DNA of 61,889 nucleotides, from the NCBI GenBank assembly GCA_038245195.1, contig JBBRSU010000004.1, positions 1 through 61,889 of the forward strand, read 5' to 3'. A program made the translations under genes and the position numbers. Each line of letters opens with the position of its first letter. Within the stretch, counting starts at the first letter, position 1. A model generated the notes under the pieces. It ran no database searches. It had not been told where the DNA came from and saw only the letters and a list, made by a program, of their open reading frames with translations. Source of the DNA: Candidatus Saccharimonadales bacterium (GTDB lineage: Bacteria; Patescibacteriota; Saccharimonadia; Saccharimonadales; UBA10212). Positions 1-61,889 of the stretch are shown here, one piece after another.

Positions 1-33
1 AAAAAGCTTCAAAATAAATAGCAATCTCACGCT

Positions 34-64
34 AAAAAAGCGTCGGTATTTACCGACGTTTTTT
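34..64 (-). terminator. Rho-independent terminator hairpin 3' of the helicase-nuclease gene (possibly bidirectional)
   Basis: Perfect 7-bp stem CGTCGGT (41-47) / ACCGACG (52-58) with a 4-nt loop. It is flanked by A6 (34-39) and a T-run (59-64). On the minus strand the stem is followed directly by a U-run, just after the stop at 63-65. Confidence 0.7.
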
Positions 65-3000
65 ATTTATTAGCGATTAAATCAGCCTCAAACTGCATAA
101 TACCTGCGATATCCTGAGAATAACTTGAAGTATCGGGCAGATCTAGGGTCATAATTTTTAGCCAAACAGCTTCGATGAGAGACTTCAGTCTGGCGATATC
201 ATCCGCTGTTGGGCTGTAAGCTAAAACTAGTTTCTTGGATATTTGAGCTTCTACATAAACCATTTGACACTCGATTGGTGAACGGCTACTAAATCTTGGG
301 TTGTGGGTAGCCAAAAGTGAATAAAATATCAACTGAAGCTTATGTTTGTAGGCCTTTATAGCTTCCGATTGGTTTACTGTTTGAAGACTGGTGAGTGGTC
401 GGCCGGTTTTATAGTCGATAATCCTGAGACTGTTATTAATTTTGTCGATTCGATCCAGCTTCCCGCTTATTAATGCCCTATCTAGCTGGATATTTTGAAA
501 ATTTTGCTCCGATAAACTAGATTTTGGCAGCTTATAGCCAAAGTCCGTGAATAGCCGCTCTAGGGTCATATAGCCCTTTGGTAGGTAGCGTTTAAAGTCT
601 GATTCCGGTACTTGCTCAGCTTTTAACGCTAAGCTAAATGCTTTTTGGACTTTAGGCAAACTGAATCCATTTTGATTTTGAAGTTTTTGAGAAGCCTCAA
701 GTGCTTTATGGATGGCAGTACCATAGGCTTGGCTGATAGTTTTAATTTCGGGCAATCTTAGCAAATTCCGGTCCTTAAAGTTTTGTGGCCCGCCCCGAGT
801 AACATCTAAGAAATTTAATAGATGTGTAACGCTTAAGTTATAGGTTTCTAAACGAGCTTTTAGAAACTCTTTTTCTAGCCCGCCACTTAAGCTGGGCCAT
901 GTTAGGCTCTGCTCTAAAATTGCAGTTAGCTCAGGGACTGAGTCTTCTCTAACTTGTTCAAGCTTAAATACGGTTTGAGTGATTGAACTAGGAGCTACTT
1001 CTTTGCCGGCGTGGTTTTGATAATAGGAGCTAATACTGAGTGAGGATTTAGCCCGGGTTGCGGCCACATACATAAGACGAACAAAATCATCAAAATCATC
1101 TTGGGCTGGTCTTAGAGGTAGATTGGCCGGTGGCTTTCGGCCGCCTTTTCGGGGCTGCCAATTATCTTCAATCGCATCAATTATATATACGCTATCAAAC
1201 TCCAGCCCCTTGGCTTTATGGACTGTCAATAACTGGACGGCATGAGCCCCGGTGATAAATGGCGATTCATCGGCTACAATTTTGTTATTTTGACGATTTA
1301 TTTCAATAAATCTGACAAAATCATCGATGTTAGCTGTAACTTGTTCAGAAAATTCAAAAACCAACGATCTAAGTAACTGCACTGCCGATAATCCCCGGAA
1401 ATATTTATTGGAATTAGCGGAATCGTTGCCATAGAAATAATCCTTAATTGGCGAGCGAAACTCACCCGAATCCCGTAAGCCCAGCAACTGTTCAAGACTA
1501 ACAGCCAATGGCTGAGAGGCTGTGATTTGAGATAACCCAAGAATCCAATTAGCAACCTGCTTTAAGCTAGAATCACTACCGCTTAACATTGAATCAAGCC
1601 ATGAGCCACCAGGATTGTTTTTTAGGGCTAACTCCCAGAGTCGCCGTGGTTCGATTTTCCACAGAGGGTGTCTGATAATTTGGCCAAGCAACCAATTAGT
1701 TTGTTGTTTATCTCCGCTCTGAACGGCTATCAGTAGTTTCATTAGTAAATAGATTTGTTGAACAATCTCGTGGTCTAAGACGTTACTCTGTTGTTCGTAT
1801 CTCAATGGGACTCCGAGTTGTTGGAGTACCCCCGCCATTCTGATCAAACTATCGTGGCTTCGAGCCAGGATGGCGGTAGTTTTATTGGGTCGATAACTAT
1901 GTTTTATTTCTTGACCAATTCGGCTGAGTTGGAGCTCTCTGGACGAATAACTGCGGGCCACTATTCTGCCAGAGTTAGCCGGCGGGTTAACTGCCACGAG
2001 TTTCTTGCTTAACTTCTTGTCGATATTCACTAACCGGTGCTCAGCTAAAGATATAATCCTTTGAGAACTATCTAAAATGCCTTGGGTCGAGCGATAATTA
2101 TCTTCAAGAATAATCAGCTTGGCGGTTGGGTAATTTTTTCTGAAACCGAGCATGTTATTTAGTTCGGCACCATTAAACTTGAAAATCGATTGGTCGTCGT
2201 CGCCGACAGCCATAAGGTTTGGTCGGTCGTTAGCACTGTGGTGATCGGCCACCAGGTGGGCCAACCGAAGCTGAGCCGGGTTTGTGTCTTGAAACTCATC
2301 AATCATAACGTAGCTAAACCGTTCTTGAATATCGGCTAGAATCTGAGGATTTTGTTCCAGCTGAGATATAGTCTCAACCAGCATATCAGCGTAATCGTAA
2401 AACCCCCGAGCGTGGATTAACTCGCGGTACTGCTCATAAACCGAGGCCAATTCTTGCCACCACAAATTACGACGGCGTTCTTCGAACATCCCTGGTTTAG
2501 AATCCTCAGTTTGAACCCAACGTCGTTTCCAAGCACTAGTGTTAGTTGTCTTACCGAGCAAGTTATCTTTAGAGATTGCTTGATCCAGGGACTCGTCTAT
2601 TACATCGCTCAACGAGCTGAGCGGATAGACTGATTTAGCAATGTTTTGATTAGGTAAGTCGGATATAGCTTGCCTAAAATCAGCAAGATTCTTGTAGGAT
2701 AATTTCTGAGCACAAATTACTACGAACTGCTCTTCAATCTGATCAAGGTAGGCCAAGTTAACACTTATTAAAGAGGAGAGCTTCTTAGGAGTCAGGCCAG
2801 CGTCTTTGGCTAAATTAATTGATCGCTGGATATCACCTATTAAAGTGTATTGACCAGCAAACTTTAGAGATAAAGTGTTATCGAGAGGCAGTTTCGATAC
2901 AATCGATTCGATAATATCGAGCTGTATTGATTCAGGTGCTACTGATAGACTAGCAGCACTCCAGAAAAAATCTGGGTAGCTGTTCATAATCTCACCGGCA

Positions 3001-3284
3001 AAGCTATGGAAAGTGTTGGCTTCTACTCGTGCCCCTTCAGCACCGGCCAAGTTTATAATCCGACTCTTCATATTAGCGGCCGCTTTATTGGTGAAACTTA
3101 GACACAGGATATTTGATGGCTTGGTATCGGTGATTTTAAGGATGTGAGCCACCCTAGTACTTAGTAGCTGGGTTTTACCTGTCCCCGGTCCGGCAATTAC
3201 TAGTACCGGCCCATCAATCTGTTCGACTGCTTGCTTCTGTTTAGCGTTTAATCCTAAAAATGCCTGTTTATAAGTCTTATCCAC
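63..3284 (-). CDS. UvrD/PcrA-family superfamily-1 helicase with a C-terminal PD-(D/E)XK (RecB/AddA-like) nuclease domain
   Basis: 1073-aa ORF. Walker A GPGTGKTQ near the N-terminus, DEFQD (motif II), and VGDDDQSIF / YRS helicase motifs. The C-terminus has GKLDRID...IIDYKTG, typical of RecB-type nuclease motifs. Confidence 0.85.
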   Translation of the reverse strand: MDKTYKQAFLGLNAKQKQAVEQIDGPVLVIAGPGTGKTQLLSTRVAHILKITDTKPSNILCLSFTNKAAANMKSRIINLAGAEGARVEANTFHSFAGEIMNSYPDFFWSAASLSVAPESIQLDIIESIVSKLPLDNTLSLKFAGQYTLIGDIQRSINLAKDAGLTPKKLSSLISVNLAYLDQIEEQFVVICAQKLSYKNLADFRQAISDLPNQNIAKSVYPLSSLSDVIDESLDQAISKDNLLGKTTNTSAWKRRWVQTEDSKPGMFEERRRNLWWQELASVYEQYRELIHARGFYDYADMLVETISQLEQNPQILADIQERFSYVMIDEFQDTNPAQLRLAHLVADHHSANDRPNLMAVGDDDQSIFKFNGAELNNMLGFRKNYPTAKLIILEDNYRSTQGILDSSQRIISLAEHRLVNIDKKLSKKLVAVNPPANSGRIVARSYSSRELQLSRIGQEIKHSYRPNKTTAILARSHDSLIRMAGVLQQLGVPLRYEQQSNVLDHEIVQQIYLLMKLLIAVQSGDKQQTNWLLGQIIRHPLWKIEPRRLWELALKNNPGGSWLDSMLSGSDSSLKQVANWILGLSQITASQPLAVSLEQLLGLRDSGEFRSPIKDYFYGNDSANSNKYFRGLSAVQLLRSLVFEFSEQVTANIDDFVRFIEINRQNNKIVADESPFITGAHAVQLLTVHKAKGLEFDSVYIIDAIEDNWQPRKGGRKPPANLPLRPAQDDFDDFVRLMYVAATRAKSSLSISSYYQNHAGKEVAPSSITQTVFKLEQVREDSVPELTAILEQSLTWPSLSGGLEKEFLKARLETYNLSVTHLLNFLDVTRGGPQNFKDRNLLRLPEIKTISQAYGTAIHKALEASQKLQNQNGFSLPKVQKAFSLALKAEQVPESDFKRYLPKGYMTLERLFTDFGYKLPKSSLSEQNFQNIQLDRALISGKLDRIDKINNSLRIIDYKTGRPLTSLQTVNQSEAIKAYKHKLQLIFYSLLATHNPRFSSRSPIECQMVYVEAQISKKLVLAYSPTADDIARLKSLIEAVWLKIMTLDLPDTSSYSQDIAGIMQFEADLIANK

Positions 3285-3332
3285 AGACTAATTATCTCAT
3301 GCAGACACTAGATTGCTGGTGGGGACGACAGG

Positions 3333-3899
3333 TTATTTTTTTATTCGAGGCAATAATAAAAGCAGATAGCTCCAAGCCAAGACTGCTAGCCAAGCTGCCA
3401 GAGCTAGCCAGGTGTATGTAGAAATTCGGTCTTCATATGGCTTCAGCGATTGGCCGGTGATAATAAAACCATCGTCGGGCGCTTGGCCATATTTGGTGAC
3501 CCTGGTAGCCATTCTAACGCCAGTCTGAGGCTGCCAAGTAAAATGATCGGTTCCATGCAAGCTAGTGAAGCTAAAAACTCCATTTGGGGGTAATGGCGTT
3601 TGGCCATTTAAGACAGCTGAGCTGGCAATAACGTGCTTGGAGTTATCGGTAATAATCATAAAGACCGAGGTGTCGTACTTTAAATCGGTCTTAAGAGTTG
3701 GCGTAACATCTGAAGCATTAGAGTCGCTTTGAAGCTCTTGTTTGGCCACTTGAGAAGTTGTTAGAGGTAAATCATCAGCCGATAGTCTGGTAGATTGTTG
3801 AACCATAGCAAAGCTGGAACCGATGACTAATGTTGCGACCCCAACCAAAGCCAACCACATTCGGACCTGCATGTTAGCTAACAATCTGCGAATAGCCAT
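3333..3899 (-). CDS. Hypothetical bitopic membrane protein (N- and C-terminal TM helices flanking an extracytoplasmic domain of about 130 aa)
   Basis: 188-aa ORF with hydrophobic segments at both ends. No recognisable catalytic motif. Confidence 0.5.
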   Translation of the reverse strand: MAIRRLLANMQVRMWLALVGVATLVIGSSFAMVQQSTRLSADDLPLTTSQVAKQELQSDSNASDVTPTLKTDLKYDTSVFMIITDNSKHVIASSAVLNGQTPLPPNGVFSFTSLHGTDHFTWQPQTGVRMATRVTKYGQAPDDGFIITGQSLKPYEDRISTYTWLALAAWLAVLAWSYLLLLLPRIKK

Positions 3900-3937
3900 A
3901 ATCTAAGCATTATTGTAACAAACCATCCAATTACTGA

Positions 3938-4456
3938 CTATTTACGCACCCATTGCTGGAACTCGAAGTCATATGGCCGATCGGGAACCTGGTTCTTTTT
4001 GTATAGCTCAGATGAGACCATCTTCCATTCTTTTTGGTCTAGTTTGAAGAACTTATCACCTTTGGTAACAGTGGTATGAACGCGTGTAAAGTATATTTTA
4101 TTTACCAGGGGTAATGCTTGATCGAATATTTCACTGCCACCAATTATAAACGCTTCGTCAACACTCTTGAGTTGTGGTAAAGACAGTGCTTCTTCCAGTG
4201 AGTGAGCCACTACGCCACCTTCAGCAACTTTATAATTTGGGTTACGGGTAACGATGATATTGAGCCGTCCCGGCAAAAGACGAGGTTTATCTTTATATGT
4301 TTTAGGTGTTTCATATGTTTTCCGACCCATGATTATCGGATGGCCCATAGTTATTCTCTTAAAAATAAGTTGTTCGCCTCTTACGAACCAAGGAATTTTA
4401 CCGTCCTTTGCGATTACTCCATTATCACTACAAGCGACTACCAAAGATATCTTCAT
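3938..4456 (-). CDS. folA: Dihydrofolate reductase
   Basis: ISLVVA...GVIAKDGKIPW, GRKTYE and IIGGSEIF motifs. The ATG at 4456 lies 4 nt after the thyA stop (TAA-tccc-ATG). The ORF-track start at 4480 is a GTG that would overlap thyA by 20 nt. Confidence 0.85.
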   Translation of the reverse strand: MKISLVVACSDNGVIAKDGKIPWFVRGEQLIFKRITMGHPIIMGRKTYETPKTYKDKPRLLPGRLNIIVTRNPNYKVAEGGVVAHSLEEALSLPQLKSVDEAFIIGGSEIFDQALPLVNKIYFTRVHTTVTKGDKFFKLDQKEWKMVSSELYKKNQVPDRPYDFEFQQWVRK

Positions 4457-4460
4457 GGGA

Positions 4461-5378
4461 TTAAACTGCAATCGGGGCACTTATCGGGGCCTCGGGATTA
4501 TAGTTGATTAATTCAAAGTCCTCGAATTTGAAACTAAAAATATCTTTAACTTTGGGGTTAATTTTCATTTTTGGCAAAGCCTTTGGCTTTCTAGATAATT
4601 GGAGGTCGACCTGCTCAAGGTGATTTGAATAAAGGTGTGTGTCGCCGAAGGTATGTATAAATTCACCGGGTTTTAAGCCACAAACTTGGGCGATCATCAT
4701 TGTCAAGAGAGAGTAGCTGGCAATATTAAATGGCACACCCAAAAATGTGTCGGCACTTCGTTGGTACATTTGACACGATAATTTACCCTTAGCTACATAA
4801 AACTGAAAAAGCAAATGGCAAGGTGGCAGACCCGATATCGTCATTTCATCAATATCGGCCACGTTCCAGGCCGAAACGATCATGCGCCTAGAGTCAGGGC
4901 TATTCTTGATAGTTTCAATAACTTGTTTGATCTGATCAATATGATGTCCTTCCGGTGTCGGCCAATTACGCCATTGATAACCATATACCGGACCTAGCTC
5001 ACCGTGCAATTTGGCAAAATCAGCATCATTTTTTATTTGTTCAGTAAACTGCTTGATGCCCTCTTTCCACTCCGGTCCATTAATCTGCGGTATTTTCTTA
5101 TTTTGTTTTAATAGAAAGGACTTGTACGGCCAATCATCCCAAATATGAACGCCATTATCGACCAGGTATTTGATATTGGTACTTCCCTGGAGAAACCAAA
5201 TTAGCTCATGTATAACCGCCTTCATGTAAAGCTTCTTAGTAGTCATAGCCGGAAAGCCATCTGCTAGATCAAACCGTAGCTGTCGACCAAAAACAGAAAT
5301 CGTACCTACACCAGTCCGGTCCTGTTTTTTAACACCGTTGGTTTTAATATCGTTTAAGAGCTCCAAATACTGCCTCAT
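4461..5378 (-). CDS. thyA: Thymidylate synthase (ThyA type)
   Basis: MRQYLELL N-terminus. DRTGVGT, the active-site region LPPCH, and the [15 protein letters not shown] motif. I chose the ATG at 5378; the 27 extra upstream codons in the ORF track do not look ThyA-like. Confidence 0.92.
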
Positions 5379-5449
5379 AAGTAAAATTATTATAAACCTA
5401 CAACCGCCGGCTTGCGTGTTGTATTTTACTCCTGTTAAGCTTAAGAGTA

Positions 5450-7108
5450 ATGGAAGCATTTTACAGAAGCCTAAAACAAAAAGGCTTTGAAGGAGATATC
5501 GATGATAGTCAGCCTACAAAGCAGTTTTATAGCCACGACGCTTCATTATTTGAAATGGTTCCACAAGTGGTTGTATTCCCCAAAAAAACCGCCGACTTAC
5601 AGAGATTAGTACTAGCGGTAAATGAAAACCGCGGAGCTATACCGGGGTTGTCCTTGACGGCTAGAAGTGCCGGTACCTGCATGTCTGGTGGCTCAATTAG
5701 TGAATCGGTGGTGGTAGAGATGAATCGTTACTTTAATCACATCGAACAAGTAGATCACAACTCCGCACAAACTGAGCCAGGTGTGTTTTATAGGGATTTT
5801 GAGAAAGCAAGTTTAGCCCAAGGTGCCTTGCTGCCCTGCTTCCCAGCTAGCCGGGAGCTTTGTACGGTAGGCGGGATGGTAGCCAATAATTCCGGTGGTG
5901 AAAAATCACTCCAATATGGCAAAACTGAAAATTTTGTCAGCAAACTAGATGTTATTTTATCAGATGGTAAAAACTATACCTTGCGACCCTTGCAGAAACC
6001 GGAGCTCGAAGCTAAAAAAGCTCAAAAGAACTTCGAAGGCGAGATATATCGAAAGATGTTTGAACTACTGGATAATAACTACGATCAAGTTAAAAAAGCC
6101 AAGCCCCATGTTAGTAAAAACTCCACCGGCTACAATCTATGGGACGTCTGGGATCGGGAGACAGGAGTCTTTGATCTAACTAAGCTGTTTACTGGCTCAC
6201 AGGGCACTCTCGGTCTAATCAATAACATTAACTTCAGGTTAATTAATGAAAAACCACACTCCGGGGTCCTAGTAGCCTTCATGAAAAAAAAGAATATGGA
6301 GAAGCTGGGCCAGATCATTAACCAGGTGGCCATAAAAAAACCGGCTAGTTTTGAAGCTTTTGATAACTACACGCTAGAGTTGGCTATTAAGTTTTTCCCA
6401 TATTTCCGAAAGACCTTAGGCTGGGGCGGTTTATTTCGCTTAGCACTCCAATTAATCCCCGATGGGCTGCTGCTGCTTAGGGGTATCCCCAAGATGGTAC
6501 TGTTAATTGAGTTTACCGGTGACACCCCCGAAGAAGTTAGCCAAAAAATTAAGGACATGCATAAGTTACTTAAGCCCTATAATCTTGAAGCTTTTGAAGA
6601 GGACTCCACTGAAGCTAAGGCTTGGAAGTTTAGAATTATTCGCCGGGAAAGTTTTAATTTACTACGGAAAAAAGTTAAAAACAAGCACACTGCCCCCTTC
6701 ATTGATGATTTGGTGGTGCCACCGGCTAAGTTGGTTGATTTTTTACCGCAACTTCAAGCAATTATCAAAAAGTATAATCTAATGGCGACGATTGCCGGCC
6801 ATATGGGAGATGGGAATTTTCATGTTATTCCGTTAATGAAGATAGAAGAACCAGCCGAACGAGCGAAGCTGGCCCCGGCCATGAAAGAAGTTAATGAGCT
6901 AGTTTTGAAGTATGGCGGCTCGCTGTCGGGCGAGCACAACGATGGCATGATAAGGGGTCCTTGGCTGACCCAGATGTACGGACCTCAGATTGTAGATTTG
7001 TTTAAGCAAACCAAGCAGATATTCGACCCCCAGAACATTTTCAATCCCCATAAAAAAACCGATGCCGATTGGGATTTCTCAATGGCCCATATTCGCGAAC
7101 ATTTTTAG
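5450..7108 (+). CDS. FAD-linked oxidase (GlcD / D-lactate dehydrogenase-like, PCMH-type FAD-binding domain)
   Basis: 552 aa. N-terminal FAD-binding-4-like region (VVFPK...[11 protein letters not shown]). C-terminal oxidase domain with [10 protein letters not shown]. Divergent from thyA. Confidence 0.75.
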
Positions 7109-7116
7109 ATAATTAA

Positions 7117-7371
7117 CTAAGTTTGGCTAAGTAGTTTTCGGTGAGCCAAAAATATCCCGCTTCCAACTACCGCCAAGTAGATTAAGCCAGTAACACAGCT
7201 CGATAATATAGCCGAGTGGGTACTGATAACTAGATAAGTTCCGCTTGATAAAGTCATCACAACTAAACCGTAGGCCGAATTCAGCCGGGCTTTAGATGGT
7301 TTAACATACAGATATGTCGTGATTACCAAACTGGCTAGAGCAATTATTATGTGAACCAAAAGCATCTTCAC
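7117..7371 (-). CDS. Small three-TM membrane protein at the 3' end of the cyo operon
   Basis: 84 aa, entirely hydrophobic helices. It lies 15 nt downstream of cyoE on the same strand. The start is a GTG at 7371 or an ATG at 7365. Confidence 0.45.
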   Translation of the reverse strand: MKMLLVHIIIALASLVITTYLYVKPSKARLNSAYGLVVMTLSSGTYLVISTHSAILSSCVTGLIYLAVVGSGIFLAHRKLLSQT

Positions 7372-7386
7372 GTCTTATTATAGAAC

Positions 7387-8163
7387 TCAAAATAGAAATG
7401 AGCCAACTGCTATTAGAAAACTAATTCCAAGATTAACTATCAGAGATGTAAAAAACATTTTTCGCCCCCAAATATCAGCCCTTAAACTTTCTGAAAATCG
7501 AACACCCTGCCATAGCCAATAGGAGCCGAGGGCTATAGAACCAATAAGATATACATAACCCATATCGCCATAGATGAATAAACCGATGCATGCCAAACTA
7601 AAGCCAGCTATGTACACCAGGATCTGGCGTTTAGTTTTAGCCATTCCGCGACTGACTGGCAGAACCGGCAGCCCAGCGGCCTTGTAGTCTTTATATCTAT
7701 ATATAGCAATGGCGTAAAAATGGGGCATCTGCCAAAAAACCAAAATCAAAAAAAGAAACAGTGCTGATGTGTCCAGTCGGTTAGTTACAGCACAATAGCC
7801 AACTAGCGGTGGGATGGCGCCCGGTATACTGCCAATTAGGGTGCCGTGAACCGTATTACGCTTAGCCCAGCCGTATATTACTACGTAAAAAACAAAGGCA
7901 ATCGCGCACAAACTAAGAACTAAATTATTAACAAAAATACCAATCGTCAAAAATCCGATAAGTCCCAGAATCGAAGCAAATACAAGAGCTGATAAAGGCG
8001 AGATTTGATTAACTACTAGGGCTCGGTTTTTAGTTCGGGCCATCTTCTCATCGATCCCTCTATCGATATAGTTATTGAACACACATGCTGAAGCTATGAT
8101 CAAACCCAAGCCTAGAATGGCCTGGATCATCAATCCAATTAACAGCTGGTGTTGAGTTGCCAA
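7387..8163 (-). CDS. cyoE: Heme O synthase (protoheme IX farnesyltransferase); the true N-terminus probably lies upstream of 8163
   Basis: UbiA-family motifs NNYIDRGIDEKMARTKNR and a polytopic profile. The in-frame sequence upstream of the TTG at 8163 encodes KVYYRLTKPGIIYGNLITALAGFF, the conserved first helix of CyoE/CtaB. There is no ATG/GTG/TTG before it. Confidence 0.8.
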   Translation of the reverse strand: MATQHQLLIGLMIQAILGLGLIIASACVFNNYIDRGIDEKMARTKNRALVVNQISPLSALVFASILGLIGFLTIGIFVNNLVLSLCAIAFVFYVVIYGWAKRNTVHGTLIGSIPGAIPPLVGYCAVTNRLDTSALFLFLILVFWQMPHFYAIAIYRYKDYKAAGLPVLPVSRGMAKTKRQILVYIAGFSLACIGLFIYGDMGYVYLIGSIALGSYWLWQGVRFSESLRADIWGRKMFFTSLIVNLGISFLIAVGSFLF

Positions 8164-8246
8164 GAAAAAGCCGGCTAAAGCGGTGATTAAATTACCATAT
8201 ATAATGCCGGGTTTGGTCAGCCGGTAGTAGACCTTAGCCGAGACTA

Positions 8247-8672
8247 TTAGTGGATTCCTTCGTCATTAATAATATATTTGGTAGTTTGAGATGGTGTGGT
8301 GAGCTGGTGACCGTCGTGGGTAGTGCCGTAGCTATCATGATGATAGTTTAGATTGGTTATTATCCAAATTGAACCAAATACTAAAATAAAAACCACGATG
8401 GCTGCAAAGGCTAGGACAATGTTATTCCAACGAGGTTTGGACTCTTTATCCAAGTGCAAAAAGAAAATTAGCTGCACGAACAATTGAGTAATCGATAAAC
8501 ATGCCAAAGCGATAACCATAAAGTTATCTGAAGGGCTAAGGTGATTTTGGCTGATGTGCCTATGCACTAGCCAAAAAGATAGGCCAGTAAGCAACAACGA
8601 TAGCCCAAAGCCAATAGAGTAGCTCTGTAGGCTGCCGTAGCTGGAATCTGGCCGTGATTGGTTTGAGTTCAT
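8247..8672 (-). CDS. cyoD: Cytochrome o ubiquinol oxidase subunit IV with a His-rich C-terminal tail
   Basis: Three TM helices, positioned after cyoC with a 4-nt overlap. 141 aa against about 110 aa typically. The tail is NYHHDSYGTTHDGHQ. Confidence 0.7.
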   Translation of the reverse strand: MNSNQSRPDSSYGSLQSYSIGFGLSLLLTGLSFWLVHRHISQNHLSPSDNFMVIALACLSITQLFVQLIFFLHLDKESKPRWNNIVLAFAAIVVFILVFGSIWIITNLNYHHDSYGTTHDGHQLTTPSQTTKYIINDEGIH

Positions 8673-9256
8673 CTAACTAACCCCAGTAGATAGACGATCG
8701 TAAATATAAATATCCAGACAATGTCTAAAAAGTGCCAAAAAAGACTTAGCATCGTTAAGCGTTTGAGGTTGAACTTGGTCAGCCCCAATTGCCTGACGCG
8801 GACAATCATTACGCCCATCCAGATAAGCCCTGCGGTTATGTGTAGTCCGTGGGTCCCCACCAAGCTAAAGAAAGCCGATAAAAAACCGCTGCGACGCCAA
8901 CTATTACCTTCGTTGTACAAATGGCTAAACTCATGAAGTTCTAAACCCAAAAAAGCCAATCCTAGTACAAAAGTTAAACTGAAAAAAACCAAAACCGCTT
9001 GTCGCTGGCCTTGCCGGGCAGCCAGGATCGCCAAGCCACACAAAAAACTACTGGTCAGAAGAATTAAGGTTTCGGCCAGCACAAAAGACAGGCTAAATAA
9101 ACTCTGAGCTCCAGGCCCGCCATAGGTGTTGTGCCTTAATACTGCGAAAGCTGCGAAAAAACTAGCGAATAATATGCAGTCTGTCATCAAATAAACCCAA
9201 AAACCAAAAAGCGTTTTGGATTCAGCTTCTTGTTCAATGTCGGTCGATTGACTCAT
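8669..9256 (-). CDS. cyoC: Cytochrome o ubiquinol oxidase subunit III
   Basis: 195 aa and five TM helices. Heme-copper oxidase subunit III-like HFLDIVWIFIF motif. Start and stop overlap the neighbouring cyo genes. Confidence 0.85.
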   Translation of the reverse strand: MSQSTDIEQEAESKTLFGFWVYLMTDCILFASFFAAFAVLRHNTYGGPGAQSLFSLSFVLAETLILLTSSFLCGLAILAARQGQRQAVLVFFSLTFVLGLAFLGLELHEFSHLYNEGNSWRRSGFLSAFFSLVGTHGLHITAGLIWMGVMIVRVRQLGLTKFNLKRLTMLSLFWHFLDIVWIFIFTIVYLLGLVR

Positions 9257-11223
9257 GCGTAGCGTCCTTGGAGGTCTTCTTCGGTTTTACGAATTTTAGC
9301 AACCGATACAGTATATTCATGATCTTCGGTGGAAGTTCTAATCACAATAGTAGCAATTATAGCCAGAAGACTGACGATCGACAGCCAAAACATATGCCAA
9401 ATCATTCCGAAGCCAAAACTGAATGCCAGACTAGCAATAACCAGCGGCACAATTGTATTTTTGGGCATTTTAAATGAGGTATATTCAGGGTTTTTAGGCG
9501 TTAATTTAGACTGCTTAGCAACCCAAAAAGCATCACGGTCTTCGACTCTCGGGATTTCGGCGAAATTATAAAAAGCCGGTGGCGACGTACCGGACCACTC
9601 CAGTGTTCGGGCATTCCAGGGGTCGCCAGTAGTATCCAAATTCTGGTGGCGATGTTTGATGCTAACTATCAGCTGCAGAATTTGTAGGCCAACCCCAACC
9701 AGTATTACAGCCACACCTATGGCTGCAACAATGAACAGTTGTTGCCACCCTAAGGAAGCCTCGTAATGGTCCAATCGGCGAGTTGCGCCCATTAGGCCTA
9801 ATATATATAGCGGGACGAAAGCCAGTAGAAAGCCGCCTATCCAACAGTAGGCGGCATATCTACCCAACTTTTCATTTAGACTAAAGCCAAAAAATTTGGG
9901 AAACCAATAAGTTAGCCCGGCAAAATAGCCAAAGACTACACCACCTATGATCATCGTGTGGAAATGAGCCACCAAAAATAAACTATTATGTAGCTGAAAA
10001 TCAGCCGGTGGAATGGCCATGATTACACCGGCCACACCCCCAACTGTAAAAGTTGCCACGAAACCCAAAAACCATATCATCGGAGTCGTAAATCGAATCC
10101 GGCCACGGTACATCGTAAACAACCAAGTGAATATTTTAACTCCAGTTGGCACGGCGATGGCCATCGTCATAATTCCGAAGAAGGCATTAACGTTGGAACC
10201 AGCCCCCATTGTAAAGAAATGGTGTAACCAAACTAAGAATGAAAGCAAAACAATCGCCCAGATAGCCCAAACCATTGAAACGTAACCAAATAATGGTTTC
10301 TTAGAAAAAGTGGGCACTATTTCAGAGTAAACTCCGAAGGCTGGCAAAACTAGAATATAAACCTCGGGGTGGCCCCAAGCCCATATTAGGTTTACGTACA
10401 TCATAGGGTTACCCCCAAAATAGCTAGTAAAAAAATGCATGCCTAAGGTGCGATCTAAGGCTAGCATCGTCAAGGTTGCGGTTAGTATCGGAAAAGCAAA
10501 AATGACTAGACTCAGGCTGCCTAAAACGCTCCAGCAGAACATAGGCATCTTCATTAAACTCATACCTGGTGCTCGCATCCGCAGAATTGTCACCAAGAAA
10601 TTTATTCCGGTTAATAGGCTACCAATACCAGCTATCTGTAGCCCCCAAATCCAATAATCAACTCCTACCCCGGGGCTGTAAGCTAGCTCAGATAAGGGGG
10701 GATATGCTAACCAGCCAGTGGCCGCAAAACCACCGATTACCAGCGACAAATTTATTAACATACCACCCATGATGTACAGCCAAAAACTTGTAGCATTTAA
10801 AAATGGAAAAGCTACATCACGTGAGCCAATTTGCATCGGCACCACAAGATTAATCAGCCCGAACATCAGCCCCATGGCTACGAAGAAAATCATAATTGTT
10901 CCATGAGCCGTGAATACTTGTTGATAATGGTTAGGGTCTAGAAAGCCATGGTTAGAGCCAACCGATATAGCTTGTTGGGTTCGCATCATAGCAGCATCGG
11001 TTGCAGCCCTTAGTAGCATTAGTAAGGCAAAGATAATATACATCAACCCGATTTTCTTAGGATCAACGGTGGTTAGCCACTCGTGCCACAGCCATTTCCA
11101 ACGTTTTCTATAAGTTAAATAGGCTAAGACAGTAATCATGACTAAGATCAGAGATACTTGGCCGGCAGCAATTACCCAACCGTGTTGAACTTCACCTAGA
11201 TTTAGACGTCCCAAAAGGCTCAT
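9253..11223 (-). CDS. cyoB: Cytochrome o ubiquinol oxidase subunit I (heme-copper oxidase catalytic subunit)
   Basis: 656 aa. WAWGHPEVYIL, HHFFTMG and VAHFH motifs carry the canonical His ligands. Confidence 0.95.
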   Translation of the reverse strand: MSLLGRLNLGEVQHGWVIAAGQVSLILVMITVLAYLTYRKRWKWLWHEWLTTVDPKKIGLMYIIFALLMLLRAATDAAMMRTQQAISVGSNHGFLDPNHYQQVFTAHGTIMIFFVAMGLMFGLINLVVPMQIGSRDVAFPFLNATSFWLYIMGGMLINLSLVIGGFAATGWLAYPPLSELAYSPGVGVDYWIWGLQIAGIGSLLTGINFLVTILRMRAPGMSLMKMPMFCWSVLGSLSLVIFAFPILTATLTMLALDRTLGMHFFTSYFGGNPMMYVNLIWAWGHPEVYILVLPAFGVYSEIVPTFSKKPLFGYVSMVWAIWAIVLLSFLVWLHHFFTMGAGSNVNAFFGIMTMAIAVPTGVKIFTWLFTMYRGRIRFTTPMIWFLGFVATFTVGGVAGVIMAIPPADFQLHNSLFLVAHFHTMIIGGVVFGYFAGLTYWFPKFFGFSLNEKLGRYAAYCWIGGFLLAFVPLYILGLMGATRRLDHYEASLGWQQLFIVAAIGVAVILVGVGLQILQLIVSIKHRHQNLDTTGDPWNARTLEWSGTSPPAFYNFAEIPRVEDRDAFWVAKQSKLTPKNPEYTSFKMPKNTIVPLVIASLAFSFGFGMIWHMFWLSIVSLLAIIATIVIRTSTEDHEYTVSVAKIRKTEEDLQGRYA

Positions 11224-12107
11224 AAAGCGGCCTCAGCTGGTCTAAAATACGCAGGTGATAAGTATTTACCCACAACGTAATTGTATAGGCCATCGGCACT
11301 GTAGCCATAATATTTAACTTGGCTATTCACACTAGGTAAAGCTAATTGAGCGTATGAAGCCAAGCTCAAACTATCCGGCTCAAGTTTCACTCGATTGACC
11401 CAGGCCTGAAAATCTGACTCGGTGGTTGATTGCGCAATAAAATGCATATCAGCAAATCCTTGGCCGCTAATATTGGCCGATTCGCCCCTAAAATTACCTG
11501 TCTTATCAGCCAACAAATGCATATGCGTCGACATACCACTCATGGCGTAGATTTGACCACCAAGCTGGGGAATCCAAAATGAGTTCATTGGTGCATCAGA
11601 AGTTATCTCAAAATCAATCGGCACGTTTTTGGGTAGCTGTAAATAATTTATAGTAGCGATTTTCTGCTGGGGGTAGATGAATAGCCATTTCCATTGCAGC
11701 GATACAACCTGGATAGTCATTGGTGGGTTTTTAGAAACCAAACTCTTAAATGGGTCGAGTTCCCGTGAGCTGTGCCAGGTTATCACCCCTAGAATTGAGA
11801 TAATAATCAACGAACTTCCCCACCAGATCGTCTCTAGGGCTCGGTTGTGACTAAAATTAGGACTATATTTAGCTTTTTTGTTGCCCTCTCGATATTTCCA
11901 AGAGAAACCAATCAGCATCCCGAATATCGGGATTACAACAATCGAAGATAACAGCCCGGCTTCAATTATCAAATGTTTCTCTTTTTGACCGACTGGTCCG
12001 GCCGGTTGAAGTACCGGTATGTTGGTTTGAGCTAAGTATATTCCAACCGCGGTTAAGGCCAATAATGCCAATAGAACCAGAATAATGGTTTTGGACTTTG
12101 TGCTCAT
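11220..12107 (-). CDS. cyoA: Cytochrome o ubiquinol oxidase subunit II (quinol type, no CuA cysteines)
   Basis: 295 aa with two N-terminal TM helices. FWIPQLGGQIYAMSGM...ISGQGFADMHF parallels the E. coli CyoA cupredoxin region and lacks the CxxxC CuA ligands. Confidence 0.9.
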   Translation of the reverse strand: MSTKSKTIILVLLALLALTAVGIYLAQTNIPVLQPAGPVGQKEKHLIIEAGLLSSIVVIPIFGMLIGFSWKYREGNKKAKYSPNFSHNRALETIWWGSSLIIISILGVITWHSSRELDPFKSLVSKNPPMTIQVVSLQWKWLFIYPQQKIATINYLQLPKNVPIDFEITSDAPMNSFWIPQLGGQIYAMSGMSTHMHLLADKTGNFRGESANISGQGFADMHFIAQSTTESDFQAWVNRVKLEPDSLSLASYAQLALPSVNSQVKYYGYSADGLYNYVVGKYLSPAYFRPAEAAL

Positions 12108-12152
12108 GGTTAGCTTTAACTATACCAGCTTTAGTTCAAAAAATGGGGTATA

Positions 12153-12392
12153 TTGACCGGCTTGTCATCTAAGCCTATGATGGTTTTTAGGATGCTCAAA
12201 ACCCATAACAAAACTAACAAAGGCTTTAGTAAAATAATTATAGTCGGACTTTTGGTAATCGTTGGTTGTGTAGCGCCGCTGCTAGTCATTCATTTCGAGA
12301 CAGCTTACCCTCGCTGGCAACCCTTTGGTCTAGAGGCGCTCGGGTTAAGTGGTTTGTGTTTGATTTTCGCTCAGTCCCTATTAAAGCGATAA
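12153..12392 (+). CDS. Possible small two-TM membrane protein (uncertain)
   Basis: 79-aa ORF with a TTG start (or an ATG at 12177). Its 3' 107 nt overlap the tail of the convergent DUF998-like ORF, so only one of the two overlapping ends may be real. Confidence 0.25.
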   Translation: MTGLSSKPMMVFRMLKTHNKTNKGFSKIIIVGLLVIVGCVAPLLVIHFETAYPRWQPFGLEALGLSGLCLIFAQSLLKR

Positions 12393-13041
12393 ACGCCGTA
12401 ACCAGCCAAACTCCCAATACTATCATTTGGAATTGTTGGCCAGCCCCAGATGTCCGAACACTAAATGAACCTTGTTTATAATATTCATCAACTGCCCCAA
12501 GCAGCGAGACTACGGCCAGTATTAAGGCCAATGCACTAATTCTTAAGAAGTATTTTATCTTGTGTCTTGTTGAGTGAATCAAGCCCAACAGGGGTAATAT
12601 AAAATAGCAAGCAGCAATCAATATACTGCTATAGGCGTGTGATGGAAGTTGAAAATTATGAAACGATAGCGAAACCGGCACACGGCAGGCTCTATTAAGT
12701 GTTTCTGAGCAAGGTAGTACCCAAATGGAGTCAGCCAGATTGGAAATTCCCAGAACCATTAGACCAAACAGCAAATAACGCTGGACTTTGTCGTAGATTG
12801 TGGTTTTCTTATACAGTTCGACCGCTAAGCCGAATATGATTAGCCCAGATATAATGTCCAAAAACTGAAATATAAAATGGTGAGGCTGGGAGGTCACGCT
12901 ATATTCGCTAATCGAACCATCGGCTGCCAGTAGTTTGGGGCTGAGCCAGCCAGCCAGCAACCAGTTATTATAAAAAACAGCTGCCAAGACTGATGCACCA
13001 TAGTAAAGTATTAACTTCCAGTTTCTATGTGAATCAGACAT
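12286..13041 (-). CDS. DUF998-like polytopic membrane protein
   Basis: Multi-TM profile with NNWLLAGWLSP...SISEYS resembling DUF998 proteins. I prefer the ATG at 13041 (MSDSHRNWK) over 13092, which would overlap the divergent gene. Confidence 0.5.
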   Translation of the reverse strand: MSDSHRNWKLILYYGASVLAAVFYNNWLLAGWLSPKLLAADGSISEYSVTSQPHHFIFQFLDIISGLIIFGLAVELYKKTTIYDKVQRYLLFGLMVLGISNLADSIWVLPCSETLNRACRVPVSLSFHNFQLPSHAYSSILIAACYFILPLLGLIHSTRHKIKYFLRISALALILAVVSLLGAVDEYYKQGSFSVRTSGAGQQFQMIVLGVWLVTAFIALIGTERKSNTNHLTRAPLDQRVASEGKLSRNE

Positions 13042-13068
13042 TATCCGTATAATATCATTAGCTATTTT

Positions 13069-14730
13069 ATGAAACCCAATACCTGGCGACAACTGCTAAT
13101 AATTTCTTTCTTAACCGGTCTAAGCGGTCTATTAACACTTAGTAGTACCTTGGTATCAATTGCTCACTCTCGGCACCACGTTCGAATTGTGCTAACTGAC
13201 GCTCACCTAACTGTAATTGCTGGTGTAAGTTTAATTTATTTAGCAGCGCTACTGCGTAAAGGTAAATACAACGCGTGGTTAATTGCCATGCCGGTTTATA
13301 CTTTCCTAATTGTTCGTAACTATGAGCACTTCGTCATTCAGTTCCATAATGAAAACAGACTTCTGCCGTCCATTTTGAACCTGTCATTACCAATCCTAGG
13401 ACTAATACTTTTGATAGTCTTTAGGAATAGCTTCAAAGTACGTAGCGAAATACTAAGTTTCGCCTTGGCCCTTAGACGGTCGGCGATTATTCTACTGGTA
13501 GCATTCTTCTATGGCATCGCTGGTTTTTATTTACTTGATGAGAAAGACTTCCATCAAGAGCTATCGCTTACTAGCTCGGCACACTATACGGTCGATCAAA
13601 TAGGTCTCACAACCAACCGAGTTATTACACCGTATAGTAGGCGAGCTACACTTTTCTTGGATTCCTTAGGCGTATTGAGTGCCAGTGCAATCATATATAC
13701 GGCAGTATCTTTGTTCGCCCCAATCCGCTTTAGGTTACGACATTCACATCAGGATCTGCTTGACTTCGAATCATTAGTCAAAAAATATGCTCAGACAAGC
13801 GAAGATTTTTTTAAGCTTTGGCCAGCCGATAAATCTTACTTTTTTAATAGCGACAGAACCGCGGCGATCGCCTATAAGTCAACCGCTGGTACAGCCTTGG
13901 TTGTTGGCGACCCATTGGGGCCCATCAGTGAGTTCGATAGTCTAATTGAGCAGTTCAGTAATTTCTGCTGGATCAACGATTGGACCCCAGCCTTTATTCA
14001 CAGCAGCGAAACTAATCTTAGTATTTATACAAAATTAGGCTTTGAGTATCAGAAGATTGGTGAAGAGGCATTGGTTAACACCACCAATTTCACTGACAGA
14101 GTGAATGGCAATAAGTACTTTCGGCATATTAATAATAAATTCACTAAGCTTGGCTATGGCTGCGAAGAGTTAATGCCGCCCCACAATCAAGCTACTATTA
14201 ACCAGCTCAAAGCCATATCTAAGGACTGGTTATCGGTGCCGGGGCGAGCTGAGAGGGGCTTTATGTTAGGCTATTTCAGCGAAGCCTATATGCAGCGGTG
14301 TAGAATTATTGTAGCTAAAGACCAAACCGGTCAAATCGAAGCCTTCATCAATCAGGTTCCAACCATCAAGCCGAATGAAGCAAACTTCGATTTTTTACGT
14401 CATATGGCCAATAGTCCGGGCAATATTAATGATTATTTAATGAGTTTTTTTATCACCCGGTTACAAACTGATGATATTGAATTCCTGAACATGGGTTTGG
14501 CTCCATTATCGGGTTTAGATGAAGCCGACCCAGCCCAGAGTAATTTGATTACTGGTCTACTCAGCTTTACATATACGAACGGCAGTCGGTTTTATTCATT
14601 CCAGGGTTTAAAACGGTTTAAAGCTAAGTATGAACCGCAGTGGCAAAGTCGCTACATTGTCTACCGGGGCGGGCTTGGTGGCTTCACTAAGACTATCAAC
14701 GCCCTTATGAGGGCTATGCGCATAAAGTAG
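13069..14730 (+). CDS. MprF-like aminoacyl-phosphatidylglycerol synthase (TM domain plus DUF2156/LPG-synthase C-terminal domain, no flippase half)
   Basis: 553 aa. About 6 N-terminal TM helices, then FFKLWPADKSYFF...AIAYKSTAGTALVVGDPLGP and FYSFQGLKRFKAKYEPQW, typical of the MprF synthase domain. Confidence 0.7.
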   Translation: MKPNTWRQLLIISFLTGLSGLLTLSSTLVSIAHSRHHVRIVLTDAHLTVIAGVSLIYLAALLRKGKYNAWLIAMPVYTFLIVRNYEHFVIQFHNENRLLPSILNLSLPILGLILLIVFRNSFKVRSEILSFALALRRSAIILLVAFFYGIAGFYLLDEKDFHQELSLTSSAHYTVDQIGLTTNRVITPYSRRATLFLDSLGVLSASAIIYTAVSLFAPIRFRLRHSHQDLLDFESLVKKYAQTSEDFFKLWPADKSYFFNSDRTAAIAYKSTAGTALVVGDPLGPISEFDSLIEQFSNFCWINDWTPAFIHSSETNLSIYTKLGFEYQKIGEEALVNTTNFTDRVNGNKYFRHINNKFTKLGYGCEELMPPHNQATINQLKAISKDWLSVPGRAERGFMLGYFSEAYMQRCRIIVAKDQTGQIEAFINQVPTIKPNEANFDFLRHMANSPGNINDYLMSFFITRLQTDDIEFLNMGLAPLSGLDEADPAQSNLITGLLSFTYTNGSRFYSFQGLKRFKAKYEPQWQSRYIVYRGGLGGFTKTINALMRAMRIK

Positions 14731-14737
14731 GAAAAGT

Positions 14738-15859
14738 TTAATTAAACTGGCTTAAAGCACTATTTATTTGGCTGTAATCGTCAATGCCGGCACTCGGGAT
14801 CAGGGCACTTTGACCAAAATAAGTCGTATAGCTATCAAGATAATTTCGCGAATTCAAACTCCTTAGGCTTAATGACTGGAGCTTGGAGTCGGGAATCGAA
14901 TTAAAAAGTCCAAAAAGTGGTCGTGCTTCGGAAGCAGTAACATCGGTTTTAATATTACTTGCCACCGCATTTAAAACTCGAGCATTAGTTCTGGGATTGA
15001 GAACCAGCTTCCAATTAAGTTTCTGTTTGATAGCACTAAGCACTTGGCGTTGATGCTGGGTTCGATCGAAGTCTGCCTGGGCAAAACCATATGAACCTTC
15101 GGCATCACCCCTGGCCCTAGTTAGGTTAAGGGCGGTTTGACCGTCGAGTTGTGCTTGGCCGTTTGTCAGTTTCAGGGGCCCACCATCAGCCAGGCTGATG
15201 TTAGGATCAAACAAGCCTCTAGGGTCAGTACTTTGTATATTTACCGTAACTCCGCCCAACGCATTTACCGTTTGCTTGACCGTTGCATAATTAACAAGGA
15301 CATAGTAGTTAATGGGGGTTTGAAAATTAGTCGTTATGATTTGTTCCAGCAAGCCTATACCATTATCCTTATAAGCTTCGTTAATTTTTCCATAGTCGTA
15401 ACCGGGAATTTTCACATATAGGTCCCTGGGGATACTTAGCATATAACCCGATTTGTTAGACGGGTTCATACTTAATAGAATAATTGAATCAGTCAGGCTG
15501 GCACCGGCATGCCCTGGATCATCAACTGAATATCCAACTAGCAAAACATTAACACGGCCATTACCAGTGGCCTTAAGTGAGCCACCACTAATTAAGTTAT
15601 ATAAACTACCGCTACCAAATAGCTTTTGACTAGCTGAGCTAATATTCCTCGCGTCCCAGACTCCAAGCAACACTACTCCAATAAACAGCGATAGCAATAA
15701 GCTAAAAATAATCTTTTTAACACGGCTTTTTGTTGTTTTAAGTTTAACAACGGGTCGGACTTCTCGAAGGCTAGATCTTGGGGAATATGAACTTACACTA
15801 TGTGGCAGATTGCGTCCGGTCTGGATAGGCAAGTCGGATTTTAAGCGGTTTTTAGCCAT
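14738..15859 (-). CDS. LytR-CpsA-Psr (LCP) family cell-wall glycopolymer transferase
   Basis: N-terminal TM anchor. NVLLVGYS...SLTDSIILLSMN...SIPRDLYV...GKINEAY and LTRAR...DFDRTQHQRQV LCP motifs. Confidence 0.85.
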   Translation of the reverse strand: MAKNRLKSDLPIQTGRNLPHSVSSYSPRSSLREVRPVVKLKTTKSRVKKIIFSLLLSLFIGVVLLGVWDARNISSASQKLFGSGSLYNLISGGSLKATGNGRVNVLLVGYSVDDPGHAGASLTDSIILLSMNPSNKSGYMLSIPRDLYVKIPGYDYGKINEAYKDNGIGLLEQIITTNFQTPINYYVLVNYATVKQTVNALGGVTVNIQSTDPRGLFDPNISLADGGPLKLTNGQAQLDGQTALNLTRARGDAEGSYGFAQADFDRTQHQRQVLSAIKQKLNWKLVLNPRTNARVLNAVASNIKTDVTASEARPLFGLFNSIPDSKLQSLSLRSLNSRNYLDSYTTYFGQSALIPSAGIDDYSQINSALSQFN

Positions 15860-15869
15860 TAAATACCTA

Positions 15870-16865
15870 TTATGCCGAAGGCAGATGAACTATGAAAGAC
15901 GAACCTTTGCCAATGGCGGTTTTAACCTCGATGTGGCCGCCGTGAACTGTAGTGATTTTCTTGGCAATAGCTAAGCCTAGTCCGTAACCACCAGCCGTTT
16001 GTTTTGATCTGGAATCATCGGTTCGATAAAAGCGTTCAAAAATCATTGGCAGATCAGTCTGCTTAATCCCCCTACCTTTGTCGGTTATGTCTATAAGCAC
16101 ATCACGATGCTGCTTACGACTAGTAATAATAACGCTACTTTTAGCGGAGCTATACTTAATTGCATTATCAATAAATATCGCAAAAAGTTCTACTAAACTT
16201 TCGGAGTCACCCTTAAGCCTATGGTCGTCTGATTTATCGATTAATCTAATGTTTTTTTGTTCGGCGGCTTTAGCTAAGCGATCAATTGCTAGAGAAACAA
16301 CTGTTTTAGAAGAAACATCTCTCGGATCTTCAATCCGGCCATTGCCGTTAGCTAAACGCAGTAGACCTTCTGAAAGGGTTTTGAGCTTTGCCACCTCTTC
16401 CAGATTACTTTTGATTAAGGCAATAGCTTCTTCCTTTTTCAGTCCAGGGTTTCGTATGGCCACTTCGTTTTCGGTTTGAATGGCGGTAAGCGGTGTCCTG
16501 AGCTCATGCGAAGCATCAGCTGCGAAGCGAGTTTGCGATATTAAAGCTTGCTCAATTGGCTCCAGGGTTCGTCGGGCTAACCAATAACTAGCCACACCAC
16601 CGCCAACTAAAACTAACACATTAAACAATACCAAGTTAGCCTTTAAATGGCCACGATCTTCGCTTAGCTGACGTTGTCTTAGACGTGAATAATTATCGGA
16701 GTCACCGGGTCCTAAAAAATTATTAAAATAACCTATTTCGTGATTGACGTTACGTTGTAAATCTCCAGCCGAGACTCGAAACAAAAGTCCGCTAAACATT
16801 AGACTGACGGCCATAATAATCGCTAAGTACCATAGGGTTAAGCGTAAAGCGGCTGAATGAAACAT
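15870..16865 (-). CDS. Sensor histidine kinase, minimal two-TM input, no HAMP/PAS
   Basis: H-box ADASHELRTPLTAI about 15 residues after TM2. N box DNAIKYS. G boxes DKGRGI and GGYGLGLAI. Confidence 0.9.
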   Translation of the reverse strand: MFHSAALRLTLWYLAIIMAVSLMFSGLLFRVSAGDLQRNVNHEIGYFNNFLGPGDSDNYSRLRQRQLSEDRGHLKANLVLFNVLVLVGGGVASYWLARRTLEPIEQALISQTRFAADASHELRTPLTAIQTENEVAIRNPGLKKEEAIALIKSNLEEVAKLKTLSEGLLRLANGNGRIEDPRDVSSKTVVSLAIDRLAKAAEQKNIRLIDKSDDHRLKGDSESLVELFAIFIDNAIKYSSAKSSVIITSRKQHRDVLIDITDKGRGIKQTDLPMIFERFYRTDDSRSKQTAGGYGLGLAIAKKITTVHGGHIEVKTAIGKGSSFIVHLPSA

Positions 16866-17542
16866 TAGCGTCTGTCCTCCAACACATATCCGAAACCGCG
16901 ATTGGTTTGTAGAAGCGGTTTGCCGAAAGGTTTGTCTATCTTATTTCTTAAATAACCAATATATACTTCAACTGTGTTTGGTAGAACATCAGCGTCAAAA
17001 TCCCAGACATGAGAAATAATATTATCTTTTGATAAAACTCGGCCAGAATTTCGAATTAGGTATTCCAGAAGAGCAAACTCTTTAGCGCTTAAATCGATTG
17101 TTTTCCCAGCCCGTTTTACTTCATAACTAATCGTATCTAGACTTAAATCGGCAATTTTTAGAGTGTTAGACTGGGCTTGTTGGGGTCGCCTCAATAAGGC
17201 CTTAATCCTGGCAAGTAGCTCTTCAAAAGAAAACGGTTTAATAAGATAGTCATCCGCCCCAGAGTTCAGGCCTTCGACTCTATCCCTTACTTGATCCTTG
17301 GCGGTTAGCATTAATATTGGCGTATGTATCCCTGCCTCCCTGACCTGACGGCATACTTCCATACCGTCAATAGTGCCAGGCAGCATTCGGTCAATTATCA
17401 TGAGATCGTAGGCTTCGTTTAAGGCCGAGCCTAGAGCAGAGTCGGCATCGTACTCCACATCTACGGCATAATTCTCTTGGACTAAACCTTGTTTTAGAGC
17501 GTTGGCAATTTTGTGCTCGTCTTCAACTACAAGTATTCTCAT
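16865..17542 (-). CDS. OmpR/PhoB-family response regulator
   Basis: MRILVVEDEH, the phospho-acceptor region IIDRMLPG, LTAKD, and a winged-helix C-terminus (LSAKEFALLEYL...GFGY). The stop overlaps the HK start. Confidence 0.92.
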   Translation of the reverse strand: MRILVVEDEHKIANALKQGLVQENYAVDVEYDADSALGSALNEAYDLMIIDRMLPGTIDGMEVCRQVREAGIHTPILMLTAKDQVRDRVEGLNSGADDYLIKPFSFEELLARIKALLRRPQQAQSNTLKIADLSLDTISYEVKRAGKTIDLSAKEFALLEYLIRNSGRVLSKDNIISHVWDFDADVLPNTVEVYIGYLRNKIDKPFGKPLLQTNRGFGYVLEDRR

Positions 17543-17549
17543 TAAGCCT

Positions 17550-17583
17550 ATTCTACTTCAATCAGACTGAAAATTAGCTGAAT
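17550..17583 (-). promoter_or_regulatory. Candidate promoter/operator of the chromosomal RR-HK-LCP operon: ATTCAG-N5-TTTCAG direct repeat plus TAGAAT
   Basis: Minus-strand reading is ATTCAGCTAATTTTCAG (plus coordinates 17567-17583). The second half-site starts 17 bp upstream of TAGAAT (17550-17555), which ends 7 nt before the ATG at 17542. The geometry matches the four island sites. Confidence 0.45.
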
Positions 17584-17610
17584 TTTCTAAGGTGTTACAA
17601 TATCTTTAAA

Positions 17611-18507
17611 GTGAACAAGCACTATAGTGTATATATAAAAATAGTTGGGCTAATTGGCAGCTTAGCTTGCTTGGCGATTTTTATTCATCGACCGAGTTTC
17701 CCTACTCCTGATAAATTATTCATTTTTGCAATTTTTGGTTTTATGATTTTTGGTCAAGCTTGGCAATTTTTTAAGCGACTATTCCCGTTTGTGGCAGTAA
17801 TTTTGGTATATGAATCATTTAGAAGTTTCGCGGATAAGCTCAATACCCATGTTGACTACCTACTATCACCACACATAGATAATTTAATTTTTAGAAATTT
17901 GCCAACTGTCTATTTGCAAAGCTGGTTATGGAAAGGCCATACCAGTTGGTATGACTATGCCTTATATATTCCATATCTGCTTCACTTCGTACTGCCTCTC
18001 GGATTAGCGATACTGGTCTGGAAAACCAGAGAAAAAGATTATTGGCGAGTTATTTCAACCTATTTAGTCGTGGCGTTTGGTGCATTTGTAACTTTTTTTC
18101 TATTTCCGACTGCTCCGCCGTGGTTAGCTAGTCAAAATCATTACATTCAGCCGATTACCCGCATTTCCAGTAACGTTTGGGCTGGCTTGGGACTACACGA
18201 CTTCCCGTCTGTCTATAACCATATTTCGCCTAACCCTGTGGCCGCCATTCCTTCTCTGCACGCCGCTTGGGCAGCTTTATTAGCAATCTTTGTTTACAAG
18301 TTATACGGTCGACGCTGGGGATTAGTCGCAACCATCTATCCTTTATTAATATTTTTTGGAACCATCTATGAAGCCGAGCACTACGCATTTGATGTTTTTG
18401 CTGGGATTGCCTATGCCCTGGCTGGATATTGGATAACTCCATACATCTTTCGATGGTTAAAGCCCCTGTACATCAGAATCCCTAAATGGCAATTGCTCCA
18501 AAACTAG
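17611..18507 (+). CDS. PAP2-superfamily membrane protein (PAP2_3 / inositolphosphotransferase-like)
   Basis: 298 aa, polytopic. PSLHAAW (C2) and EAEHYAFDV (C3, HxxxD) phosphatase motifs. GTG start. Confidence 0.7.
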   Translation: MNKHYSVYIKIVGLIGSLACLAIFIHRPSFPTPDKLFIFAIFGFMIFGQAWQFFKRLFPFVAVILVYESFRSFADKLNTHVDYLLSPHIDNLIFRNLPTVYLQSWLWKGHTSWYDYALYIPYLLHFVLPLGLAILVWKTREKDYWRVISTYLVVAFGAFVTFFLFPTAPPWLASQNHYIQPITRISSNVWAGLGLHDFPSVYNHISPNPVAAIPSLHAAWAALLAIFVYKLYGRRWGLVATIYPLLIFFGTIYEAEHYAFDVFAGIAYALAGYWITPYIFRWLKPLYIRIPKWQLLQN

Positions 18508-18533
18508 TTACGAAAAGTGTAAAATATGAGTTA

Positions 18534-19334
18534 ATGCGACGATCACAAAACAAAAAAATTAGTTCAAGTCTTGTAGTCATGTTGACCCTGGGACTGATTG
18601 TTTTTTTTGCATGGCCTTCACATGCCAAAGCCCCTGCCATACGAGGCTCCAATAATCCTACTAATAAACCATCAGCTACTGTAAAACCGGTATTCGATAA
18701 ACTGCAATACACATTAGATTCGGCTTCCAGCCTGTGGGTAGTAGTAAATAAAGGCCGCCAATTACCCAGCAACTATGTACCGACTGACTTAATTACACCA
18801 AATATTCCGCTAAGACTTTCGGCTGCGGCTTCGGAGATGCATTTGCGCAGTGACGCCGCCGATGCCCTACAGCTAATGTTTAGTAGTGCCGCCAACCAAA
18901 ACATTCAACTAAGGTTAGAGAGTGGTTATCGCTCGTACACTGATCAGGTAAGTGTCTATGGGGGCTATGTCGCTAGCTCTGGGGTTACCCAGGCCGATAC
19001 CTTCAGTGCTCGTCCGGGACATAGCGAACATCAGACCGGTTTGGCAGCTGATATCGAACCACTGAGCCGAAATTGTGAAGTCGAGCAATGCTTTGGCGAG
19101 ACCCCAGAAGGCCAGTGGCTTTCTCAGAACTCCTATAAGTTCGGATTTATTATTCGCTATCAGAAAGACACCCAAGCACTAACAGGTTATGAATATGAAC
19201 CATGGCATATTCGGTTTGTTGGCCAAACGTTGGCCTCACAAATATATCAATCTAATCAAACTCTCGAACAGTTTTTCGGGCTACCAACCTATGCAGGCTA
19301 TCCGTCAAGTAGTTTCCAACTAAAAAATGAATAG
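18534..19334 (+). CDS. VanY-type D-alanyl-D-alanine carboxypeptidase (peptidase M15B)
   Basis: Signal/TM segment, SGYRSY, the zinc-ligand motif HSEHQTGLAADI, and EPWHIRFVG. The ORF opens at 18486, but the ATG at 18534 avoids overlap with the upstream gene. Confidence 0.85.
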   Translation: MRRSQNKKISSSLVVMLTLGLIVFFAWPSHAKAPAIRGSNNPTNKPSATVKPVFDKLQYTLDSASSLWVVVNKGRQLPSNYVPTDLITPNIPLRLSAAASEMHLRSDAADALQLMFSSAANQNIQLRLESGYRSYTDQVSVYGGYVASSGVTQADTFSARPGHSEHQTGLAADIEPLSRNCEVEQCFGETPEGQWLSQNSYKFGFIIRYQKDTQALTGYEYEPWHIRFVGQTLASQIYQSNQTLEQFFGLPTYAGYPSSSFQLKNE

Positions 19335-19343
19335 TTTAACATT

Positions 19344-20372
19344 GTGAAAATAAGATTATTAGTACCTTGCCTGATGGTCGTTATTGGTTTGGCGACTAGT
19401 TTTGGCGTGATATCAATTAACGGCCACAAAACACAGGTTGGCCAGCTAGTAACAGACGAAACTTACAACGGCGAAAATCTTAGCCATAGTTTAGATTTGC
19501 GTCTAGCAGCCAAAGCGACTTACCCTAGCACTGCTCTTAAGCTGGTCAAGGATCTCGGTAATAGTGATGGCCTCAGCCGCCAAGTCGTAAGCTTTGCTGT
19601 TAAAACTGATAATCTCAATGAGTATGCTTTATTAATTAGACCTTTGACACCGGCGCCAGCTTCCGGATTTCCAGTTATTATTTTGTGCCATGGGTACGTT
19701 AATCCGAGCGAGTACCATACAAATGATGGTTACATATCGGACATGCAGTTCTATGGTAAGCATGGTTTCGCGGTTATAAAACCAGACTTTCGCGGCCAAG
19801 GCCTATCAGCTTCGCAAGGTATCCCCGAAGGTGCCTACTACTCTATGGCTTATAACACCGATGTTATGAGCTTGATTTCTTCTTTAAAACTAACATCTAA
19901 TATCGACAAATCCAGAATTAATCTATGGGGGCATAGCATGGGGGCATATGTTGCGTTACGGACGGCTGTGGTTTCGCCAGACGTAAAAAATCTCATCTTA
20001 TTAAGTGGCCCGGTAGGCTCATTGAAACAGATTTACTTATCCTATGTCCCACCATCTGACGAAAACAATGAACCGGCACTCAGGATTAGAAATGATATTT
20101 TTTCAAAATTCGGAACTCCTGGTGAAGGTTCTAAATTTTGGGCGAATGCTTCACCCGCTAGCTACTTGAGCAAAACAAAAACTCATATCCAAATCCACGT
20201 TGGTTCCCTAGACCAAATTGTTCCAACTCAGCTTTCGGCCGATTTGGACAACATGCTAACATCGGATAAAATAACCCACCAGTATTTCGTCTATCCTGAT
20301 GGGAAACATAGTCTTCAGGCCCAACGCAGTACTATCTGGAGTCGTTCTTTGGAATTTCTTCAAAAACCTTAG
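19344..20372 (+). CDS. Secreted alpha/beta hydrolase (S9 / dienelactone-hydrolase-like)
   Basis: N-terminal hydrophobic segment and the nucleophile elbow GHSMGA. A C-terminal D...H pattern is also present. GTG start. Confidence 0.7.
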   Translation: MKIRLLVPCLMVVIGLATSFGVISINGHKTQVGQLVTDETYNGENLSHSLDLRLAAKATYPSTALKLVKDLGNSDGLSRQVVSFAVKTDNLNEYALLIRPLTPAPASGFPVIILCHGYVNPSEYHTNDGYISDMQFYGKHGFAVIKPDFRGQGLSASQGIPEGAYYSMAYNTDVMSLISSLKLTSNIDKSRINLWGHSMGAYVALRTAVVSPDVKNLILLSGPVGSLKQIYLSYVPPSDENNEPALRIRNDIFSKFGTPGEGSKFWANASPASYLSKTKTHIQIHVGSLDQIVPTQLSADLDNMLTSDKITHQYFVYPDGKHSLQAQRSTIWSRSLEFLQKP

Positions 20373-20373
20373 T

Positions 20374-21573
20374 TTATTTAGAAACGAAAAACGCTCGACT
20401 TTTTCTAAACAAATAGCCATATAGATTAGCCGTGTTTAGGTTTGGCTTGGCGTCTCTGGCGGCTCTGTATAGATAAGTCCCGCCGATAAGTATCATTAAA
20501 GCTAGACTAACAATCAGAAAATTCTGAACGGGATTAGTCTTAGCGGGTATAAAGTATTTAAATACAAAAACTATGACCGAGTGAAAGACGTAAACAAATA
20601 GACTATTTTGTCCGATTAATAGTAGAACCCCTCTGGTTTTCCGATTAATGGCTTGTTCGCGTTTAACCACCCACATGAAGATTACACTGGCCCACAAGTA
20701 GAATAAAACCACTCTCAACGGGCCCATTGTCCATTTTTGAGAATATATCCAGATATGGTCTGTAAAGCGGTTCCAGGATAGCGTAAACTGCTGCAACCAA
20801 CGGGGTAAGGAGTTCAGATACTGGTTGAACTCTGACAACAGATATACCGTGGCGTAGCTTAAGATAAAACTAACTCCAGTCAAGCCCAATAGGGCCTGTT
20901 TTATCAATCGTCGACGTCTTTGATTAAGCTTGAGCCAGTAGTTATTTAGTTCGCTCCAATAGTAGCCGATAAGCATACCGCCGTTAAAGATAATTTGCCA
21001 ACCGAGCGTAAAATTCTGATGTCTTAGCACCCAAGCCAAAAGGCTGCCTACTAAAACTAATTTCCATTTCCCCTTTGATATTAAATAGAAAACAAATGGA
21101 GCTATGAGCATTAGTATGGCAAACCGACTCAAAAAGTCAGCCCAGCCGTACTCAAATCTTAACAACAGTGTCTGAATGATGATATGTGGCCAATCTAGCG
21201 GATTGGGCAGACCATCTTTGATAGCGAAATGATTAGTTTTTGCGATGATAAAAGCGTACAAAAGCGTAAAGAAAACCGAAGCAATATATAGCTCAGCCGC
21301 TCGCGACCACATTTTTTTGAAAATAAATTTTGTGCCTTGTGACAATTTTCGTCTATAAACCATACCCACCAATAGACCAGATAAAAAGAAAAAACCTTCA
21401 GCTGCTGATACAAACAGTCGGCCACGACCGGTAAAAAAATCATAAAAGTTTGGTGGCAGTTCGATATGCCCAATCAGTATAGTTAGCAGTAGATAGCCAC
21501 GAATTAAATCAAATGACAGTATTCGTTTAGTTTTTCCACTAACCACTATGTCTCTCTCTTGTGTGTCTGCCAT
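20374..21573 (-). CDS. OpgC / acyltransferase-3-like polytopic membrane protein
   Basis: 399 aa, about 10 TM helices. N-terminal FDLIRGYLLLTILIGH is typical of the OpgC/acyltransferase_3 family. Confidence 0.6.
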   Translation of the reverse strand: MADTQERDIVVSGKTKRILSFDLIRGYLLLTILIGHIELPPNFYDFFTGRGRLFVSAAEGFFFLSGLLVGMVYRRKLSQGTKFIFKKMWSRAAELYIASVFFTLLYAFIIAKTNHFAIKDGLPNPLDWPHIIIQTLLLRFEYGWADFLSRFAILMLIAPFVFYLISKGKWKLVLVGSLLAWVLRHQNFTLGWQIIFNGGMLIGYYWSELNNYWLKLNQRRRRLIKQALLGLTGVSFILSYATVYLLSEFNQYLNSLPRWLQQFTLSWNRFTDHIWIYSQKWTMGPLRVVLFYLWASVIFMWVVKREQAINRKTRGVLLLIGQNSLFVYVFHSVIVFVFKYFIPAKTNPVQNFLIVSLALMILIGGTYLYRAARDAKPNLNTANLYGYLFRKSRAFFVSK

Positions 21574-21579
21574 AATGTC

Positions 21580-23028
21580 TTAGGTTGCCATCTGTTTTAG
21601 TTTAGCAATTTTGACTTTGCCGTTGTTGGTCCGGGGTAGGCTTGGTAAATAAATTATTTTATCAGCTCGCCAGGCAAAAACCAGGTTGTCCTTGCAGTAA
21701 TCAATAATTTGTTCCTCGGTGAGACGAGTAACCAAAAAATAGATTAACTTATCATTAGGGTCATCCAACTGTTGCTGACCTAGTACAAAGGCCTCTGATA
21801 TAGCTGGATTTTGGGTTAACGCCCATTCAACATCTCTGGGTGATACGCTATAGCCGAATCGTCGGATTCGCTCAGCACTACGGCCCTTTAAATACACATA
21901 TCCGTTTTTTAGCTCAGCTATATCGCCAGTTTTCCAGTAACCATCAGCAGTTGTGGCTGCTCTGGTGGCCGAAGTGTTGTGAAAATAGCCTGGGAACAAG
22001 CCAGGCGACCTTACTTCAACCTCCTGGGCCGAACTGAGCCGAAACCTAACCCCAGGCATTACTTTGCCTGGCGAGCCTGGTTGGATGGCTGTGAGCAGGT
22101 TTCCAGCAATTCGACCGGTCTCACTGGAGCCATAAGTTTCCACAATCTCAACTCCGAATTGCTTTTTAAAATCACTCCATACATTTTTTGCAAGAGGAGC
22201 ACCACCGGAAATACAAACACGAACTGACGATAAATCGTAATCCTGGGGATTATTCAAAGCTAGCATTTTGCTATAAGCGAGCGGGACATGTGTAAAAAGC
22301 GTTACTTTACCACTAGATAGCATCTCTAAGGTTTCTTTGGAATTAAAGGCTTGTTGTTGGAGATATAGGGTGTTTGCGTGATATAGGGCCCCACTTAGAC
22401 CCATTACTAAACCGTACCAATGGCTGAGCGGCAATGAAATTAATAATGAATCCGTAGTCGTCCATTCCCAGATTTGCGAACAAACCTTAATGTTCCACAG
22501 ATGGTTTGAGTGAGTGTTTGGTACAGCTTTTGGTTTGCCAGAAGTGCCCGATGTGAAGGTTAAGCTAGCTATTTGTTTATCGGCTGGTAAACGGAGCGGA
22601 CTAATATCCGAACCTTTAGCCTTAAGTAGCTTATCTACCAGAATGACCTCAAGACCGGCTTGGTCTATCCGTTCAATGTATCTTGTGCTAGTTACTATCA
22701 AAGCCGGCGGAATTTGTTTGATTATCGCATCGAGCTCTAGTTTTTTATAAGCCGGATCAAGTGGCAGTGCAATATGACCAGCGTGAACAACGGCTAGATA
22801 AACCACCACGAAGTCGATTGAATTTGTAAGCAGTAAGTCTACGACCTTTTGATTTTTAGTACCTAGCTCTGTAATTAAAAAACTGCTCATTATCTCAACT
22901 TTTTGCCACAGCTCTTGCCAGCTGGTGGTCTGTCCCTCGAAGACGATAGCTGGTTTATTGGGATAAAGCCTAGCATTTTGTCTCAAGCAATCGCTTAGGT
23001 AGGCTGGATTAGAAGATATATTGCCCAT
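21580..23028 (-). CDS. Class I adenylate-forming enzyme (acyl-CoA synthetase / AMP-dependent ligase family)
   Basis: AMP-binding signature TFTSGTSGKPKAV, plus YGSSETG, WKTGDIA and the C-terminal NGKVK lysine. Confidence 0.85.
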   Translation of the reverse strand: MGNISSNPAYLSDCLRQNARLYPNKPAIVFEGQTTSWQELWQKVEIMSSFLITELGTKNQKVVDLLLTNSIDFVVVYLAVVHAGHIALPLDPAYKKLELDAIIKQIPPALIVTSTRYIERIDQAGLEVILVDKLLKAKGSDISPLRLPADKQIASLTFTSGTSGKPKAVPNTHSNHLWNIKVCSQIWEWTTTDSLLISLPLSHWYGLVMGLSGALYHANTLYLQQQAFNSKETLEMLSSGKVTLFTHVPLAYSKMLALNNPQDYDLSSVRVCISGGAPLAKNVWSDFKKQFGVEIVETYGSSETGRIAGNLLTAIQPGSPGKVMPGVRFRLSSAQEVEVRSPGLFPGYFHNTSATRAATTADGYWKTGDIAELKNGYVYLKGRSAERIRRFGYSVSPRDVEWALTQNPAISEAFVLGQQQLDDPNDKLIYFLVTRLTEEQIIDYCKDNLVFAWRADKIIYLPSLPRTNNGKVKIAKLKQMAT

Positions 23029-23065
23029 AGTTTAACCAACCTCTTATTATACAGACTAAACTGAG

Positions 23066-23965
23066 TTATTGGTTTGGGTTTATATCGTGCCCGCCAAACT
23101 TGTTTCGCATGGCTGCTAGCAACTTTGTAGAAAAATTAATCTCCCCGGCTTGGCTTTTAAGGCGAATATCGAAAGCTGTTTGAATTACTGGCAGGGGAAT
23201 TCCCATTTTCTTGGCGGTCTCTAGGGTCCAACGGGCCTCGCCACTCTCTGCCACAACCCCGTCTATTCCTTCTAAGTTTGGGTTCTCGCGGAGGGCGTCC
23301 ACACTCAGTTCATTTAATTTAGATTCAATAATACTGCCATGTTGCCAAACTTCTCCGGCCGTGGCTAAATCGAGAGCTTTGTACGGTCCCTCCTTGATCA
23401 TTCGATAGCCCTCAGCATAAGCTTCCATCATGCCGTATTCGATAGCGTTGTGGACCATCTTTACGTAATGTCCACTACCAGCCCCCTGAAAGTGACGCCA
23501 ACCATAAGGGGCGGCTAAAGCGTCTAAGATTGGCTTTATAGTCCCCACGGGCTCTTCCTCGCCACCGACCATCATACAATAACCATTAGCTCGACCTAAA
23601 ATGCCACCACTCGTTCCTACATCGATAAAATGAATCCCTTTAGCCTTAGCAGTTTGGGCTCTTTTCTGAGAGTATCGAAAATTAGAATTTCCGCCATCTA
23701 TAATTATCGATCCGCTGGGGACTATACTAAGCAGCTCACTGAATTTCTGCTCAATAACTTCTGCCGGTAACATCAACCAAACAATAATCGGATCAAGCCT
23801 AGAAATTAGTTCGTGAATATCGTTGGCAGCTACTGCACCCTGTTTCACGGCCGCCTCAACTGGTTCTGGGCTACGATTCATAACCACCACTTCCTGCCCG
23901 TTCTCTAGTAGCCGGGCCACCATATTGCCACCCATCCGACCAAGTCCATAAAATCCGATTTTCAT
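23066..23965 (-). CDS. gnd: 6-phosphogluconate dehydrogenase (short, about 300-aa, decarboxylating form)
   Basis: MKIGFYGLGRMGGNM Rossmann motif. GGNSNF, and HYVKMVHNAIEYG. Confidence 0.88.
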   Translation of the reverse strand: MKIGFYGLGRMGGNMVARLLENGQEVVVMNRSPEPVEAAVKQGAVAANDIHELISRLDPIIVWLMLPAEVIEQKFSELLSIVPSGSIIIDGGNSNFRYSQKRAQTAKAKGIHFIDVGTSGGILGRANGYCMMVGGEEEPVGTIKPILDALAAPYGWRHFQGAGSGHYVKMVHNAIEYGMMEAYAEGYRMIKEGPYKALDLATAGEVWQHGSIIESKLNELSVDALRENPNLEGIDGVVAESGEARWTLETAKKMGIPLPVIQTAFDIRLKSQAGEINFSTKLLAAMRNKFGGHDINPNQ

Positions 23966-24675
23966 AATGCTACTCCTTCTAAATCATTATAGACTGACCA
24001 GCTGGCTATTTGTTTAATAATTTGAACTGGCAGCTGGTTTATCGGCTCAGTTTTATGGACTAATTTATCCAGGGCTGACTGCTTTTGTTTACCTTTCGCG
24101 AACAGTATAACCTCGTCTAGCTGTCTTAGGCCTTTGGCCGACAGAGTTATTCTTAAAAAATCCGGGGCTTGATAGTAAACTACGTTTTTCTTATTATCAA
24201 CTGCCGGGCTGTTTGGTAAGATGCCGGCGGTGTGCCCATCAGCTCCCATACCAAGCAAGGCTAGTTTATAGCTGGCAGTATTTAAGAATTTATTGAAAAA
24301 ATCTTCATAGTCGGTTGTCGTCTGCTGAATATTCTGACCAGTAAGAATCGGTTGTGACCGAATTCCCGCAAGCTTTGCACCAGAATCAATCAACTGGCTC
24401 CAATTAGATCCCGGGTGGCCAACTTCGCCGTATCTCTCGTCAACTAGGCTAAGGGTCAATAACGATAAGTCATGGCAGGCCAAGCGAGACAGTGCGTGCA
24501 AGGCAATATCAATTGTTGACCCTCCAGAAATTAGCCACAAAACACTAATTTTTTTCCGCAAATTAGAGATAATTTTGTCTGCCAAAATATCGCCTACGGA
24601 TATCTCTGAGCTAGTTTTATAAAAATGTATACTATCCGACATCATGTACCACGGTAAAGTTATTATACCAACCAC
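23962..24675 (-). CDS. pgl: 6-phosphogluconolactonase
   Basis: ISGGST, VDERY and LLGMGADGHTAGILP motifs. 4-nt overlap with gnd. The exact start is uncertain because there are several in-frame Met codons. Confidence 0.85.
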   Translation of the reverse strand: MVGIITLPWYMMSDSIHFYKTSSEISVGDILADKIISNLRKKISVLWLISGGSTIDIALHALSRLACHDLSLLTLSLVDERYGEVGHPGSNWSQLIDSGAKLAGIRSQPILTGQNIQQTTTDYEDFFNKFLNTASYKLALLGMGADGHTAGILPNSPAVDNKKNVVYYQAPDFLRITLSAKGLRQLDEVILFAKGKQKQSALDKLVHKTEPINQLPVQIIKQIASWSVYNDLEGVAL

Positions 24676-24786
24676 TGAAGCTTCTTGAAGTTGTACGATA
24701 TCTTACCTAACTCACCTATAAAATCTTACAGCGTACTATTCCAGCCACCTGTAGAGTATTAGGCATAACAACTTAAAGGGGGAGTT

Positions 24787-24969
24787 ATGAAAAAATATAA
24801 TGAATTCGATGATAGCACAGTAAATAAGTACTTTATTTTGACTAGACCTACTAAGCTCTCTGATATGTCTTTTGAAGACATTGATTTAGAAACTGAACCT
24901 GGTTGGAGACAGAAGTCTAAACAGCTTCAAGCTCGACGCTGGCGCAAAATTCGTCATCAACTGGTGTAG
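24787..24969 (+). CDS. Small hypothetical protein (60 aa) with a basic C-terminal tail
   Basis: Strong Shine-Dalgarno AAAGGGGGAG 4 nt upstream of the ATG. Acidic N-terminal half, then RRWRKIRHQL at the C-terminus. No recognisable family. Confidence 0.5.
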   Translation: MKKYNEFDDSTVNKYFILTRPTKLSDMSFEDIDLETEPGWRQKSKQLQARRWRKIRHQLV

Positions 24970-25138
24970 TGATCTATTGTTATCGAACTCTATAGATTCG
25001 TATAGCTATAATCAGTTGGTAATTGATTAAAAACAGACCAGAGTTATATTGGTGATAAAATTGCGAGCCCTAACCCACACTGGAGAATGATTTATTACCC
25101 AGTTAGTGAAGAGACCTGGATTAAGAGTGCTCGCTATT

Positions 25139-26131
25139 TTATTTGTTAGCTCGGCAAACATAGAAATTTTGAAAAACATAATCAATAAAGTACCCATCAT
25201 TTTTACTTGCCTGCGACTCAAATTCTGTCGGGCGAATGACTTCATCAAGATAATCGGAAAGTATTTTACCGTTTATTAGTTTACCGCTTTTACGTTCTTT
25301 CAAAAGTGGCCGAAGGCTCATCAAAGCTTCTCTATAATCAAACCAACCATCATCATTGGCTGGTATCCAAAGATGGTCAGCTTGTGAAACTTTTTCGAGT
25401 ATCTCAAACTCCGATGATTTATCCAGGTAGTCTTCCATATCGTCAACGCTATGAGCTGAGTAGAATGACTCTGGTTCGGTCGTATTAAAATTTTGTGCGA
25501 TATTTTTGCCAAGAGTCCAAAGATGGAGTTGGTTTTTTAAGCCGCGGCTTGAAAAAATGGCCAATCCATCGGGCTTAAGGACACGATGAGCAGCCAAGTA
25601 TGCTTTCTCAGTATCTGGTACGTGATATAAAACAAAAAGTTCGCACAGGAAATCAAAACTATCATTGCTAATTTGAAGCGATGACTCTCCCTCGTCGGTC
25701 AAGTATTTAAATTGTTGTAAATTCTGTGCGTCGCTATGTCCAAATAGAAGAGGAGTATTTGGGTTATCTTGCGAAATATCCGAATGCAAAAATGGCTGAT
25801 GCCCGGTTTCTATATCAGATCCAGCGATGGCACCTTGATAACCTGATTCAAGCAATTTTCTAATAAAATACCCACTACTAGCACCGACGTCCAGACCAAT
25901 TAGTTCGGGTGAGTTTCCACAGTACTGGATGACTTTACCGGCAACTTCTTGCCATATATCGCGAACTTCGAGTTGTCTGATAGTTTCCTGGCGACTAAAA
26001 GCGATATCATCTGGGTATTTAGCGTATTTTAAATATAAATTCCGACGGGCATCGGCACCATATGGCCAACCACCGAGGTAGTTTTCTGCGGTTTCTTTCT
26101 TAATATTTCTGGCTAAATATTCCTCAGGCAT
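25139..26131 (-). CDS. Class I SAM-dependent methyltransferase (small-molecule/protein type)
   Basis: Motif I LDVGASSGYF. Acidic motif II AGSDIE. Post-I/III pattern FDFLCELFVLYHV...LKPDGL. No DNA-methyltransferase DPPY/PC motifs. Confidence 0.75.
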   Translation of the reverse strand: MPEEYLARNIKKETAENYLGGWPYGADARRNLYLKYAKYPDDIAFSRQETIRQLEVRDIWQEVAGKVIQYCGNSPELIGLDVGASSGYFIRKLLESGYQGAIAGSDIETGHQPFLHSDISQDNPNTPLLFGHSDAQNLQQFKYLTDEGESSLQISNDSFDFLCELFVLYHVPDTEKAYLAAHRVLKPDGLAIFSSRGLKNQLHLWTLGKNIAQNFNTTEPESFYSAHSVDDMEDYLDKSSEFEILEKVSQADHLWIPANDDGWFDYREALMSLRPLLKERKSGKLINGKILSDYLDEVIRPTEFESQASKNDGYFIDYVFQNFYVCRANK

Positions 26132-26215
26132 TTATGCAACTATAACATCTATTGCTAAGTAAGGAAACACCGCAACCCTTTATAATAGATGTAGAAAATG
26201 ATAATCTAAATCTAT

Positions 26216-26884
26216 ATGTATCGTTTACAAATTTCTTTAAAACTCAAGGACATGATGCTTGATGGCCGAAAGCTTAAGCTCGCGAAGAATCAAATCATTC
26301 AGTCAACCGATGATCGACGGGTCTTCAACTACATTAGAGAAGGTTATGTAAAAAGATACTTGATTAGAAATGATGGCTCTTTGGGTGTTCAAGTTATTTA
26401 CCGTCCGGGTGATGTTTTCCCAATAACTCTAGCCTTCAGTGTGCTTTTCGACCAATCAATCTCGGAAAGTCCCGAAACTTATTATTATGAAACAATGACT
26501 GAAGCAGAGATATACACCATCAATGAGATAACATTGAAGGAAAAAGTTGATGCCGACCCAACCCTGTATAAAGACCTGATGGGGGTTTCTGGAAAACGGC
26601 TACATTCTACATTACATGGTCTAGAGAATGTTACTTTAAAAACCTCATACTTCAGAGTTGCACACGAAATCCTGTATATGGCACAGCGGTTTGGTGAAAA
26701 AAAAGGCATAGGAGCGAGAGTTTTAATTCCACTCACCCACCAAGACTTAGCCGATATTCTTAGCCTGACTCGCGAGACTGTTTCGACGGCAATAGTACAA
26801 CTCAGAAAGAATAAACTTATAACTACCGAGAAATATATCTTTGTTCCAAATATGGAAAAACTCGAGCAAGAGGTTCATGATTAG
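26216..26884 (+). CDS. Crp/Fnr-family transcriptional regulator
   Basis: N-terminal beta-barrel (cNMP-like) region and a C-terminal HTH THQDLADILSLTRETVSTAIVQLRKNKLI. Confidence 0.8.
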   Translation: MYRLQISLKLKDMMLDGRKLKLAKNQIIQSTDDRRVFNYIREGYVKRYLIRNDGSLGVQVIYRPGDVFPITLAFSVLFDQSISESPETYYYETMTEAEIYTINEITLKEKVDADPTLYKDLMGVSGKRLHSTLHGLENVTLKTSYFRVAHEILYMAQRFGEKKGIGARVLIPLTHQDLADILSLTRETVSTAIVQLRKNKLITTEKYIFVPNMEKLEQEVHD

Positions 26885-27677
26885 ACCTAGTTTCGTTGGT
26901 TGCAACCCTATCAATTAATCTTGAAACAAAAGCAACTGCTTCTGGGGGCAACTCCACTGTTCCAGAGCTCTTTAAAGCCGTTTTTCCAATAATTGACGGC
27001 AGTACTGCTTCTATATGGGTTATATCTTCAATTATATGTCTCACGCCTAGGTCTCTTGCGGTTGTCTCGTCCAAATTACCGGTTTTTATAACGGCAATCG
27101 GTTCAACCCCGGCGTGGATTGCTGATAACATATCGGCTGATGAGTCGCCAACCATAACTGTCCTATTAGCAGAGACCTCATTGAATCCCATAAGAAATTG
27201 AACCGAGAAAGGTTCAGGCTTCGCAAGAGATTCATCTTCCAATATATCAGCTGTCAAAATCCCACCATCAAATAGTGAGGGGTCAATCCCAAGCCTTGGC
27301 ATAACACTATTCAATAAGGTTTTACGATCAGCGGCCGTATTAAGAGCCAATATGTAGTCGGTTGAAAGCCGACCTAGAGTCTCCACACAACCGGGTACCT
27401 CTTGGATCCCCTCCGTGAAAATAGTCGTAAGGTTTTGCTCGTATAGTTTTAAAGTAGTCGGCAGTAGTTCGGGCTGTTCTAATAAAAGCTCACCTATAAT
27501 TGCCTGGTGAGGCGACCCCCAGTTTAATCTTATCCTAGAGATAGCTTCATCGTAACTTAAACCTGCCCCACTATCTGCAAGAGCAGCCAAATATGATTCT
27601 TCATATAATTTTTGTGAGCCAACGTTAAATACACCATCAAAATCGAATATCAGAAGACCTTGTTTAGTTTCGGTCAT
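26823..27677 (-). CDS. HAD-superfamily hydrolase
   Basis: Motif I LLIFDFDGVF. Motif III/IV is VMVGDSSADM. The 3' end overlaps the convergent crp-like gene by 62 nt. Confidence 0.75.
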   Translation of the reverse strand: MTETKQGLLIFDFDGVFNVGSQKLYEESYLAALADSGAGLSYDEAISRIRLNWGSPHQAIIGELLLEQPELLPTTLKLYEQNLTTIFTEGIQEVPGCVETLGRLSTDYILALNTAADRKTLLNSVMPRLGIDPSLFDGGILTADILEDESLAKPEPFSVQFLMGFNEVSANRTVMVGDSSADMLSAIHAGVEPIAVIKTGNLDETTARDLGVRHIIEDITHIEAVLPSIIGKTALKSSGTVELPPEAVAFVSRLIDRVATNETRSNHEPLARVFPYLEQRYISR

Positions 27678-27832
27678 AGGCCCTGCTGTTTATTCGCGTA
27701 ATTTCCACGTGACTAAACATATCACTATCATTCGGCTCAGCACTGTATGATATCTAACCACTGCAGCTTAAGCATTCTCTGTATACTGGTACATGAATAA
27801 ATAATCAGAGTAACCAATTAATGGAGGTCATT

Positions 27833-28246
27833 ATGACAAGTGTAACAGTAGAACCGTACTTCTTTTTTAAGGGTAATTGCAAAGAAGCTATGGAATTTTA
27901 TAAATCAGTGTTTGGCGGCGAGTTAGAAATCCAAACTATGGGCGAAGCTCCGAAAGGTATGCAGGCTCCAGGCTCTAGCCCATCAGATATCATGCACGCC
28001 AGTCTTAAGGGTCCGGTAAATTTGATGGCTAGTGATAGCAATACGGCGAGTGATAAGGCCTCTAAAGTTGAAATATCTATCGGTGGAACCGAAGAAGCCG
28101 ATATGCGAAAAGTGTTCGATTCTCTCTCGGAAGGCGGAAAAGTAAGAATGCCACTTTCCAAACAGTTTTGGGGGGATATTTTTGGTATGACTACCGACAA
28201 ATACGGCATTGACTGGATGATGAATATTGGGACTAACTTAAGTTAA
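27833..28246 (+). CDS. VOC/glyoxalase-fold protein (PhnB-like)
   Basis: PYFFFKGNCKEAMEFYKSVFGG...QFWGDIFGMTTDKYGIDWM is typical of the PhnB family. The ATG at 27833 is preceded by GGAGG (27823-27827). Confidence 0.75.
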   Translation: MTSVTVEPYFFFKGNCKEAMEFYKSVFGGELEIQTMGEAPKGMQAPGSSPSDIMHASLKGPVNLMASDSNTASDKASKVEISIGGTEEADMRKVFDSLSEGGKVRMPLSKQFWGDIFGMTTDKYGIDWMMNIGTNLS

Positions 28247-28253
28247 TAAATAT

Positions 28254-28712
28254 ATGCAAAAAATCAGTCCATTCCTGTGGTTCGATAATCAAGCCGAGGA
28301 AGCAGTCAATTACTATGTTTCGGTATTTAAAAACTCTAAGATAACCTCTACAAATCGGTATGATGCCGCTGCCTCCAAAGCCAGCGGACAACCTGAAAAT
28401 AGTGTTTTAACAATCGGCTTTGAGGTTGAAGGCCTAGGATTCACTGCACTAAACGGCGGGCCGATATTTAAATTTAGCGAAGCCACATCGTTTGTAATTA
28501 GCTGTGAGGACCAAACCGAAATTGATTACTACTGGGATAAGCTATCGGTAGTACCACAAGCCGAACAATGTGGCTGGTGTAAGGATAAGTTCGGGCTAAG
28601 CTGGCAAATTGTGCCTAAGAACCTCAGCGATCTAATTAACGACTCGGCTGGCATGAAAGCTATGCTAAGCATGAAAAAGCTTATCATTAAGGACCTCAAA
28701 AACCCGAAATAG
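28254..28712 (+). CDS. VOC-fold protein (3-demethylubiquinone-9 3-methyltransferase-domain / YjdN-like)
   Basis: ISPFLWFDNQAEEAVNYYVSVFKNSKI...CGWCKDKFGLSWQIVP family signature. Confidence 0.75.
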   Translation: MQKISPFLWFDNQAEEAVNYYVSVFKNSKITSTNRYDAAASKASGQPENSVLTIGFEVEGLGFTALNGGPIFKFSEATSFVISCEDQTEIDYYWDKLSVVPQAEQCGWCKDKFGLSWQIVPKNLSDLINDSAGMKAMLSMKKLIIKDLKNPK

Positions 28713-28765
28713 GGCCCTGGCTGGGCAACTAGGTCTGGGCTGTTTTGATATCATAAATTAGCAAG

Positions 28766-29284
28766 ATGACTAACACTATTTATACTATCGGTCACTCCAC
28801 GCATCCGATAGAGGAGTTTATTAAAATTATTAAGGCCTACAAGATTGAGACTGTTATTGATGTAAGGACAATCGCCAAATCTAGGTTCGTCCCTCAATAT
28901 AACGATGAAGACCTGAATCAAAGTTTAAATAAGCATAAGATTGGCTACCAACGCTTAGAACTTCTTGGTGGGCTAAGACATACCAATAAAAACTCGGTTA
29001 ACAAAGCCTGGAAAAATGCATCTTTCCGTGGCTATGCGGATTATATGCAGACACCTCCGTTTGCTACCGGCATTGAACAGCTAATTGAAATTGCCAAAAC
29101 CGCTCGAGTAGTTATTATGTGTGCCGAAGCAGTGCCGTGGCGGTGCCATAGATCACTTATTGGTGATGCTTTGCTTGTTAGAAACATTACGGTAGAGGAT
29201 ATTATGACCGTGAAGACGACTCAGCCGCATATTCTAACTCGGTTTGCGAAAGTAGTTGGAATAGGCGTTACTTACCCTGATTAA
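28766..29284 (+). CDS. DUF488-family protein
   Basis: IYTIGHS N-terminus and VIMCAEAVPWRCHRSLI, characteristic of DUF488. Confidence 0.7.
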   Translation: MTNTIYTIGHSTHPIEEFIKIIKAYKIETVIDVRTIAKSRFVPQYNDEDLNQSLNKHKIGYQRLELLGGLRHTNKNSVNKAWKNASFRGYADYMQTPPFATGIEQLIEIAKTARVVIMCAEAVPWRCHRSLIGDALLVRNITVEDIMTVKTTQPHILTRFAKVVGIGVTYPD

Positions 29285-29300
29285 TCTGCACAAAGCTTAA

Positions 29301-29990
29301 TTATTCTGATTTATAGCCAGGGAAAGAATCGGATTTTGAGTGGTCTTCGTCTATGCCCATATGTTTTAGTGTCTTTTCAAAAGCCTCGACCATCGGTTCT
29401 GGACCAGATATATAATAAATTGGTTCTTCCATTTTTTTACCAAATTCTTTTAGCGTCTCTTCATCAATTTTCCTATCGCCTGTAAAGTAGGTAATGTTAA
29501 AAGTTTTGTGTTTTTCGCTTAAGGTGTCTAGTTCGTCGCGAAAGGGGATGTCATGCTCATCGCGGTTGGCATAAAGTAGTTCAACATTTATATTTTTCCC
29601 ATCATGATCGAGTTGCTTAAGAATAGAGTAGAAGGGCGTAATGCCAATTCCGCCAGCCACAAATATATAATTTTTAGCAGTGTCATCAACCACAAATTTG
29701 CCTTTTGGTAGGTCGGCCTCGATTCCCTGGCCCGGTTTAAGTCCTTGTAAAGCATTTTTAAACGAACTCCCCTTATCCAAACTTATGCGGGTGGTAATTT
29801 TAATGTTTTTTTCATATGGGGCACTGGAAATTGTAAACCAACGTTCCTCACCCCTATCATCAGGATTAGCGTGTGGCAGTGTGTAGTGCATATATTGTCC
29901 AGCCTGCCATGAAGTAGGCTCCTCTGGCTCGAATATAAATGTTTTAGTTCCGACAAACTCACTAAGTTGTTCCTTTAAGCGTAGTTTCAT
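29301..29990 (-). CDS. Ferredoxin-NADP reductase-like FAD/NAD(P)-binding oxidoreductase (stand-alone)
   Basis: RWFTISSAP (RxYS-type FAD motif) and FVAGGIGITP (NAD(P)-binding motif). 229 aa. Confidence 0.75.
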   Translation of the reverse strand: MKLRLKEQLSEFVGTKTFIFEPEEPTSWQAGQYMHYTLPHANPDDRGEERWFTISSAPYEKNIKITTRISLDKGSSFKNALQGLKPGQGIEADLPKGKFVVDDTAKNYIFVAGGIGITPFYSILKQLDHDGKNINVELLYANRDEHDIPFRDELDTLSEKHKTFNITYFTGDRKIDEETLKEFGKKMEEPIYYISGPEPMVEAFEKTLKHMGIDEDHSKSDSFPGYKSE

Positions 29991-30197
29991 ACTTCCGTAA
30001 CCTGTTTAACTATCAAAGTATAGCAAAGAGCAAAAAATATAACTGGCTTAGCATAACGATCGAGCACGGTAATAGTTAACATGGCTACATATTTTACTTA
30101 AGTTCTAATCTACTATGGCTGAGCATATAGGTCTGGTACGGTTTAACAGGATAATTTGAGACAAATGAGACACGAAACAGCTATATTTTGAAGTGTC

Positions 30198-30700
30198 TCA
30201 CTTTTGCTTGGCTTCGGCTGGACTATTGCCGTGTTTTATAGCCTTACTTCTAGGTTTTTTGGGATTATCTGCAGTAGTTAACTTTTCACCAGTTTCAGGA
30301 TCAAGCCCATGCTCTTTGCAGTAATCATCTCGACGCTGTAGCGCACGTTCTTGCAGCAAATCAAGTAAGCTGATGTATTGACCAACACTAACCCCGTGGT
30401 ATAGCAGCTTTGATTCTATTTCCGGGAACTTCTCGAACCATTGCTTTGTGTATGCGTAAGCATAGGGATGCCCGTGGAGAGTTTCTTCGTTTTCCCATTC
30501 GGTGTCCTTGTCTTTGCCAATTTCACCAGTTACATACTTAACTTCATGGCCATATAGGGCCCACGCACGCTTTTAGTGTCGCTTTTCTATAGGATCTACC
30601 GGTTCTTGGTCGTGATCTTTGATTACGTGCATTATGAACTCTATATCAGCAGTTTTACGGTAGTTGGGATATAGATCGTGACGGTCGAACAGTTGAGTAC
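30198..30700 (-). pseudogene. Decayed gene of unknown function (5'-truncated, in-frame TAA)
   Basis: The minus-strand frame reads ...FDRHDLYPNYRKTADIEFIMHVIKDHDQEPVDPIEKRH*KRAWALYGHEVKYVTGEIGKDKDTEWENEETLHGHPYAYAYTKQWFEKFPEIESKLLYHGVSVGQYISLLDLLQERALQRRDDYCKEHGLDPETGEKL...AKQK*. The internal stop is at 30573-30575. There is no start codon for the 125-codon downstream part, and the frame is closed by a TGA just upstream of about 30700. Confidence 0.6.
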
Positions 30701-30726
30701 TATGCCATCAAGTACCTAGACGAACA

Positions 30727-30765
30727 TAAAAAGCGGTAGCAAATGCTACCGCTCTCGGTTTTTAC
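30727..30765. terminator. Orphan terminator-like hairpin at the probable left edge of the accessory block
   Basis: 9-bp perfect stem AGCGGTAGC (30732-30740) / GCTACCGCT (30745-30753) with loop AAAT. An A-run lies 5' and ctcggTTTTT lies 3'. On the minus strand the stem is followed directly by TTTTTAT. No intact gene reads into it from either side. Confidence 0.5.
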
Positions 30766-30820
30766 GCTATAAAGATCACTACCATAGACTGAAATAGGTC
30801 TGCGCGCTCTACCCAGCGAT

Positions 30821-30856
30821 ACTTTAAGCTACTTTTAAAGTTTCGTGCTATATAAT
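30821..30856 (+). promoter_or_regulatory. Island operator/promoter 1 (upstream of the RR): TTTAAG-N5-TTTAAA plus TATAAT
   Basis: TTTAAG 30823-30828, TTTAAA 30834-30839 (11-bp period) and TATAAT 30851-30856 (17 bp after the start of the second half-site). The ATG at 30863 lies 6 nt after the hexamer. Confidence 0.6.
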
Positions 30857-30862
30857 CAGTTT

Positions 30863-31540
30863 ATGAGAATACTTGTTGTTGAAGACGAGCATCGTATTGC
30901 ACAAGCCATAAAAGAAGGTTTAGAACAAGAGACCTATGCCGTAGATGTCTGTCATGACGGCGAAGATGGATACAATACTGCACGCTCTGATGACTACGAC
31001 CTGATTATTTTAGATGTCATGCTGCCTAGTATGGACGGCTTCGAAGTATGCAAAAAACTTCGAACTGCAAAAGATCACACACCAGTGCTTATGCTGACTG
31101 CAAAAGATCAAAATAAAGACGTTATACGTGGTTTAGACACCGGTGCCGACGATTACTTGCCAAAACCGTTCTCATTCGAAGTCTTGTTAGCCAGAATAAG
31201 AGCTTTGCTACGCCGTCCACATCAGGCAATCGGGGAGATACTTGAGGCAGGTAGTTTAACGTTAAACACTACATCCCACGAGGTAAAAAGGTCAGGAAGA
31301 ATTATCAAACTATCTAGTAAGGAATATGCCCTTCTTGAATATTTATTACGAAATAAAGGCAAGGTTTTAAGTAAGAACAATATCATGACCCATGTTTGGG
31401 ACTTTGATGCAGATATACTGCCAAACACAGTTGAGGTGTTCATTACCTACTTACGTGCAAAAATCGATAAGCCTTTCAAGGAACCAGAGCTAATAAGCAC
31501 TGTCCGTGGCTTTGGCTATAAGATAGGAGAAGCATCATGA
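30863..31540 (+). CDS. OmpR/PhoB-family response regulator (island paralogue)
   Basis: MRILVVEDEH, ILDVMLP, LTAKD and the winged helix LSSKEYALLEYL...LPNTVEVFITYLRAKIDKPF...GFGY. By eye about 60% identical to the RR at 16865-17542. I chose the ATG at 30863 over the GTG at 30845. Confidence 0.92.
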   Translation: MRILVVEDEHRIAQAIKEGLEQETYAVDVCHDGEDGYNTARSDDYDLIILDVMLPSMDGFEVCKKLRTAKDHTPVLMLTAKDQNKDVIRGLDTGADDYLPKPFSFEVLLARIRALLRRPHQAIGEILEAGSLTLNTTSHEVKRSGRIIKLSSKEYALLEYLLRNKGKVLSKNNIMTHVWDFDADILPNTVEVFITYLRAKIDKPFKEPELISTVRGFGYKIGEAS

Positions 31541-32574
31541 CTACAGACAAAGTGTTACGGTTTGCCCGTTCAACAACGGGTCGTTTGGCGATGACTTACT
31601 TAGGCATCATTATGCTGATGAGCATTGGCTTTAGCCTAGTTTTTTATAATACTTCAGCAGGTCAACTTGGACGGCAACTTCCACCTTCGTCTGTTTTTAA
31701 CCGCCCGTCACGAGACTTCCCCTCAGTATCACCAATAACAAATCGAGCCGAGATTGAAGCTTTCTTGCAACAACGAATCACTGAAGGCCGTGACGCACTG
31801 CGAATAAGGTTAATTGGACTAAACGTGATGGCTTTGATCGGCGGCGGAGTTCTTAGCTATGTGCTTGCCAGGCGGACGCTGAAACCAATTGAAGAAGCGA
31901 TGGAAGCACAATCCCAGTTTATTGGAGATGCATCGCATGAGCTGAGGACTCCGCTGACTGCGATCAAGACAACCAATGAAGTAGCTTTACGCAAACCAAA
32001 GCTTAACCTGACTGATGCCAAGGAAATCATTAAGCAGAATACTGATGATGTCTCGAAACTTCAGGCACTAACAGATGGACTACTGAGATTGGTTAACGAT
32101 AAGAGCTCAGATCATAGCTTAAAGCCTATTTCCCTGCAAGAGGTAGTAGCTGAGGCTATGAACCAAGTGGTTCAATTAGCTCAAAATAAAAACATTTCGG
32201 TTAATGATCAAGTACCCAATATAAAGGTACTTGCTAATAAACAAAGCCTCATACAATCAATCACCATATTGCTAGATAATGCCATAAAATACAGTGAGCC
32301 TAAAACAGTCGTCACGCTGAGCGGATCATCAGATGCTAAGCTTGCCCATTTGAAGGTCAGTGATCAAGGCATAGGCATCCGTGCAGCCGATCTTCCTCAT
32401 ATCTTTAAACGGTTCTATCGTGCCGACCGGTCACGGAATAAGCAACAATATGACGGTTACGGGTTGGGTCTATCGATAGCAGATAAGTTAGTCAAGCAAC
32501 AACACGGTGAGATTTCAGTGGATAGTACGCCAGGTCACGGTGCGACTTTCACTATAAAATTGCCTCTGGCCTAA
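31537..32574 (+). CDS. Sensor histidine kinase, minimal two-TM input (island paralogue)
   Basis: Two TM helices separated by a loop of about 55 aa. GDASHELRTPLTAI follows shortly after TM2 with no HAMP. DNAIKYS, DQGIGI and GYGLGLSI are present. ATGA overlap with the RR gene. Confidence 0.9.
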   Translation: MTTDKVLRFARSTTGRLAMTYLGIIMLMSIGFSLVFYNTSAGQLGRQLPPSSVFNRPSRDFPSVSPITNRAEIEAFLQQRITEGRDALRIRLIGLNVMALIGGGVLSYVLARRTLKPIEEAMEAQSQFIGDASHELRTPLTAIKTTNEVALRKPKLNLTDAKEIIKQNTDDVSKLQALTDGLLRLVNDKSSDHSLKPISLQEVVAEAMNQVVQLAQNKNISVNDQVPNIKVLANKQSLIQSITILLDNAIKYSEPKTVVTLSGSSDAKLAHLKVSDQGIGIRAADLPHIFKRFYRADRSRNKQQYDGYGLGLSIADKLVKQQHGEISVDSTPGHGATFTIKLPLA

Positions 32575-32609
32575 GCTTTAAGCAAACTTTAAAGTTCCGT
32601 TGGTATCGT
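32575..32609 (+). promoter_or_regulatory. Island operator/promoter 2 (upstream of the ABC permease)
   Basis: TTTAAG 32577-32582, TTTAAA 32588-32593 (11-bp period) and TATCGT 32604-32609 (16 bp). A 42-nt leader with an AGGA-type SD precedes the ATG at 32652. Confidence 0.55.
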
Positions 32610-32651
32610 TGTGGCATCACTTCAATAAATAAAAGGAATTTAGGATAATGC

Positions 32652-34019
32652 ATGAATCCAGTATCTAGAGGAATAAGAAACGCCTTTCGTAATTCAATAC
32701 GAACGTTCTCCATTGTAGTTATCTTAGGATTAAGCGTCGGGTTAGCACTTTCTATGTTAGTTGCTCGGCAGGCCGTTCAAGAAAAAATTGATTCGGTTAA
32801 AACTTCGATAGGTAATACTGTCAGCATAGCTCCTGCTGGCTCTCAAGGTTTTCAAGGTGGTGGTGAACCCTTGACTACTGAGCAACTGAGCAAGTTAGAA
32901 ACAGTAAACCACGTTACTGGTGTTACTCAATCACTCAGCGATCGTCTCACGAGCGATACAAGCAATTTAACCTCAGCAATAGATGCCGGTAGCCTCGGAA
33001 ACCGTCAAGCTGGAAATTCTGGAGTAGGCTTTCAGCAAGCTCCACCACAGGGTGGCAATCAACAGCCAGGAGGTAGCTCCAATCAAGAAATTACCCGTAC
33101 ATTTACTCCTCCAATAATTGTGACTGGCATTAATGACCTATCAAAAGTTTCAGCATACGGTGGTGATACGGTCTCGTTTACGAGCGGTCAAGCACTGGAT
33201 CCAACAAAGGATGAAGAGGTAGCCGTGGTTGGTAAAGCCTTGGCTGAAAAAAATAATCTAAGTGTCGGCTCTACTTTTACTGCTTACGACAAAACTATCA
33301 AGGTAGTTGGTATATACGATACCGGTAATACCTTCTCTAATGCCGGTTTAATAATGTCGCTTGCTACACTACAAAGACTTTCTAACCAAGCTGGGGATGT
33401 TACTAGTGCTACAGCTACCGTTGACTCCATCGATAACATTGACTCTGCGGTTACTGCCATCAAGAGTGCGTTGGGGGACAAGGCTGATGTTACGAACTCG
33501 CAGGAGAGTGCCAAGTCCACGATTGCTCCACTAGAGAACGTAAAAAGTATTTCCCTGTTCAGCTTACTTGGCGCACTAGCTGCTGGGTCGGTAATCATCC
33601 TTCTGACTATGATGATGATTGTCCGTGAACGCCGACGCGAAATAGGTGTCATGAAAGCCATCGGCTCTTCCAACTTAAAAACTATGTTCCAGTTCATGAG
33701 TGAGGCAGTAACGCTCACACTACTCGGATTAATTGTCGGTCTTGTGATTGGAGTAGCTGCCTCGAACCCAATTACAAAAGTATTGGTCAACAACAGTACG
33801 ACTAGTACGACTCAAACAATTGGTCGGTCTGGACAAGGTGGTCCAGGAGGGTTTGGACGTAACAGCTTAACTAGCGTCCGGAATGTTAAAGCCTCAGTGG
33901 GCTTGGATATTCTCGGCTATGGTGTTGCCAGTGCGTTCATTATCGCTATTGTCGGTAGCGCACTGCCCGCACTATTCATTAGCAAAATAAGACCAGCAGA
34001 AGTAATGAGGGCTGAATAA
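32652..34019 (+). CDS. MacB/FtsX-type ABC transporter permease with a large extracytoplasmic domain
   Basis: 455 aa. One N-terminal TM, a periplasmic domain of about 270 aa (with Gly/Gln-rich inserts), then three C-terminal TM helices with the FtsX-like region RRREIGVMKAIGSS. Confidence 0.85.
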   Translation: MNPVSRGIRNAFRNSIRTFSIVVILGLSVGLALSMLVARQAVQEKIDSVKTSIGNTVSIAPAGSQGFQGGGEPLTTEQLSKLETVNHVTGVTQSLSDRLTSDTSNLTSAIDAGSLGNRQAGNSGVGFQQAPPQGGNQQPGGSSNQEITRTFTPPIIVTGINDLSKVSAYGGDTVSFTSGQALDPTKDEEVAVVGKALAEKNNLSVGSTFTAYDKTIKVVGIYDTGNTFSNAGLIMSLATLQRLSNQAGDVTSATATVDSIDNIDSAVTAIKSALGDKADVTNSQESAKSTIAPLENVKSISLFSLLGALAAGSVIILLTMMMIVRERRREIGVMKAIGSSNLKTMFQFMSEAVTLTLLGLIVGLVIGVAASNPITKVLVNNSTTSTTQTIGRSGQGGPGGFGRNSLTSVRNVKASVGLDILGYGVASAFIIAIVGSALPALFISKIRPAEVMRAE

Positions 34020-34020
34020 T

Positions 34021-34704
34021 ATGTTACAAGTTACAGATTTAAAGAAGACTTTTAAGTCCGGCGATACTAAGGTCGCGGCTATAGATGGTATAAGTTTCGG
34101 CGTACCAGACGGACAGTTCGCATCAGTTATTGGTAAGAGTGGTAGTGGTAAAAGTACCCTGCTTAGCTTACTAGGCGCACTAGATAAGCCGACAAGCGGA
34201 CATATTACTGTCGGCGATAAAGATATAACTAAGTTGAACGATCACAAACTCATAAAATATCGCTGCGAAAAGATCGGTTTTGTTTTCCAAAGTTACAATC
34301 TTGTGCCAAACCTAACAGCAATTGAAAATGTGATGTTGCCAATGGAGTTTGCCGGACTTTCCAAAAAGCAACGGTTGCAGCGAGCGAAGCTGTTACTTAA
34401 CCAAGTTGGCTTGGACGACAACAAGCAAAAGCGTAAGCCCGGACGACTAAGTGGGGGTGAGCAACAAAGAGTTGCAATTGCCCGAGCACTTGGTAATAAA
34501 CCAAAGCTAATCCTGGCGGATGAGCCAACTGGTAACCTTGATTCTCAAACCGGTAAAATGATCTTCGACTTGCTGCACGATCTAGCAAAAAGTGAAAATA
34601 CTACTATCGTAGTTGTAACTCACGATCTAGAAATCGCCGGAAAGACAGACAAAACCTTCCAGCTTACTGACGGTAAGTTAGCTCCGGTAGGAGCGAGAGT
34701 ATGA
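34021..34704 (+). CDS. ABC transporter ATP-binding protein (MacB/LolD-like)
   Basis: Walker A GKSGSGKST, Q-loop, signature LSGGEQQRVAIARAL, Walker B LILADEPTGNLD, and H-loop VTHD. Confidence 0.95.
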   Translation: MLQVTDLKKTFKSGDTKVAAIDGISFGVPDGQFASVIGKSGSGKSTLLSLLGALDKPTSGHITVGDKDITKLNDHKLIKYRCEKIGFVFQSYNLVPNLTAIENVMLPMEFAGLSKKQRLQRAKLLLNQVGLDDNKQKRKPGRLSGGEQQRVAIARALGNKPKLILADEPTGNLDSQTGKMIFDLLHDLAKSENTTIVVVTHDLEIAGKTDKTFQLTDGKLAPVGARV

Positions 34705-35183
34705 ACGAGCACGATCATAACAAGGGAGGATCGGGCCTATTTGCTAAGGTTGGTGCTGGTTTGTTAGTCGTACTCATAGTTGCTGTACTAAGCTTTCTTG
34801 GCGGTATGCAGTACCAAAAGGGTAAAAAGTCCGCAACAACGGACCAAACTGCTTCGGGAGGATCCTCAAGCCAAGGATTTGGTGGTTTTCAAGGTGGCCC
34901 AGGAGGTGGTGGGCGTACGAATATAGTACGAGGTCAAGTTACCGCAATTAGTTCAACGAGCATATCCGTGCAAGATAGCAGGAGTAATTCCACGACTACT
35001 CTCGATATAACTTCTGACACAACGATTACAGACAATGGCCAGACTGCCAGCCTCGATAGTATTAAGGTTGATGATAATGTAGTGGTGCGCCCAAATAGTT
35101 CCAACTCAAAACAGGCCGATCAAATTATACTGAATCCCCAAGTACCCTCAGGTACACCTAGTTCAAGTACTACAACAAACTAA
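34701..35183 (+). CDS. Membrane-anchored Gly-rich / Ser-Thr-rich beta-type protein (DUF5666-like guess)
   Basis: 160 aa. N-terminal TM, then the SSQGFGGFQGGPGGGGR linker, then VRGQVTAISSTSISVQD...ITDNGQTASLDSIKVDDNVVV. 4-nt overlap with the ATPase gene. Confidence 0.6.
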   Translation: MNEHDHNKGGSGLFAKVGAGLLVVLIVAVLSFLGGMQYQKGKKSATTDQTASGGSSSQGFGGFQGGPGGGGRTNIVRGQVTAISSTSISVQDSRSNSTTTLDITSDTTITDNGQTASLDSIKVDDNVVVRPNSSNSKQADQIILNPQVPSGTPSSSTTTN

Positions 35184-35217
35184 CTTTAAACTGTTTTTAA
35201 GGTTAGTTTACTAAGCT
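35183..35217 (+). promoter_or_regulatory. Island operator/promoter 3 (upstream of the island LCP gene)
   Basis: TTTAAA 35185-35190, TTTAAG 35196-35201 (11-bp period) and TAAGCT 35212-35217 (16 bp). The ATG at 35226 lies 8 nt after the hexamer. Confidence 0.55.
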
Positions 35218-35225
35218 GTGTGCAT

Positions 35226-36311
35226 ATGGACGAGCGGCAAACCATTGAGCGTACACGGCTGAGTTATTTGAAGATGCCTTCACTGAGGCATACGTTGAGA
35301 TTAGTCTTAGTAATTACGTTGACAGCAATAATTACAATCGGAGGATGGGTCGGCTGGAAAGTCTATGCCAGTGCTTCAAGAATTACTGGCAACAAGAATC
35401 CTCTGAGTCTGGTCAGTGCATTCTCGCCTGTTGACCTTAAGGAAGTAAATGGCCGTACTAATATATTGTTGGCTGGATATTCTAAAGATGATCCGGGTCA
35501 TAGTGGGGCGGAACTCACTGACTCAATAATGATACTCAGCATGAATCAGTCTACAAAGTCAGCGGTTGTTATTAGCGTGCCACGTGATTTGTACGTAAAT
35601 GTACCTAGCTATGGGTATAGCAAAATAAATGCAGCCTACGAATATGGAGAAAGTGATAACTTTTCGGAGGCTGGCTATGCTAATGGTGGCATGGGACTGC
35701 TTGAGAAAACAATAAAACAAACACTGGGCGTAGATATAAGTTATTACGGCTTGATAAATTACACCGCCTTCAAGTCAGCAGTTGATGCCGTTGGCGGAAT
35801 TACCATTACTATCAGTAGCAGTAACCCGCGCGGTATATACGACTCTAATACGGGTATTAAGTTTGCTAATGGGAGCGTTACGCTAGATGGACAGACAGCA
35901 CTCAATTTAGCTCGATCACGTGGCGATTCGTATTATTCCTACGGTTTTCCAAATAGTGACTTCGATCGTACGAAATACCAACAGGCTATGCTATTAGCAC
36001 TTAAGGGTAAGGCCAGTAATGCAAGCGTGATAGCAAATCCGCTAAAGATTGGAGAATTAGCTGATTCTGTGGGCGATAACGTTAAGACCAATATGCAAAT
36101 TAACGAAATGGAAACTCTATATTCAGTCATGAAAGATGTCAACGACAACAATATAGAGACAATTACGCTAAACAATATTGAGGGAACAAATCTGTTGATT
36201 GACTACCGTACACTGAATGGTCAATCAGCCCTAATCCCAGCTCTGGGTCTAAATAACTTTTCGGCGATCGATAACGCAATCGATAATTTGCTTGCGCCCA
36301 AAACACAATAA
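35226..36311 (+). CDS. LytR-CpsA-Psr (LCP) family transferase (island paralogue)
   Basis: TM anchor. NILLAGYS...ELTDSIMILSMN...SVPRDLYV...SKINAAY, and LARSRGD...DFDRTKYQQ. The alternative GTG start at 35220 would lie only 2 nt after the -10-like hexamer. Confidence 0.85.
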   Translation: MDERQTIERTRLSYLKMPSLRHTLRLVLVITLTAIITIGGWVGWKVYASASRITGNKNPLSLVSAFSPVDLKEVNGRTNILLAGYSKDDPGHSGAELTDSIMILSMNQSTKSAVVISVPRDLYVNVPSYGYSKINAAYEYGESDNFSEAGYANGGMGLLEKTIKQTLGVDISYYGLINYTAFKSAVDAVGGITITISSSNPRGIYDSNTGIKFANGSVTLDGQTALNLARSRGDSYYSYGFPNSDFDRTKYQQAMLLALKGKASNASVIANPLKIGELADSVGDNVKTNMQINEMETLYSVMKDVNDNNIETITLNNIEGTNLLIDYRTLNGQSALIPALGLNNFSAIDNAIDNLLAPKTQ

Positions 36312-36314
36312 CGA

Positions 36315-36350
36315 CCTTTTAAGTAATGTTTAAGCTTGTTTGTCTAACCT
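36315..36350 (+). promoter_or_regulatory. Island operator/promoter 4 (upstream of the beta-lactamase-like gene)
   Basis: TTTAAG 36318-36323, TTTAAG 36329-36334 (11-bp period) and TAACCT 36345-36350 (16 bp). The ATG at 36357 lies 6 nt after the hexamer. Confidence 0.55.
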
Positions 36351-36356
36351 ACTTAT

Positions 36357-37208
36357 ATGATGAAACGCATAGCATTGTTTGGCATCGCAATTATCACCGT
36401 TACGCTAGTCTCTTATTACGTTGTTCATGCTTTACCAGTAAAATCTGCGGGTAACCTAACAGCAACGAGCGTAGTAGCTAGTGCAGAGGATATACCAGCT
36501 GATGTACCACGTGACGTAGCCACAGACCTTAATACCGTCATTGAAAAATACTCGAATTTATCCATTGCGGTATCTTTAACCGATTTGGAGAATAATCAGA
36601 CCTACAATGCAGGTGCTGTTGATACGACGTTCAAAGGAGCGAGTACTATAAAGGTATTTACCGCAGTGTACTATATGCATCAAGTTGAAGCTGGTAAAGC
36701 CAGCTTGACGCATCAAATTGACGGTGTAAGCGCCCGTACGCTTCTGCAACGGATGCTTCAAAATAGTGACAACGACGCTTGGGCAGCCATCACTACCTAC
36801 CTTGGCAGCAGTAATATCCAGTCATATGCCCAAAGTATTGGTCTGACTTCATTTTACGGTTACGACTACAATGCGATCAAAGCTTCTGACTACGCGAAGT
36901 TGCTAGTTAAGTTGTACAAAGGTGAGCTTATTAGTGACGAGAATCGCGCTACCCTATATTCCTTCATGCAAGACACTGATAATGACACCCTCATCCCAGC
37001 TGCTCTACCAAACGATGCCACGGTCTATCACAAATGGGGAGATTTGTGGGGCAATTTGCATGATATTGCCATAGTCCAATACCAAGGACACTCCTTTGCG
37101 CTTGTTATTTTTACAAATAATACTGATGGAACCCAGGCTCTTTACTCTACTCAAGTAGCAGCCATCAAAGAAGTTACGAAGACAGCTATAATAGACCTCA
37201 AGTATTAA
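36357..37208 (+). CDS. Class A beta-lactamase-like serine hydrolase (atypical motifs)
   Basis: N-terminal anchor/signal. SxxK is present as ASTIK and SDN as NSDND. The third box reads HKWG instead of K(T/S)G, and no clear ExxLN omega-loop motif is visible. Confidence 0.65.
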   Translation: MMKRIALFGIAIITVTLVSYYVVHALPVKSAGNLTATSVVASAEDIPADVPRDVATDLNTVIEKYSNLSIAVSLTDLENNQTYNAGAVDTTFKGASTIKVFTAVYYMHQVEAGKASLTHQIDGVSARTLLQRMLQNSDNDAWAAITTYLGSSNIQSYAQSIGLTSFYGYDYNAIKASDYAKLLVKLYKGELISDENRATLYSFMQDTDNDTLIPAALPNDATVYHKWGDLWGNLHDIAIVQYQGHSFALVIFTNNTDGTQALYSTQVAAIKEVTKTAIIDLKY

Positions 37209-37260
37209 AATATACAAAGTCCTAGACTTCCAACTCTTTCGCGGTACCCTGTACCTTGCA

Positions 37261-38547
37261 ATGGAAACAACACAAGAACTCAAATTCTGTCTCTATGCTC
37301 GGAAGTCGAGTGAATCTGACGAACGCCAAGCAATGTCTATCGACTCTCAAATCAAGGAAATGCAAGCTATGGCAACTCGCGAGGAGCTGAACGTCGTCGT
37401 CATAAAAAAAGAGAGCTTCTCGGCAAAGGAATCAGGGCACAGGCCTGTATTCAATGAGTTGCTGCACGACCTGAGGAATGGCAAGTACAATGCAATTCTG
37501 ACGTGGGCTCCCGACCGACTAAGCAGAAATGCAGGAGACTTAGGATCGCTCGTAGATTTAATGGACTTGAATCGACTTCAGCGCATCCGCACATTTGGAC
37601 AGAGCTTCAGCAACACGCCAAACGAGAAATTCTTACTGATGATTCTGTGCTCACAAGCCAAACTCGAGAACGATAATCGAGGTATCAACGTAAAGCGCGG
37701 CATACGTGCCAAATGCGAAATGGGCTGGCGACCAGGTGCAGCACCCATTGGTTATGTCAATCGAGCATTCGGTGGTGTTAGAGATATTGTGCTTGATACT
37801 GATCGAGCACCGGTTGTAAAAGAAATGTTTGAGCGATCGGGATTACTACACCAAAGCGGCAGAACAATAAAAGATTGGCTGGACGAAACAGGCTTTAAGA
37901 CAAAGTCAGGTGCAGAATTGTCCCTTAGTCAGATATACAGAATCATGACCAATCCTTTCTACTACGGATACTTCGAGTATCCTGCTGGTGGCCCGCTATA
38001 TAAAGGCATGCACCCACCAATCATTACTAAAGAGTTATTCGACATGGTTCGGTCACGGATGGACTCACTTGTACCCGAAAAACCTGCATGGGGATCGAAA
38101 CAATTCCCATTTAAGCATCTATTCTACTGCGGGTCGTGTGGTTCTAGGCTAACTGTCGAGGAGCACTTCAAAAAAAGAGTAGATGGTGGCAAGAACAGGC
38201 ATGTTTACTACCGTTGCACTAAGTCAACTAAAGATCCCGACTGTCCCGAACGTTCGATCACTACCATTATGATAACCGAGCAAATTTTAGTGATGATAGA
38301 AGCATCAGACTTTGACGATATCGAGCCGACCGAGAAGCTATTCAATAGGATTGAGCAACACAAACGAATAACGAGCCAATTAATCAAAGATCATGGACTA
38401 CATCTCTCTGAGCGAGCTCACTTCAGGAACTATGCTAGCTATGTGCTCAAGCAGGGCACTATAAGCGAGCAAGACGGACTTCTAAGGGGTCTAAATGTCC
38501 CATTATTCGTCAAAAACAAGCAAATCTACCGCAGATTAACCGACTAA
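37261..38547 (+). CDS. Large serine recombinase (resolvase catalytic domain, recombinase domain and zinc ribbon)
   Basis: YARKSSESDERQAMSIDSQ (catalytic Ser region), APDRLSRN, the recombinase-domain GW/PxGY pattern, and CGSCGSRL...YYRCTK...CPE zinc-ribbon cysteines. Confidence 0.88.
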   Translation: METTQELKFCLYARKSSESDERQAMSIDSQIKEMQAMATREELNVVVIKKESFSAKESGHRPVFNELLHDLRNGKYNAILTWAPDRLSRNAGDLGSLVDLMDLNRLQRIRTFGQSFSNTPNEKFLLMILCSQAKLENDNRGINVKRGIRAKCEMGWRPGAAPIGYVNRAFGGVRDIVLDTDRAPVVKEMFERSGLLHQSGRTIKDWLDETGFKTKSGAELSLSQIYRIMTNPFYYGYFEYPAGGPLYKGMHPPIITKELFDMVRSRMDSLVPEKPAWGSKQFPFKHLFYCGSCGSRLTVEEHFKKRVDGGKNRHVYYRCTKSTKDPDCPERSITTIMITEQILVMIEASDFDDIEPTEKLFNRIEQHKRITSQLIKDHGLHLSERAHFRNYASYVLKQGTISEQDGLLRGLNVPLFVKNKQIYRRLTD

Positions 38548-38590
38548 ACAATAAGAGTCGAATTAACGACCCTTATTGTTAATATTTCTC
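38547..38590 (+). terminator. Hairpin terminator after the recombinase gene
   Basis: AACAATAAG-a-GTCG (38547-38560) pairs with CGAC-c-CTTATTGTT (38567-38580). That gives 13 bp with one mismatch and a 6-nt loop, followed by a T-rich tract. Confidence 0.55.
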
Positions 38591-38647
38591 TCTTTGCTGA
38601 TGCAAAAGCAGAATTAGGGACTTAGGTCTAAAATTCTGCTGTCGCAT

Positions 38648-38674
38648 CTGGCTGGGGAGGAGGGATTCGAACCC
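38648..38674. repeat. Distal copy of the 27-bp direct repeat, identical to the 3' end of tRNA-Gln (att-like scar)
   Basis: CTGGCTGGGGAGGAGGGATTCGAACCC at 38648-38674 is identical to 39994-40020. The flanking bases differ on both sides. The sequence beyond it cannot be folded into the rest of a tRNA. Confidence 0.85.
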
Positions 38675-38806
38675 GCACTAATTTACTACCATCGGATCTA
38701 ACGACTCGCCCTATACTAGCTTACATCTCACCCCTGTCAAAATGATTATAGTAAAGGTTGAGTTCAGTCTTTAAGAGTTCAAATTTCTGCTTGCCTATAG
38801 TGTGGT

Positions 38807-38826
38807 AATTGGATATAATTGGATAT
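38807..38826 (+). repeat. Perfect tandem duplication AATTGGATAT x2 in the fic promoter region
   Basis: The units at 38807-38816 and 38817-38826 are identical. Their junction creates TATAAT (38814-38819), 24 nt upstream of the fic ATG. Confidence 0.8.
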
Positions 38827-38843
38827 AGAAGGAATAGCCGATT

Positions 38844-39896
38844 ATGGGTAGACTGGACGAACGACTCGAAAAACTATCATTGTCAACAGTAACTCTGCTG
38901 AGTCAGATTGATAATCTGAACGGTCAGTGGATTGGTGGAGCACGATTGAGCCCCCAAGCCCTCGGCCGACTAAAGCGTTCCGTGCTGGTGACGTCGACTG
39001 GTGCTTCCACCCGTATTGAAGGCGCAAAATTATCAGACGAAGAAGTGGAGAAGCTCATGCGGGGCTTGTCCATGCAAAAGCTAATCGATCGTGATGCCCA
39101 AGAGGTACGAGGCTATTACGAAATACTTGCTACCGTTTTCGATTCTTGGCAAGACATTGAGCTCACCGAGAGTAGTATTAAGAACCTGCATTCGCAGCTT
39201 CTGAAGTATTCAACCAAAGATGAACGGCAGCGTGGTGAATACAAGAAATTAGAGAATAAGGTGGTGGCGACAGATGTTGCAGGTAAGGTAGTAGGTACCA
39301 TCTTTGAAACGACTGCAGCCTATCTGACCCCAAAGGAAATGAGCGAGCTGGTTGATTGGACAAGAACAAAGTTAGCTGAAAAGGCGGATCATCCGCTTCT
39401 GGTTATTGCGAACTTCATTATTGAATTTCTAAAGATCCACCCATTTCTTGATGGGAATGGCCGTCTATCTCGTATTCTCACCAATCTACTGATGCTTCAA
39501 GTCGGGTATCAATACATGCCCTACGTATCTCATGAAAAGTTCATAGAAGATAACAAAACGGAATATTATATTGTTCTACGGAAAAGTCAGACTACTTTTA
39601 GGGCAGCAGATGAAACCATAGCACCATGGGCTGCATTCTTTCTAGAAATTGCTCAAGCACAAGCTAGGCAGGCAATCGCGTTATTGTCTGCTGAATCAAT
39701 CGAAAAACTCCTTTCACCTAACCAACTACTGGTCTGGCAGTACATTCAAACAGTAGACGAAGCAAGAACACAAGATATTACTGAAGCAACTAGCGTTGCC
39801 CGTCCTACCGTGCGCCAGGCTGTTGAGCGACTTCTAACACTCAAAAAGATAGAACGAATTGGTCAAGGAAGAACTACTCGTTATAGAAAGATATAG
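38844..39896 (+). CDS. Class II Fic-domain protein (AMPylase-type motif) with an N-terminal inhibitory motif and a C-terminal winged HTH
   Basis: The Fic motif HPFLDGNGRLSR matches HxFx(D/E)GNGRxxR. STRIEG upstream matches the (S/T)xxxE(G/N) inhibitory helix. The C-terminus ARPTVRQAVERLLTLKKIERIGQGRTTRY is wHTH-like. SD GAAGGAA is present. Confidence 0.88.
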   Translation: MGRLDERLEKLSLSTVTLLSQIDNLNGQWIGGARLSPQALGRLKRSVLVTSTGASTRIEGAKLSDEEVEKLMRGLSMQKLIDRDAQEVRGYYEILATVFDSWQDIELTESSIKNLHSQLLKYSTKDERQRGEYKKLENKVVATDVAGKVVGTIFETTAAYLTPKEMSELVDWTRTKLAEKADHPLLVIANFIIEFLKIHPFLDGNGRLSRILTNLLMLQVGYQYMPYVSHEKFIEDNKTEYYIVLRKSQTTFRAADETIAPWAAFFLEIAQAQARQAIALLSAESIEKLLSPNQLLVWQYIQTVDEARTQDITEATSVARPTVRQAVERLLTLKKIERIGQGRTTRYRKI

Positions 39897-39912
39897 GGAA
39901 GAGGGACTCGAA
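39893..39912. repeat. Degenerate third copy of the tRNA-Gln 3'-end sequence
   Basis: ATAGGGAAGAGGGACTCGAA matches CTGGGGAGGAGGGATTCGAA (39998-40017) at 16 of 20 positions. It overlaps the fic stop codon. Confidence 0.4.
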
Positions 39913-39940
39913 ATACCCCACCCCCGTTAAGATGTCTTTA

Positions 39941-39977
39941 CAAAAATAATAGACCGTTGCATAGCAATACGGTCTAT
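39941..39977 (-). terminator. Rho-independent terminator downstream of tRNA-Gln
   Basis: 9-bp stem ATAGACCGT (39949-39957) / ACGGTCTAT (39969-39977). On the minus strand it is followed by TATTTTTG. Confidence 0.65.
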
Positions 39978-39994
39978 CTCTGTTAAATACCTGC

Positions 39995-40069
39995 TGGCTG
40001 GGGAGGAGGGATTCGAACCCCCGAATGCCAGTACCAAAAACTGGTGCCTTACCACTTGGCCACTCCCCA
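39995..40069 (-). tRNA. tRNA-Gln (anticodon UUG), CCA encoded
   Basis: Manual cloverleaf: acceptor UGGGGAG/CUCCCCA with the U1-A72 pair and G73 discriminator typical of bacterial tRNA-Gln. D arm GCC/GGC. Anticodon stem CCAGU/ACUGG with loop UUUUGGU (anticodon UUG). T arm GGGGG-UUCGAAU-CCCUC. 75 nt including CCA. Confidence 0.9.
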
Positions 40070-40120
40070 TCAATCGCACCCTTTATTTTAATTGCTTGTC
40101 GGGCTTTAGTCTACCACTGT

Positions 40121-40149
40121 TTTACAGATAAAGAGATTAATCTTATAAT
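40121..40149 (+). promoter_or_regulatory. Near-consensus sigma-70-type promoter upstream of the hydrolase-GT4-GT4-transporter block
   Basis: TTTACA (40121-40126), a 17-bp spacer, then TATAAT (40144-40149). The ATG at 40161 lies 11 nt after the -10. Confidence 0.55.
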
Positions 40150-40160
40150 AGAGGTTAAGA

Positions 40161-41096
40161 ATGAACAACACACCGAATAATCCGGCTGATTTTATAGTGC
40201 CGCTAAACATTAATGGATTAAAGGGCCGCATGCTAAGACTACCGGCTAGAACTCGGACCTCGAGAGAGGTTTTATTTATCTACGGCCAGCACTCTTCGCT
40301 GGAAAGGTGGTGGGGGATCGCTTTGGAACTAAACAAGATAGGCGCACTGACTATGCCCGATTTACCGGGTTTAGGCGGTATGTCACCTCTTTATTCAATC
40401 GGAAAAACCGCCACGATTGATAACATGGCCGACTATTTAGCAACCTTTATAAAACTTAAGTACCGGAATAAAAAAGTAACGATTGCTGCGATGAGCCTCG
40501 GCTTCGTAATTGTTACTAGAATGTTACAAAAATATCCGGAGTTATCCCATAAAGTTGACTTTCTGGTCAGCATTGTCGGGTTTGCTCACGGCGATGATTT
40601 AAAATTTTCGAAAAGAAGATTGTTCTTGTACCGTGTTTGCTCCAAGCTCTTCACATATAAATATCCGGCGATACTGTTTCGTTACATTGCTCTCCAACCG
40701 TTTATCCTCAAAACGGTTTATCATCGAACCCATAATGCTAAAGAAAAATTTACAGCTATGTCGGGAGAGGAGTTTAAGAAGACCATGGATGTAGAGATTG
40801 AGCTCTGGCATATTAACGATGTTAGAACTCAGTTTAAAAACTATCTTGAGATGTTCGATTTAGACAACACGGACAGGCCCGTCAAACTACCCGTATATCA
40901 TGTTGCTACCAAAAACGATCGGTTTTTTAACAATACTAAAGTAGAAGAGCATATGCGTCGAGTATTCACCGACTTCCATATGTTTTATTCGAATGCCCCT
41001 AATCACGCACCGACCGTGATTGCAACAGCCAAAGAAGCTGCCCCTTTTATGCCCCAGAAACTTCGGAAAATCATAACCAAAAAGGTTAAACTATAA
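40161..41096 (+). CDS. Alpha/beta hydrolase
   Basis: 311 aa. The FIYGQHSS oxyanion region and an AMSLG nucleophile elbow. A C-terminal D...H pattern is also present. Confidence 0.65.
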   Translation: MNNTPNNPADFIVPLNINGLKGRMLRLPARTRTSREVLFIYGQHSSLERWWGIALELNKIGALTMPDLPGLGGMSPLYSIGKTATIDNMADYLATFIKLKYRNKKVTIAAMSLGFVIVTRMLQKYPELSHKVDFLVSIVGFAHGDDLKFSKRRLFLYRVCSKLFTYKYPAILFRYIALQPFILKTVYHRTHNAKEKFTAMSGEEFKKTMDVEIELWHINDVRTQFKNYLEMFDLDNTDRPVKLPVYHVATKNDRFFNNTKVEEHMRRVFTDFHMFYSNAPNHAPTVIATAKEAAPFMPQKLRKIITKKVKL

Positions 41097-41104
41097 CTAG
41101 TAAT

Positions 41105-42307
41105 ATGAAGATAGCCCTAGTTTGTCCATATAACATGTTCGAAAAATCTGGCGGGGTTGCTGAAGTAGTTACCCATCTTCACGACGGATTAACAAAAAAA
41201 GGGCATACGGTTAAGATCATTACCCCCTGCCCGGCTGAGTACGAAGGTAGTCCGCCAAAGGACTATATTCTACTTGGGAAATCTAGCAAGGTAACAAAGT
41301 TCAATGCGGGTCTGGCTACTGGCGGTACCTGGACTTTTAATATAGATAGTGACGAGATATCAGCTGTCCTAGATCGTGAAAAATTTGATGTTATTAATTT
41401 TCACGAACCTTGGGCACCAATTCTAGCTCGACAAATGCTTCAACTTTCAGATGCAGCCCATGTTGGCACTTTCCACGCCAATCTAGTTGATAGTGTAGCC
41501 GCTAAATCACTGGTAAATCTGTTTGTTCCATACGGTAGGGGGATTGGAGAAAAGCTTGATATTATAACTGCCGTATCGCCAGCTCCAGCCAAAGTTTTCT
41601 TAGATAAGGATCCAGACCACCGACTAGCCAAGACTATTCGATATATTCCAAATGGGATTGACATCAGAAAATATCGTACTAAGCCTCCAATGGCCGTGAA
41701 AAATCCAAAAATTAAAACAATTCTGTATATCGGTCGTCTGGAAGGCCGAAAGGGTGTCAAATACCTTTTAATGGCCTTTAATGAATTAGCTTCTCGCCAA
41801 CCAAATGTTCAACTTATGATTGCTGGTCAAGGTCCAGACGATCAAAAATTACGTGATTACGTAAATGAAATAGGTATTCCTCGAGTTACTTTTTTAGGAC
41901 ATATTTCGGATGAGGATAAGATTCATCATTTACACCGAGCCGACGTGTTTTGCTCACCGGCAACTCGAGGGGAAAGTTTCGGGATTGTTTTACTCGAAGC
42001 AATGGCCGCTGGTGCACCAATCGTAGCAGGTGATAATTTGGGCTACCTCAGTGTGCTGAAAGGTACGGGTGCAATCTCCTTGGTAAACCCAAAGGACACT
42101 GTTGATTTTGCTAGACGATTAGAAATTCTTTCGTTCGATAATGATTTAAGAAGTCTGTGGCTTAAATGGGCAAGCGAGTATATTAAACAGTTTGAATACA
42201 CTAAAGTCGTCGATTTGTATGAAGATGCGTATAAAGAGGCATTAAAAAACCATGGCAAACAAACGCCAGTTAAAAATCGGTTTAGTTTTCGACGACAGCC
42301 TAGATAG
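41105..42307 (+). CDS. GT4-family glycosyltransferase (PimA/PimB-like)
   Basis: MKIALVCPY...GGV N-terminus and the EX7E-type region RGESFGIVLLEAMAAGAPIV. Confidence 0.88.
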   Translation: MKIALVCPYNMFEKSGGVAEVVTHLHDGLTKKGHTVKIITPCPAEYEGSPPKDYILLGKSSKVTKFNAGLATGGTWTFNIDSDEISAVLDREKFDVINFHEPWAPILARQMLQLSDAAHVGTFHANLVDSVAAKSLVNLFVPYGRGIGEKLDIITAVSPAPAKVFLDKDPDHRLAKTIRYIPNGIDIRKYRTKPPMAVKNPKIKTILYIGRLEGRKGVKYLLMAFNELASRQPNVQLMIAGQGPDDQKLRDYVNEIGIPRVTFLGHISDEDKIHHLHRADVFCSPATRGESFGIVLLEAMAAGAPIVAGDNLGYLSVLKGTGAISLVNPKDTVDFARRLEILSFDNDLRSLWLKWASEYIKQFEYTKVVDLYEDAYKEALKNHGKQTPVKNRFSFRRQPR

Positions 42308-43409
42308 TAGCGATGGCGTTGCCCAGTACGTCAAAACTCTAGGAGCATGGTTATCTATTTCTGGGCATGAGGTAATTTATCTAGTTGGTGAAACAAAAAT
42401 TAAAGATTGGAAACACGGGAAAGTATATTCATTATCAAAAAACATCAAAGTAAAATTTAATGGCAATCACCTATCAATCCCCTTGCCTGCAAATTTAAAA
42501 AAAATTAAGCAAGTTCTTAGTCATGAACAGCCAGACATCTTACATATAATGGTGCCTTATTCTCCGTTTATGGCTCAAAGAGTTATTTCGGCTGTTAGGA
42601 GAAATATCGCTATTGTCGGCACCTTTCATATTTACCCAGCCGGCAAACTAGCTAGATTCGGTGGCCGTTTGTTAGGTTTTTGGTACGGCACTAAAGTTAA
42701 GCGCATAAATCCAATCGTCAGCGTTAGCTCGGCAGCTCAAGATTATGCCCAACAGACCTTCAGGATCCAGTCAGAGATCATTCCCAACCCCGTAAATATT
42801 AAACGGTTCAGCTCTGCAAGAATTCCAAATGTACAAAATGACATTGTTTTTTTAGGCCGTTTAGTCAAACGCAAGGGCTGTAATGAGTTAATTGATGCTT
42901 TCTATAATCTTTCAAAGCTACATCCAGATGTAAGTTTAATTATTGCGGGGGACGGTCCGCTTAGAACTAAACTAGAATCAAAATGTAAAAAGCTAGATAT
43001 TGCTAATAGAGTAAAATTTTTAGGGTATGTCTCTGAAGCTGATAAACCAGGATTGTTGGCTGCTGCCAGAATCGCCTGCTTCCCCTCTCTTTACGGTGAG
43101 AGTTTTGGAATAGTTTTACTAGAAGCCATGGCCGCCGGAGCTAAGGTTGTGCTTGGCGGTGATAATCCCGGTTATCGTAGCGTCTTAGCACAGGAGCCTA
43201 ACTTACTGATATCACCCTGTGATACGGGGGCATTTACTCGGCGATTACACATGCTCCTGACTGATAATGTCGAGGCTGAGAGATTAAACAAATGGCAGGC
43301 TCAAGCAGTTAAGCAATATGATATAGAGGTAGTGGGTCCGAAGCTACTATCAATCTATAACGAACAGATTGCACGTCAGATTGAAAAGAGTCATAATAAA
43401 AAACAATGA
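42252..43409 (+). CDS. GT4-family glycosyltransferase (tandem paralogue)
   Basis: IGLVFDDSLDSSDGVAQYV N-terminus and GESFGIVLLEAMAAGAKVV. It overlaps the upstream GT4 gene by 56 nt. Confidence 0.85.
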   Translation: MANKRQLKIGLVFDDSLDSSDGVAQYVKTLGAWLSISGHEVIYLVGETKIKDWKHGKVYSLSKNIKVKFNGNHLSIPLPANLKKIKQVLSHEQPDILHIMVPYSPFMAQRVISAVRRNIAIVGTFHIYPAGKLARFGGRLLGFWYGTKVKRINPIVSVSSAAQDYAQQTFRIQSEIIPNPVNIKRFSSARIPNVQNDIVFLGRLVKRKGCNELIDAFYNLSKLHPDVSLIIAGDGPLRTKLESKCKKLDIANRVKFLGYVSEADKPGLLAAARIACFPSLYGESFGIVLLEAMAAGAKVVLGGDNPGYRSVLAQEPNLLISPCDTGAFTRRLHMLLTDNVEAERLNKWQAQAVKQYDIEVVGPKLLSIYNEQIARQIEKSHNKKQ

Positions 43410-44488
43410 GCAATCAAATAATAACTGTTAATGTTACCAATCGAACAATTGTTAGAACAATACTCTGGGTAGTTGCTACGATTACTCTTTATCACTTTGT
43501 AGGACGGATTTCTCATGGCCTAACTCTAATATTTGCCTCGTTCTTTCTAGCCCTAGCTCTTAACCCAGTTGTCGGTTGGTTGGGTCGGCATTTGAAAATT
43601 GACAGTCGAGTTAGAGCAACTACTATGGCTTATTTCATGGTAATATCATTCATCAGTCTTTTCTTATTTTTGGTAGTTCCGCCCTTGGTTCGGCAATCAC
43701 GAACCTTTATAAGTAATGTGCCAGATACCATTCAGAACTTCCAGAACCAAGATTCTAAGCTAGCTCGGACAGCTAAGAAATATCACTTTGACCAAAAAAT
43801 TGTCCAGGGATCTAAGAGTTTTGCATCACACTATAGCAATTACGGCAGCACTCTACTGGATACCGGTAAGCGGCTTCTAGAAGCTGTGGCTTCGATAGTT
43901 GCGGTGTTAGTTTTAACTTTTATGATGTTAGTCGAGGGGCCGAGGTGGTTGGAACTATTTTGGGGCATAATGCCGGCAAAGAACCGCGAACATCATAAGC
44001 GAATCGCTCATAAAATGTACAAAGGGGTCACCGGATTTGTCAACGGCCAAGTAATACTTGCCGTAGTGGCTGGTATTTTCGCATTTTTGGCACTTGAAAT
44101 CGGAAATAACATAACTCACGCCAACATTAACGCTATTGCTTTGGCTGGCATTGTTTCCCTATTTGGTCTAATACCTTTATTTGGCAACCCTTTGGCTGCG
44201 ATTATTGTTATATTAGCTTGTCTAATTAACTCAGTCAGCCTGGGCCTAATAATGCTGATTTACTTTGTTTTATATTTCTTTATTGAAAATCACACATTTC
44301 AGCCTTATGTGCAATCCAAACTAAACGAACTCACTGCATTAACAGTCTTTGTGGCGGCTATTTTAGGCGTTGGTTTTGGGGGCTTGATGGGAGCGATTAT
44401 TGCAATTCCCACGGCTAGTGCTATCAAAACACTAGTTGAAGATTACTTTGAGAGACATGATCACCAACCAGCTCCAACTTCAAACTAA
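43406..44488 (+). CDS. AI-2E family transporter (PerM/UPF0118)
   Basis: 360 aa, about 8 TM helices with the family-typical layout, including the GLIPLFGNP and AIPTASAIK regions. 4-nt overlap with the upstream gene. Confidence 0.75.
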   Translation: MSNQIITVNVTNRTIVRTILWVVATITLYHFVGRISHGLTLIFASFFLALALNPVVGWLGRHLKIDSRVRATTMAYFMVISFISLFLFLVVPPLVRQSRTFISNVPDTIQNFQNQDSKLARTAKKYHFDQKIVQGSKSFASHYSNYGSTLLDTGKRLLEAVASIVAVLVLTFMMLVEGPRWLELFWGIMPAKNREHHKRIAHKMYKGVTGFVNGQVILAVVAGIFAFLALEIGNNITHANINAIALAGIVSLFGLIPLFGNPLAAIIVILACLINSVSLGLIMLIYFVLYFFIENHTFQPYVQSKLNELTALTVFVAAILGVGFGGLMGAIIAIPTASAIKTLVEDYFERHDHQPAPTSN

Positions 44489-44498
44489 GAACCAGCTA

Positions 44499-45887
44499 CT
44501 ATACTCGACTCCAGATTGTTCTATCTTGGCTGTCATTAAGCTCAATGCTTTTCTCGAGTAGTAAGTCGCGGATTTTATCAGACTCGGACCAATCCTGGTT
44601 TTTGCGAGCTCGAGTTCTGTCTACTATGAGTTTTTTGTCTTCATCGCTTAGATCTAATCTATTTGACAGCTCGAGTCCCAACACAGCATCCAGTTTTACT
44701 AGAAACTCATGGTCCGGAGTATTGTTCTTATCAGATATGATTGACGATAACCGGCTGAGAGCCAATGGAGTGTTGAGATCATCGCGTAAGGCATCTTCAA
44801 TATCATTTAGCGAAGCTTTTTGGATAGATGAATCAATTTGAAAACTAAGATCAGACCAAGATTGAATTCGTTTCAAAAATTTAGCCGAAGCTTCGAGTGA
44901 GTCCCAGGTAAAATTAGTTTGAGTCCGATAATGTGATTGTAGGAATAAAAGCCTTAGTGCTAAGGGCTCAATATCTTTATCAATCACATCTTGAAGCCGA
45001 TAATAATTTCCAAGCGACTTCGACATTTTTCTACCATTAACTAACAAATGTTCGTTATGTAACCAATAGTTAGCTAGCTTTACGTCAAACGCCGCTTCAG
45101 ACTGAGCAATTTCATTAGTATGATGAGTGCCGATATGATCAACGCCGCCAGTATGAATATCAATTGGTTCACCGAGTGTTGCATGAATGATAGCCGAGCA
45201 CTCTAAATGCCAACCCGGAAAACCCTCTCCCCATGGGCTATTCCAATGCAATGAGTGATTAGCGAATCTCTCGACCGTAAAAAACCATAGTGCGAAATCT
45301 TGTGGATTTTCTTTCTGATCATCGCTGACTACCTCAGCTCTAGCCGCTACTTCTTTGTCGTCCAGCTTCTGTTCAGTTAATTTGCCATAGTCAGGTAGTT
45401 TACTAGTGTTAAAGTAGATCGCCTGCTTAGTCCTATAGGCAATGTCTTTTTCGAAAAGTAATTTAACAATCTCGATCTGTTGATCAATAAAGTCGGTTGC
45501 TCGAGCATATTTTCCATGTGGCCCCTTATAAGCATTCGGTTCCAGTATATTAAGCAAGGAAATATCATTTTCAAAAGCTTTAATGTAAAAATCGGCAACT
45601 TCACTGACAGTCTTCTGCTCTCTTAAAGCGCCTTTTTCTAATTTATCATCACCTTGATCGTCATCGCTAACCAGATGTCCTACGTCGGTTATATTCATGA
45701 CATGCTTAACGTTGTAACCGGCGTTAGTCAATATTCGGCGAAGCGTATCGTCAAATACATAAGCCCTTAGATTACCTATATGGCTGTAATCATACACAGT
45801 TGGACCACAGGTATATAACTTAACCTCATTTGGGGTGATTGATTTGAATTCTTGGAGCTCTCGGCCTAAGCTGTTAAATAGCTTCAT
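44499..45887 (-). CDS. cysS: Cysteine--tRNA ligase
   Basis: The class I signatures HIGN and KMSKS, plus the CGPTVYD N-terminal motif. Confidence 0.95.
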   Translation of the reverse strand: MKLFNSLGRELQEFKSITPNEVKLYTCGPTVYDYSHIGNLRAYVFDDTLRRILTNAGYNVKHVMNITDVGHLVSDDDQGDDKLEKGALREQKTVSEVADFYIKAFENDISLLNILEPNAYKGPHGKYARATDFIDQQIEIVKLLFEKDIAYRTKQAIYFNTSKLPDYGKLTEQKLDDKEVAARAEVVSDDQKENPQDFALWFFTVERFANHSLHWNSPWGEGFPGWHLECSAIIHATLGEPIDIHTGGVDHIGTHHTNEIAQSEAAFDVKLANYWLHNEHLLVNGRKMSKSLGNYYRLQDVIDKDIEPLALRLLFLQSHYRTQTNFTWDSLEASAKFLKRIQSWSDLSFQIDSSIQKASLNDIEDALRDDLNTPLALSRLSSIISDKNNTPDHEFLVKLDAVLGLELSNRLDLSDEDKKLIVDRTRARKNQDWSESDKIRDLLLEKSIELNDSQDRTIWSRV

Positions 45888-46893
45888 TTTTTGATTCTAA
45901 ATTATCGAGTAGTTGGGATGCTAGCCTTATGAACTCAGCTTTAATCTCGTCATAATTTTCATCCATAATCTTAAAACCTGCAGCGTAGGAGTGCCCACCA
46001 CCGCCGAAGTGCTCAGCAAGTTTATCGGCTATCCCCTTGCCATAATTGCAACGCAACTTGCCGGTAATTCGACCATCCTTATATAACTTGAAAGCAACCG
46101 CGATGTCGGTGTGCTTCGCCATACGCATATCATCTAATACCAGCATCGGTGGGTTATATAGAGGGCTAAATTTATCAATTTCGTCCTGAGGTATAACTAT
46201 AAGAGCAATCCGGCCTCCAGAGTGGAACTCGACTCTCTGTAAAAGCTGGCCCTTATAGTGAATTAGTTCTGGTTCACGACGCATAGTTTCTCGTCTAGCA
46301 CTCTCTAAGGCCGCCAAACTAACCCCTGCTTCAACCAACTCGGCAATTATGCTTATTGAGCGAGCGGTTGTGGCCTCCGAAGTAAGCCCCAAACTATCAC
46401 TCATAATTGACATTGCCAGTAGTTCCTTCGACGCCAAGTTTAACGACCATTTAAGGAGTAAGCTCAGTTCATAAATTACTTCACCAGTGGCTACGGCCGG
46501 CCAATTAATTATCAGGGAAGCAAAACTGATAGTTGGCTTAGTAGCATGATGGTCGATAATAACCGACGGTTTGGCGGCTACCCAAGCTTTTGAGCCGGTT
46601 TTATCTAGCTGTTCTAATAAACCGTCGCTACTGGTATCGATAATGAAACTTAAATCGAACTGCTTAGGTAAGTCTTTAACTACTCTATCCGCACCGGGCA
46701 TATAAGTAAGATAGCTTGGTAAATCAACGCCGCAGTACAGAACAACCTCTTTGCCTTGTCCGCCTAAGATATGTTCTAGTGCCAGTGAACTGGCCAGACT
46801 GTCGCTATCCGGATTATCGGCTTGAATCACTACTATCTTGGAGGCCGAACTTATTAGTGCTTTTAGTTGGTTAACTTGCTCGTCCTTAGTCAT
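45874..46893 (-). CDS. DHH/DHHA1 phosphoesterase (NrnA-like oligoribonuclease / pAp phosphatase)
   Basis: DNPDSDSLAS, IIDHHAT (DHH) and GGGGHSYAAG (DHHA1) motifs. 14-nt overlap with cysS. Confidence 0.8.
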   Translation of the reverse strand: MTKDEQVNQLKALISSASKIVVIQADNPDSDSLASSLALEHILGGQGKEVVLYCGVDLPSYLTYMPGADRVVKDLPKQFDLSFIIDTSSDGLLEQLDKTGSKAWVAAKPSVIIDHHATKPTISFASLIINWPAVATGEVIYELSLLLKWSLNLASKELLAMSIMSDSLGLTSEATTARSISIIAELVEAGVSLAALESARRETMRREPELIHYKGQLLQRVEFHSGGRIALIVIPQDEIDKFSPLYNPPMLVLDDMRMAKHTDIAVAFKLYKDGRITGKLRCNYGKGIADKLAEHFGGGGHSYAAGFKIMDENYDEIKAEFIRLASQLLDNLESKNEAI

Positions 46894-46924
46894 AATTGTC
46901 TATTGTAGCAGTCCCTAGAGGCTC

Positions 46925-47533
46925 TTAAACCGTTTGTCTGCCTTCTAATGCTCTAGTTAACGTTATTTGGTCGGCGTACTCCAAATCGACCCCAACTGGC
47001 AGGCCTCGTGCTAAGCGGGTAATCTTAACTGATTTACTGGCTAACTTTTGCATGATTAGTAGGGCTGTGCTTTCACCCTCTACGCTAGCGTTAGTCGCTA
47101 ATATAATCTCGCTAACATCGTCGTCATCGACTCGATTAATTAGTTCATGGATGCGAAGTTGCTCGGGCCCAACATTATCAATTGGTGAGACTAAACCACC
47201 TAAAACATGGTAGGTACCGTTAAAACTATTAGTCTTTTCCAGCGCCACAATATCAAACGGGTCGGCCACTACAGCAACCAACTGTTTATCACGTTTAGGG
47301 TCGGTATATAATGGACTGAGCTTTTGGCCGGCTTCAATTAAGGCAAAAGTTTTGGGACAATAAACTATTTTTTGATGTATATCGGCTAAATCATCTGCTA
47401 ATTGCTTGGCTTTTGACGAATCAGCTTTTAGCATGAAGTAGGCGAACCGTTCGGCAGTTCTTGAGCCAACCCCAGGTAACTGGGATAGCGATTCAATCAA
47501 ATCACTCAAAGACTTAGGTAGTACATCAACCAT
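46925..47533 (-). CDS. recR: Recombination protein RecR (zinc-finger cysteines lost)
   Basis: HhH motif LPGVGSRTAERFAYF and Toprim region YHVLGGLVSP...ILATNASVEGESTA. Only one Cys sits where the C4 finger normally lies. Confidence 0.9.
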   Translation of the reverse strand: MVDVLPKSLSDLIESLSQLPGVGSRTAERFAYFMLKADSSKAKQLADDLADIHQKIVYCPKTFALIEAGQKLSPLYTDPKRDKQLVAVVADPFDIVALEKTNSFNGTYHVLGGLVSPIDNVGPEQLRIHELINRVDDDDVSEIILATNASVEGESTALLIMQKLASKSVKITRLARGLPVGVDLEYADQITLTRALEGRQTV

Positions 47534-47542
47534 CTGGTCTAG

Positions 47543-47836
47543 CTAGAGTCCCAAGTTACCCAGTGAGCCCATTAACGGTTGCATTTTTTCGGCTGCCAGC
47601 TTCTGGCTTTGGTTTATGGCTTCTTTCACCGCCTCTTCTACCCAACCTTCTAGTTGTCCAATATCTTCCAGGTCTACATACTCGGCGTCGATATTAATTT
47701 TTTTAATTTTCTGCTCGCCACTAATCTCCACTGTGACGGCACCTTCACCTGCCTCAACTACTATTATCTCATTCTGGAGTTCTTTTTGTAGTTTACGGGC
47801 TTTCATAACCATTTTTGCTTGGTCAAATTTACTCAT
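47543..47836 (-). CDS. ybaB: YbaB/EbfC-family nucleoid-associated protein
   Basis: 97 aa. The MMKKAQKLQ-like N-terminus (MVMKARKLQKELQ), GAVTVEISGEQKI, and its position upstream of recR. Confidence 0.88.
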   Translation of the reverse strand: MSKFDQAKMVMKARKLQKELQNEIIVVEAGEGAVTVEISGEQKIKKINIDAEYVDLEDIGQLEGWVEEAVKEAINQSQKLAAEKMQPLMGSLGNLGL

Positions 47837-47857
47837 TATCTGCTCCTATTACATCTG

Positions 47858-49051
47858 TTATTTTAGCACGTATGTTGATTTTGTTGAGGCTGCATTCGGC
47901 CAGGCTACCAATGAGTAACGTAGCCCATAATATAGTTGAGTTAAGGTTACGAGTGCAATCAATACTAATGCAAATGATTTTGGAACCGGATTGCGTGGAA
48001 AAATGACTCGCCATTCGATATATAAATATCGCAAACCAGCAGAAATAAACACTGCAGCCGCCGGAACACAAAAAATTAAAAAGGAGAAATTATTATTGAA
48101 CCCAGCAACTAATACTCCAAAAATAACGGGCAGTCCCAGGATAAGAGTTTTAGACCTGGCGGCAGCCCACATGGCATAAACGCCGAATACGATAAGTGAC
48201 AAAAGTAAAATATTAAAGACCGGAAGACGCCCAAGCACTAAGCCGGTATCGGTTCCAGTTTTTACGAATAATGAAAAAATCATCCAGCCCAGGTTCTTTA
48301 AGATCGCTAGCGGTGAACTGAGATGTAACGGAATAAGCAACAAGTTTTTTATGACAGTGTGGTGTCTATAAATCCCATAACCAAGTACAGCTAAACTAGC
48401 TGCGATCAATAGTGATCCCAGCAGGCTAATCCAAGGTGAAACTTCAGAAACTATCGAGATAATCTTCTTCCTGGTAAGAATAGAAGCACCAACAATCCAC
48501 CACAAGATTCCAGGAGAGAATATGAAAATAGAGAAGCTGGCTAAAAGAGACAACCAAGCCCAGTGTTTATGACGGTCGGTTTTTAGGAGCCAAGCATACA
48601 GCCACATGAACACTATCGGCGATAACAGCAGGATATCGGCAGATGCTTGACGAGTGTAAATTACTACAATTGGTAAGCTAGAAATAATAAGTGTACCGAA
48701 TATTCCTACCAACCTGCCGAACCAATTAGACAGTAATTTATAGAAACAAAAACAAAAGAATATACCAAATACCACGGATGATAACCTCAAGCTGGCCGGA
48801 CTTGTATGCAGAATAGTAGTTAATAGATGCTGGACTAGTTTATGGGGTGCGTTGATCGGGTTCTCATAGATTGTCCTTAAGTTTTGGCTGTCTATTTTAG
48901 CCTGATATTCATTTACTGATAGACCCGGTAAAAGTCTACCTAAATGCCATAAGAAAACTATAAAGCTAGCTATCAGTACCATTACGAACGGTATTAAGCT
49001 GCTCAAAGTTGGCCACTTTACTCTGGATTTTATAGCCCTAAACATTAGCAT
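47858..49051 (-). CDS. Polytopic membrane protein, GT-C (ArnT/PMT_2)-like by topology only
   Basis: 397 aa with at least 10 hydrophobic helices. No firm catalytic motif was identified. Confidence 0.4.
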   Translation of the reverse strand: MLMFRAIKSRVKWPTLSSLIPFVMVLIASFIVFLWHLGRLLPGLSVNEYQAKIDSQNLRTIYENPINAPHKLVQHLLTTILHTSPASLRLSSVVFGIFFCFCFYKLLSNWFGRLVGIFGTLIISSLPIVVIYTRQASADILLLSPIVFMWLYAWLLKTDRHKHWAWLSLLASFSIFIFSPGILWWIVGASILTRKKIISIVSEVSPWISLLGSLLIAASLAVLGYGIYRHHTVIKNLLLIPLHLSSPLAILKNLGWMIFSLFVKTGTDTGLVLGRLPVFNILLLSLIVFGVYAMWAAARSKTLILGLPVIFGVLVAGFNNNFSFLIFCVPAAAVFISAGLRYLYIEWRVIFPRNPVPKSFALVLIALVTLTQLYYGLRYSLVAWPNAASTKSTYVLK

Positions 49052-49066
49052 AAGTATATCAATATT

Positions 49067-50428
49067 CTATTCGAAAGGTTGTTCGTGCGATAAGTCTAAA
49101 TCTCTAAATCGCTGTTTATCTCTATCGAAGAAGATACTAATGTTTTTAGTTGGCCCGTTACGGTGCTTTTTAATGTGTAGTTCGGTTATATTAGGATCAG
49201 CGCTTTCGTCATAGTAATGGGGCCGGTATATAAAGGCCACAATGTCGGCATCTTGCTCAATCGCACCCGACTCCCTTAAGTCGGCTAATTGTGGGATTGG
49301 TGGGTTACGACTTTCAACGGTTCTACTCAACTGAGAAGCTGCAACTACTGGAACGTTAAGTTCCCTGGCTAGTATTTTTAAACTGCGACTAATTTCAGAA
49401 ATTTCTTGAACTCGATTAGACTGAGCGGCGAACCTTGAGCCACCACTCATTAGCTGTAAGTAATCGACCATAATGACTGCCAATGGGTGTTGATGGTGCA
49501 GTCGGCGGGCTTTGGTTCTTAGATCACTGACAGTGATACCTGAGGTGTCATCTATGAAGATCGGAGCTTCAGCCAGTTCGCCCATTGCCGCACTCAATCT
49601 TTCAAAGTCGTTATCATTTAGACCTTCGCCTGTTCTCAATTTCCAGGCATCGACACCAGCTTCGGCAGCCAGCAATCGATCTACTAACTGTTCTTTGCTC
49701 ATCTCTAGACTGAAGTATAAGATCGATCCCTGCTTCGCCTTAGTAGCGATATCCAAAGACATGTTTAACATTAGGGCAGTTTTACCCATTGATGGTCGAG
49801 CGGCCACAACTACCAGATCGGAGCGCTGCAAACCGGCAATTACTTTATCCAAGTCCCTTAAACCGGTCGGTATGCCCCTTATGCCGCCTTTGTTACGATG
49901 CAAGTCGTCTAACCTATCAAAGCTATCCCCTAGAATGGATTCCAGACTAGTGATATCTTGTTTGACGTGTTTTTGACTAACTTCAAATAATCTGGTCTCA
50001 GCTTCCTCTATTAACTCCTGGAGACTTTTGTTCTCGTCAAAACTAACTGTAGCGATATCTTCAGAAGCCGCTATCAGTCGACGGCGAATGGCTTTTTCGG
50101 CCACAATTTCAGCGTATTGTTCAAGATGAGCGGCTGTGGGTACGGTATTAGTTAATTCGGTGAGAAAACTGGCTCCGCCGATCATTTCAAGATAGCCATC
50201 ATTTTTTAGCTGTTCGCTAAGGGTTAAAATATCAATTGGGCTTCGCTTATCGTGTAGAGTTTTCATCGCCTTAAAGATAGTTCGGTGTTTGCTATCAAAG
50301 AAGTCATCGTCTTGGATTTGGTCGCCAATTTTTATAAAGGCATCAGTATCAATTAGCAAGCTTCCAAGTAAACTGGCCTCAACATCAAGGCTCTGCGGAG
50401 GAGTGTCGGTACGCGGTGTTCTGGCCAT
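49067..50428 (-). CDS. dnaB: Replicative DNA helicase DnaB
   Basis: PPQSLDVEASLLGSLL N-terminus. Walker A ARPSMGKTA, Walker B VIMVDYLQL, and the SQLSR motif. Confidence 0.95.
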   Translation of the reverse strand: MARTPRTDTPPQSLDVEASLLGSLLIDTDAFIKIGDQIQDDDFFDSKHRTIFKAMKTLHDKRSPIDILTLSEQLKNDGYLEMIGGASFLTELTNTVPTAAHLEQYAEIVAEKAIRRRLIAASEDIATVSFDENKSLQELIEEAETRLFEVSQKHVKQDITSLESILGDSFDRLDDLHRNKGGIRGIPTGLRDLDKVIAGLQRSDLVVVAARPSMGKTALMLNMSLDIATKAKQGSILYFSLEMSKEQLVDRLLAAEAGVDAWKLRTGEGLNDNDFERLSAAMGELAEAPIFIDDTSGITVSDLRTKARRLHHQHPLAVIMVDYLQLMSGGSRFAAQSNRVQEISEISRSLKILARELNVPVVAASQLSRTVESRNPPIPQLADLRESGAIEQDADIVAFIYRPHYYDESADPNITELHIKKHRNGPTKNISIFFDRDKQRFRDLDLSHEQPFE

Positions 50429-50431
50429 AGT

Positions 50432-51856
50432 TTAAGCTCCGATCACTTCGGCATTACCAAAAATATTACTAATCGTTTTACTCGTCTGGACGTTTGGGGC
50501 GTGCTCTCTCGAATTACTGGCTATAAGCGGTTTATTAACTTCAGTTTCTATCTCTATCTTACTACCCCAAATATCTTGAATCAGTTTTGCTAACAACTCT
50601 TTATTTTTAGCCTGTTCAAGTTTCTTTTTATGTAAAGGAAACTGAAAGCTTAGCACCAATTTACCATTGGAATAGTTTGGTTCGGCTAACCTCAGAGCAG
50701 TGTAAACTGAAGCGTCCTCATGTTTTGAACGCAATATTACTTGTTCCCACAAAGACATGTCAAAACTATCGTTTTTTGGGATGATTAGTGATGGTACTGT
50801 TTTTTTGTCGTCTAATTCTGTCACAGCATTCTTCTCGGTCTCTGTTGTTGTGCTAGTGATATGGGTTTTGGGATTTTTAGACTTTTCTTCTTGTAGCTTA
50901 ACGGGTTCTCGCCTAAGTGTTTGTAGTAGTATGACTTCTAGTTTCTCTTGGGGTCTGGGGCTTGTCGATACCAACAGTAGGTCAGCTAATAGCTTAATCT
51001 GCCAACTATCGATGGTATCGCTCAGTGCTAGCTTACGGAGCTTATCTGCGATTGCGTTTGCTACTGCAACAGCGTTGACACCCTTCATTTCAATGACTTT
51101 TAGTATAGTTAAGATTTCAGAGGTACTGTCTGAATTTATAGCTTTAATTAAACCTTCAATTTCTTGGGTTGGCGGCAAACCTAGCAACGAACTTACCTCG
51201 CCTAGACCAATCTTCTTGTCGACAGAACTTAATTGATCAAGGTAACTAATACTATCCCTAAAACTGCCCTCGCCAAAAGCGGCTAGTAGTTCTAGTGCTT
51301 CTTGAGAGATACTGATTTTTTCCTTAGTGGCAATTTCTTTTAAATGCTCAGTCACCTCAAACTTATTAACCGATTTGAATTCAAAACGTTGAGTTCGGCT
51401 TATGATTGTTTCAGGCAGTTTATGAGCCTCGGTAGTGGCAAGAATAAAAATGCAATGAGCCGGCGGTTCTTCTAATGTTTTTAGCAATGCATTAAAGGCC
51501 TCTCTAGTTAGCATGTGGACTTCATCAATAATATATACTTTATACTTTGACGAGGTTGGAGCTATTCGGACTCGGTCTCGTAGTTCACGAATTTCGTCAA
51601 TTCTGCGATTACTGGCAGCATCGATTTCGATAATGTCGAGGTGGATTGTCTCATCGACATACTTTAAGTCATTGACCTCGTGGGCTAGTATTCTGGCAAC
51701 ACTGGTTTTACCAACCCCCCTGGGCCCGGTAAATAGATAGGCGTGGCTAATTCTGCCAGTTCTTATAGCATTCTGAAGAGTCTTAGTGATGTGGTTTTGC
51801 CCAACCACCTCATCAAAAGACTTCGAACGATACTTCCGATATAACGCCTGTCCCAT
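50432..51856 (-). CDS. dnaX: DNA polymerase III subunit gamma/tau
   Basis: YRKYRSKSFDEVVGQ, GPRGVGKTS, the DEVHML Walker B, and the SRTQRF sensor motif. Confidence 0.93.
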   Translation of the reverse strand: MGQALYRKYRSKSFDEVVGQNHITKTLQNAIRTGRISHAYLFTGPRGVGKTSVARILAHEVNDLKYVDETIHLDIIEIDAASNRRIDEIRELRDRVRIAPTSSKYKVYIIDEVHMLTREAFNALLKTLEEPPAHCIFILATTEAHKLPETIISRTQRFEFKSVNKFEVTEHLKEIATKEKISISQEALELLAAFGEGSFRDSISYLDQLSSVDKKIGLGEVSSLLGLPPTQEIEGLIKAINSDSTSEILTILKVIEMKGVNAVAVANAIADKLRKLALSDTIDSWQIKLLADLLLVSTSPRPQEKLEVILLQTLRREPVKLQEEKSKNPKTHITSTTTETEKNAVTELDDKKTVPSLIIPKNDSFDMSLWEQVILRSKHEDASVYTALRLAEPNYSNGKLVLSFQFPLHKKKLEQAKNKELLAKLIQDIWGSKIEIETEVNKPLIASNSREHAPNVQTSKTISNIFGNAEVIGA

Positions 51857-51916
51857 TTGCTTTATATTATAGATGCTAAACAGCAGTTAGCCTGTTGTGA
51901 TTTAACCCTATTAGAC

Positions 51917-52429
51917 TTATAGTGCGGCTTCGAGAGCGGCCCACTCGGCATCTACCGATGTGTCTTCTGGAACATTCACGCTAACTTGATCGCCAGGCTT
52001 GGCCTTAAAGTAAGTAACGCTCGCCAGTAATACTCGATATTGGTTGTCATCTACATCTACGAAGTAATGTCCGTCTTTTTGTTGTAGTACCCCAACTACT
52101 TGGCGCCTGGGTATTGGCCCAATTTGCTTATACATAAAAGCCCCATCGTCGGCGATTGTTAGCTTCAAGATATCTCCTTGGACTAACTTGGATTTAGAGG
52201 CATAGTTAGCCGGGACTGGGTAGGTTTTGCTATCTGAGCCAACCATATTTTGGCCATCAAAAACTCCTTCGATAACTTTACCCAAAGCTTTATCGATAAC
52301 TTTATCGGTTAACTCTGAATCATCGCCCACTAGACTAATAAGCAGCTCTTTAGTGGCTGCTAAGGCGGTTTCGGCTTCAGCTATTAAAGCTCGGAGTCGT
52401 TTTATTTGCTTCTCTGGAATGTCTGCCAT
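51917..52429 (-). CDS. Conserved-looking hypothetical protein (coiled-coil N-terminus plus beta-rich C-terminal domain)
   Basis: 170-aa ORF in a tight gene array. No recognisable family. Confidence 0.5.
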   Translation of the reverse strand: MADIPEKQIKRLRALIAEAETALAATKELLISLVGDDSELTDKVIDKALGKVIEGVFDGQNMVGSDSKTYPVPANYASKSKLVQGDILKLTIADDGAFMYKQIGPIPRRQVVGVLQQKDGHYFVDVDDNQYRVLLASVTYFKAKPGDQVSVNVPEDTSVDAEWAALEAAL

Positions 52430-52543
52430 TTGTTTTAGTTTCCCTCAACCTCTCTATAGGTATTTGTTTGCCTATATTCAACCCAAAAATACCATAGAAA
52501 ATATGCTAAGTCAAAAAAGCTGTCAAATTCTGTGGATAACAAC

Positions 52544-52577
52544 TAAAAAAACCGCCTAATTTTTACATAAGGCGGTT
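52544..52577 (-). terminator. Rho-independent terminator after rplL
   Basis: Stem ACCGCCT (52551-52557) / AGGCGGT (52570-52576). On the minus strand it is followed by U7 (plus-strand A-run 52544-52550). It lies 14 nt downstream of the rplL stop. Confidence 0.8.
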
Positions 52578-52590
52578 TAGTTAATGTTGC

Positions 52591-53019
52591 TTAAGCTAAT
52601 TCTACACTAGCACCGGCGTCTTCTAGGGCTTTCTTAGCTGTTTCGGCTTCTTCTTTACTAACTTTCTCTTTAACAGCTTTAGGTGCACTATCAACGATGG
52701 CTTTGGCTTCACCCAATCCTAGACCAGTTATGTCCTTTACGGCTTTAATGACAGCGACCTTTTGAGCTCCGGCGTCCTTGAGTACAACGTCGAACTCAGT
52801 TTTTTCATCAACAGCGACACCGGCTTCACCGTCAACCGGGGCAGCCACGGCCATGGCTGGAGCAGCGGCTGATACACCCCAATACTCCTCTAGAAACTTA
52901 ACGAACTTGGAAATTTCTAAAGCACTCATTTTATCAAGATGCTCTACAATTGAACTAAATTCTTTTGGAACTTCGACTTTTTCAGTCTTTTTTTCTTCTT
53001 TTGATTCTGATTCGGCCAT
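52591..53019 (-). CDS. rplL: 50S ribosomal protein L7/L12 (about 20-aa acidic/basic N-terminal extension)
   Basis: [11 protein letters not shown] hinge. [41 protein letters not shown], and EDAGASVEL. Confidence 0.95.
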
Positions 53020-53033
53020 TATATTCTCCTTAT

Positions 53034-53564
53034 TTAACTTAATTGATCAGCTCGGGCACTCAAGACGTTTAGAACGCCTCTTATATTGCCAGACAGCACA
53101 TTTACAAAACCGCTTAGCGGGGCACCGATTGTGCCTACCAGTTGAGCTCGAAGCTGATCCTTAGACGGTAAACTAGCTAAAGCTTTGACATCTTCGGACG
53201 ACAGCATCTGACCTTCGGCGTTAATCGCCCCAACAAATTCTATTTGGGTTTCTTGTTTTGCGAAGTTTGCTAAGACTTGAGCTGGAGCCACTTCATCTTC
53301 AGCGTTAAAAGCGTAAATCAACTGACCGCCTAAAATTGTCGTATCGACAGCTTTAAGATGATCAGTCTTGGCCAAAGCTTGTTTGACCAGTCTATTCTTT
53401 ACTACTTTGATGGCTGTGGCGTTTTGCTTAGCCTGTAATCTAAGTTCCTGCATTGCTTTAACTGATGTGCCGGAATACTTAGCAACTACTGTAAGCTTTG
53501 AGCTATTCAATAGCTCACTAACCGTTTTAACAACTTCGGCTTTCTTATCTTTGCTTAATGCCAT
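53034..53564 (-). CDS. rplJ: 50S ribosomal protein L10
   Basis: 176 aa. The L10 pattern (KKAEVV...[13 protein letters not shown]...VVKNRL) and its position upstream of rplL. Confidence 0.93.
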
Positions 53565-53624
53565 AAGATAACCTTTCTTATTAATTGAAATATGTATTAC
53601 GTAATTGTTAAACTGCGTAGCCTA

Positions 53625-53659
53625 AAAAATAAAAAAACTTTGGCTAATTAAACCAAAGA
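53625..53659 (-). terminator. Terminator or attenuator hairpin between the tmk-fusion gene and rplJ
   Basis: Stem CTTTGG (53639-53644) / CCAAAG (53654-53659). On the minus strand it is followed by TTTTTTTATTTTTT. Confidence 0.6.
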
Positions 53660-53773
53660 CATAAGATTACAATAATGTTCTCAGTAACCTTGGTAGCAGA
53701 TTAAGCTTATTAAAAGCAGCTACTGTCTTCGGTAACTAACAACAAGCTTAGCACATGCTTAACAGGGGTGCAA

Positions 53774-55747
53774 CTAAATATTTTCAGTTTTCTTTGGTTT
53801 ATGCCGACGCTTAGCAGGTTTAATTCGGTTTCTGGGCTCCAGACGATTTTGTGCCTGTAGGTTTCCTTCAGATAGAACTTCCCAAGTCAGTGGATGAACT
53901 TCGGCTACCGCTTCCATCAAGCCATCAATCAAATTCTTATTACCAACCGTTAAGCCTTGTTTCAGAATAAGGTTCAAATTCTTAGCGTCAACGCTGAATT
54001 GCCAGCGCATTCTGTGTCCCAGAAGAGTTGCGTAAACAGTTAAATCGTCTCTGTCGATCTGCTGAAGTATACTAAACAGCTTGAGACTGATATCGAAGCA
54101 TTCGAGATAGAGTTCCTCGATGCCAATGTCTTCTAATATCGGGTCGACCTCATAGCCGAAGCGCGGCGAGGCCATTTGAACTTGAAGGTTAGATATAACT
54201 GCCAAATTATTAAAATCATTTAGGCTTATTTGATCAGATACTACGTCAAACTTATACTTTATTTTTTCTAGAACTGATTCAGCGGCAGCTGCTTGTTTAA
54301 AGCTGTCAAGCTTCTGCTGATAAGACCAAGCCGAAACTTCTTCAGAAATTTCTTCGAGTGAAAGATTACTATAAGGGTAAATGCTTTCAGCCAATAAGTC
54401 GAATTCCAGTCTGGGCGAAGCCTCGAGTAACCTTACTTCCTTTTTATCACTTGAATTTAGTGATAATTTGTCCTCGGCTAACTTAGCTATGATGTTATTT
54501 ATCGGCTCCGGACCAGTTTGGGATTCTATAGGCTGCTTGAATTGGCGTGGCCATTTGGCCTTTGCGGCCGTATAAAGCTGCTTGGCACTCCATTGTAGCT
54601 CGGGTGTGTCACTCGATAATAAGCTAGTCGATAGTCGATTTACAGCTTTATCTGATAATTTAACGCTAAAATTTGATAAGGCTGCCAATGGCGTAACCGG
54701 CAAAAGTAATTGGCTGATGTTATTTTTTTCATATAGCATCTGACCAGTTAGGATGCTCTTTTCGTAGTGCTGCTCCAGTTTTTGGCGCATTTGCTTATGA
54801 AGTTTGGCAATTTGAAACAGACTATCCTTATAGGCCAGGTCAACTTCCTTTGGTAGCCCCATTGGTGTATAAAACTTATAGTCAAAGTCGGACCAGACAC
54901 TAAAACCAGATGGTTCAACTGATTTTATCTGCCTTTCGACATTCAACTTAAGCAGCAAGCTTGAATTAGTAAATTGTTGAATCAATTTAGGGCTATGATC
55001 GTCAATCTGAGGGCTACTTTGGGTCGGAGAGCTCAAGGTTACTACAGAGCTGTGGCCAAGATGAGGTTTGTCTGGAGGCAGTAATGGCTTTAGTTTGTCC
55101 CAAATTAAATTACTTATCGTAGCTACGCTTAACAACTTACCATTTTCAGTGCATTCAATGGCCGAGAAATCCTTAGGAAATAGTTCGCATAATAAATCAT
55201 AAGTAGCGACAGACTTTCTTAAGAATTCTAAGTTCGATTCATGCTCATCACGGGCTTTATTCTGTCCTGACCTTTGGCTTATTAGGTCATTCGATATATC
55301 AGCTGGAACTCTTAAAAACAAATTAATATTGGGCCTGGGAATATTCAAAAGCTGATACTCGAGATTATCCTCCCATACAAAAAATCCGCGCTGCTCAACC
55401 GGATCATCGAATTTAGCACCTTGGTGGGCCATATTGGAGCCGACGTAGCGATCAATTAGAACGATTTTACCGGCCTCAACCTCCTTTAGTATGTCGTTAG
55501 ATGCTTCATACCTGTCCAATGCATAAAATAACGATGCGGTGTAGGGGCTTATGTTTTTAGCTGAGCCATAGCCTCCAGATAAATAGGTTTTTATGAAATG
55601 GCTAGACTCTTTGTTGTAACGCGGAAAATCAAATGTCGATACATCATAGCCGGCCGCTTTTAATCTTTCGCTTAGTAACTTTAGTTGCGTAGCCTTACCC
55701 GAACCATCGGAGCCCTCCAGAACCAGAATTAAGCCACGGTTTTTCAT
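53774..55747 (-). CDS. tmk: Thymidylate kinase fused to a C-terminal extension of about 430 aa (two degenerate ThyX-like repeats, tentative)
   Basis: The N-terminal 210 aa or so carry LEGSDGSGKATQ (P-loop), DRY and the lid region. The rest (657 aa total) has no Tmk counterpart. It contains two segments with a ThyX-like pattern (LLPVTPLA...NRL and YATLLGHRMRWQFSVDAKNL) but no RHRxxS motif. Confidence 0.8.
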   Translation of the reverse strand: MKNRGLILVLEGSDGSGKATQLKLLSERLKAAGYDVSTFDFPRYNKESSHFIKTYLSGGYGSAKNISPYTASLFYALDRYEASNDILKEVEAGKIVLIDRYVGSNMAHQGAKFDDPVEQRGFFVWEDNLEYQLLNIPRPNINLFLRVPADISNDLISQRSGQNKARDEHESNLEFLRKSVATYDLLCELFPKDFSAIECTENGKLLSVATISNLIWDKLKPLLPPDKPHLGHSSVVTLSSPTQSSPQIDDHSPKLIQQFTNSSLLLKLNVERQIKSVEPSGFSVWSDFDYKFYTPMGLPKEVDLAYKDSLFQIAKLHKQMRQKLEQHYEKSILTGQMLYEKNNISQLLLPVTPLAALSNFSVKLSDKAVNRLSTSLLSSDTPELQWSAKQLYTAAKAKWPRQFKQPIESQTGPEPINNIIAKLAEDKLSLNSSDKKEVRLLEASPRLEFDLLAESIYPYSNLSLEEISEEVSAWSYQQKLDSFKQAAAAESVLEKIKYKFDVVSDQISLNDFNNLAVISNLQVQMASPRFGYEVDPILEDIGIEELYLECFDISLKLFSILQQIDRDDLTVYATLLGHRMRWQFSVDAKNLNLILKQGLTVGNKNLIDGLMEAVAEVHPLTWEVLSEGNLQAQNRLEPRNRIKPAKRRHKPKKTENI

Positions 55748-55752
55748 GATTC

Positions 55753-56466
55753 CTACAGTGCCTTAAGACCCTTAATCGGCTTAGGGACTGAGCGCTTGTC
55801 GAGGTAAGCTCTTGGGAGCATCATTGCCGGGTGCCAATCCTTAATGAGTTTATTTAAATCAGTGCCAGTTTGATACTTACCACTAAAACCTTTGTTACGG
55901 CCTTCGCCATAATTACCTTTAACGGGCCCAGTTTGGTGAAAAACTATTTGGGCAATTCGTTCTCCAACCGGCAATAATACAAGCTCTTTTTGATTTAGGT
56001 TGTAAATCTCTAAGGTCAGTCGGTTGATATATCCAGGATCTATCCAACCGGCGTCAAAACAAACGGCCACACCATTTCTACCCCAACTAGAGCGTGATTT
56101 TACTTCACATGCACCGGGTGGGATAATCCCAAAAAATTCATGAGTGTGGGCTAAGATTCTTTCTCCTGGCCTAACTGGTATCACCGGATGATTGGCCGGA
56201 ATGCCACTTAGTGGTTTAATACCATTTTCTTGGCACCATTTTTTGTGAGGTACGGCTTGTAGAGCACCTTCGAAGTATCTTTCTACGTCAATTTTATCGA
56301 AGGGATTGTAAACTGGATGATCTGCCGACCGTTCGGTTCTGTAATAGTAATGCCCGAGCGTCACATCCAAGCTAGCATGTGAGACATGATTAGTATTTAA
56401 AGGCGTGCAAATAATATGGCCGGTTTTTACGGCTTCAATAATTTCGGTGTTACTGAATACACCCAT
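55753..56466 (-). CDS. dcd: dCTP deaminase / dUTPase-superfamily protein
   Basis: SLDVTLG, VKSRSSWGRNG and GWIDPGY...LEIYN motifs. SD AAGGAG upstream of the ATG at 56466. Confidence 0.8.
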   Translation of the reverse strand: MGVFSNTEIIEAVKTGHIICTPLNTNHVSHASLDVTLGHYYYRTERSADHPVYNPFDKIDVERYFEGALQAVPHKKWCQENGIKPLSGIPANHPVIPVRPGERILAHTHEFFGIIPPGACEVKSRSSWGRNGVAVCFDAGWIDPGYINRLTLEIYNLNQKELVLLPVGERIAQIVFHQTGPVKGNYGEGRNKGFSGKYQTGTDLNKLIKDWHPAMMLPRAYLDKRSVPKPIKGLKAL

Positions 56467-56536
56467 TGGTTAACTCCTTACGCCTTTAAGTCTATAGTCA
56501 TTATCTTTACCCAGCAAGCATTAGCCGAATGATGGA

Positions 56537-57520
56537 CTAATTAGTGTTGGTAACTACCATGATACTAGGCCCCATAGTGGTCGTAATATGTATAGCTTTA
56601 ATATAGATGCCTTTTATACTGCCCGGTTTAGCGGCTCGGACACTAGCCATCACAGCTTCACTATTTTTTAGCAGTTTATCTGGCCCAAAACTCACCTTAC
56701 CAATCGGCATATGGATGATACCGGCCTGATCGACCCGATACTCAACCTTACCGGCTTTAGCCTCTTCGATAGCCGAAACCACATTGGCAGTAACCGTTCC
56801 ACTTTTAGGGTTGGGCATTAGTCCGCGAGGACCCAACATTCTGGCAAATTTACCCAACTTTGCCATCATTTGAGGCGTTGAAATCAAAACGTCAAATTCA
56901 ATGTTTTCTTTTTCTAAATCGGCAAAAAGCTTGTCAGCATCGCTAATATCAGCCCCGGCTTTCTTGGCTTTGGCGGCATCATCAGCTTCAGCTAAAACAG
57001 CAATCCGAATTGATTTACCGGTTCCGCCCGGTAAAACTACGTTGTCTCGGACATTCTGATCGGCTTGTTTCGGATCGACTCCAAGATTAACGTGTAGCTC
57101 AACTGATGAGTCAAATTTAGTAGTGCTGGTCTTGATAGCTAAGCTAAGGGCTTCCTCGAGACTATATCGTTTGTCTTTTTCTATAAGTTTTAATGCTTCA
57201 CGATACTTCTTACCTGCCCGTTCAGACCTAGACCGGACTTTAGGTGTAGCTTTGGATGCTTCGACAGCATCTGCAAGCTTGCCAGCAGTTTTTCGTTCTT
57301 GCTTGGCAGCTTTAACTTCCTGCTCCAATGTAGCTTTAGCACTACGTTTTCCAGCTTTGGCTAAACTTTTAGTCGAGCCTGTCTCAGTAACTTCTTTGGT
57401 TTCATCTTCGTCTATTAAGCTGGTAGACTCAGCGGTTAATTCAGCCTTCTTAATCGGCTTTTTTCTGACATCCGGCACTGGTTTGGTTTTCTTGATGATT
57501 GGCTTGGCTTTCTCGGCCAT
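56537..57520 (-). CDS. rplA: 50S ribosomal protein L1 with a Lys/Ala/Glu-rich N-terminal extension of about 100 aa
   Basis: The canonical L1 core starts at GKKYREALKLIEKDKRYSLEEAL and runs to GPRGLMPNPKSGTV. The ATG at 57520 is preceded by AAAGGAG. The ORF-track start at 57565 lacks an SD. Confidence 0.9.
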   Translation of the reverse strand: MAEKAKPIIKKTKPVPDVRKKPIKKAELTAESTSLIDEDETKEVTETGSTKSLAKAGKRSAKATLEQEVKAAKQERKTAGKLADAVEASKATPKVRSRSERAGKKYREALKLIEKDKRYSLEEALSLAIKTSTTKFDSSVELHVNLGVDPKQADQNVRDNVVLPGGTGKSIRIAVLAEADDAAKAKKAGADISDADKLFADLEKENIEFDVLISTPQMMAKLGKFARMLGPRGLMPNPKSGTVTANVVSAIEEAKAGKVEYRVDQAGIIHMPIGKVSFGPDKLLKNSEAVMASVRAAKPGSIKGIYIKAIHITTTMGPSIMVVTNTN

Positions 57521-57579
57521 TATTATCTCCTTTGTGGTACTAACGGCTAGATCATAGCCTCCCACACTTAGCTTAATTA

Positions 57580-58011
57580 CTATTCGAGTTCGATACCCAT
57601 ACTGCGGGCCGTACCGGCTACCATTTTCTTTATGGCTTCTAAGTTATCAGTATTCATGTCGGTAGCTTTAGCCTCGGCAATTTCAGTTAACTGACTTTGG
57701 TTTAACTTCTTTTCAAGTTTAACTTTGTTGGGTTCGCCTGAACCCTTATCCACTTTTAGGGTTGCTAAGATAAGCTCATCGGTCGGCGTTCCAACAACTC
57801 GCCAGTTCATAGTCCGGTCGTCGTATATCGTGATATGAACTGTAACCATTTGGCCCATCTTATCTTTTGTGCCTTCGTTGAATGGATTAATAAAGTCCAT
57901 CATATTAACGCCATACTGGCCCAGAGTTGAACCAACCGGTGGCGCCGCACTAGCTTGGCCACCCCTAATTTTTAGTTTTAAGTTCGCTTTGACTGGTTTA
58001 CCTTGTGCCAT
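57580..58011 (-). CDS. rplK: 50S ribosomal protein L11
   Basis: KLKIRGGQASAAPPVGSTLGQYGVNMMDF and the C-terminal RSMGIE pattern. Confidence 0.95.
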   Translation of the reverse strand: MAQGKPVKANLKLKIRGGQASAAPPVGSTLGQYGVNMMDFINPFNEGTKDKMGQMVTVHITIYDDRTMNWRVVGTPTDELILATLKVDKGSGEPNKVKLEKKLNQSQLTEIAEAKATDMNTDNLEAIKKMVAGTARSMGIELE

Positions 58012-58020
58012 ATTTGTCTC

Positions 58021-58563
58021 CTAGACTCGCTTTACCTGAAGGCCATCCAGTTCAACTGGAGTTTCACGACCAAACATATTAACTAATACTTTGAGTTTAC
58101 CCTTCTGGGCATCGATTTCATTAATCGCCCCATCAAAACCCTTGAACGGACCGTCTACTATATTCACAACTTCGCCGACTCGATAGTCAAATTTGTGCTT
58201 AGGCTCTTCGCGGCCCATTCGTTTCATTATTTTGACAATTTCATCAGCTTCGAGAGGAGTTGGTTCGGTGCCGGTTCCGACAAAGCCAGTAACATTAGGT
58301 GTATTCCGAACAATATACCAAGCGTCTTCTGATAATTTCATTTCGACTAATACGTATCCCTGAAAAATTCGCTTTTCAACAACTTTACGTTTACCGTTCT
58401 TAATTTCAATCATTTTTTCTTTAGGAACCAAGACTTGAAAGATTTTATCGCCCATATCTAAGCTCTCGGCACGCTGGCGAATACTCTCGGCAACCTTTTC
58501 TTCATAACCACTATAGGTATGGATGGCATACCATTGTTTCGATGAATCGTATCGCTTATTCAA
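58021..58563 (-). CDS. nusG: Transcription termination/antitermination factor NusG
   Basis: WYAIHTYSGYE NGN motif and the KOW motif GEVVNIVDGPFKGFDGAI. Confidence 0.95.
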   Translation of the reverse strand: MNKRYDSSKQWYAIHTYSGYEEKVAESIRQRAESLDMGDKIFQVLVPKEKMIEIKNGKRKVVEKRIFQGYVLVEMKLSEDAWYIVRNTPNVTGFVGTGTEPTPLEADEIVKIMKRMGREEPKHKFDYRVGEVVNIVDGPFKGFDGAINEIDAQKGKLKVLVNMFGRETPVELDGLQVKRV

Positions 58564-58574
58564 CTTAATAGTCC

Positions 58575-58985
58575 TTACTTTAAAATTACCTTCTTAAATA
58601 CTTCATCAAGTCCCTTATCTACGCCAGCTACGAGTGCTCCAAAAATTACAGCAAATACAAAAACTGCCAAAGTTAAACGCCACGTTTCTTTACGGCTAGG
58701 CCAGACAACCTGTCGGACTTCTCTCCAAGAGTTTATAAAGTAACGGGGAATTAGCCACGACAGACCTTTCCCGATTAGTCTAAACGGCTTGGTGGCTATT
58801 TTTGTAGCCTTCCGGTCACTTAATTTGAGTTTTTTAATGGGGGCTGCAGATTTGGACGCTAAACGACGCAAGCGTCGCGGTTTAACTTCGTCTTGCTTAG
58901 CTTTAGCGGCTTCAACTCGCTCACGAACAGTCGGCGCATTTTTTAGAATGCGCTTCTTCTTGGCGGGTTGATTTGAGTCGGCCAC
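58575..58985 (-). CDS. secE: Preprotein translocase subunit SecE with a long basic N-terminal extension
   Basis: The C-terminus FINSWREVRQVVWPSRKETWRLTLAVFVFAVIFGALVAGVD is the SecE core. GTG start, preceded by AAGGAG with a 7-nt spacing. Confidence 0.85.
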   Translation of the reverse strand: MADSNQPAKKKRILKNAPTVRERVEAAKAKQDEVKPRRLRRLASKSAAPIKKLKLSDRKATKIATKPFRLIGKGLSWLIPRYFINSWREVRQVVWPSRKETWRLTLAVFVFAVIFGALVAGVDKGLDEVFKKVILK

Positions 58986-59005
58986 AGACTTGCTCCTTGC
59001 TCACT

Positions 59006-59032
59006 ATAAAAGCCTACTATCTATAGTAGGCC
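59006..59032 (-). terminator. Rho-independent terminator between the PAS-kinase operon and secE
   Basis: Palindrome GCCTACTAT (59012-59020) / ATAGTAGGC (59023-59031). On the minus strand it is followed by TTTTAT. Confidence 0.7.
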
Positions 59033-59064
59033 TTCTGCTGTCAATATTAACCCATAAGAATTGA

Positions 59065-60204
59065 TTATGCAACTGTTTTGGACGCGACAGCAGCTGATTG
59101 ATGAACTCTAAAATCTAAGGGCAAATGCAGCGTGAAAACACTCCCCTTGTTATATTCACTTTGCATTGAAATTTCACCGTTCATAAGTTTGACTAATTTT
59201 TCAGATACATAAAGCCCTAGCCCACTGCCGTTTATCTGTCGGACTCTAGAATCTTGGCTTCTAAAAAACTTATCGAATAATTTTTGGTGTTCATCAGTTT
59301 GGATTCCGATTCCGGTGTCGGCTACGCTAAAATCAACCCCGTCCCCAGCCACAACACCTTTAATTGTTAAGTTACCATTTTCGGTGTATTTAATCGCATT
59401 TGTAATAAAGTTTTGCAAGACTTCCTTGGTATATAGTTGACTACCAAAAATCTTGGGTAAATTCTGGGCTTCAATCTTAACTTCTAAACCTTTTTTTTGA
59501 GCTGCTGCCATATAGTCAGATTGCAAAGAAGTGATGACTGCAATCGGATCAAATTCAGCTGCCGAAGCATTAAACTGCTGTTTATCAGCACGAGAAATCA
59601 TAGCCAGGTCGTTTATTAGACTGCTCAGAAACACAATCTGTTCGTGAGCCGACTTTAGAACCTGTTGAATATTTCCGGGTAGTTGAGATCTTTCGGCCAA
59701 CAGCAGGGCGTTGCTGATACTGCCCTCGGCCACAGCTACTGGGTTACGTAATTCGTGGCTTGCAACGCTTATAAACTCATCTCTTTCTTGTTGAGCTGAT
59801 TTTTCCTTAGTTATATCCCTAAACAACACCACGTAGCCGGTTTTGTTCTGCCCACCGTAAGCCGTACGAACAACCGATACATTTAAATACAGGTTAATGG
59901 CCGATCCATCAGAGTATTGAAGTTTATAATCGGAACTCACAAAGCTAGTCGTATTTGCAGTCACTAGCTCCAAGATATTGTGAGTTTGTCCGACTCTATC
60001 AACAACCGGCATGGCCTGAGCAATGTTCTTTCCGTCAAGCGAGTTTGTATCAAGCAGGCTTAGTGCCAGGCTATTACTTAACTCGACAGCTCCGTTTTCG
60101 TCGATTGCCAAAAATCCTTCACTTAAGCTATTAATAAGCGACAGTAGTCGGTTGTGGTCCAGTTGGCCCTGTGATTCTTGAAATAATTTTGCACTACTAA
60201 GCAT
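59065..60204 (-). CDS. Cytoplasmic PAS-domain sensor histidine kinase (no adjacent response regulator)
   Basis: No TM segment and a PAS-like N-terminal half. H-box VASHELRNPVA, N box TNAIKYT, and G boxes DTGIGI and GSGLGLYV. Confidence 0.88.
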   Translation of the reverse strand: MLSSAKLFQESQGQLDHNRLLSLINSLSEGFLAIDENGAVELSNSLALSLLDTNSLDGKNIAQAMPVVDRVGQTHNILELVTANTTSFVSSDYKLQYSDGSAINLYLNVSVVRTAYGGQNKTGYVVLFRDITKEKSAQQERDEFISVASHELRNPVAVAEGSISNALLLAERSQLPGNIQQVLKSAHEQIVFLSSLINDLAMISRADKQQFNASAAEFDPIAVITSLQSDYMAAAQKKGLEVKIEAQNLPKIFGSQLYTKEVLQNFITNAIKYTENGNLTIKGVVAGDGVDFSVADTGIGIQTDEHQKLFDKFFRSQDSRVRQINGSGLGLYVSEKLVKLMNGEISMQSEYNKGSVFTLHLPLDFRVHQSAAVASKTVA

Positions 60205-60212
60205 ATGCTTAA

Positions 60213-60932
60213 TTATGCCACAGATGACGCCAGGCTATTAATTACTGGGCGATAATTTTTTATTTGTTTTCTATAGATTTTAGCGTTTGGTTTAATTTTA
60301 TCGAATTCATCCCAAAAACTAGGACTGTGATTTAGATGTCTGGTATGGACTAACTCATGCAAAATAACATAGTCTATTAGGTCCCAGGGTAACTGCATTA
60401 GGAAATAATTTAAAGTAATTTCTTTTTTGCTAGAACAGCTACCCCAACGCGACACTAGTTTTCGGATTTTTACAGATTGATATGTGAAATTATTTTTTTT
60501 TGCCAATTCCATAAGCCGTTGAGAAAGTAGATACTGAGCTTCGGCCTTTAAGGCTCGCTCGGCAGCAGCCTTGGCTTTTATCTGTACCCTTTGATCCATC
60601 AGTGACAAGTGGGAGCTAACGATTACTTGCTTGCCGACTAGCCGGGCACTCACGGACTTAGCATTAGAAAGCTCTAGATACTTTAGGCGGTAAGACTTAC
60701 CAATTCTGTCACCGTCGTTCAAATTTGATATTGGCTGTTTCTGTAAATGATCGTTAATCCATTCGGCCCGTTGTTTGGCAAAGCTTATTCCCATTGCGTA
60801 GGGTGTCCAGCTCGGTAGACCAACTCGGACTTTCCCGCCGGCCGATATACTTAAACGAATATTTTTAGAACCTTTTCGCTTGGATAAAACTAGTTCTCCA
60901 ACTTCTGGTAGCCAAACAGTCTTCTGTACCAT
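60213..60932 (-). CDS. DUF45 / YgjP-like (M48-related) zinc metallopeptidase
   Basis: HExxH is present as ILHELVHTRHLNHS, in a DUF45-like context (WGSCSSKKEITLN). Confidence 0.8.
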   Translation of the reverse strand: MVQKTVWLPEVGELVLSKRKGSKNIRLSISAGGKVRVGLPSWTPYAMGISFAKQRAEWINDHLQKQPISNLNDGDRIGKSYRLKYLELSNAKSVSARLVGKQVIVSSHLSLMDQRVQIKAKAAAERALKAEAQYLLSQRLMELAKKNNFTYQSVKIRKLVSRWGSCSSKKEITLNYFLMQLPWDLIDYVILHELVHTRHLNHSPSFWDEFDKIKPNAKIYRKQIKNYRPVINSLASSVA

Positions 60933-60935
60933 GAA

Positions 60936-61595
60936 CTAGCTAATTGTGATGTTGCGTCGGCTAAAATCTACTCTGTTAGCCCGGGGGTTAGGCACCAAGT
61001 TAACCAGCTCAGGCATAGCCACTGAGTGTTGAACCGTTCCACTACCAATTAGTCCCATTTGATACAACTTGTTAATAACCGCACTTTTTTGAGTTCCGAA
61101 AGTGTGTTTTCCACTTATAACCACGTAATCCTCGCCCTGAGGGTTCTGCATTCCAGCTAATTGTTTATCAAAAGTCGTCCGAGTTTGGGGCTCGGCATAT
61201 TTATCATCCATTGTTCGCCTATCGCGGTCTTGAGTGCGAGCGTAGGCACTATCAATATCGATTTGTACCCAGATAAGTAATGATTCAGCTCGATGCTTTT
61301 TAGCTAACTCTCGTAATCTACGTCGTTGAGCTAATCTCAAGACGTTAGTATCGTAAACCACGCTCACTCCGGCACTTAAAAATTCTTCGCACATGTAGTT
61401 CATAAGGTGATTAACGATAGAATTTTCTTGGGCGTCATAACGGGGCGTCTGGAATAGTTCACTCCGCACTCTATCGGAGCTAATGTTGGCTAACTGAAGC
61501 TCCTCGGTTAGGTTACGGGCTACGTAGCTTTTACCAGAGCCTGGAAAACCATATAGACAAATTAGGGTCGGTTTTAATAAGACTATCTTAGGCAT
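60936..61595 (-). CDS. P-loop kinase-like ATPase (AAA_33 / zeta-toxin-like fold)
   Basis: Walker A GFPGSGKS, followed by a D/R-rich kinase-like core. I prefer the ATG at 61595 (MPKIVLL) over the TTG at 61649. Confidence 0.7.
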   Translation of the reverse strand: MPKIVLLKPTLICLYGFPGSGKSYVARNLTEELQLANISSDRVRSELFQTPRYDAQENSIVNHLMNYMCEEFLSAGVSVVYDTNVLRLAQRRRLRELAKKHRAESLLIWVQIDIDSAYARTQDRDRRTMDDKYAEPQTRTTFDKQLAGMQNPQGEDYVVISGKHTFGTQKSAVINKLYQMGLIGSGTVQHSVAMPELVNLVPNPRANRVDFSRRNITIS

Positions 61596-61652
61596 ATCTG
61601 ACCTCAATACTACCACCGTTATAGCCTTGGTGCTAGTCTCCAGAACCAACAG

Positions 61653-61874
61653 TTGTCAGCTCTGGAAGGAGTCATTATGGCAGCCGGGGTCTCCAGTGGT
61701 GAACTTAAGCTCAAGTATCTGCGCAGCGTTTCGGCTAAAATTGACCTACTTCGGCTTCTGACCCGCTTAGCAAAAGACTGTGACTGCATAACTAATAAAG
61801 ATTACTTAGAGTTGCAATCGCATTTACATGAAATTGGCCGGATGCTGGGCGGCTGGATTAAGTCAATTAAATAA
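61653..61874 (+). CDS. Four-helix-bundle protein (23S rRNA intervening-sequence protein family), apparently only the C-terminal half
   Basis: KLKYLRSVSAKIDLLRLLTRLAKDCDCITNKDYLELQSHLHEIGRMLGGWIKSI matches the C-terminal helices of this family. It is 73 aa, against about 115-125 aa typically. TTG start. Confidence 0.45.
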   Translation: MSALEGVIMAAGVSSGELKLKYLRSVSAKIDLLRLLTRLAKDCDCITNKDYLELQSHLHEIGRMLGGWIKSIK

Positions 61875-61889
61875 GGGACTATTGCTAGC

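Follow-up and report, generated by a model that had tools for sequence, protein, structure and literature searches.

Four copies of a direct repeat, TTTAAR-N5-TTTAAR, precede the genes of a response regulator operon and its neighbours in a 61,889 nt stretch of DNA from Candidatus Saccharimonadales bacterium (assembly GCA_038245195.1, contig JBBRSU010000004.1, forward strand; hereafter the window). With a probability of about 0.8, we consider these boxes to be the operator of the adjacent response regulator (RR1), through which it would activate its own expression and that of an ABC exporter, an LCP (LytR-CpsA-Psr) gene and a beta-lactamase-like (bla-like) gene. Sequence, statistics, conservation, co-variation and geometry all support this reading; binding by RR1, activation rather than repression, the transcription starts and the signal we infer. 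An earlier note on this DNA had likewise proposed that the boxes are the operator of the regulator at 30863-31540 and that they define an autoregulated regulon of the RR-HK pair, the ABC and anchored-protein genes, the LCP gene and the bla-like gene. At the level of sequence, the first proposal gains support from co-variation between half-site and recognition helix and from the geometry shared with CiaR, PhoB and PmrA, and the second from the gene families that strict matches precede. The design is a textbook one; what is new is its occurrence in the little-studied phylum Saccharibacteria (TM7), for no member of which did our literature search return binding, footprint, transcription start site or expression data. 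The features of the block are as follows.

30732..30763, + strand: intrinsic terminator-like hairpin with T-run (9-bp stem, 6 G-C pairs, T-tail)
30823..30839, + strand: site 1 box, TTTAAGctactTTTAAA, half-sites at 30823 and 30834; candidate RR-HK promoter, putative autoregulation
30851..30856, + strand: -10 hexamer TATAAT, 11 nt past the site 1 box, 6 nt before the ATG
30863..31540, + strand: RR1, OmpR/PhoB-type response regulator (Pfam Response_reg and Trans_reg_C)
31537..32574, + strand: sensor histidine kinase (HK; HisKA and HATPase, 2 TM helices)
32577..32593, + strand: site 2 box, TTTAAGcaaacTTTAAA, half-sites at 32577 and 32588; candidate promoter of the FtsX-ATPase-small protein operon
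32604..32609, + strand: -10-like hexamer TATCGT, 10 nt past the site 2 box
32652..34019, + strand: MacB-type ABC permease (MacB_PCD and FtsX, ~4 TM)
34021..34704, + strand: ABC transporter ATPase, LolD/MacB-like (Pfam, profile scores)
34701..35183, + strand: 160-aa N-terminally TM-anchored protein of no known family
35185..35201, + strand: site 3 box, TTTAAActgttTTTAAG, half-sites at 35185 and 35196; candidate LCP promoter
35212..35217, + strand: -10-like hexamer TAAGCT, 10 nt past the site 3 box, 8 nt before the ATG at 35226
35226..36311, + strand: LCP glycopolymer-to-peptidoglycan ligase, TM-anchored (Pfam)
36318..36334, + strand: site 4 box, TTTAAGtaatgTTTAAG, half-sites at 36318 and 36329; candidate promoter of the bla-like gene
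36345..36350, + strand: -10-like hexamer TAACCT, 10 nt past the site 4 box, 6 nt before the ATG
36357..37208, + strand: class-A beta-lactamase-like serine hydrolase, TM-anchored (Pfam Beta-lactamase2)

A pattern search of the whole window, which covers 62 kb of this genome, returned these four matches, all on the + strand, against a chance level of 0.42, and none of 100 dinucleotide-preserving shuffles reached four. All four are intergenic, compared with ~8% of the window (P ~5e-5), and every one-mismatch match elsewhere in the window lies within an ORF. No box was found at the other ~50 putative genes of the window (59 ORFs ≥100 aa) or in the gap between the bla-like gene and a recombinase gene (37209-37260). 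The half-sites start 11 bp apart at all four sites, and a TAnnnT hexamer begins 16-17 bp after the start of the second half-site, leaving a spacer of 10-11 nt. On re-reading, the coordinates that the earlier note gave for half-sites and hexamers proved correct throughout, as did its period and hexamer distance and its statement that the motif is missing before the recombinase; its description of the genome as AT-rich does not hold, since a G+C content of 42% is not markedly AT-rich. That note also had the boxes overlapping the -35 position, which is where they lie, but because a box spans about -40 to -24 it replaces the -35 element rather than merely overlapping it, and no sigma70-type -35/-10 pair was found in any of the four gaps. 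At site 1 the hexamer is a perfect TATAAT, which might not need an activator; those at sites 2-4 (TATCGT, TAAGCT and TAACCT) are weak. From hexamer end to ATG there are 6-8 nt at sites 1, 3 and 4, an arrangement (TAnnnT-N6-8-ATG) repeated at the RR genes of about 50 loci, and transcripts from these three sites are probably leaderless, judging by this spacing. At site 2 the hexamer precedes a putative leader of ~35-40 nt, in which AGGA (32642-32645) forms a Shine-Dalgarno sequence.

The match of sequence and geometry to CiaR, and of geometry to PhoB and PmrA, leads us to favour a phosphorylation-dependent, autoregulated activator. The membrane kinase (31537-32574) would phosphorylate RR1, which would then dimerise and bind head to tail to the two TTTAAR half-sites one helical turn apart, and from its position at -40 to -24 would recruit RNA polymerase to weak -10 hexamers, as in class-II activation. 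The 11 bp period, the 10-11 nt spacer and the missing -35 element are those of class-II promoters at 4/4 sites. The promoter at site 1 (P1) would drive positive autoregulation of RR-HK from a leaderless transcript, P2 the MacB-type ABC exporter and the small anchored protein from a transcript with a leader and Shine-Dalgarno sequence, and P3 and P4 leaderless transcripts for the LCP cell-wall ligase and the membrane-anchored beta-lactamase-like hydrolase, respectively. RR1 might instead repress, blocking RNA polymerase from a box at -40 to -24 until relieved by dephosphorylation or titration. Some OmpR-family regulators do repress from overlapping sites, the box here overlaps the core promoter region and the TATAAT of site 1 might work unaided. 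However, no site has a -35-like hexamer, the -10 hexamers of sites 2-4 are weak, activated CiaR, PhoB and PmrA promoters have exactly this spacing to the -10, and repression would have no need of a rigid 10-11 nt spacing kept across about 60 diverged promoters; we therefore regard repression as improbable, if the best placed of the alternatives.

The earlier note had suggested counting the motif for positional bias and aligning orthologues, and both checks bear out its expectation. The four matches are the only ones in the window, and 1.16 Mb of Saccharibacteria DNA holds 39 strict matches, nearly all of which precede one set of gene families (RR, FtsX, small anchored-protein, LCP or bla-like genes), and in 36 of the 39 a TAnnnT lies 9-12 nt downstream, for which we estimate a chance rate of roughly 7% from base composition. 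When 15 orthologous HK-FtsX gaps are aligned (mean identity 49%), the sole invariant columns are the two half-sites, TTAAG and TTTAA; the spacing of TAnnnT is kept although its sequence varies. Box and hexamer together occur at 63 of 84 FtsX orthologues (mean of 1.7 in shuffles) and in 1.7% of random genomic windows. The RR's own promoter carries the box in almost every non-oral lineage, with 38-41 nt from box to ATG at 23 of 24 non-redundant box-carrying RR promoters. Bla-like orthologues of 81, 70, 50 and 47% identity are preceded by a box, which is retained even far from any TCS; in five loci (L005, L162, L163, L164 and L165) it is a direct repeat with N10-11, nAnnnT and an apparent leaderless start. 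L162, L163 and L099 all retain the site 3 box at the junction that follows the small-protein gene. Evidence for the LCP gene as a conserved target is thin, comprising one orthologue (L102, box ~40 nt before the ATG) and the paralogous operon described below. In oral TM7 loci the RR genes have no clean box directly upstream; the box lies one gene further up, and homologous small anchored proteins directly follow a box. The small gene between box and RR in these loci appears winged-helix-like, by sequence judgement alone.

The window also holds a paralogue of RR1, and each regulator stands behind its own type of box.

17567..17583, - strand: box of the paralogue, ATTCAGctaatTTTCAG, followed by N11, TAGAAT (17550-17555), 7 nt and the ATG at 17542
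14738..17542, - strand: paralogous operon RR2-HK2-LCP2 (RR2 16865-17542, HK2 15870-16865, LCP2 14738-15859)

The geometry of the paralogue's box is that of the four sites, but its half-site differs (TTCAG type), and there is no TTTAAR box near the RR2 promoter. RR1, aligned to E. coli BasR/PmrA, has the recognition helix NTVEVFITYLRAK (F193/T195/A199), paired with TTTAAG; RR2, at 63-64% identity to RR1, has the very similar helix NTVEVYIGYLRNK, in which Y193/G195/N199 pairs with TTCAG. Position 195 of RR1 aligns with the base-contacting H195 of PmrA, position 193 with H193, which is not a listed contact, and RR1 retains N188 and V192, two residues through which PmrA contacts bases. Across 31 non-redundant loci, half-site type follows the helix of the adjacent RR. 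At RR promoters F193/[TAK]195 goes with central-A and Y193/G195 with central-C half-sites (30/4 vs 3/25, p=5e-10), and FtsX promoters show the same pairing (28/0 vs 4/10, p=7e-7), Fisher p-values that overstate independence because the co-variation may reflect essentially one ancient two-clade split. Exceptions are L026, where a TTTAAG box accompanies an FN-type helix, and, among the Y-type FtsX promoters, several with a hybrid of TTAAG and TCTCAG.

These data bear on whether a regulator other than RR1, either RR2 or an unlinked factor, binds the boxes. Cross-binding by RR2 is conceivable because of its identity to RR1 and its very similar helix; the winged-helix-like small gene of oral TM7, a call from sequence judgement alone, offers another candidate, and boxes kept at bla-like genes far from a TCS would fit an unlinked factor. 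Against this, RR2 has a TTCAG-type box at its own promoter with no TTTAAR box near, half-site type goes with the helix of the adjacent RR, and the box sits at the RR's own promoter in nearly all non-oral lineages, so that we rate this option slightly below repression by RR1.

The earlier note's gene calls agree with Pfam for the RR, HK, ATPase, anchored protein, LCP, Beta-lactamase2 and recombinase genes; its ABC-ATPase/anchored-protein unit does contain both genes, but the FtsX/MacB permease also belongs to it. RR1 carries the domains of the OmpR/PhoB family (PF00072, 1e-33; PF00486, 4e-25) and matches structures of DrrD, PhoP, MtrA and BasR over its full length. Its best-scoring named model, the heavy-metal subfamily CopR/CusR/SilR (TIGR01387), gave 247 bits against a cut-off of 279, and Pfam gene calls revealed no metal-resistance genes in the cluster. 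The kinase has a ~50-aa outside loop and no HAMP domain. The 160-aa anchored protein contains the motif '...FLGGMQ...' and a Gly-rich linker, and its C-terminal part is beta-rich. The bla-like protein has STIK and SDN motifs, KWG in place of K[TS]G and no E166/ExxLN motif; with the NCBIfam bla_class_A model for the true class A enzyme it scored 70 bits where 200 are required. Since it passes the Pfam Beta-lactamase2 threshold and fails the class A criteria, it is most safely called a 'beta-lactamase-like serine hydrolase'. Every product works at the cell envelope, so a response to envelope stress or to antimicrobials is the most likely role of the regulon. The hairpin at 30732..30763, the sole convincing + strand terminator within 30.5-38.7 kb, is terminator-like and may insulate the block from upstream transcription.

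A large serine recombinase (Pfam) follows the bla-like gene, and the block from RR to small protein sits in different contexts across genomes. The earlier note's label of 'island' thereby gains partial support, but no att sites bound the block; the only att-like repeat (27 nt, tRNA-Gln 3' end) brackets just a Fic gene at 38.6-40.0 kb, and the G+C content is not deviant. The repeat could on such grounds be a cassette junction or recombination site of a mobile modular block rather than a transcription signal, the more so as the LCP gene with site 4 resembles an inserted unit by comparison with L162 and L163 and a recombinase 82% identical to the adjacent one abuts the site 3 box in L099. We find this very unlikely: the distance of the box is fixed to the -10 hexamer and start codons and not to gene ends, RR and FtsX genes have boxes also in genomes where no recombinase lies close to them, and the gap before the recombinase here has none. 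That the boxes are a general promoter or UP-like element of Saccharibacteria, or an accident of composition, is effectively refuted. The motif is rich in A+T, and the self-complementary TTAA is a common word, but the excess over chance falls in one cluster, leaves the other genes of the window without a box and in 1.16 Mb precedes almost only one gene-family set.

Among known systems, the activator proposed here resembles the BceRS-BceAB and HssRS-HrtAB modules of Firmicutes in that an OmpR-type TCS lies beside an FtsX-fold ABC exporter, which it presumably induces. The operators known from those modules are different ones. BceB has 10 TM helices and a large extracellular domain, whereas this permease is of the MacB type (4 TM, MacB_PCD), and the external loop of ~50 aa means that the kinase is not a loop-less intramembrane sensor; with ~4 TM and such a loop, assignment to the Bce-type TCS/ABC modules fails. 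The pho box of PhoB, at -41 to -25, consists of two direct repeats of 7 bp whose period of 11 bp is identical to that of the boxes here, and its position relative to the transcription start is nearly identical; PhoB promoters lack a -35, and PhoB activates them once phosphorylated and bound as a head-to-tail dimer, as predicted for RR1. The PhoB half-site is CTGTCAT, and PhoB differs from the RR1 system in this sequence and in physiological role; with the PhoB model RR1 scored 199.5, below the cut-off of 296.

The box of PmrA/BasR, XTTAAY-N5-XTTAAY, replaces the -35 (structures 4S05 and 8JO2; PMC10570014), and has in common with ours the TTAA core, the hexamer-N5-hexamer layout, the -35 overlap and class-II activation, here predicted. 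Like the putative RR1 set, the PmrA regulon remodels the envelope, although its targets are LPS modification in Gram-negative bacteria, H193/H195 are F/T in RR1, and RR1 reached 186 of the 330 bits needed for a PmrA/BasR equivalog (NCBIfam NF007928). CiaR of the streptococcal CiaRH system binds TTTAAG-N5-TTTAAG, later given as NTTAAG-N5-TTTAAG, 10 bp upstream of the -10 (PMC3091779). It belongs to an unrelated phylum and its targets differ, with no csRNA genes seen here; unlike CiaR promoters, three of the four here appear leaderless, and many second half-sites end in A or T in place of the final G that CiaR requires. RR1, with the helix given above and not the VVEVYVSK[VI]RKKL conserved in CiaR, and with a Saccharibacterium as host, was rejected as a CiaR orthologue. 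Hexamer, 5-nt spacer, direct orientation and 10-nt distance to the -10 are nevertheless the same, the CiaR helix VVEVYVSKVRKKL (aa 189-201) shares E191, V192 and R198 with RR1 and has a small hydroxyl residue at 195 (S, T in RR1), and the OmpR-type CiaRH has links to the integrity of the cell wall and to tolerance of beta-lactams; the boxes here precede a cell-wall ligase and a beta-lactamase-like gene.

Searching both strands of the window (61,889 bp, G+C ~42%) for the direct repeat TTTAAR-N5-TTTAAR, we found four matches, at 30823, 32577, 35185 and 36318, and no other, against an expectation of 0.42; of 100 dinucleotide-preserving shuffles, none reached four. These sites 1 to 4 precede the response regulator, FtsX permease, LCP and bla-like genes, respectively. 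The sequence agrees with the coordinates that the earlier note had assigned to them and to the TAnnnT hexamer 10-11 nt 3′ of each box (TATAAT 30851, TATCGT 32604, TAAGCT 35212 and TAACCT 36345), and a pattern search confirmed its statement that the gap preceding the serine recombinase carries no box. All four boxes are intergenic, in a window of which ~8% is intergenic (P ~5e-5). No further regulon member was found in the window: the 10 one-mismatch matches beyond the four sites, like the generalised-pattern matches elsewhere, lie only inside ORFs.

Features of the window (genes at 30863-38547 assigned with Pfam)
14738-17542 (to 17583 including the box), minus strand: RR2-HK2-LCP2 operon, RR2 63-64% identical to RR1
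30863-31540, plus strand: OmpR-type response regulator, RR1
31537-32574, plus strand: histidine kinase, HK
32652-34019: MacB_PCD/FtsX permease
34021-34704: ABC ATPase
34701-35183: 160-aa anchored protein, no family
35226-36311: LCP protein
36357-37208: Beta-lactamase2 protein (bla-like)
37261-38547: large serine recombinase
39995-40069, minus strand: tRNA-Gln

The earlier note had read the boxes as the operator of RR1 and proposed a comparison of related loci and an enrichment count, both of which came out in favour of the motif. RR orthologues of 60-80% identity were taken from Candidatus Saccharibacteria (TM7) genomes, and the locus sets comprised 29 Patescibacteria loci obtained via the RR, 80 metagenomic loci obtained by alignment of the FtsX permease and four obtained via bla-like homologues. 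In the closest lineages, RR genes carry the same box 38-41 nt upstream of the ATG, followed by TAnnnT and 6-8 nt, and an 11-bp-period direct repeat with a -10-like hexamer lies upstream of FtsX in 63/84 orthologues (shuffle mean 1.7; 1.7% of random genomic windows match). The box profile was computed on annotated promoters, to which it was restricted because the palindromic TTAA brings reverse-strand matches into the relaxed set; since these promoters were selected by regex, we added the shuffle controls and a MAFFT alignment built without motif selection. In this alignment of 15 HK-FtsX gaps (49% mean identity), the sole invariant columns are TTAAG and TTTAA, that is, the half-sites. Strict-motif matches in related loci are few because the half-site has drifted between lineages (TTTAAG, CTTAAG, TCTCAG and TTTCAG), not because it is poorly conserved. 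A scan of 1.16 Mb of Saccharibacteria DNA gave 39 matches to the strict pattern, 36 of them with TAnnnT 9-12 nt downstream. The genes behind these matches encode FtsX (14, or 15 including locus L155), the RR (11), small anchored proteins (~8), LCP (1) and the bla-like protein (1); 2-3 matches are orphans.

For the bla-like gene, a direct-repeat box, N10-11, nAnnnT and an apparently leaderless start are found at every orthologue (81, 70, 50 and 47% identity, and that of L005), and in L164 and L165 they have no adjoining two-component genes. L162, L163 and L099 keep the site-3 box at the junction downstream of the small-protein gene, and in the first two the bla-like gene lies directly behind it. 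For LCP, L102, where the box lies ~40 nt upstream of the ATG, is the one informative locus, other matches being distant and their start codons uncertain. Human-associated (oral/gut) loci (L010 7648-7967, L006, L011-L016 and L019) carry the box CTTAAGaatacTTTAAG, N10 and CATACT in front of a small (~85 aa) gene just upstream of the RR rather than the RR itself, whose own upstream region has irregular TTAAA/CTAAA repeats in place of a box; judged from sequence alone, the ~85-aa product is winged-helix-like.

Assuming a transcription start 7 nt past the hexamer, the box would span ~-40 to -24. PhoB boxes lie at -41 to -25, the PmrA box takes the place of the -35 element, and CiaR recognises TTTAAG-N5-TTTAAG 10 bp ahead of the -10. 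None of the four gaps contains a sigma70-type -35/-10 pair, and sites 2-4 have weak hexamers. The predicted mechanism is therefore most likely phosphorylation-dependent class-II activation by RR1 with positive autoregulation. Upstream of site 1 there is a good terminator (30732-30763); none was found between the units of the block, where internal RR-dependent promoters would raise transcription of the units further down. The hexamers of sites 1, 3 and 4 end 6-8 nt ahead of the start codon without a Shine-Dalgarno sequence (30851-30865, 35212-35228 and 36345-36359), a layout also seen at the RR promoters of ~50 loci (e.g. L010 7980-8003), so that RR, LCP and bla-like transcripts seem to lack a leader throughout Saccharibacteria. 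By contrast, a 30-45 nt leader with AAGGA is retained at the FtsX genes.

The half-site type varies with the recognition helix of the RR encoded next to it. Helices of the form VEVF-[IV]-[TAK]-YLRAK go with half-sites having a central A, and VEVY-[IV]-G-YLRNK with a central C, both at RR promoters (30/4 vs 3/25, p=5e-10, 17 non-redundant loci) and at FtsX promoters (28/0 vs 4/10, p=7e-7, 14 non-redundant loci), although the two classes are probably two clades and these statistics therefore overstate the number of independent events. Exceptions include L026 and hybrid FtsX boxes within the Y class. An explanation of box presence by T195 vs N195, drawn from the first 18 RRs, has an exception in L026, and the F/T/A vs Y/G/N split, which is clearer, was preferred. 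The window itself holds both types: RR1 stands behind TTTAAG boxes and RR2-HK2-LCP2 behind ATTCAGctaatTTTCAG, with equal geometry. The latter is a single TTCAG-N6-TTCAG box positioned like site 1 (N11, TAGAAT, 7 nt, ATG), and the C-type pattern occurs in the window at RR2 only. LCP2 begins 10 nt past the HK2 stop without its own box and is read as co-transcribed. Alignment to E. coli BasR/PmrA shows conservation of N188 and V192, which contact bases in PmrA; at another contact position, H195, RR1 has T, RR2 has G and the oral lineages have N, and H193 is replaced by F, Y and F, respectively (base contacts from PMC10570014).

The products of the regulon are all membrane-anchored or extracytoplasmic, which would point to envelope stress or an antimicrobial as the putative signal. 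The HK has two TM helices flanking a ~50-aa loop and lacks a HAMP domain. The bla-like protein is TM-anchored and carries STIK96, SDN137 and KWG226; it scores 70 against the class A model (cut-off 200), and no E166-type ExxLN motif was found in it, for which reasons we call it a beta-lactamase-like serine hydrolase. A role as a penicillin-recognising hydrolase or sensor is more probable than one as an efficient beta-lactamase. The small anchored protein belongs to a family (window 34701-35183; L010 9771-10115; L006 ~9766; L017 ~10712) without a Pfam or NCBIfam match, which shares a low-complexity tail and, just past the TM helix, a conserved (F/L)GGMQ. In the oral/gut TM7 loci its gene lies directly behind the post-HK box (box at L010 9703 and L017 10653), and it may therefore be the most constant regulon member. 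Strict boxes in L003 (5756, minus strand) and L009 (7920, minus strand) precede a further kind of small anchored protein (M..EE(L/M)YL..RKKS followed by a TM helix). Its gene is the first of a second ABC transporter unit, which is more distant (ATPase 39% identical) and in L009 lies divergent from the RR promoter.

The description of the block as an island is partly supported. Its context differs between relatives, homology running from box 1 to the stop codon of the small protein with unrelated flanks, and the recombinase adjoins it. However, the only att-like repeat, a perfect 27-nt direct repeat (38648-38674 and 39994-40020) equal to the tRNA-Gln 3′ end, brackets a 1.3-kb segment with a Fic/DOC gene alone (38844-39896), the recombinase lying just outside. 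The window holds no third copy of the 27-mer that could bound the two-component block, and the tRNA-Gln is the only known RNA family between 30.0 and 40.5 kb. In L099 a recombinase 82% identical to that of the window abuts the site-3 box; there (4489-4931) the conserved box TTTAAAcagatTTTAAG is followed by inverted serine recombinase fragments and not by a target gene, perhaps as an orphaned promoter or as the scar of a rearrangement. It is plausible that the cassette is mobile. Unlike in window 34701-37208, in the loci of the closest bla-like orthologues (L162 6472-7849; L163 1988-3397) the bla-like gene comes directly after the small-protein gene, with no LCP gene between, so that the LCP gene and site-4 box of the window have the look of an insertion that brought its own promoter.

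The genomes of Saccharibacteria and other CPR bacteria are tiny and encode very few regulators. Our joint reading, to which we assign a probability of slightly under one half (roughly 0.45), is that one two-component family, Saccharibacteria-wide and including the human-associated lineages, controls a compact envelope regulon (MacB-type exporter, 'FLGGMQ' anchored protein, LCP ligase and PBP/beta-lactamase-like hydrolase) through a CiaR-like box, with the operators of two paralogous lineages re-programmed (TTTAAG vs TTCAG) by changes at helix residues 193/195/199, and thus that a single very small genome can carry two copies without cross-talk between them. If true, this would be a natural, readable case of regulon insulation and a first handle on how epibionts sense envelope or host. 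The operator, defined well enough for a PWM, would make the whole regulon readable from any Saccharibacteria genome, and the main two-component circuit would serve the cell envelope (exporter, glycopolymer ligase and penicillin-recognising hydrolase), which bears on epibiont survival on host bacteria and under antibiotics. The paralogues would also offer a compact natural test of the OmpR-family helix code (residue 195 T/G/N vs half-site central A/C), and activator-dependent leaderless promoters would be indicated, a combination that to our knowledge has rarely been examined.

The literature searched contained nothing relevant on a Saccharibacteria two-component system of this kind, its operator, regulon, promoter architecture or leaderless transcription. 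Regulation of this sort is textbook knowledge; the novelty lies in the phylum, in what the regulon contains, in activator-dependent promoters that appear leaderless and in an operator switch specific to each paralogue. Neither the RR, the HK nor the bla-like protein reaches the cut-off of a named NCBIfam subfamily, the best equivalog for RR1 being CopR/CusR (247 vs 279), with PmrA at 186 vs 330. The ABC unit of the block is MacB-type, in contrast to the Bce-type. RR1 is not a PmrA orthologue, but the PmrA box is close to that described here; likewise, although RR1 is not an orthologue of CiaR, our box coincides with the one defined by experiment for CiaR.

Follow-up and report, generated by a model that had tools for sequence, protein, structure and literature searches.

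Gene Content of the Locus

The window analyzed here is a stretch of 61,889 nt from a Candidatus Saccharimonadales bacterium (contig JBBRSU010000004.1, assembly GCA_038245195.1). Positions 30863–37208 hold seven co-oriented genes, confirmed by open reading frames and by Pfam and NCBIfam matches (Table 1). The tight packing described in the initial annotation is borne out by the coordinates, with 4-nt overlaps between the RR2 and HK2 genes and between the ATPase and anchored-protein genes (in the latter case the start overlaps the stop in ATGA), a 1-nt gap between the permease and ATPase genes, and spacers of 77, 36–42, and 45 nt. As with the terminator-like hairpin preceding the module, hairpins are also observed directly upstream of the RR operator in loci L008 and L009 of our survey.

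TABLE 1. Features of the module and of the paralogous operon in the window.
Feature	Position	Strand	Description
RR1-HK1-LCP1 operon	14738..17542	-	RR1 16865-17542; HK1 15870-16865; LCP1 14738-15859
Operator of the paralogous operon	17556..17583	-	ATTCAG-N5-TTTCAG-N5-TTGAAG, then TAGAAT and leaderless ATG
Terminator-like hairpin	30732..30753	+	insulates the module from DNA upstream
Operator O1, TTTAAGCTACTTTTAAA	30823..30839	+	ends 23 nt upstream of RR2 ATG
RR2, OmpR-family response regulator	30863..31540	+	Response_reg 116 bits, Trans_reg_C 88 bits (Pfam)
HK2, histidine kinase	31537..32574	+	HisKA and HATPase_c only (Pfam)
Operator O2, TTTAAGCAAACTTTAAA	32577..32593	+	58 nt upstream of permease start; predicted leadered transcript
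MacB-superfamily permease	32652..34019	+	FtsX and MacB_PCD (Pfam); 4 TM
ABC ATPase, MacB/LolD type	34021..34704	+	ABC_tran 120 bits (Pfam)
Membrane-anchored 160-aa protein	34701..35183	+	one TM, Gly-rich linker, beta domain
Operator O3, TTTAAACTGTTTTTAAG	35185..35201	+	24 nt ahead of ATG 35226
LCP2, LytR-CpsA-Psr glycopolymer transferase	35226..36311	+	LytR_cpsA_psr 114 bits (Pfam); N-terminal TM anchor
Operator O4, TTTAAGTAATGTTTAAG	36318..36334	+	22 nt ahead of ATG at 36357
Membrane-anchored PBP-A-like protein	36357..37208	+	class-A beta-lactamase fold; Beta-lactamase2 116 bits
Large serine recombinase	37261..38547	+	Resolvase, Recombinase, Zn_ribbon_recom; directly downstream

For RR2, no NCBIfam equivalog model reaches its cutoff. 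HK2 has two TM segments (residues 17–37 and 88–111) with a 50-aa loop between them; Pfam finds neither HAMP nor PAS in it, and the mere 12 or so residues between TM2 and HisKA could not accommodate a HAMP domain. This agrees with the two-TM kinase lacking HAMP and PAS described earlier. No part of HK2 is less conserved than the loop, with 17–25% identity among 50 orthologs; the TM helices and linker reach 62–77%. Identity in the permease ectodomain is 53–77%.

The permease is indeed of the 4-TM MacB type, unlike the 10-TM BceB, as seen from its Pfam domains and TM segments; it has an extracytoplasmic domain of approximately 254 aa and a Ser/Thr/Gly-rich TM3–TM4 loop of 35 aa. Its profile best matches YtrF (2e-11) and MacB (1e-10) in PDB, which sets it apart from LolCDE and FtsEX, and the likeness to YtrF is confined to the TM2–TM3 region. 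The ATPase scores 251 bits with the NCBIfam LolD model, under the cutoff of 308.

The anchored protein matches DUF5666 with just 19.2 bits (cutoff 27) and is a distant DUF5666 relative. Its AlphaFold2 model shows a small OB-like beta-barrel: a TM helix (14–39) and a disordered segment (39–71) are followed by six strands (76–144) with pLDDT >90, and Foldseek yields weak OB-type or small-barrel matches. As it is frameshifted in loci L009–L012 and missing from many others, it is dispensable.

The last gene had been labeled as beta-lactamase-like, a label that we replace, on grounds of sequence and predicted fold, with a putative PBP-A-type penicillin-binding protein. Its motifs are SxxK (STIK), SDN, and KWG, its omega loop is short and lacks the general base Glu166, and it scores 70 bits with the NCBIfam bla_class_A model (cutoff 200). 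PBP-A of Thermosynechococcus elongatus (Tll2115; PDB 2j7v, 2j9o) is the best match both in PDB sequences (1e-10) and in Foldseek (4e-17, TM-score 0.74–0.79; LRA-5 follows), sharing the class-A beta-lactamase fold, SxxK, SDN, and KxG motifs, and the absence of Glu166. However, identity to Tll2115 is just 22%, and the window protein, which reads KWG where Tll2115 has KTG, also differs in its N-terminal membrane anchor, its shorter omega loop, and its predicted operator-controlled promoter.

Candidate Binding Sites

A direct repeat TTTAAG-N5-TTTAAG is present in all four spacers of the module. The pattern TTAAR-N5-TTTAAR has six matches in the whole window against an expectation of 0.90, a count attained in none of 100 shuffles; the four sites on the plus strand (O1–O4) fill exactly the four spacers, in agreement with the earlier view that the genes form one operator-linked unit. 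Across 80 species loci, upstream regions of the HK, ATPase, and anchored-protein genes, used as operon-internal controls, have operator scores similar to background.

At RR2, TATAAT is found at 30851–30856, only 6 nt upstream of the ATG, so that the promoter looks leaderless. The 11-bp-spaced repeat lies at the –35 position of four predicted promoters, which would serve leaderless RR2-HK2, leadered permease-ATPase-anchored-protein, leaderless LCP2, and leaderless PBP-A-like transcripts. Activation rather than repression is suggested solely by the position of these predicted sites. The listed open reading frame of LCP2 begins with GTG at 35220, and promoter geometry favors the ATG at 35226.

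Geometry similar to that of O1 (score of at least 10/12, site end 21–25 nt upstream of the ATG; 80 species loci) is observed at 30 of 48 Saccharibacteria RR promoters compared to 11 of 860 other ORFs; comparable scores are reached by 26 of 66 two-component loci across Patescibacteria. Sites upstream of permease genes in other species lie mostly 37–63 nt ahead of the start codon, and in other Patescibacteria the operator recurs between the HK and transporter genes. Loci L008 and L009 retain operators upstream of the RR, permease, LCP, and Bla-like genes, with a conserved counterpart of O3 preceding LCP in L008 and the Bla-like gene in L009. Canonical-distance operators also precede genes of UDP-glucose dehydrogenase (four species), OpgC/acyltransferase-3 (two species), and a CPBP protease.

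The window contains a paralogous RR1-HK1-LCP1 operon that had escaped the initial annotation. It is flanked by MprF-like and PAP2 genes; RR-HK-LCP operons are also found in loci L107 and L156. Identities are 63% for RR1/RR2, 42% for HK1/HK2, and 41% for LCP1/LCP2. The operator of this operon is of the TTTCAG type, and across species the two regulator clades track the two operator types (15:2 against 0:10; Fisher p = 8e-6, with kinship ignored), and recognition-helix residues F193/Y and T195/G co-vary with both clade and operator type.

Distribution and Similarity to Known Systems

Loci were surveyed with ad hoc HMM thresholds and naive ORF calls, and only the best 80 of each scan were considered. 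At least 307 species genomes encode relatives of the permease; nearly all of the best 80 examined are from Saccharibacteria. In 47 of 66 informative loci, the permease-ATPase pair has a two-component system of the same family as its neighbor, and in 26 of 72 the ATPase gene is followed by that of the anchored protein; thus, the core is co-conserved, as had been expected. Neighborhoods are otherwise highly variable. LCP genes adjoin the module in 6 of 80 loci, and Bla-like genes likewise in 6 of 80, at differing positions; some of these copies have canonical-distance operators, only some of them convincing. The proposed extension of the regulon to these genes would thus apply to a minority of loci, as recurrent but variable add-ons.

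The full seven-gene order is observed at this locus only, among the loci surveyed, but its core is widespread in Saccharibacteria. Moreover, the order RR-HK-MFP-ATPase-MacB permease-DUF5666-like is found at 19 loci of other Patescibacteria with the same operator type, so the module is no island peculiarity.

HssRS-HrtAB, a heme detoxification system, also combines a two-component system with an adjacent 4-TM MacB-type permease and ATPase, and its regulator uses a direct-repeat operator. However, HssS differs in its HAMP domain and its large extracytoplasmic sensor, no HrtB chain is among the permease PDB matches at E ≤ 0.01, and nothing at these loci ties the module to heme. Gram-positive MacAB-like pumps (Streptococcus pneumoniae Spr0693-0695, PDB 5xu1; Bacillus subtilis YknWXYZ) share the 4-TM MacB-type permease, its MacB_PCD ectodomain, and the ATPase as a protein of its own, and other Patescibacteria have MFP, ATPase, and permease genes in the order of Spr0693-0695 behind a homologous two-component system. 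In contrast, the Saccharibacteria version lacks MFP, has the order permease-ATPase, and comes with its own two-component system and with a third, DUF5666-like subunit; its similarity to 5xu1 is low (E = 9e-8 over approximately 80 residues).

Discussion

With a probability of roughly 60%, we consider the locus to be the Saccharibacteria version of a Patescibacteria-wide two-component-controlled MacB-family ABC module, with two cell-wall enzymes added, forming an envelope regulon.

Flux-sensing detoxification of the Bce kind is possible, though well short of probable: the transporter and its OB-like partner would detect a peptide antibiotic bound to a lipid-linked wall precursor, signal to HK2 via the TM helices, and protect the target. 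BceRS-BceAB, as well as GraRS-VraFG and pneumococcal TCS01-BceAB, from which this paradigm is described (PMC9020739, PMC11009047), share with the module an OmpR-type regulator, a kinase without sensor domain, an adjoining FtsX-family ABC transporter whose operon is the main target of the regulator, and envelope-modifying genes in the wider regulon. Both the conservation of the HK2 TM helices around a divergent loop and the adjacency of the two-component system to the transporter in most species fit this explanation, as does the MacAB-like operon of other Patescibacteria, which we take to resemble the Gram-positive antimicrobial-peptide pumps Spr0693-0695 and YknXYZ. However, the permease has four TM and a single FtsX domain instead of the ten TM of BceB, BceB chains are absent from its PDB sequence matches, and the operator is a direct repeat, while BceR sites are inverted repeats. 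The 50-aa kinase loop is no minimal linker, and the absent HAMP domain, the OB-like anchored partner, and the Patescibacteria host are further differences. Membership in the Bce family is therefore rejected, and the earlier Bce/Psd-type comparison does not hold at that level, as the module has neither the 10-TM permease nor the loop-less kinase that define such systems. Rather doubtful is housekeeping envelope biogenesis, where the ABC transporter would act on one of the cell's own surface components or, like YtrBCDEF, promote the lipid II cycle, and the two-component system would tune wall synthesis to growth or host attachment, not to toxic compounds. The spread of the permease-ATPase pair, its highly conserved ectodomain, and the biosynthetic character of the inferred regulon (LCP, DD-peptidase, UDP-glucose dehydrogenase, acyltransferase) argue for it, and B. 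subtilis YtrF (PDB 9o9x), the best solved-structure match of the permease, belongs to a system tied to the lipid II cycle and cell-wall synthesis, now thought to stimulate that cycle rather than confer resistance (PMC12772383). Still, this match covers TM2–TM3 only, YtrBCDEF has a different operon composition and answers to YtrA, a repressor of the GntR family, instead of a two-component system, neighborhoods are highly variable, and the predicted autoregulated two-component control with the transporter as prime target is more typical of inducible defense.

A PhoPR-like phosphate-limitation switch from phosphate-rich wall polymers to uronic-acid polymers is improbable. PhoR/PnpS and PhoB models rank high in the NCBIfam matches, and the 11-bp-spaced direct repeat in place of the –35 element, the operators at UDP-glucose dehydrogenase genes, and the linkage of LCP genes to the system would suit it, but every NCBIfam score is far under the equivalog cutoff, a cytoplasmic PAS domain is missing from HK2, no pst or pho genes adjoin the module in loci with listed gene content, and the main target is a MacB-type exporter. 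Least probable of all is a mobile beta-lactam resistance island, with a working beta-lactamase induced via the two-component system and moved by the serine recombinase. The Beta-lactamase2 fold and its motifs are intact, but the absence of a Glu166 equivalent, the short omega loop, the low bla_class_A score, and the proximity to PBP-A and then LRA-5, whose residue 166 is Val to judge from a V166E mutant entry, point away from it. The recombinase gene is intact and begins 52 nt downstream of the Bla-like gene, a decayed remnant of it is found at the same place in loci L009, L011, and L012, and in L050 a 46%-identical homolog lies 1.3 kb downstream of the module, so the recombinase may be tied to cassette movement; yet no repeat flanking the module was found and its GC content is not deviant, and the island-borne status claimed earlier is weak.

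In the favored two-component-controlled MacB-family module, phosphorylated RR2 would bind the repeats as a head-to-tail dimer and activate all four promoters in the PhoB/OmpR manner, including its own (autoregulation). The two TM helices, the unconserved loop, and the lack of HAMP and PAS suggest that HK2 senses within or at the membrane, perhaps responding to the transporter's state. Envelope defense or remodeling would be the result: on the external side of the membrane, the ATP-driven permease would do mechanical work on either a lipid-linked wall intermediate or an amphipathic antimicrobial, the tethered OB-like protein may assist it, LCP2 would attach extra wall glycopolymer, and the PBP-A-like protein, as a DD-peptidase, would trim or cross-link stem peptides. 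The TTTCAG-type operator of RR1-HK1-LCP1 would keep the two regulons separate. Thus, one sensor-regulator pair appears to switch on a transporter, a tethered surface protein, and two cell-wall enzymes via a common operator, most likely as an envelope stress or remodeling regulon, and its core appears to be an uncharacterized module found across Patescibacteria rather than a one-off island novelty.

Gene Content and Topology of the Module

The ORF list and the Pfam and NCBIfam scans agree on seven genes in one orientation, encoding the response regulator RR2, the histidine kinase HK2, a permease, an ATPase, a 160-aa membrane-tethered protein (below, the anchored protein), the LCP transferase LCP2 and a beta-lactamase-like (Bla-like) protein, which confirms the co-oriented, tightly packed set of the initial annotation. 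RR2 and HK2 overlap by 4 nt, as do the genes of the ATPase and the anchored protein, and the permease and ATPase genes are 1 nt apart.

RR2 is an OmpR-type regulator according to Pfam. In HK2 Pfam detects HisKA and HATPase_c only; a hydropathy scan places TM helices at residues 17–37 and 88–111, and the 50-aa loop between them (residues 38–87) has no Pfam sensor domain. As about 12 residues separate the second helix from the HisKA match, there is no room for a HAMP domain, whose absence from this two-TM kinase had been noted initially. Within the kinase, conservation is lowest in the loop (17–25% identity), and the TM helices are 62–77% identical. By hydropathy and Pfam, the permease has four TM helices, one FtsX domain and, between TM1 and TM2, an ectodomain about 254 aa long (53–77% identical, the low-complexity insert left out), and is thus of the four-TM MacB type, not the ten-TM BceB type, as proposed earlier. 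The anchored protein, LCP2 and the Bla-like protein have one N-terminal anchor each in the hydropathy scan.

Features of the window and their coordinates (nt)
Feature	Position	Strand	Comment
Cytochrome c oxidase cluster	7387-12107		COX1, COX2, COX3, UbiA-like; syntenic with related contig L015
MprF-like gene	13069-14730	+	LPG_synthase_C; converges on LCP1
RR1-HK1-LCP1 operon	14738-17590	-	not mentioned in the initial annotation
LCP1	14738-15859	-	41% identical to LCP2
HK1	15870-16865	-	42% identical to HK2
RR1	16865-17542	-	63% identical to RR2
PAP2 phosphatase	17611-18507	+	divergent from RR1; 68-nt spacer holds the operator
Acyltransferase-like ORF	20374-21573	-	35% identical to the operator-bearing OpgC/acyltransferase-3 of locus L049; no operator found upstream in the window
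Pseudogene	30000-30720	-	about 170 codons, interrupted by a single in-frame stop; directly ahead of the module; no Pfam match
Hairpin	30732-30753		ahead of the module
Seven-gene module	30863-37208		
LCP2 start codon	35226		ATG
tRNA-Gln 3' end, exact 27-nt copies	38648-38674, 39994-40020		
Fic/DOC-family gene	38844-39896		C-terminal HTH
tRNA-Gln	39995-40069	-	

Predicted Operators and Promoters

The direct repeat TTTAAG–N5–TTTAAG, with at most one mismatch, is present in each of the four spacers preceding RR2, the permease, LCP2 and the Bla-like gene. A looser form of the pattern occurs six times in the window where 0.90 occurrences would be expected; no shuffled sequence had as many as six, and the TTTAAG operator is kept upstream of the RR, permease, LCP and Bla genes in the related contigs L008 and L009. 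The suggestion that a shared operator ties the module together is supported.

The operator ends 23, 24 and 22 nt before the ATG codons of RR2, LCP2 and the Bla-like gene, respectively, and a –10-like hexamer is found 6–8 nt ahead of each of these start codons. Because both elements sit so near the start codons, the three transcripts look leaderless. The repeat takes the place of a –35 element at these promoters, a position from which activation is predicted. Sites resembling the sigma-70 consensus are no commoner than in shuffled sequence, which fits promoters lacking a –35 box and is uninformative alone. The permease operator lies 58 nt upstream of the start and is followed by a leader; as an Rfam scan of 29500–40500 yielded tRNA-Gln only, no known leader RNA is present there.

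A Paralogous Operon in the Window

The window contains a second, paralogous operon, RR1–HK1–LCP1. Its promoter carries the triple direct repeat ATTCAG–N5–TTTCAG–N5–TTGAAG, then TAGAAT and a leaderless ATG. The flanking MprF-like and PAP2 genes may be members of the RR1 regulon.

Permease-adjacent two-component systems from different species comprise 27 RR2-like and 21 RR1-like ones. Among the former, TTTAAG is found in 15 loci versus two with C at the distinguishing position in both half-sites; among the latter, TYTCAG is found in ten loci versus none with A there in both half-sites (Fisher p = 8e-6 for RR clade versus operator type, uncorrected for phylogeny). Two positions in the recognition helix, F193/Y and T195/G, change together with the operator type. 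The window therefore carries both RR clades, each with the matching operator, and RR1 and RR2 form a natural pair of paralogous regulators, apparently distinguished in specificity by a single operator position. The idea that the TTTAAG variant is unique to the window's clade was dropped, as it is widespread among RR2-like systems.

Distribution and Gene Neighborhoods

Relatives' contigs reached via homologues of the anchored protein are of three kinds. One (L008) has the order RR–HK–permease–ATPase–anchored protein–LCP, without Bla. Four others (L009–L012) have the same core followed by Bla, without LCP, and a 32-residue serine recombinase remnant comes after Bla in contigs of this type (decayed copies in L009, L011, and L012). 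The anchored-protein gene is frameshifted in all four (10001–10481 in L009), appearing as two tblastn segments (residues 1–116 and 113–160), and because the frameshift recurs in several independent assemblies, the protein is dispensable in this lineage. The more distant L014, L015, and L017 retain permease–ATPase–anchored protein, L015 with an LCP gene (47% identical) transcribed away from the permease. The cytochrome c oxidase cluster of the window suggests that its Saccharibacteria lineage is aerobic and environmental.

The permease profile matches at least 307 species genomes; the best 80 loci, nearly all from Saccharibacteria, were surveyed with our own HMMs, ad hoc thresholds and naive ORF calls. 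A same-family RR–HK pair is located within 8 kb of the permease in 47 of the 66 loci with room for it, and the gene of the anchored protein comes after that of the ATPase in 26 of 72. LCP and the Bla-like gene are each adjacent in 6/80 loci, in varying positions and orientations. The co-conservation asked for in the initial annotation holds for the core, and the seven-gene order of the window occurs nowhere else among these 80 loci.

With the operator scored as TTYMAG–N5–TTYMAG, 30 of 48 RR genes have a site of at least 10/12 at 21–25 nt from the start codon, versus 11 of 860 unrelated ORFs; the HK, ATPase and anchored-protein genes, serving as internal controls, score like background. Permease operators of other species are mostly 37–63 nt from the start codon. 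Canonical-distance operators also precede nearby genes for UDP-glucose 6-dehydrogenase (four species), OpgC/acyltransferase-3 (two species), a CPBP protease, YtxH, three Bla-like proteins and one LCP. Among the nearest relatives of LCP2 in metagenomes are some encoded in RR–HK–LCP operons (L107, L098, L101) and one in a divergent arrangement (L106).

Full-length relatives of the kinase are found by profile across Patescibacteria in a scan that, like the others, covered at most its best 80 loci, and 19 of 70 kinase loci have the order RR–HK–HlyD-family membrane fusion protein (MFP)–ATPase–MacB permease–DUF5666-like anchored protein, with a TTTCAG-type repeat upstream of the RR and again between the HK and MFP genes. 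The two-component system, MacB-type transporter and anchored protein are therefore an old module of the superphylum, and Saccharibacteria have its variant without the MFP.

Four Saccharibacteria loci (L023, L031, L034, L064) harbor a second, divergent pair of ATPase and MacB-type permease a few kb from the main one, with ATPase scores resembling the MacAB-like type of other Patescibacteria. Some module-bearing contigs (L018, L028, L049, L053, L057, L097, L165, L172, L176, and others) come from MAGs labeled Gammaproteobacteria, Limnocylindria, Nanoarchaeia, Burkholderiaceae, Dormiibacterota or Acidoferrum, likely due to mis-binning or mislabeling.

Transporter and Anchored Protein

The permease scores above the cutoffs with both FtsX (59.5 bits) and MacB_PCD (34.3 bits), and the ATPase yields 120 bits with ABC_tran; together they have the features of the MacB superfamily (type VII ABC), that is, four TM helices, FtsX, a MacB-like core and the NBD. 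When the permease profile is compared with PDB, YtrF comes first (2e-11), then MacB, LolF and Spr0695, with LolC/E and FtsX lower. No BceB or HrtB chain is among the matches at E ≤ 0.01, HrtB structures being available in PDB. The permease scores 57.8 bits with the lolCE equivalog (cutoff 362) and 23–34 bits with the FtsX equivalogs (cutoffs 225–255), so that grouping with housekeeping LolCDE or FtsEX systems, against which the initial annotation had staked its reading, is not seen.

In the model of the anchored protein, a TM helix is followed by a Gly-rich, disordered linker and then by a barrel of six strands, predicted with confidence. Its Foldseek matches, to OB-type or small-barrel folds, are weak (best E 9e-3), and for this reason we claim no kinship with membrane fusion proteins; a PDB sequence search gave nothing meaningful. 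The match to DUF5666 (PF18914) is also weak, 19.2 bits versus a cutoff of 27 (21 bits for the Patescibacteria counterparts), and three distant members of the family bear a precomputed PF18914 match.

Predicted Cell-Wall Enzymes

LCP2 has the features of an LCP transferase, with a TM helix at residues 20–46 followed by the LytR_cpsA_psr catalytic domain (PF03816, 114.5 bits, cutoff 24.6; TIGR00350, 98.6 bits, cutoff 62.3).

The Bla-like protein had been described as an atypical class A beta-lactamase-like protein. The fold (Pfam Beta-lactamase2) and the SxxK/SDN/KxG motifs (STIK, SDN, and KWG) stand, and the family alignment shows no variation at S96, K99, S137, N139, K226, and G228, but the omega loop is short, with no conserved Glu and no Glu166, and the score with the class A model NF033103 is 70 bits (cutoff 200). 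The top phmmer match is Tll2115, the PBP-A of Thermosynechococcus (1e-10), and the top ten Foldseek matches are all PBP-A entries, followed by LRA-5, which has Val at position 166, as the V166E mutant entry implies. The protein is best read as a putative membrane-anchored, DD-peptidase-like penicillin-binding protein of the PBP-A type. The label "class A beta-lactamase" is likely a mis-annotation, the protein probably being a wall peptidase and not a resistance enzyme.

Mobility

The extended cassette may be mobile. Bla is followed, after 52 nt, by an intact gene for a large serine recombinase, which is decayed behind Bla in L009, L011 and L012; a 46%-identical homologue is downstream of the module in L050. 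Homology between the window, L008 and L009 starts at the RR operator, the genes upstream being unrelated, and the pseudogene ahead of the module also speaks for mobility. Against mobility, the core is conserved across the class, and the locus L004 has the same upstream DUF488 gene. GC content of the module is 0.42–0.46 versus 0.39–0.46 in the whole window, hence not deviant; megablast of 30000–40100 gave no match to plasmids, and no empty site was found in relatives. The only repeat, 27 nt of the tRNA-Gln 3' end, brackets a 1.3-kb insert with the Fic/DOC-family gene only, not the module; this insert resembles a mini-island that lacks an integrase of its own. No third copy bounding the module was found, allowing up to three mismatches.

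Comparison With Known Systems

Transporter-dependent sensing by HK2, as in BceRS–BceAB, would suit the kinase architecture. The resemblance to Bce/Psd modules noted initially holds for the adjacent OmpR-family regulator with a predicted site before the transporter genes, conserved across species. Yet two defining features of the Bce family are missing: the Bce permease has ten TM helices, TM7 and TM8 flanking a large extracellular domain, whereas here there are four, with the ectodomain between TM1 and TM2; and the two TM helices of the Bce kinase are joined by a minimal extracellular linker, but those of HK2 by a 50-aa loop. NCBIfam scans of the kinase's Firmicutes relatives, seeking a characterized orthologue, gave generic matches only. 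HssRS–HrtAB is characterized by an HrtB-like permease and by a kinase in which a HAMP domain accompanies an extracytoplasmic sensor; HK2 has neither of these two domains. Tripartite MacAB-type pumps encode an MFP, as does the homologous module of other Patescibacteria, whereas Pfam detects no HlyD-family MFP gene in the module, the corresponding third gene product being an OB-like barrel.

The main rival reading is a housekeeping function comparable to that of YtrBCDEF (PMC12772383), and YtrF is the permease's first PDB match. A beta-lactamase island is unlikely: the recombinase next to Bla speaks for an island, the PBP-A affinity against a lactamase. So is a PhoPR-like switch.

Functional Interpretation

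The best-supported interpretation, as judged from predicted operators and gene content, is an autoregulated envelope stress or remodeling regulon. Its main effector would be the MacB-type mechanotransducing ABC system, and LCP2 and the PBP-A-like enzyme would have been recruited to it in the lineage of the window. No description of the module was found in the literature on two-component systems, MacB or DUF5666 in Saccharibacteria or Patescibacteria, in line with the initial impression that the combination is not a described system.

More speculatively, and with the odds rather against it, the MacB-type ABC transporter, its two-component system and the tethered OB-like protein might constitute Patescibacteria-wide envelope surveillance, where the transporter complex itself reports the lipid-linked wall-precursor cycle or host-derived wall-active peptides to a kinase without a sensor domain. 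In Saccharibacteria it would have split, giving a TTTAAG and a TTTCAG regulon, paralogous and insulated from each other, that recruit wall enzymes such as LCP, the PBP-A-like peptidase, UDP-glucose dehydrogenase and acyltransferase.

Patescibacteria have very small genomes with few regulators, and their host sensing and envelope protection are little understood. Here, a conserved two-component system is defined with a readable operator, fixed promoter geometry and a reconstructable regulon of a MacB-type transporter and cell-wall enzymes. Some Saccharibacteria strains are now genetically manipulable, and the module offers concrete reporters and knockout targets. If the surveillance reading is true, this system would be the main means by which these reduced-genome epibionts adjust their surface.

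Follow-up and report, generated by a model that had tools for sequence, protein, structure and literature searches.

The open reading frame at 53774..55747 on the minus strand of the window (the whole 61,889-nucleotide stretch analyzed here) encodes 657 amino acids plus a stop codon and joins a dTMP kinase to a tandem pseudo-ThyX module. We suggest, with a probability of roughly 60%, that this module is a pseudoenzyme scaffold attached to a working thymidylate kinase (Tmk), and that it descends from a Tmk-ThyX-ThyX fusion of the kind still found in related genomes.

The kinase domain, recognized by Pfam PF02223 and by alignment with Mycobacterium tuberculosis Tmk, comprises residues 1-214 (55106..55747, minus strand). 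The Pfam Thymidylate_kin model matches residues 10-201 with an E value of 2.5e-21 (76.7 bits; the cut-off is 27), and M. tuberculosis Tmk aligns with the domain at E 3.3e-21. NCBIfam NF005923 also matches (E 1.3e-36), yet under its equivalog cut-off; the NCBIfam equivalog models match the kinase at 126 against a cut-off of 193 and at 66.2 against 83.25. Thymidylate kinases are characterized by a P-loop of the form G-x-x-G-x-G-K-S/T, a D-R-Y/H motif and an arginine in the LID. The domain contains the P-loop GSDGSGKAT together with FPRY, ALDR, DRYVGSN and ARDEHE, and GSDGSGKAT, DRYVGSN and ARDEHE line up with the same motifs in the M. tuberculosis enzyme. Since this ORF is the only place in the 96.8%-complete genome that matches PF02223, residues 1-214 are expected to be a functional dTMP kinase, its activity being predicted from sequence. 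The initial annotation had described the first 210 or so residues as an ordinary dTMP kinase and the rest as having no Tmk equivalent, and both descriptions hold: the remaining 440 or so residues have no other Pfam match at E <= 1.

That a misassembly or a frameshift error has merged two separate genes into the long ORF, a danger recognized at the outset, appears extremely improbable. We found no point in favor of it. GC content is even all along the ORF (0.40-0.43, with no break), there are no frameshifts or stop codons within it, and the junction between kinase and module sits in a conserved K-P-L-L-P segment. The arrangement of a Tmk followed by this C-terminal region recurs in most of the listed relatives of about 626-691 amino acids (P0002-P0080), which come from many independent assemblies. 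Of 49 same-family genomes, 43 match the C-terminal region, and most of those 43 show this arrangement too; the fusion is therefore not an artefact. The module is preceded by a Pro/Ser/Gln-rich linker (residues 215-253; 54989..55105, minus strand) that is predicted with low confidence (pLDDT 45-67 over model residues 11-40) and has a mean pairwise identity of 0.42 within the degenerate family, that is, the window's protein and its motif-less relatives. At the other end lies a basic tail (residues 632-657; 53777..53854, minus strand), also a low-confidence prediction (pLDDT 57-66). The highly basic C terminus that had been remarked upon is both real and conserved: the family keeps N-R-V/I-K-P followed by Lys/Arg, with R641 in 70 and K643 in 72 of 73 sequences. 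Promoter and terminator scans gave results at chance level.

The C-terminal region is best described as two tandem ThyX folds homologous to ThyX, a conclusion supported by profile comparison and by structure prediction. Repeat 1 (residues 254-432; 54452..54988, minus strand) is without the first 55-73 or so residues of the fold, and repeat 2 (residues 433-631; 53855..54451, minus strand) is full length, albeit degenerate. When the predicted structures were compared by VIA-align, repeat 1 (pLDDT 89.1) matched M. tuberculosis ThyX (2af6_A, chain 74-246) with Z 12.7 and an rmsd of 3.2 A over 154 residues; the top five matches among 48,161 chains were all ThyX or PolB, and the next had Z 5.3. Repeat 2 matched Thermotoga maritima ThyX (1o26_A, chain 4-212) with Z 14.8 and an rmsd of 2.8 A over 186 residues, 47 ThyX/PolB entries stood at Z >= 10.6 and the next fold at 5.4, and its top Foldseek matches were all ThyX (best E 1.3e-5). 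Sequence identity to the canonical ThyX structures is 12-16%. By hhalign, repeat 2 matches its counterpart in the active-type family, whose members keep the ThyX motifs, at E 4.2e-52, and repeat 1 matches its own at E 2.4e-15; the C-terminal region as a whole matches Tmk+Thy1+Thy1 proteins of about 775 amino acids at E values of about 1e-33 to 1e-38.

Simpler searches saw little of this. Pfam Thy1 (PF02511) does not match either repeat of the window's protein at E <= 1; weak direct matches (E <= 0.01) in 6 of 59 full-length members of the degenerate family do, however, give the ThyX assignment a third, independent line of support. Single-sequence phmmer searches of PDB sequences, with the whole protein, P0083 or single active-type repeats, returned Tmk only, or nothing significant for ThyX. 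The profile built from the default MAFFT alignment (A1) reached only E 0.11 against M. tuberculosis ThyX; profiles of seven active-type repeats, at E 0.0034 to 0.02, were used for residue mapping only. The two repeats show no significant similarity to each other by hhalign in either family (E 0.03-0.7), so the case for an internal duplication rests on the fold and on the Pfam matches in relatives. The exact register of repeat 1 is less certain than that of repeat 2: the default MAFFT and L-INS-i alignments differ on where residues 259-284 align in the active-type repeat 1, and we adopted the L-INS-i register because it agrees with the strand-then-helix predicted at residues 255-273. The two segments that had been singled out as ThyX-like correspond to residues 346-400 and 570-619, equivalent stretches of the helical core in repeats 1 and 2, and a ThyX assignment offered with low confidence, to be abandoned if no such fold emerged, has been borne out by homology and by predicted folds that stand well clear of the next unrelated fold (Z about 5).

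The catalytic motifs that stay invariant in active-type relatives are lost from the module. Motifs were compared in an L-INS-i alignment of 116 sequences, with 73 from the degenerate family and 39 of the active type; P0086 (665 amino acids) and P0078-P0080 were counted outside both groups, the partial proteins P0007, P0046, P0052 and P0054 were left out, and P0090 was entered without its first 255 residues (the Dcd part). Across the linker and both repeats, 113 columns that are at least 95% invariant in the active-type sequences are variable (<50%) or deleted in the degenerate ones. In ThyX the RHR motif binds flavin and a Ser/Arg pair binds dUMP; a conserved His (in G-H-x-S) and two further dUMP/flavin arginines complete the set. 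The titles of ThyX PDB entries list H53, S88, R90 and R174 mutants. The active-type RHR aligns with that of PBCV-1 ThyX, and the active-type S-x-R-Y with those of PBCV-1 and M. tuberculosis ThyX. The RHR position reads R-H-R in all 39 active-type sequences, is variable in the 73 degenerate ones and is N514-L515-A516 in the window (54200..54208, minus strand), which agrees with the earlier failure to find RHRxxS anywhere in the protein; a regular-expression search did find RHR in P0008 and P0025, both times away from the motif column. The His segment is missing from repeat 2, where a deletion of 7-8 residues takes out R-L-N-R-R-H, and in repeat 1 the His segment falls in the absent part of the fold. 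The Arg of N-A-R is lost, the window reading D-A-K (K589); R-T-S-P is deleted in the degenerate family; and the Arg of Y-R-K is likewise lost, the position being variable in the family and K604 in the window. In repeat 1, V-E-R stands in place of W-G-R, and x-G-F-x (F282) in place of the active-type S-T-R-Y. What is kept, by alignment, is the S-x-R-Y loop of repeat 2, S527-P-R529-F-G-Y532 (54152..54169, minus strand), in which R529 is invariant in 73/73 degenerate and 39/39 active-type sequences. This pattern supports a loss of synthase activity, insofar as residues report on function, and the missing Arg ligands speak against dUMP binding in the canonical way.

A separate route to thymidylate is encoded in the same window, where a ThyA-FolA pair had been noted at first reading: thyA (4461..5459, minus strand; PF00303, E 5e-121), the only PF00303 place in the genome, and the dihydrofolate reductase gene folA (3938..4480, minus strand; PF00186, E 1.5e-43), which overlaps its end. 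The genome has no Thy1 match at E <= 10, and its thymidylate synthesis is by ThyA-FolA, separate from the fusion. Together with the lost motifs, this supports the earlier suggestion that the module is catalytically dead. Among the 49 same-family genomes, ThyA is found in 34, and none of the 9 with a strong two-domain or canonical Thy1 has it. It had been asked at the outset whether the fusion is conserved and whether genomes that have it lack a stand-alone thyX; the fusion is conserved, and 7 genomes carry its degenerate form together with an intact stand-alone tandem thyX. In the wider order sample, Thy1 is lacking in 15 of 23 genomes with full-length ThyA and in 7 of 128 without it. These order-level figures were tabulated by hand, with full-length ThyA defined as PF00303 at E < 1e-40; six partial ThyA-like frames of about 212 amino acids were left out of the ThyA count, G141 and G148 were taken as the two unlisted Thy1-negative genomes, and the unpublished genome G033 was counted among the 151 as Thy1-positive without ThyA.

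Could the module nevertheless be active, as a thymidylate synthase or a related nucleotide methylase working through non-canonical residues? The fold of repeat 2 is intact, and some enzymes of the ThyX fold act on other substrates, among them the PolB UMP/dUMP methylase (Z 11.5). Four same-family genomes with the degenerate fusion (G160, G163, G187 and G193; 86-96% complete) yielded neither ThyA nor a strong Thy1, and a search of these four for the thymidine kinase (TK) family gave weak matches only, in frames of about 365 amino acids, too weak to establish salvage. However, every one of the other 38 same-family genomes with the degenerate fusion has ThyA or the intact thyX2, the degenerate family has lost RHR, three Arg positions and the His segment, with substituted residues that vary among its members, and Pfam Thy1 recognizes neither repeat of the window's protein at E <= 1. 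We regard continued catalysis as very unlikely.

If the module is dead, it might simply be decaying, a functionless relic kept since clean deletion is rare. The module has changed faster than the kinase, as expected under relaxed constraint: within the degenerate family, Tmk has a mean pairwise identity of 0.68, compared with 0.48 in repeat 1 and 0.55 in repeat 2; the corresponding values in the active-type family are 0.50, 0.70 and 0.74. The 113 formerly invariant columns now free or deleted and the truncation of repeat 1 fit slow decay as well, as do shorter and lost forms elsewhere. Further-shortened modules of about 500-560 amino acids occur in many relatives, and stand-alone Tmk frames of 213-275 amino acids occur in G064, G094, G114, G073, G189 and G190, the last three from the same family; the module is dispensable, as some lineages have lost it. 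Against decay stands its retention in most of the 43 matching same-family genomes, which are only 0.5-1.1 Mb in size, and the uninterrupted reading frame of the window's copy. The S-P-R-x-G landmark without RHR is present in 109 of the best 150 of 423 representative clusters (50% identity). Moreover, 32 repeat columns are invariant in both the degenerate and active-type families and 22 in the degenerate family only, the latter including W386, Q390, W399, K499 and W622, despite pairwise identities that fall to 0.29-0.39; the available relatives share 40-56% protein identity, and their synonymous sites are therefore expected to be saturated. A mere relic is therefore, in our estimation, an improbable reading of a module so widely kept.

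What the module does structurally is suggested by the prediction that it most likely homodimerizes through repeat 2. Two copies of residues 215-657 gave a median ipSAE of 0.56 over three runs, against 0.00 for the best of three controls; of proteins whose solved structures are pairs, 20 of 30 attain the pass mark used, compared with 1 of 23 among those solved as single chains. The runs share at least 54% of contacts, and the partner pLDDT is at least 76. Such a pair would amount to an oligomer of four ThyX folds; ThyX oligomers have already been solved, so the score may mirror likeness to known structures. The predicted interface covers model residues 205-315 and 367-369 (protein residues 419-529 and 581-583) and includes the conserved E454-I467, D501, Q524, R529, R581 and Q583, and many of the 32 invariant columns lie within it. 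We suggest that the dead module persists as a structural core which, by pairing through repeat 2, would hold two kinase domains together and could possibly dock partners from the pathway.

A less likely reading, along the lines of the nucleotide-binding, channelling or regulatory domain first suggested, gives the module a non-catalytic ligand-binding or docking role that regulates or channels dTTP synthesis, either by sensing dUMP, dTMP or dTTP or by tethering the kinase to ThyX2 or ThyA and to Dcd. The genomic surroundings are suggestive. A dCTP deaminase-like gene, dcd (55753..56466, minus strand), lies 5 nt upstream of the fusion; the dCTP deaminase, thymidylate synthase and Tmk steps are consecutive; and the enzymes of two of these steps, or of all three, are fused in some relatives, for example P0090 (1047 amino acids, DCD+Tmk+Thy1). 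Invariant residues include R529 in the S-x-R-Y loop as well as H578 and R581, the 22 columns invariant in the degenerate family alone suggest new constraints, and in the 7 genomes with both genes the fusion and its intact paralogue thyX2 could co-assemble. However, the module no longer has the residues that correspond by alignment to the dUMP and flavin ligands, the retained invariant residues lie in the predicted homodimer interface and are explained without a ligand, and genomes with ThyA retain the module although they have no remaining ThyX paralogue for it to dock. We therefore favor the scaffold.

The scaffold's probable ancestry can be read from its relatives. Tandem Thy1 matches are present in 129 of the 151 sampled genomes of the order, mostly in frames of about 750-840 amino acids. 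The Saccharimonadales Tmk-ThyX-ThyX fusions of about 764-794 amino acids (P0081-P0120), some of which are labeled "thymidylate kinase/thymidylate synthase ThyX" or "FAD-dependent thymidylate synthase" by their sources, have the same domain order as the window's protein, and most have an M. tuberculosis-type Tmk; in the one active-type locus examined (G178) the fusion occupies the same rplA-dcd-fusion slot. Homology extends over both repeats, with P-R-x-E-F/L-D-L, S/T-P-R-Y-G-Y, C-F-D-x-S-L, Y-A-T-L-L-G-H-x-x-R-W and E-V-H-P in common. In contrast to these fusions, the window's protein, which is of a form with about 655 amino acids, is about 120 amino acids shorter. It has neither RHR nor the His segment, its Arg ligands and the opening part of repeat 1 are missing, and a basic tail stands where the fusions have an L-T-R-L-A-A-E-R-Y-T-Q-F-K-L helix. 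Four fusions of about 776-784 amino acids, scanned with Pfam Thy1, gave matches at E 1e-33 to 1e-37, whereas the window's protein gave none.

A tree of 36 rows (10 of the 73 degenerate-family sequences, P0078-P0080, 4 other degenerate fusions, 10 active-type fusions, 2 short active-type proteins and 7 stand-alone copies) contains a long branch of 2.5 changes per site (SH-aLRT 100) with all degenerate modules to one side, and the stand-alone tandem copies form a clade among the active-type fusions; the single origin that this implies leans on long branches, and treekit flagged long-branch joins. A locus search of genome contigs with the single C-terminal protein as query gave no confirmed relative. 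Synteny adds a further step. In the genus-mate G175, an intact stand-alone tandem thyX2 lies between folA and FAD-oxidase genes that correspond, at 48% and 72% identity, to the genes flanking thyA in the window's genome.

We therefore envisage the following order of events. The ancestor would have been a Tmk-ThyX-ThyX fusion, the usual form in the order. Within the window's family, the tandem ThyX part would have gained a separate intact gene copy, after which the catalytic residues and the opening third of repeat 1 would have disappeared from the fused copy, so that neither repeat would still bind flavin or dUMP in the canonical manner. Later, in most of the family including the window's genome, the intact thyX would have given way to thyA, in this genus probably at the same folA-adjacent locus.

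Among known ThyX-fold proteins, the canonical homotetrameric ThyX/FDTS enzymes (1o26, 2af6) have the same fold, and their S-x-R-Y loop is kept in repeat 2; unlike them, the window's protein has two folds per chain, is fused to a kinase and is without the motif residues. The atypical ThyX of Corynebacterium glutamicum (3fnn, 3ge9) matches with Z 12.7-13.1 and is, going by its entry titles, a ThyX homologue in a ThyA-dependent genome, but it is a single-domain, stand-alone protein. PolB of Streptomyces cacaoi (4p5a, 4p5b), which matches repeat 2 at Z 10.6-11.5 and repeat 1 at Z 9.6, is an example of a ThyX fold with a different job; it is an active methylase according to its entry title, whereas no catalytic residues are evident in the window's module. 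In the full-text literature outside subscription journals, we found no description of a Tmk-ThyX fusion or of its dead form, and nothing joining ThyX and Saccharibacteria.

Naming sources label the degenerate-family proteins just "dTMP kinase" or "hypothetical", which leaves two thirds of a conserved protein in very small genomes unexplained. Metabolic reconstructions of Saccharibacteria must not take the "ThyX-like" region for a thymidylate synthase. The related genomes appear to preserve a stepwise series, from an active enzyme fusion through a separate copy of one part and the death of the fused copy to an in-place replacement of ThyX by ThyA; all of its stages are extant, and the series should therefore be useful for studying how pseudoenzymes originate and persist and how ThyX and ThyA displace one another. 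The Trp/Gln helix E383-W399 and W622, both specific to the degenerate family in their invariance, and the conserved basic tail are the candidate sites for any new function. It is conceivable, though we think it doubtful, that the module has been repurposed as a docking or sensing platform that assembles Dcd, ThyX2 or ThyA, and Tmk, or that ties the kinase to a nucleic acid or ribosome-gene context. If that were true, it would be a pseudoenzyme that outlived two successive replacements of its catalytic partner.

The fusion gene occupies 53774-55747 on the reverse strand as one ORF free of interruptions, with GC uniform along its length (0.40-0.43) and a product of 657 amino acids. The dTMP kinase assigned to its N-terminus in the initial annotation was borne out: Pfam Thymidylate_kin covers residues 10-201 (E 2.5e-21), and M. 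tuberculosis Tmk aligns to this part at E 3.3e-21, with the P-loop, FPRY, ALDR, DRY-x-x-SN and ARD-x-x-E all conserved. The NCBIfam dTMP kinase models match with scores under their equivalog cut-offs, and the kinase part is the sole Tmk match of the window's genome (742 kb, 96.8% complete); judged on its sequence, the fusion protein is a Tmk. The approximately 440 residues outside the kinase match no further Pfam family at E ≤ 1.

The gene order is nusG-rplK-rplA-dcd-fusion gene-L10 leader-rplJ-rplL, and at 52591-58563 the dcd-tmk pair interrupts the nusG-rplK-rplA-rplJ-rplL cluster between rplA and rplJ. The dCTP-deaminase-like gene (dcd) ends 5 nt upstream of the fusion gene, and the L10 leader (53622-53750; Rfam RF00557, 66.5 bits) lies directly past its stop. 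Ribosomal protein L1 (56537-57565) has a Lys/Ala/Glu-rich N-terminal extension of about 143 residues, its Pfam domain beginning at residue 144 of 342. Downstream of rplL is a 170-amino-acid ORF (51917-52429) that matches no Pfam family at E ≤ 1e-4; the ORF is conserved at the equivalent position in sampled genome G175 (locus L042, 259-768).

The proposal that the C-terminal region holds two degenerate ThyX-type repeats was upheld by predicted structure. The AlphaFold2 model of residues 215-657 (mean pLDDT 88.6, pTM 0.82) had only ThyX among its best Foldseek matches (top E 1.3e-5). With VIA-align, residues 434-631 (model 220-417), which form repeat 2, superposed on T. maritima ThyX (1o26_A, chain 4-212) with a Z of 14.8 and an rmsd of 2.8 Å over 186 residues; Z was at least 10.6 for 47 ThyX or PolB entries, and the following entry scored 5.4. 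Repeat 1 was modelled by itself (residues 250-435, pLDDT 89.1) and searched without Foldseek against 48,161 representative chains. Its first five matches were all of the ThyX family, led by M. tuberculosis ThyX (Z 12.7, rmsd 3.2 Å, 154 residues) and continuing at 9.8, 9.6, 8.9 and 8.5, with the following fold at 5.3. Because the top match covers chain 74-246 of M. tuberculosis ThyX, repeat 1 as modelled is a ThyX fold minus its first 55-73 residues or so, in agreement with a deletion of about 75 residues seen in the alignment.

With residues 215-657 as query, 423 proteins among 8000 scored candidates matched at E ≤ 0.001; the whole-library search gave 423 representative clusters at this threshold, 348 at 1e-10 and 76 at 1e-30. 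The best 120 relatives of the 423 fall into two groups. Proteins P0002-P0080 are mostly 626-691 amino acids long and 30-66% identical to the query, and precomputed Pfam gives nearly all of them a Tmk domain alone. Proteins P0081-P0120, mostly of 764-794 amino acids (28-36% identity, E about 1e-33 to 1e-38), have Tmk plus Thy1 domains, and a Pfam scan of four long proteins found two Thy1 stretches in them at E 1e-33 to 1e-37. Weak Thy1 matches do occur in the short group (P0049, E 1.1e-9), and 6 of 59 full-length short-form members reach E ≤ 0.01. Profile-profile comparison of the window family with the long form gave E 4.2e-52 for repeat 2 and 2.4e-15 for repeat 1, the latter match spanning only the last 190 or so of 313 profile columns. 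The nearest described things to the window's protein are database-labelled Tmk/ThyX fusions, canonical ThyX, PolB and, by PDB titles only, an atypical ThyX from a C. glutamicum strain that depends on ThyA; full-text literature searches turned up no publication describing a Tmk-ThyX fusion or its dead derivative.

Two variations on the fusion were seen. P0090 (1047 amino acids) and a 1036-amino-acid frame of G060:C136 join a dCTP deaminase-like domain, Tmk and tandem ThyX, three consecutive steps towards dTDP on one chain. Some active-type fusions (P0083, P0113 and loci L005, L009 and L041 of genomes G068, G106 and G178) carry another Tmk type, with the P-loop EGPEGVGKTT and closest in the PDB to Pseudomonas Tmk, and the Tmk of the others is M. 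tuberculosis-like; the kinase part was apparently swapped in the course of the fusion family's history.

Seven active-type repeats supplied profiles for locating motifs; their matches (E 0.003-0.02) served for mapping alone. The RHR and S-x-R-Y of active-type repeat 2 align with the corresponding motif of PBCV-1 ThyX, and W-G-R...S-T-R-Y of repeat 1 aligns with R95-H96-R97...S105-x-R107-Y108 of M. tuberculosis ThyX; in ThyX these motif residues bind flavin and dUMP. PDB titles of the structural matches name H53, S88, R90 and R174 mutants. Columns were compared in an L-INS-i alignment of 116 sequences (window family, n = 73; active-type family, n = 39). The absence of RHRxxS noted initially was evident here: RHR of repeat 2 is present in 39/39 active-type proteins, whereas the window family has variable residues, N-L-A in the window's protein. 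Deletions have removed R-T-S-P and, over 7-8 residues, R-L-N-R-R-H. Where active-type proteins have the Arg of N-A-R, the window family has Q, A, K or R (K589 in the window's protein); the Arg of Y-R-K varies (K604), and S-T-R-Y of repeat 1, found in 39/39 active-type proteins, has become x-G-F-x (F282). The linker and repeats together have 113 columns with at least 95% invariance in the active-type family that vary or are deleted in the window family. The repeats keep 32 columns invariant across both families, and a further 22 are invariant in the window family alone. The S-P-R-x-G landmark persists in 113 of the best 150 of the 423 clusters, and only 4 of those 113 have RHR just upstream. 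In the active-type family, the R-H of RHR and the His are already missing from repeat 1, and complete sites in the ancestral fusion probably existed only around repeat 2. The fusion protein shares the ThyX fold and descent but falls under the profile threshold and has none of the tested ThyX motifs in complete form, so the C-terminal module should be called ThyX-derived, not ThyX.

ThyA is encoded in the window's genome (E 1.2e-121), where Thy1 gives no match even at E ≤ 10; the ThyA-FolA pair described earlier is indeed there, at 3938-5459. Across the order sample, Thy1 occurs in 129 of 151 genomes, mostly as two stretches in frames of about 750-840 amino acids, and PF00303 in 29, of which 23 were counted full-length. 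Tabulated by hand, Thy1 was present in 8 and absent from 15 ThyA-positive genomes, and present in 121 and absent from 7 ThyA-negative ones. As related genomes are not independent, these counts describe a pattern and do not amount to a statistical test. Short ThyA-like proteins, in frames of about 211-236 amino acids matching only ThyA profile positions of about 108-230 (E 1e-10 to 1e-12), were seen in six genomes of the order (G022, G027, G047, G099, G142 and G147).

On the question raised initially of whether the fusion is conserved, 43 of 49 genomes in the window's family match the C-terminal region, mostly in 635-690-amino-acid frames; as to whether carriers lack a stand-alone thyX, seven genomes do not. 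ThyA was found in 34 of the 49, and all nine genomes with strong Thy1 (two-domain, or canonical single-domain in G073) belong to the 15 ThyA-negative ones. Seven of the nine (G175, G151, G162, G170, G185, G188 and G192) have a degenerate fusion together with a separate intact tandem thyX (thyX2) of 538-581 amino acids (start uncertain in G170), with RHR and no P-loop. G178 has an active-type fusion of 768 amino acids, and G073 a single-domain thyX adjoining a stand-alone tmk. In four family genomes with degenerate fusions, all without RHR, no thymidylate synthase was found, which may reflect incompleteness (86-96%). In G163 (loci L043, on C3, and L045), where neither ThyA nor intact ThyX was found, the degenerate fusion has an altered P-loop, G-S-G-R-E vs G-S-G-K-T/A, and a separate 343-amino-acid ORF matches Thy1 weakly (E 2.2e-4).

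In G175, G185, G188 and G192 (loci L034, L037, L038 and L039), thyX2 sits between DHFR and FAD-linked oxidase genes, 48% and 72% identical, respectively, to the window's copies in G175, a member of the window's genus in which the degenerate fusion and the window's protein share 51% identity. In the window (3938-7108), thyA is flanked by the equivalent folA and oxidase genes. Since the same neighbours flank thyX2 in ThyA-less relatives and thyA here, thyX looks to have been displaced by thyA in place, and for G175 this would have happened inside a single genus. A DHFR gene adjoins intact tandem thyX in ThyA-less genomes (L034-L039; L035 is G170), which is odd because ThyX is not known to produce dihydrofolate. 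The thyA ORF (4461-5459) starts 28 codons ahead of its Pfam match and overlaps the start of the divergent oxidase gene by 10 nt; translation may in fact begin at the Met at residue 28.

The order in G170 is rplA, folA, thyX2, dcd, degenerate fusion, and the rplA-dcd slot holds an active-type fusion in G178 and the degenerate gene in the window's genome. A quick IQ-TREE of 36 modules placed every degenerate module on one side of a branch of 2.5 changes per site (SH-aLRT 100), and the stand-alone copies as a clade (SH-aLRT 100) amid short-branched active-type fusions. Because treekit warned of long-branch joins, it is likely, though not certain, that the dead form arose once. On the simplest reading of synteny and tree, an active fusion would be the ancestor, its tandem ThyX part would have been copied into a separate gene, the fused copy would then have degenerated, and thyA would have displaced thyX2 in most of the family.

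Members of the window family share a mean pairwise identity of 0.68 in Tmk, 0.48 in repeat 1 and 0.55 in repeat 2, an order reversed in the active-type family (0.50, 0.70 and 0.74); constraint on the module has relaxed without disappearing. When residues 215-657 were predicted as two copies, the score was 0.56, against 0.00 for the best of 3 controls. Among proteins solved as pairs, 20 of 30 attain the mark set for a dimer, as does 1 of 23 solved as single chains, and the runs showed at least 54% contact agreement and a partner pLDDT of at least 76. The predicted interface is made of repeat 2 and holds the most highly conserved segments in common with the active-type family (E454-I467, D501, Q524-R529, R581-Q583). 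The score may reflect likeness to known oligomers, because ThyX oligomers are solved. Speaking against the kinase needing the module are stand-alone Tmk frames of 213-275 amino acids in six genomes, half of which (three) belong to the window's family, and shorter modules in other lineages. The remaining constraint, the retained landmarks and a predicted dimer with a conserved interface lead us to favour, at a probability of roughly 0.6, the reading that the dead module would be a homodimerising scaffold that the kinase came to carry.
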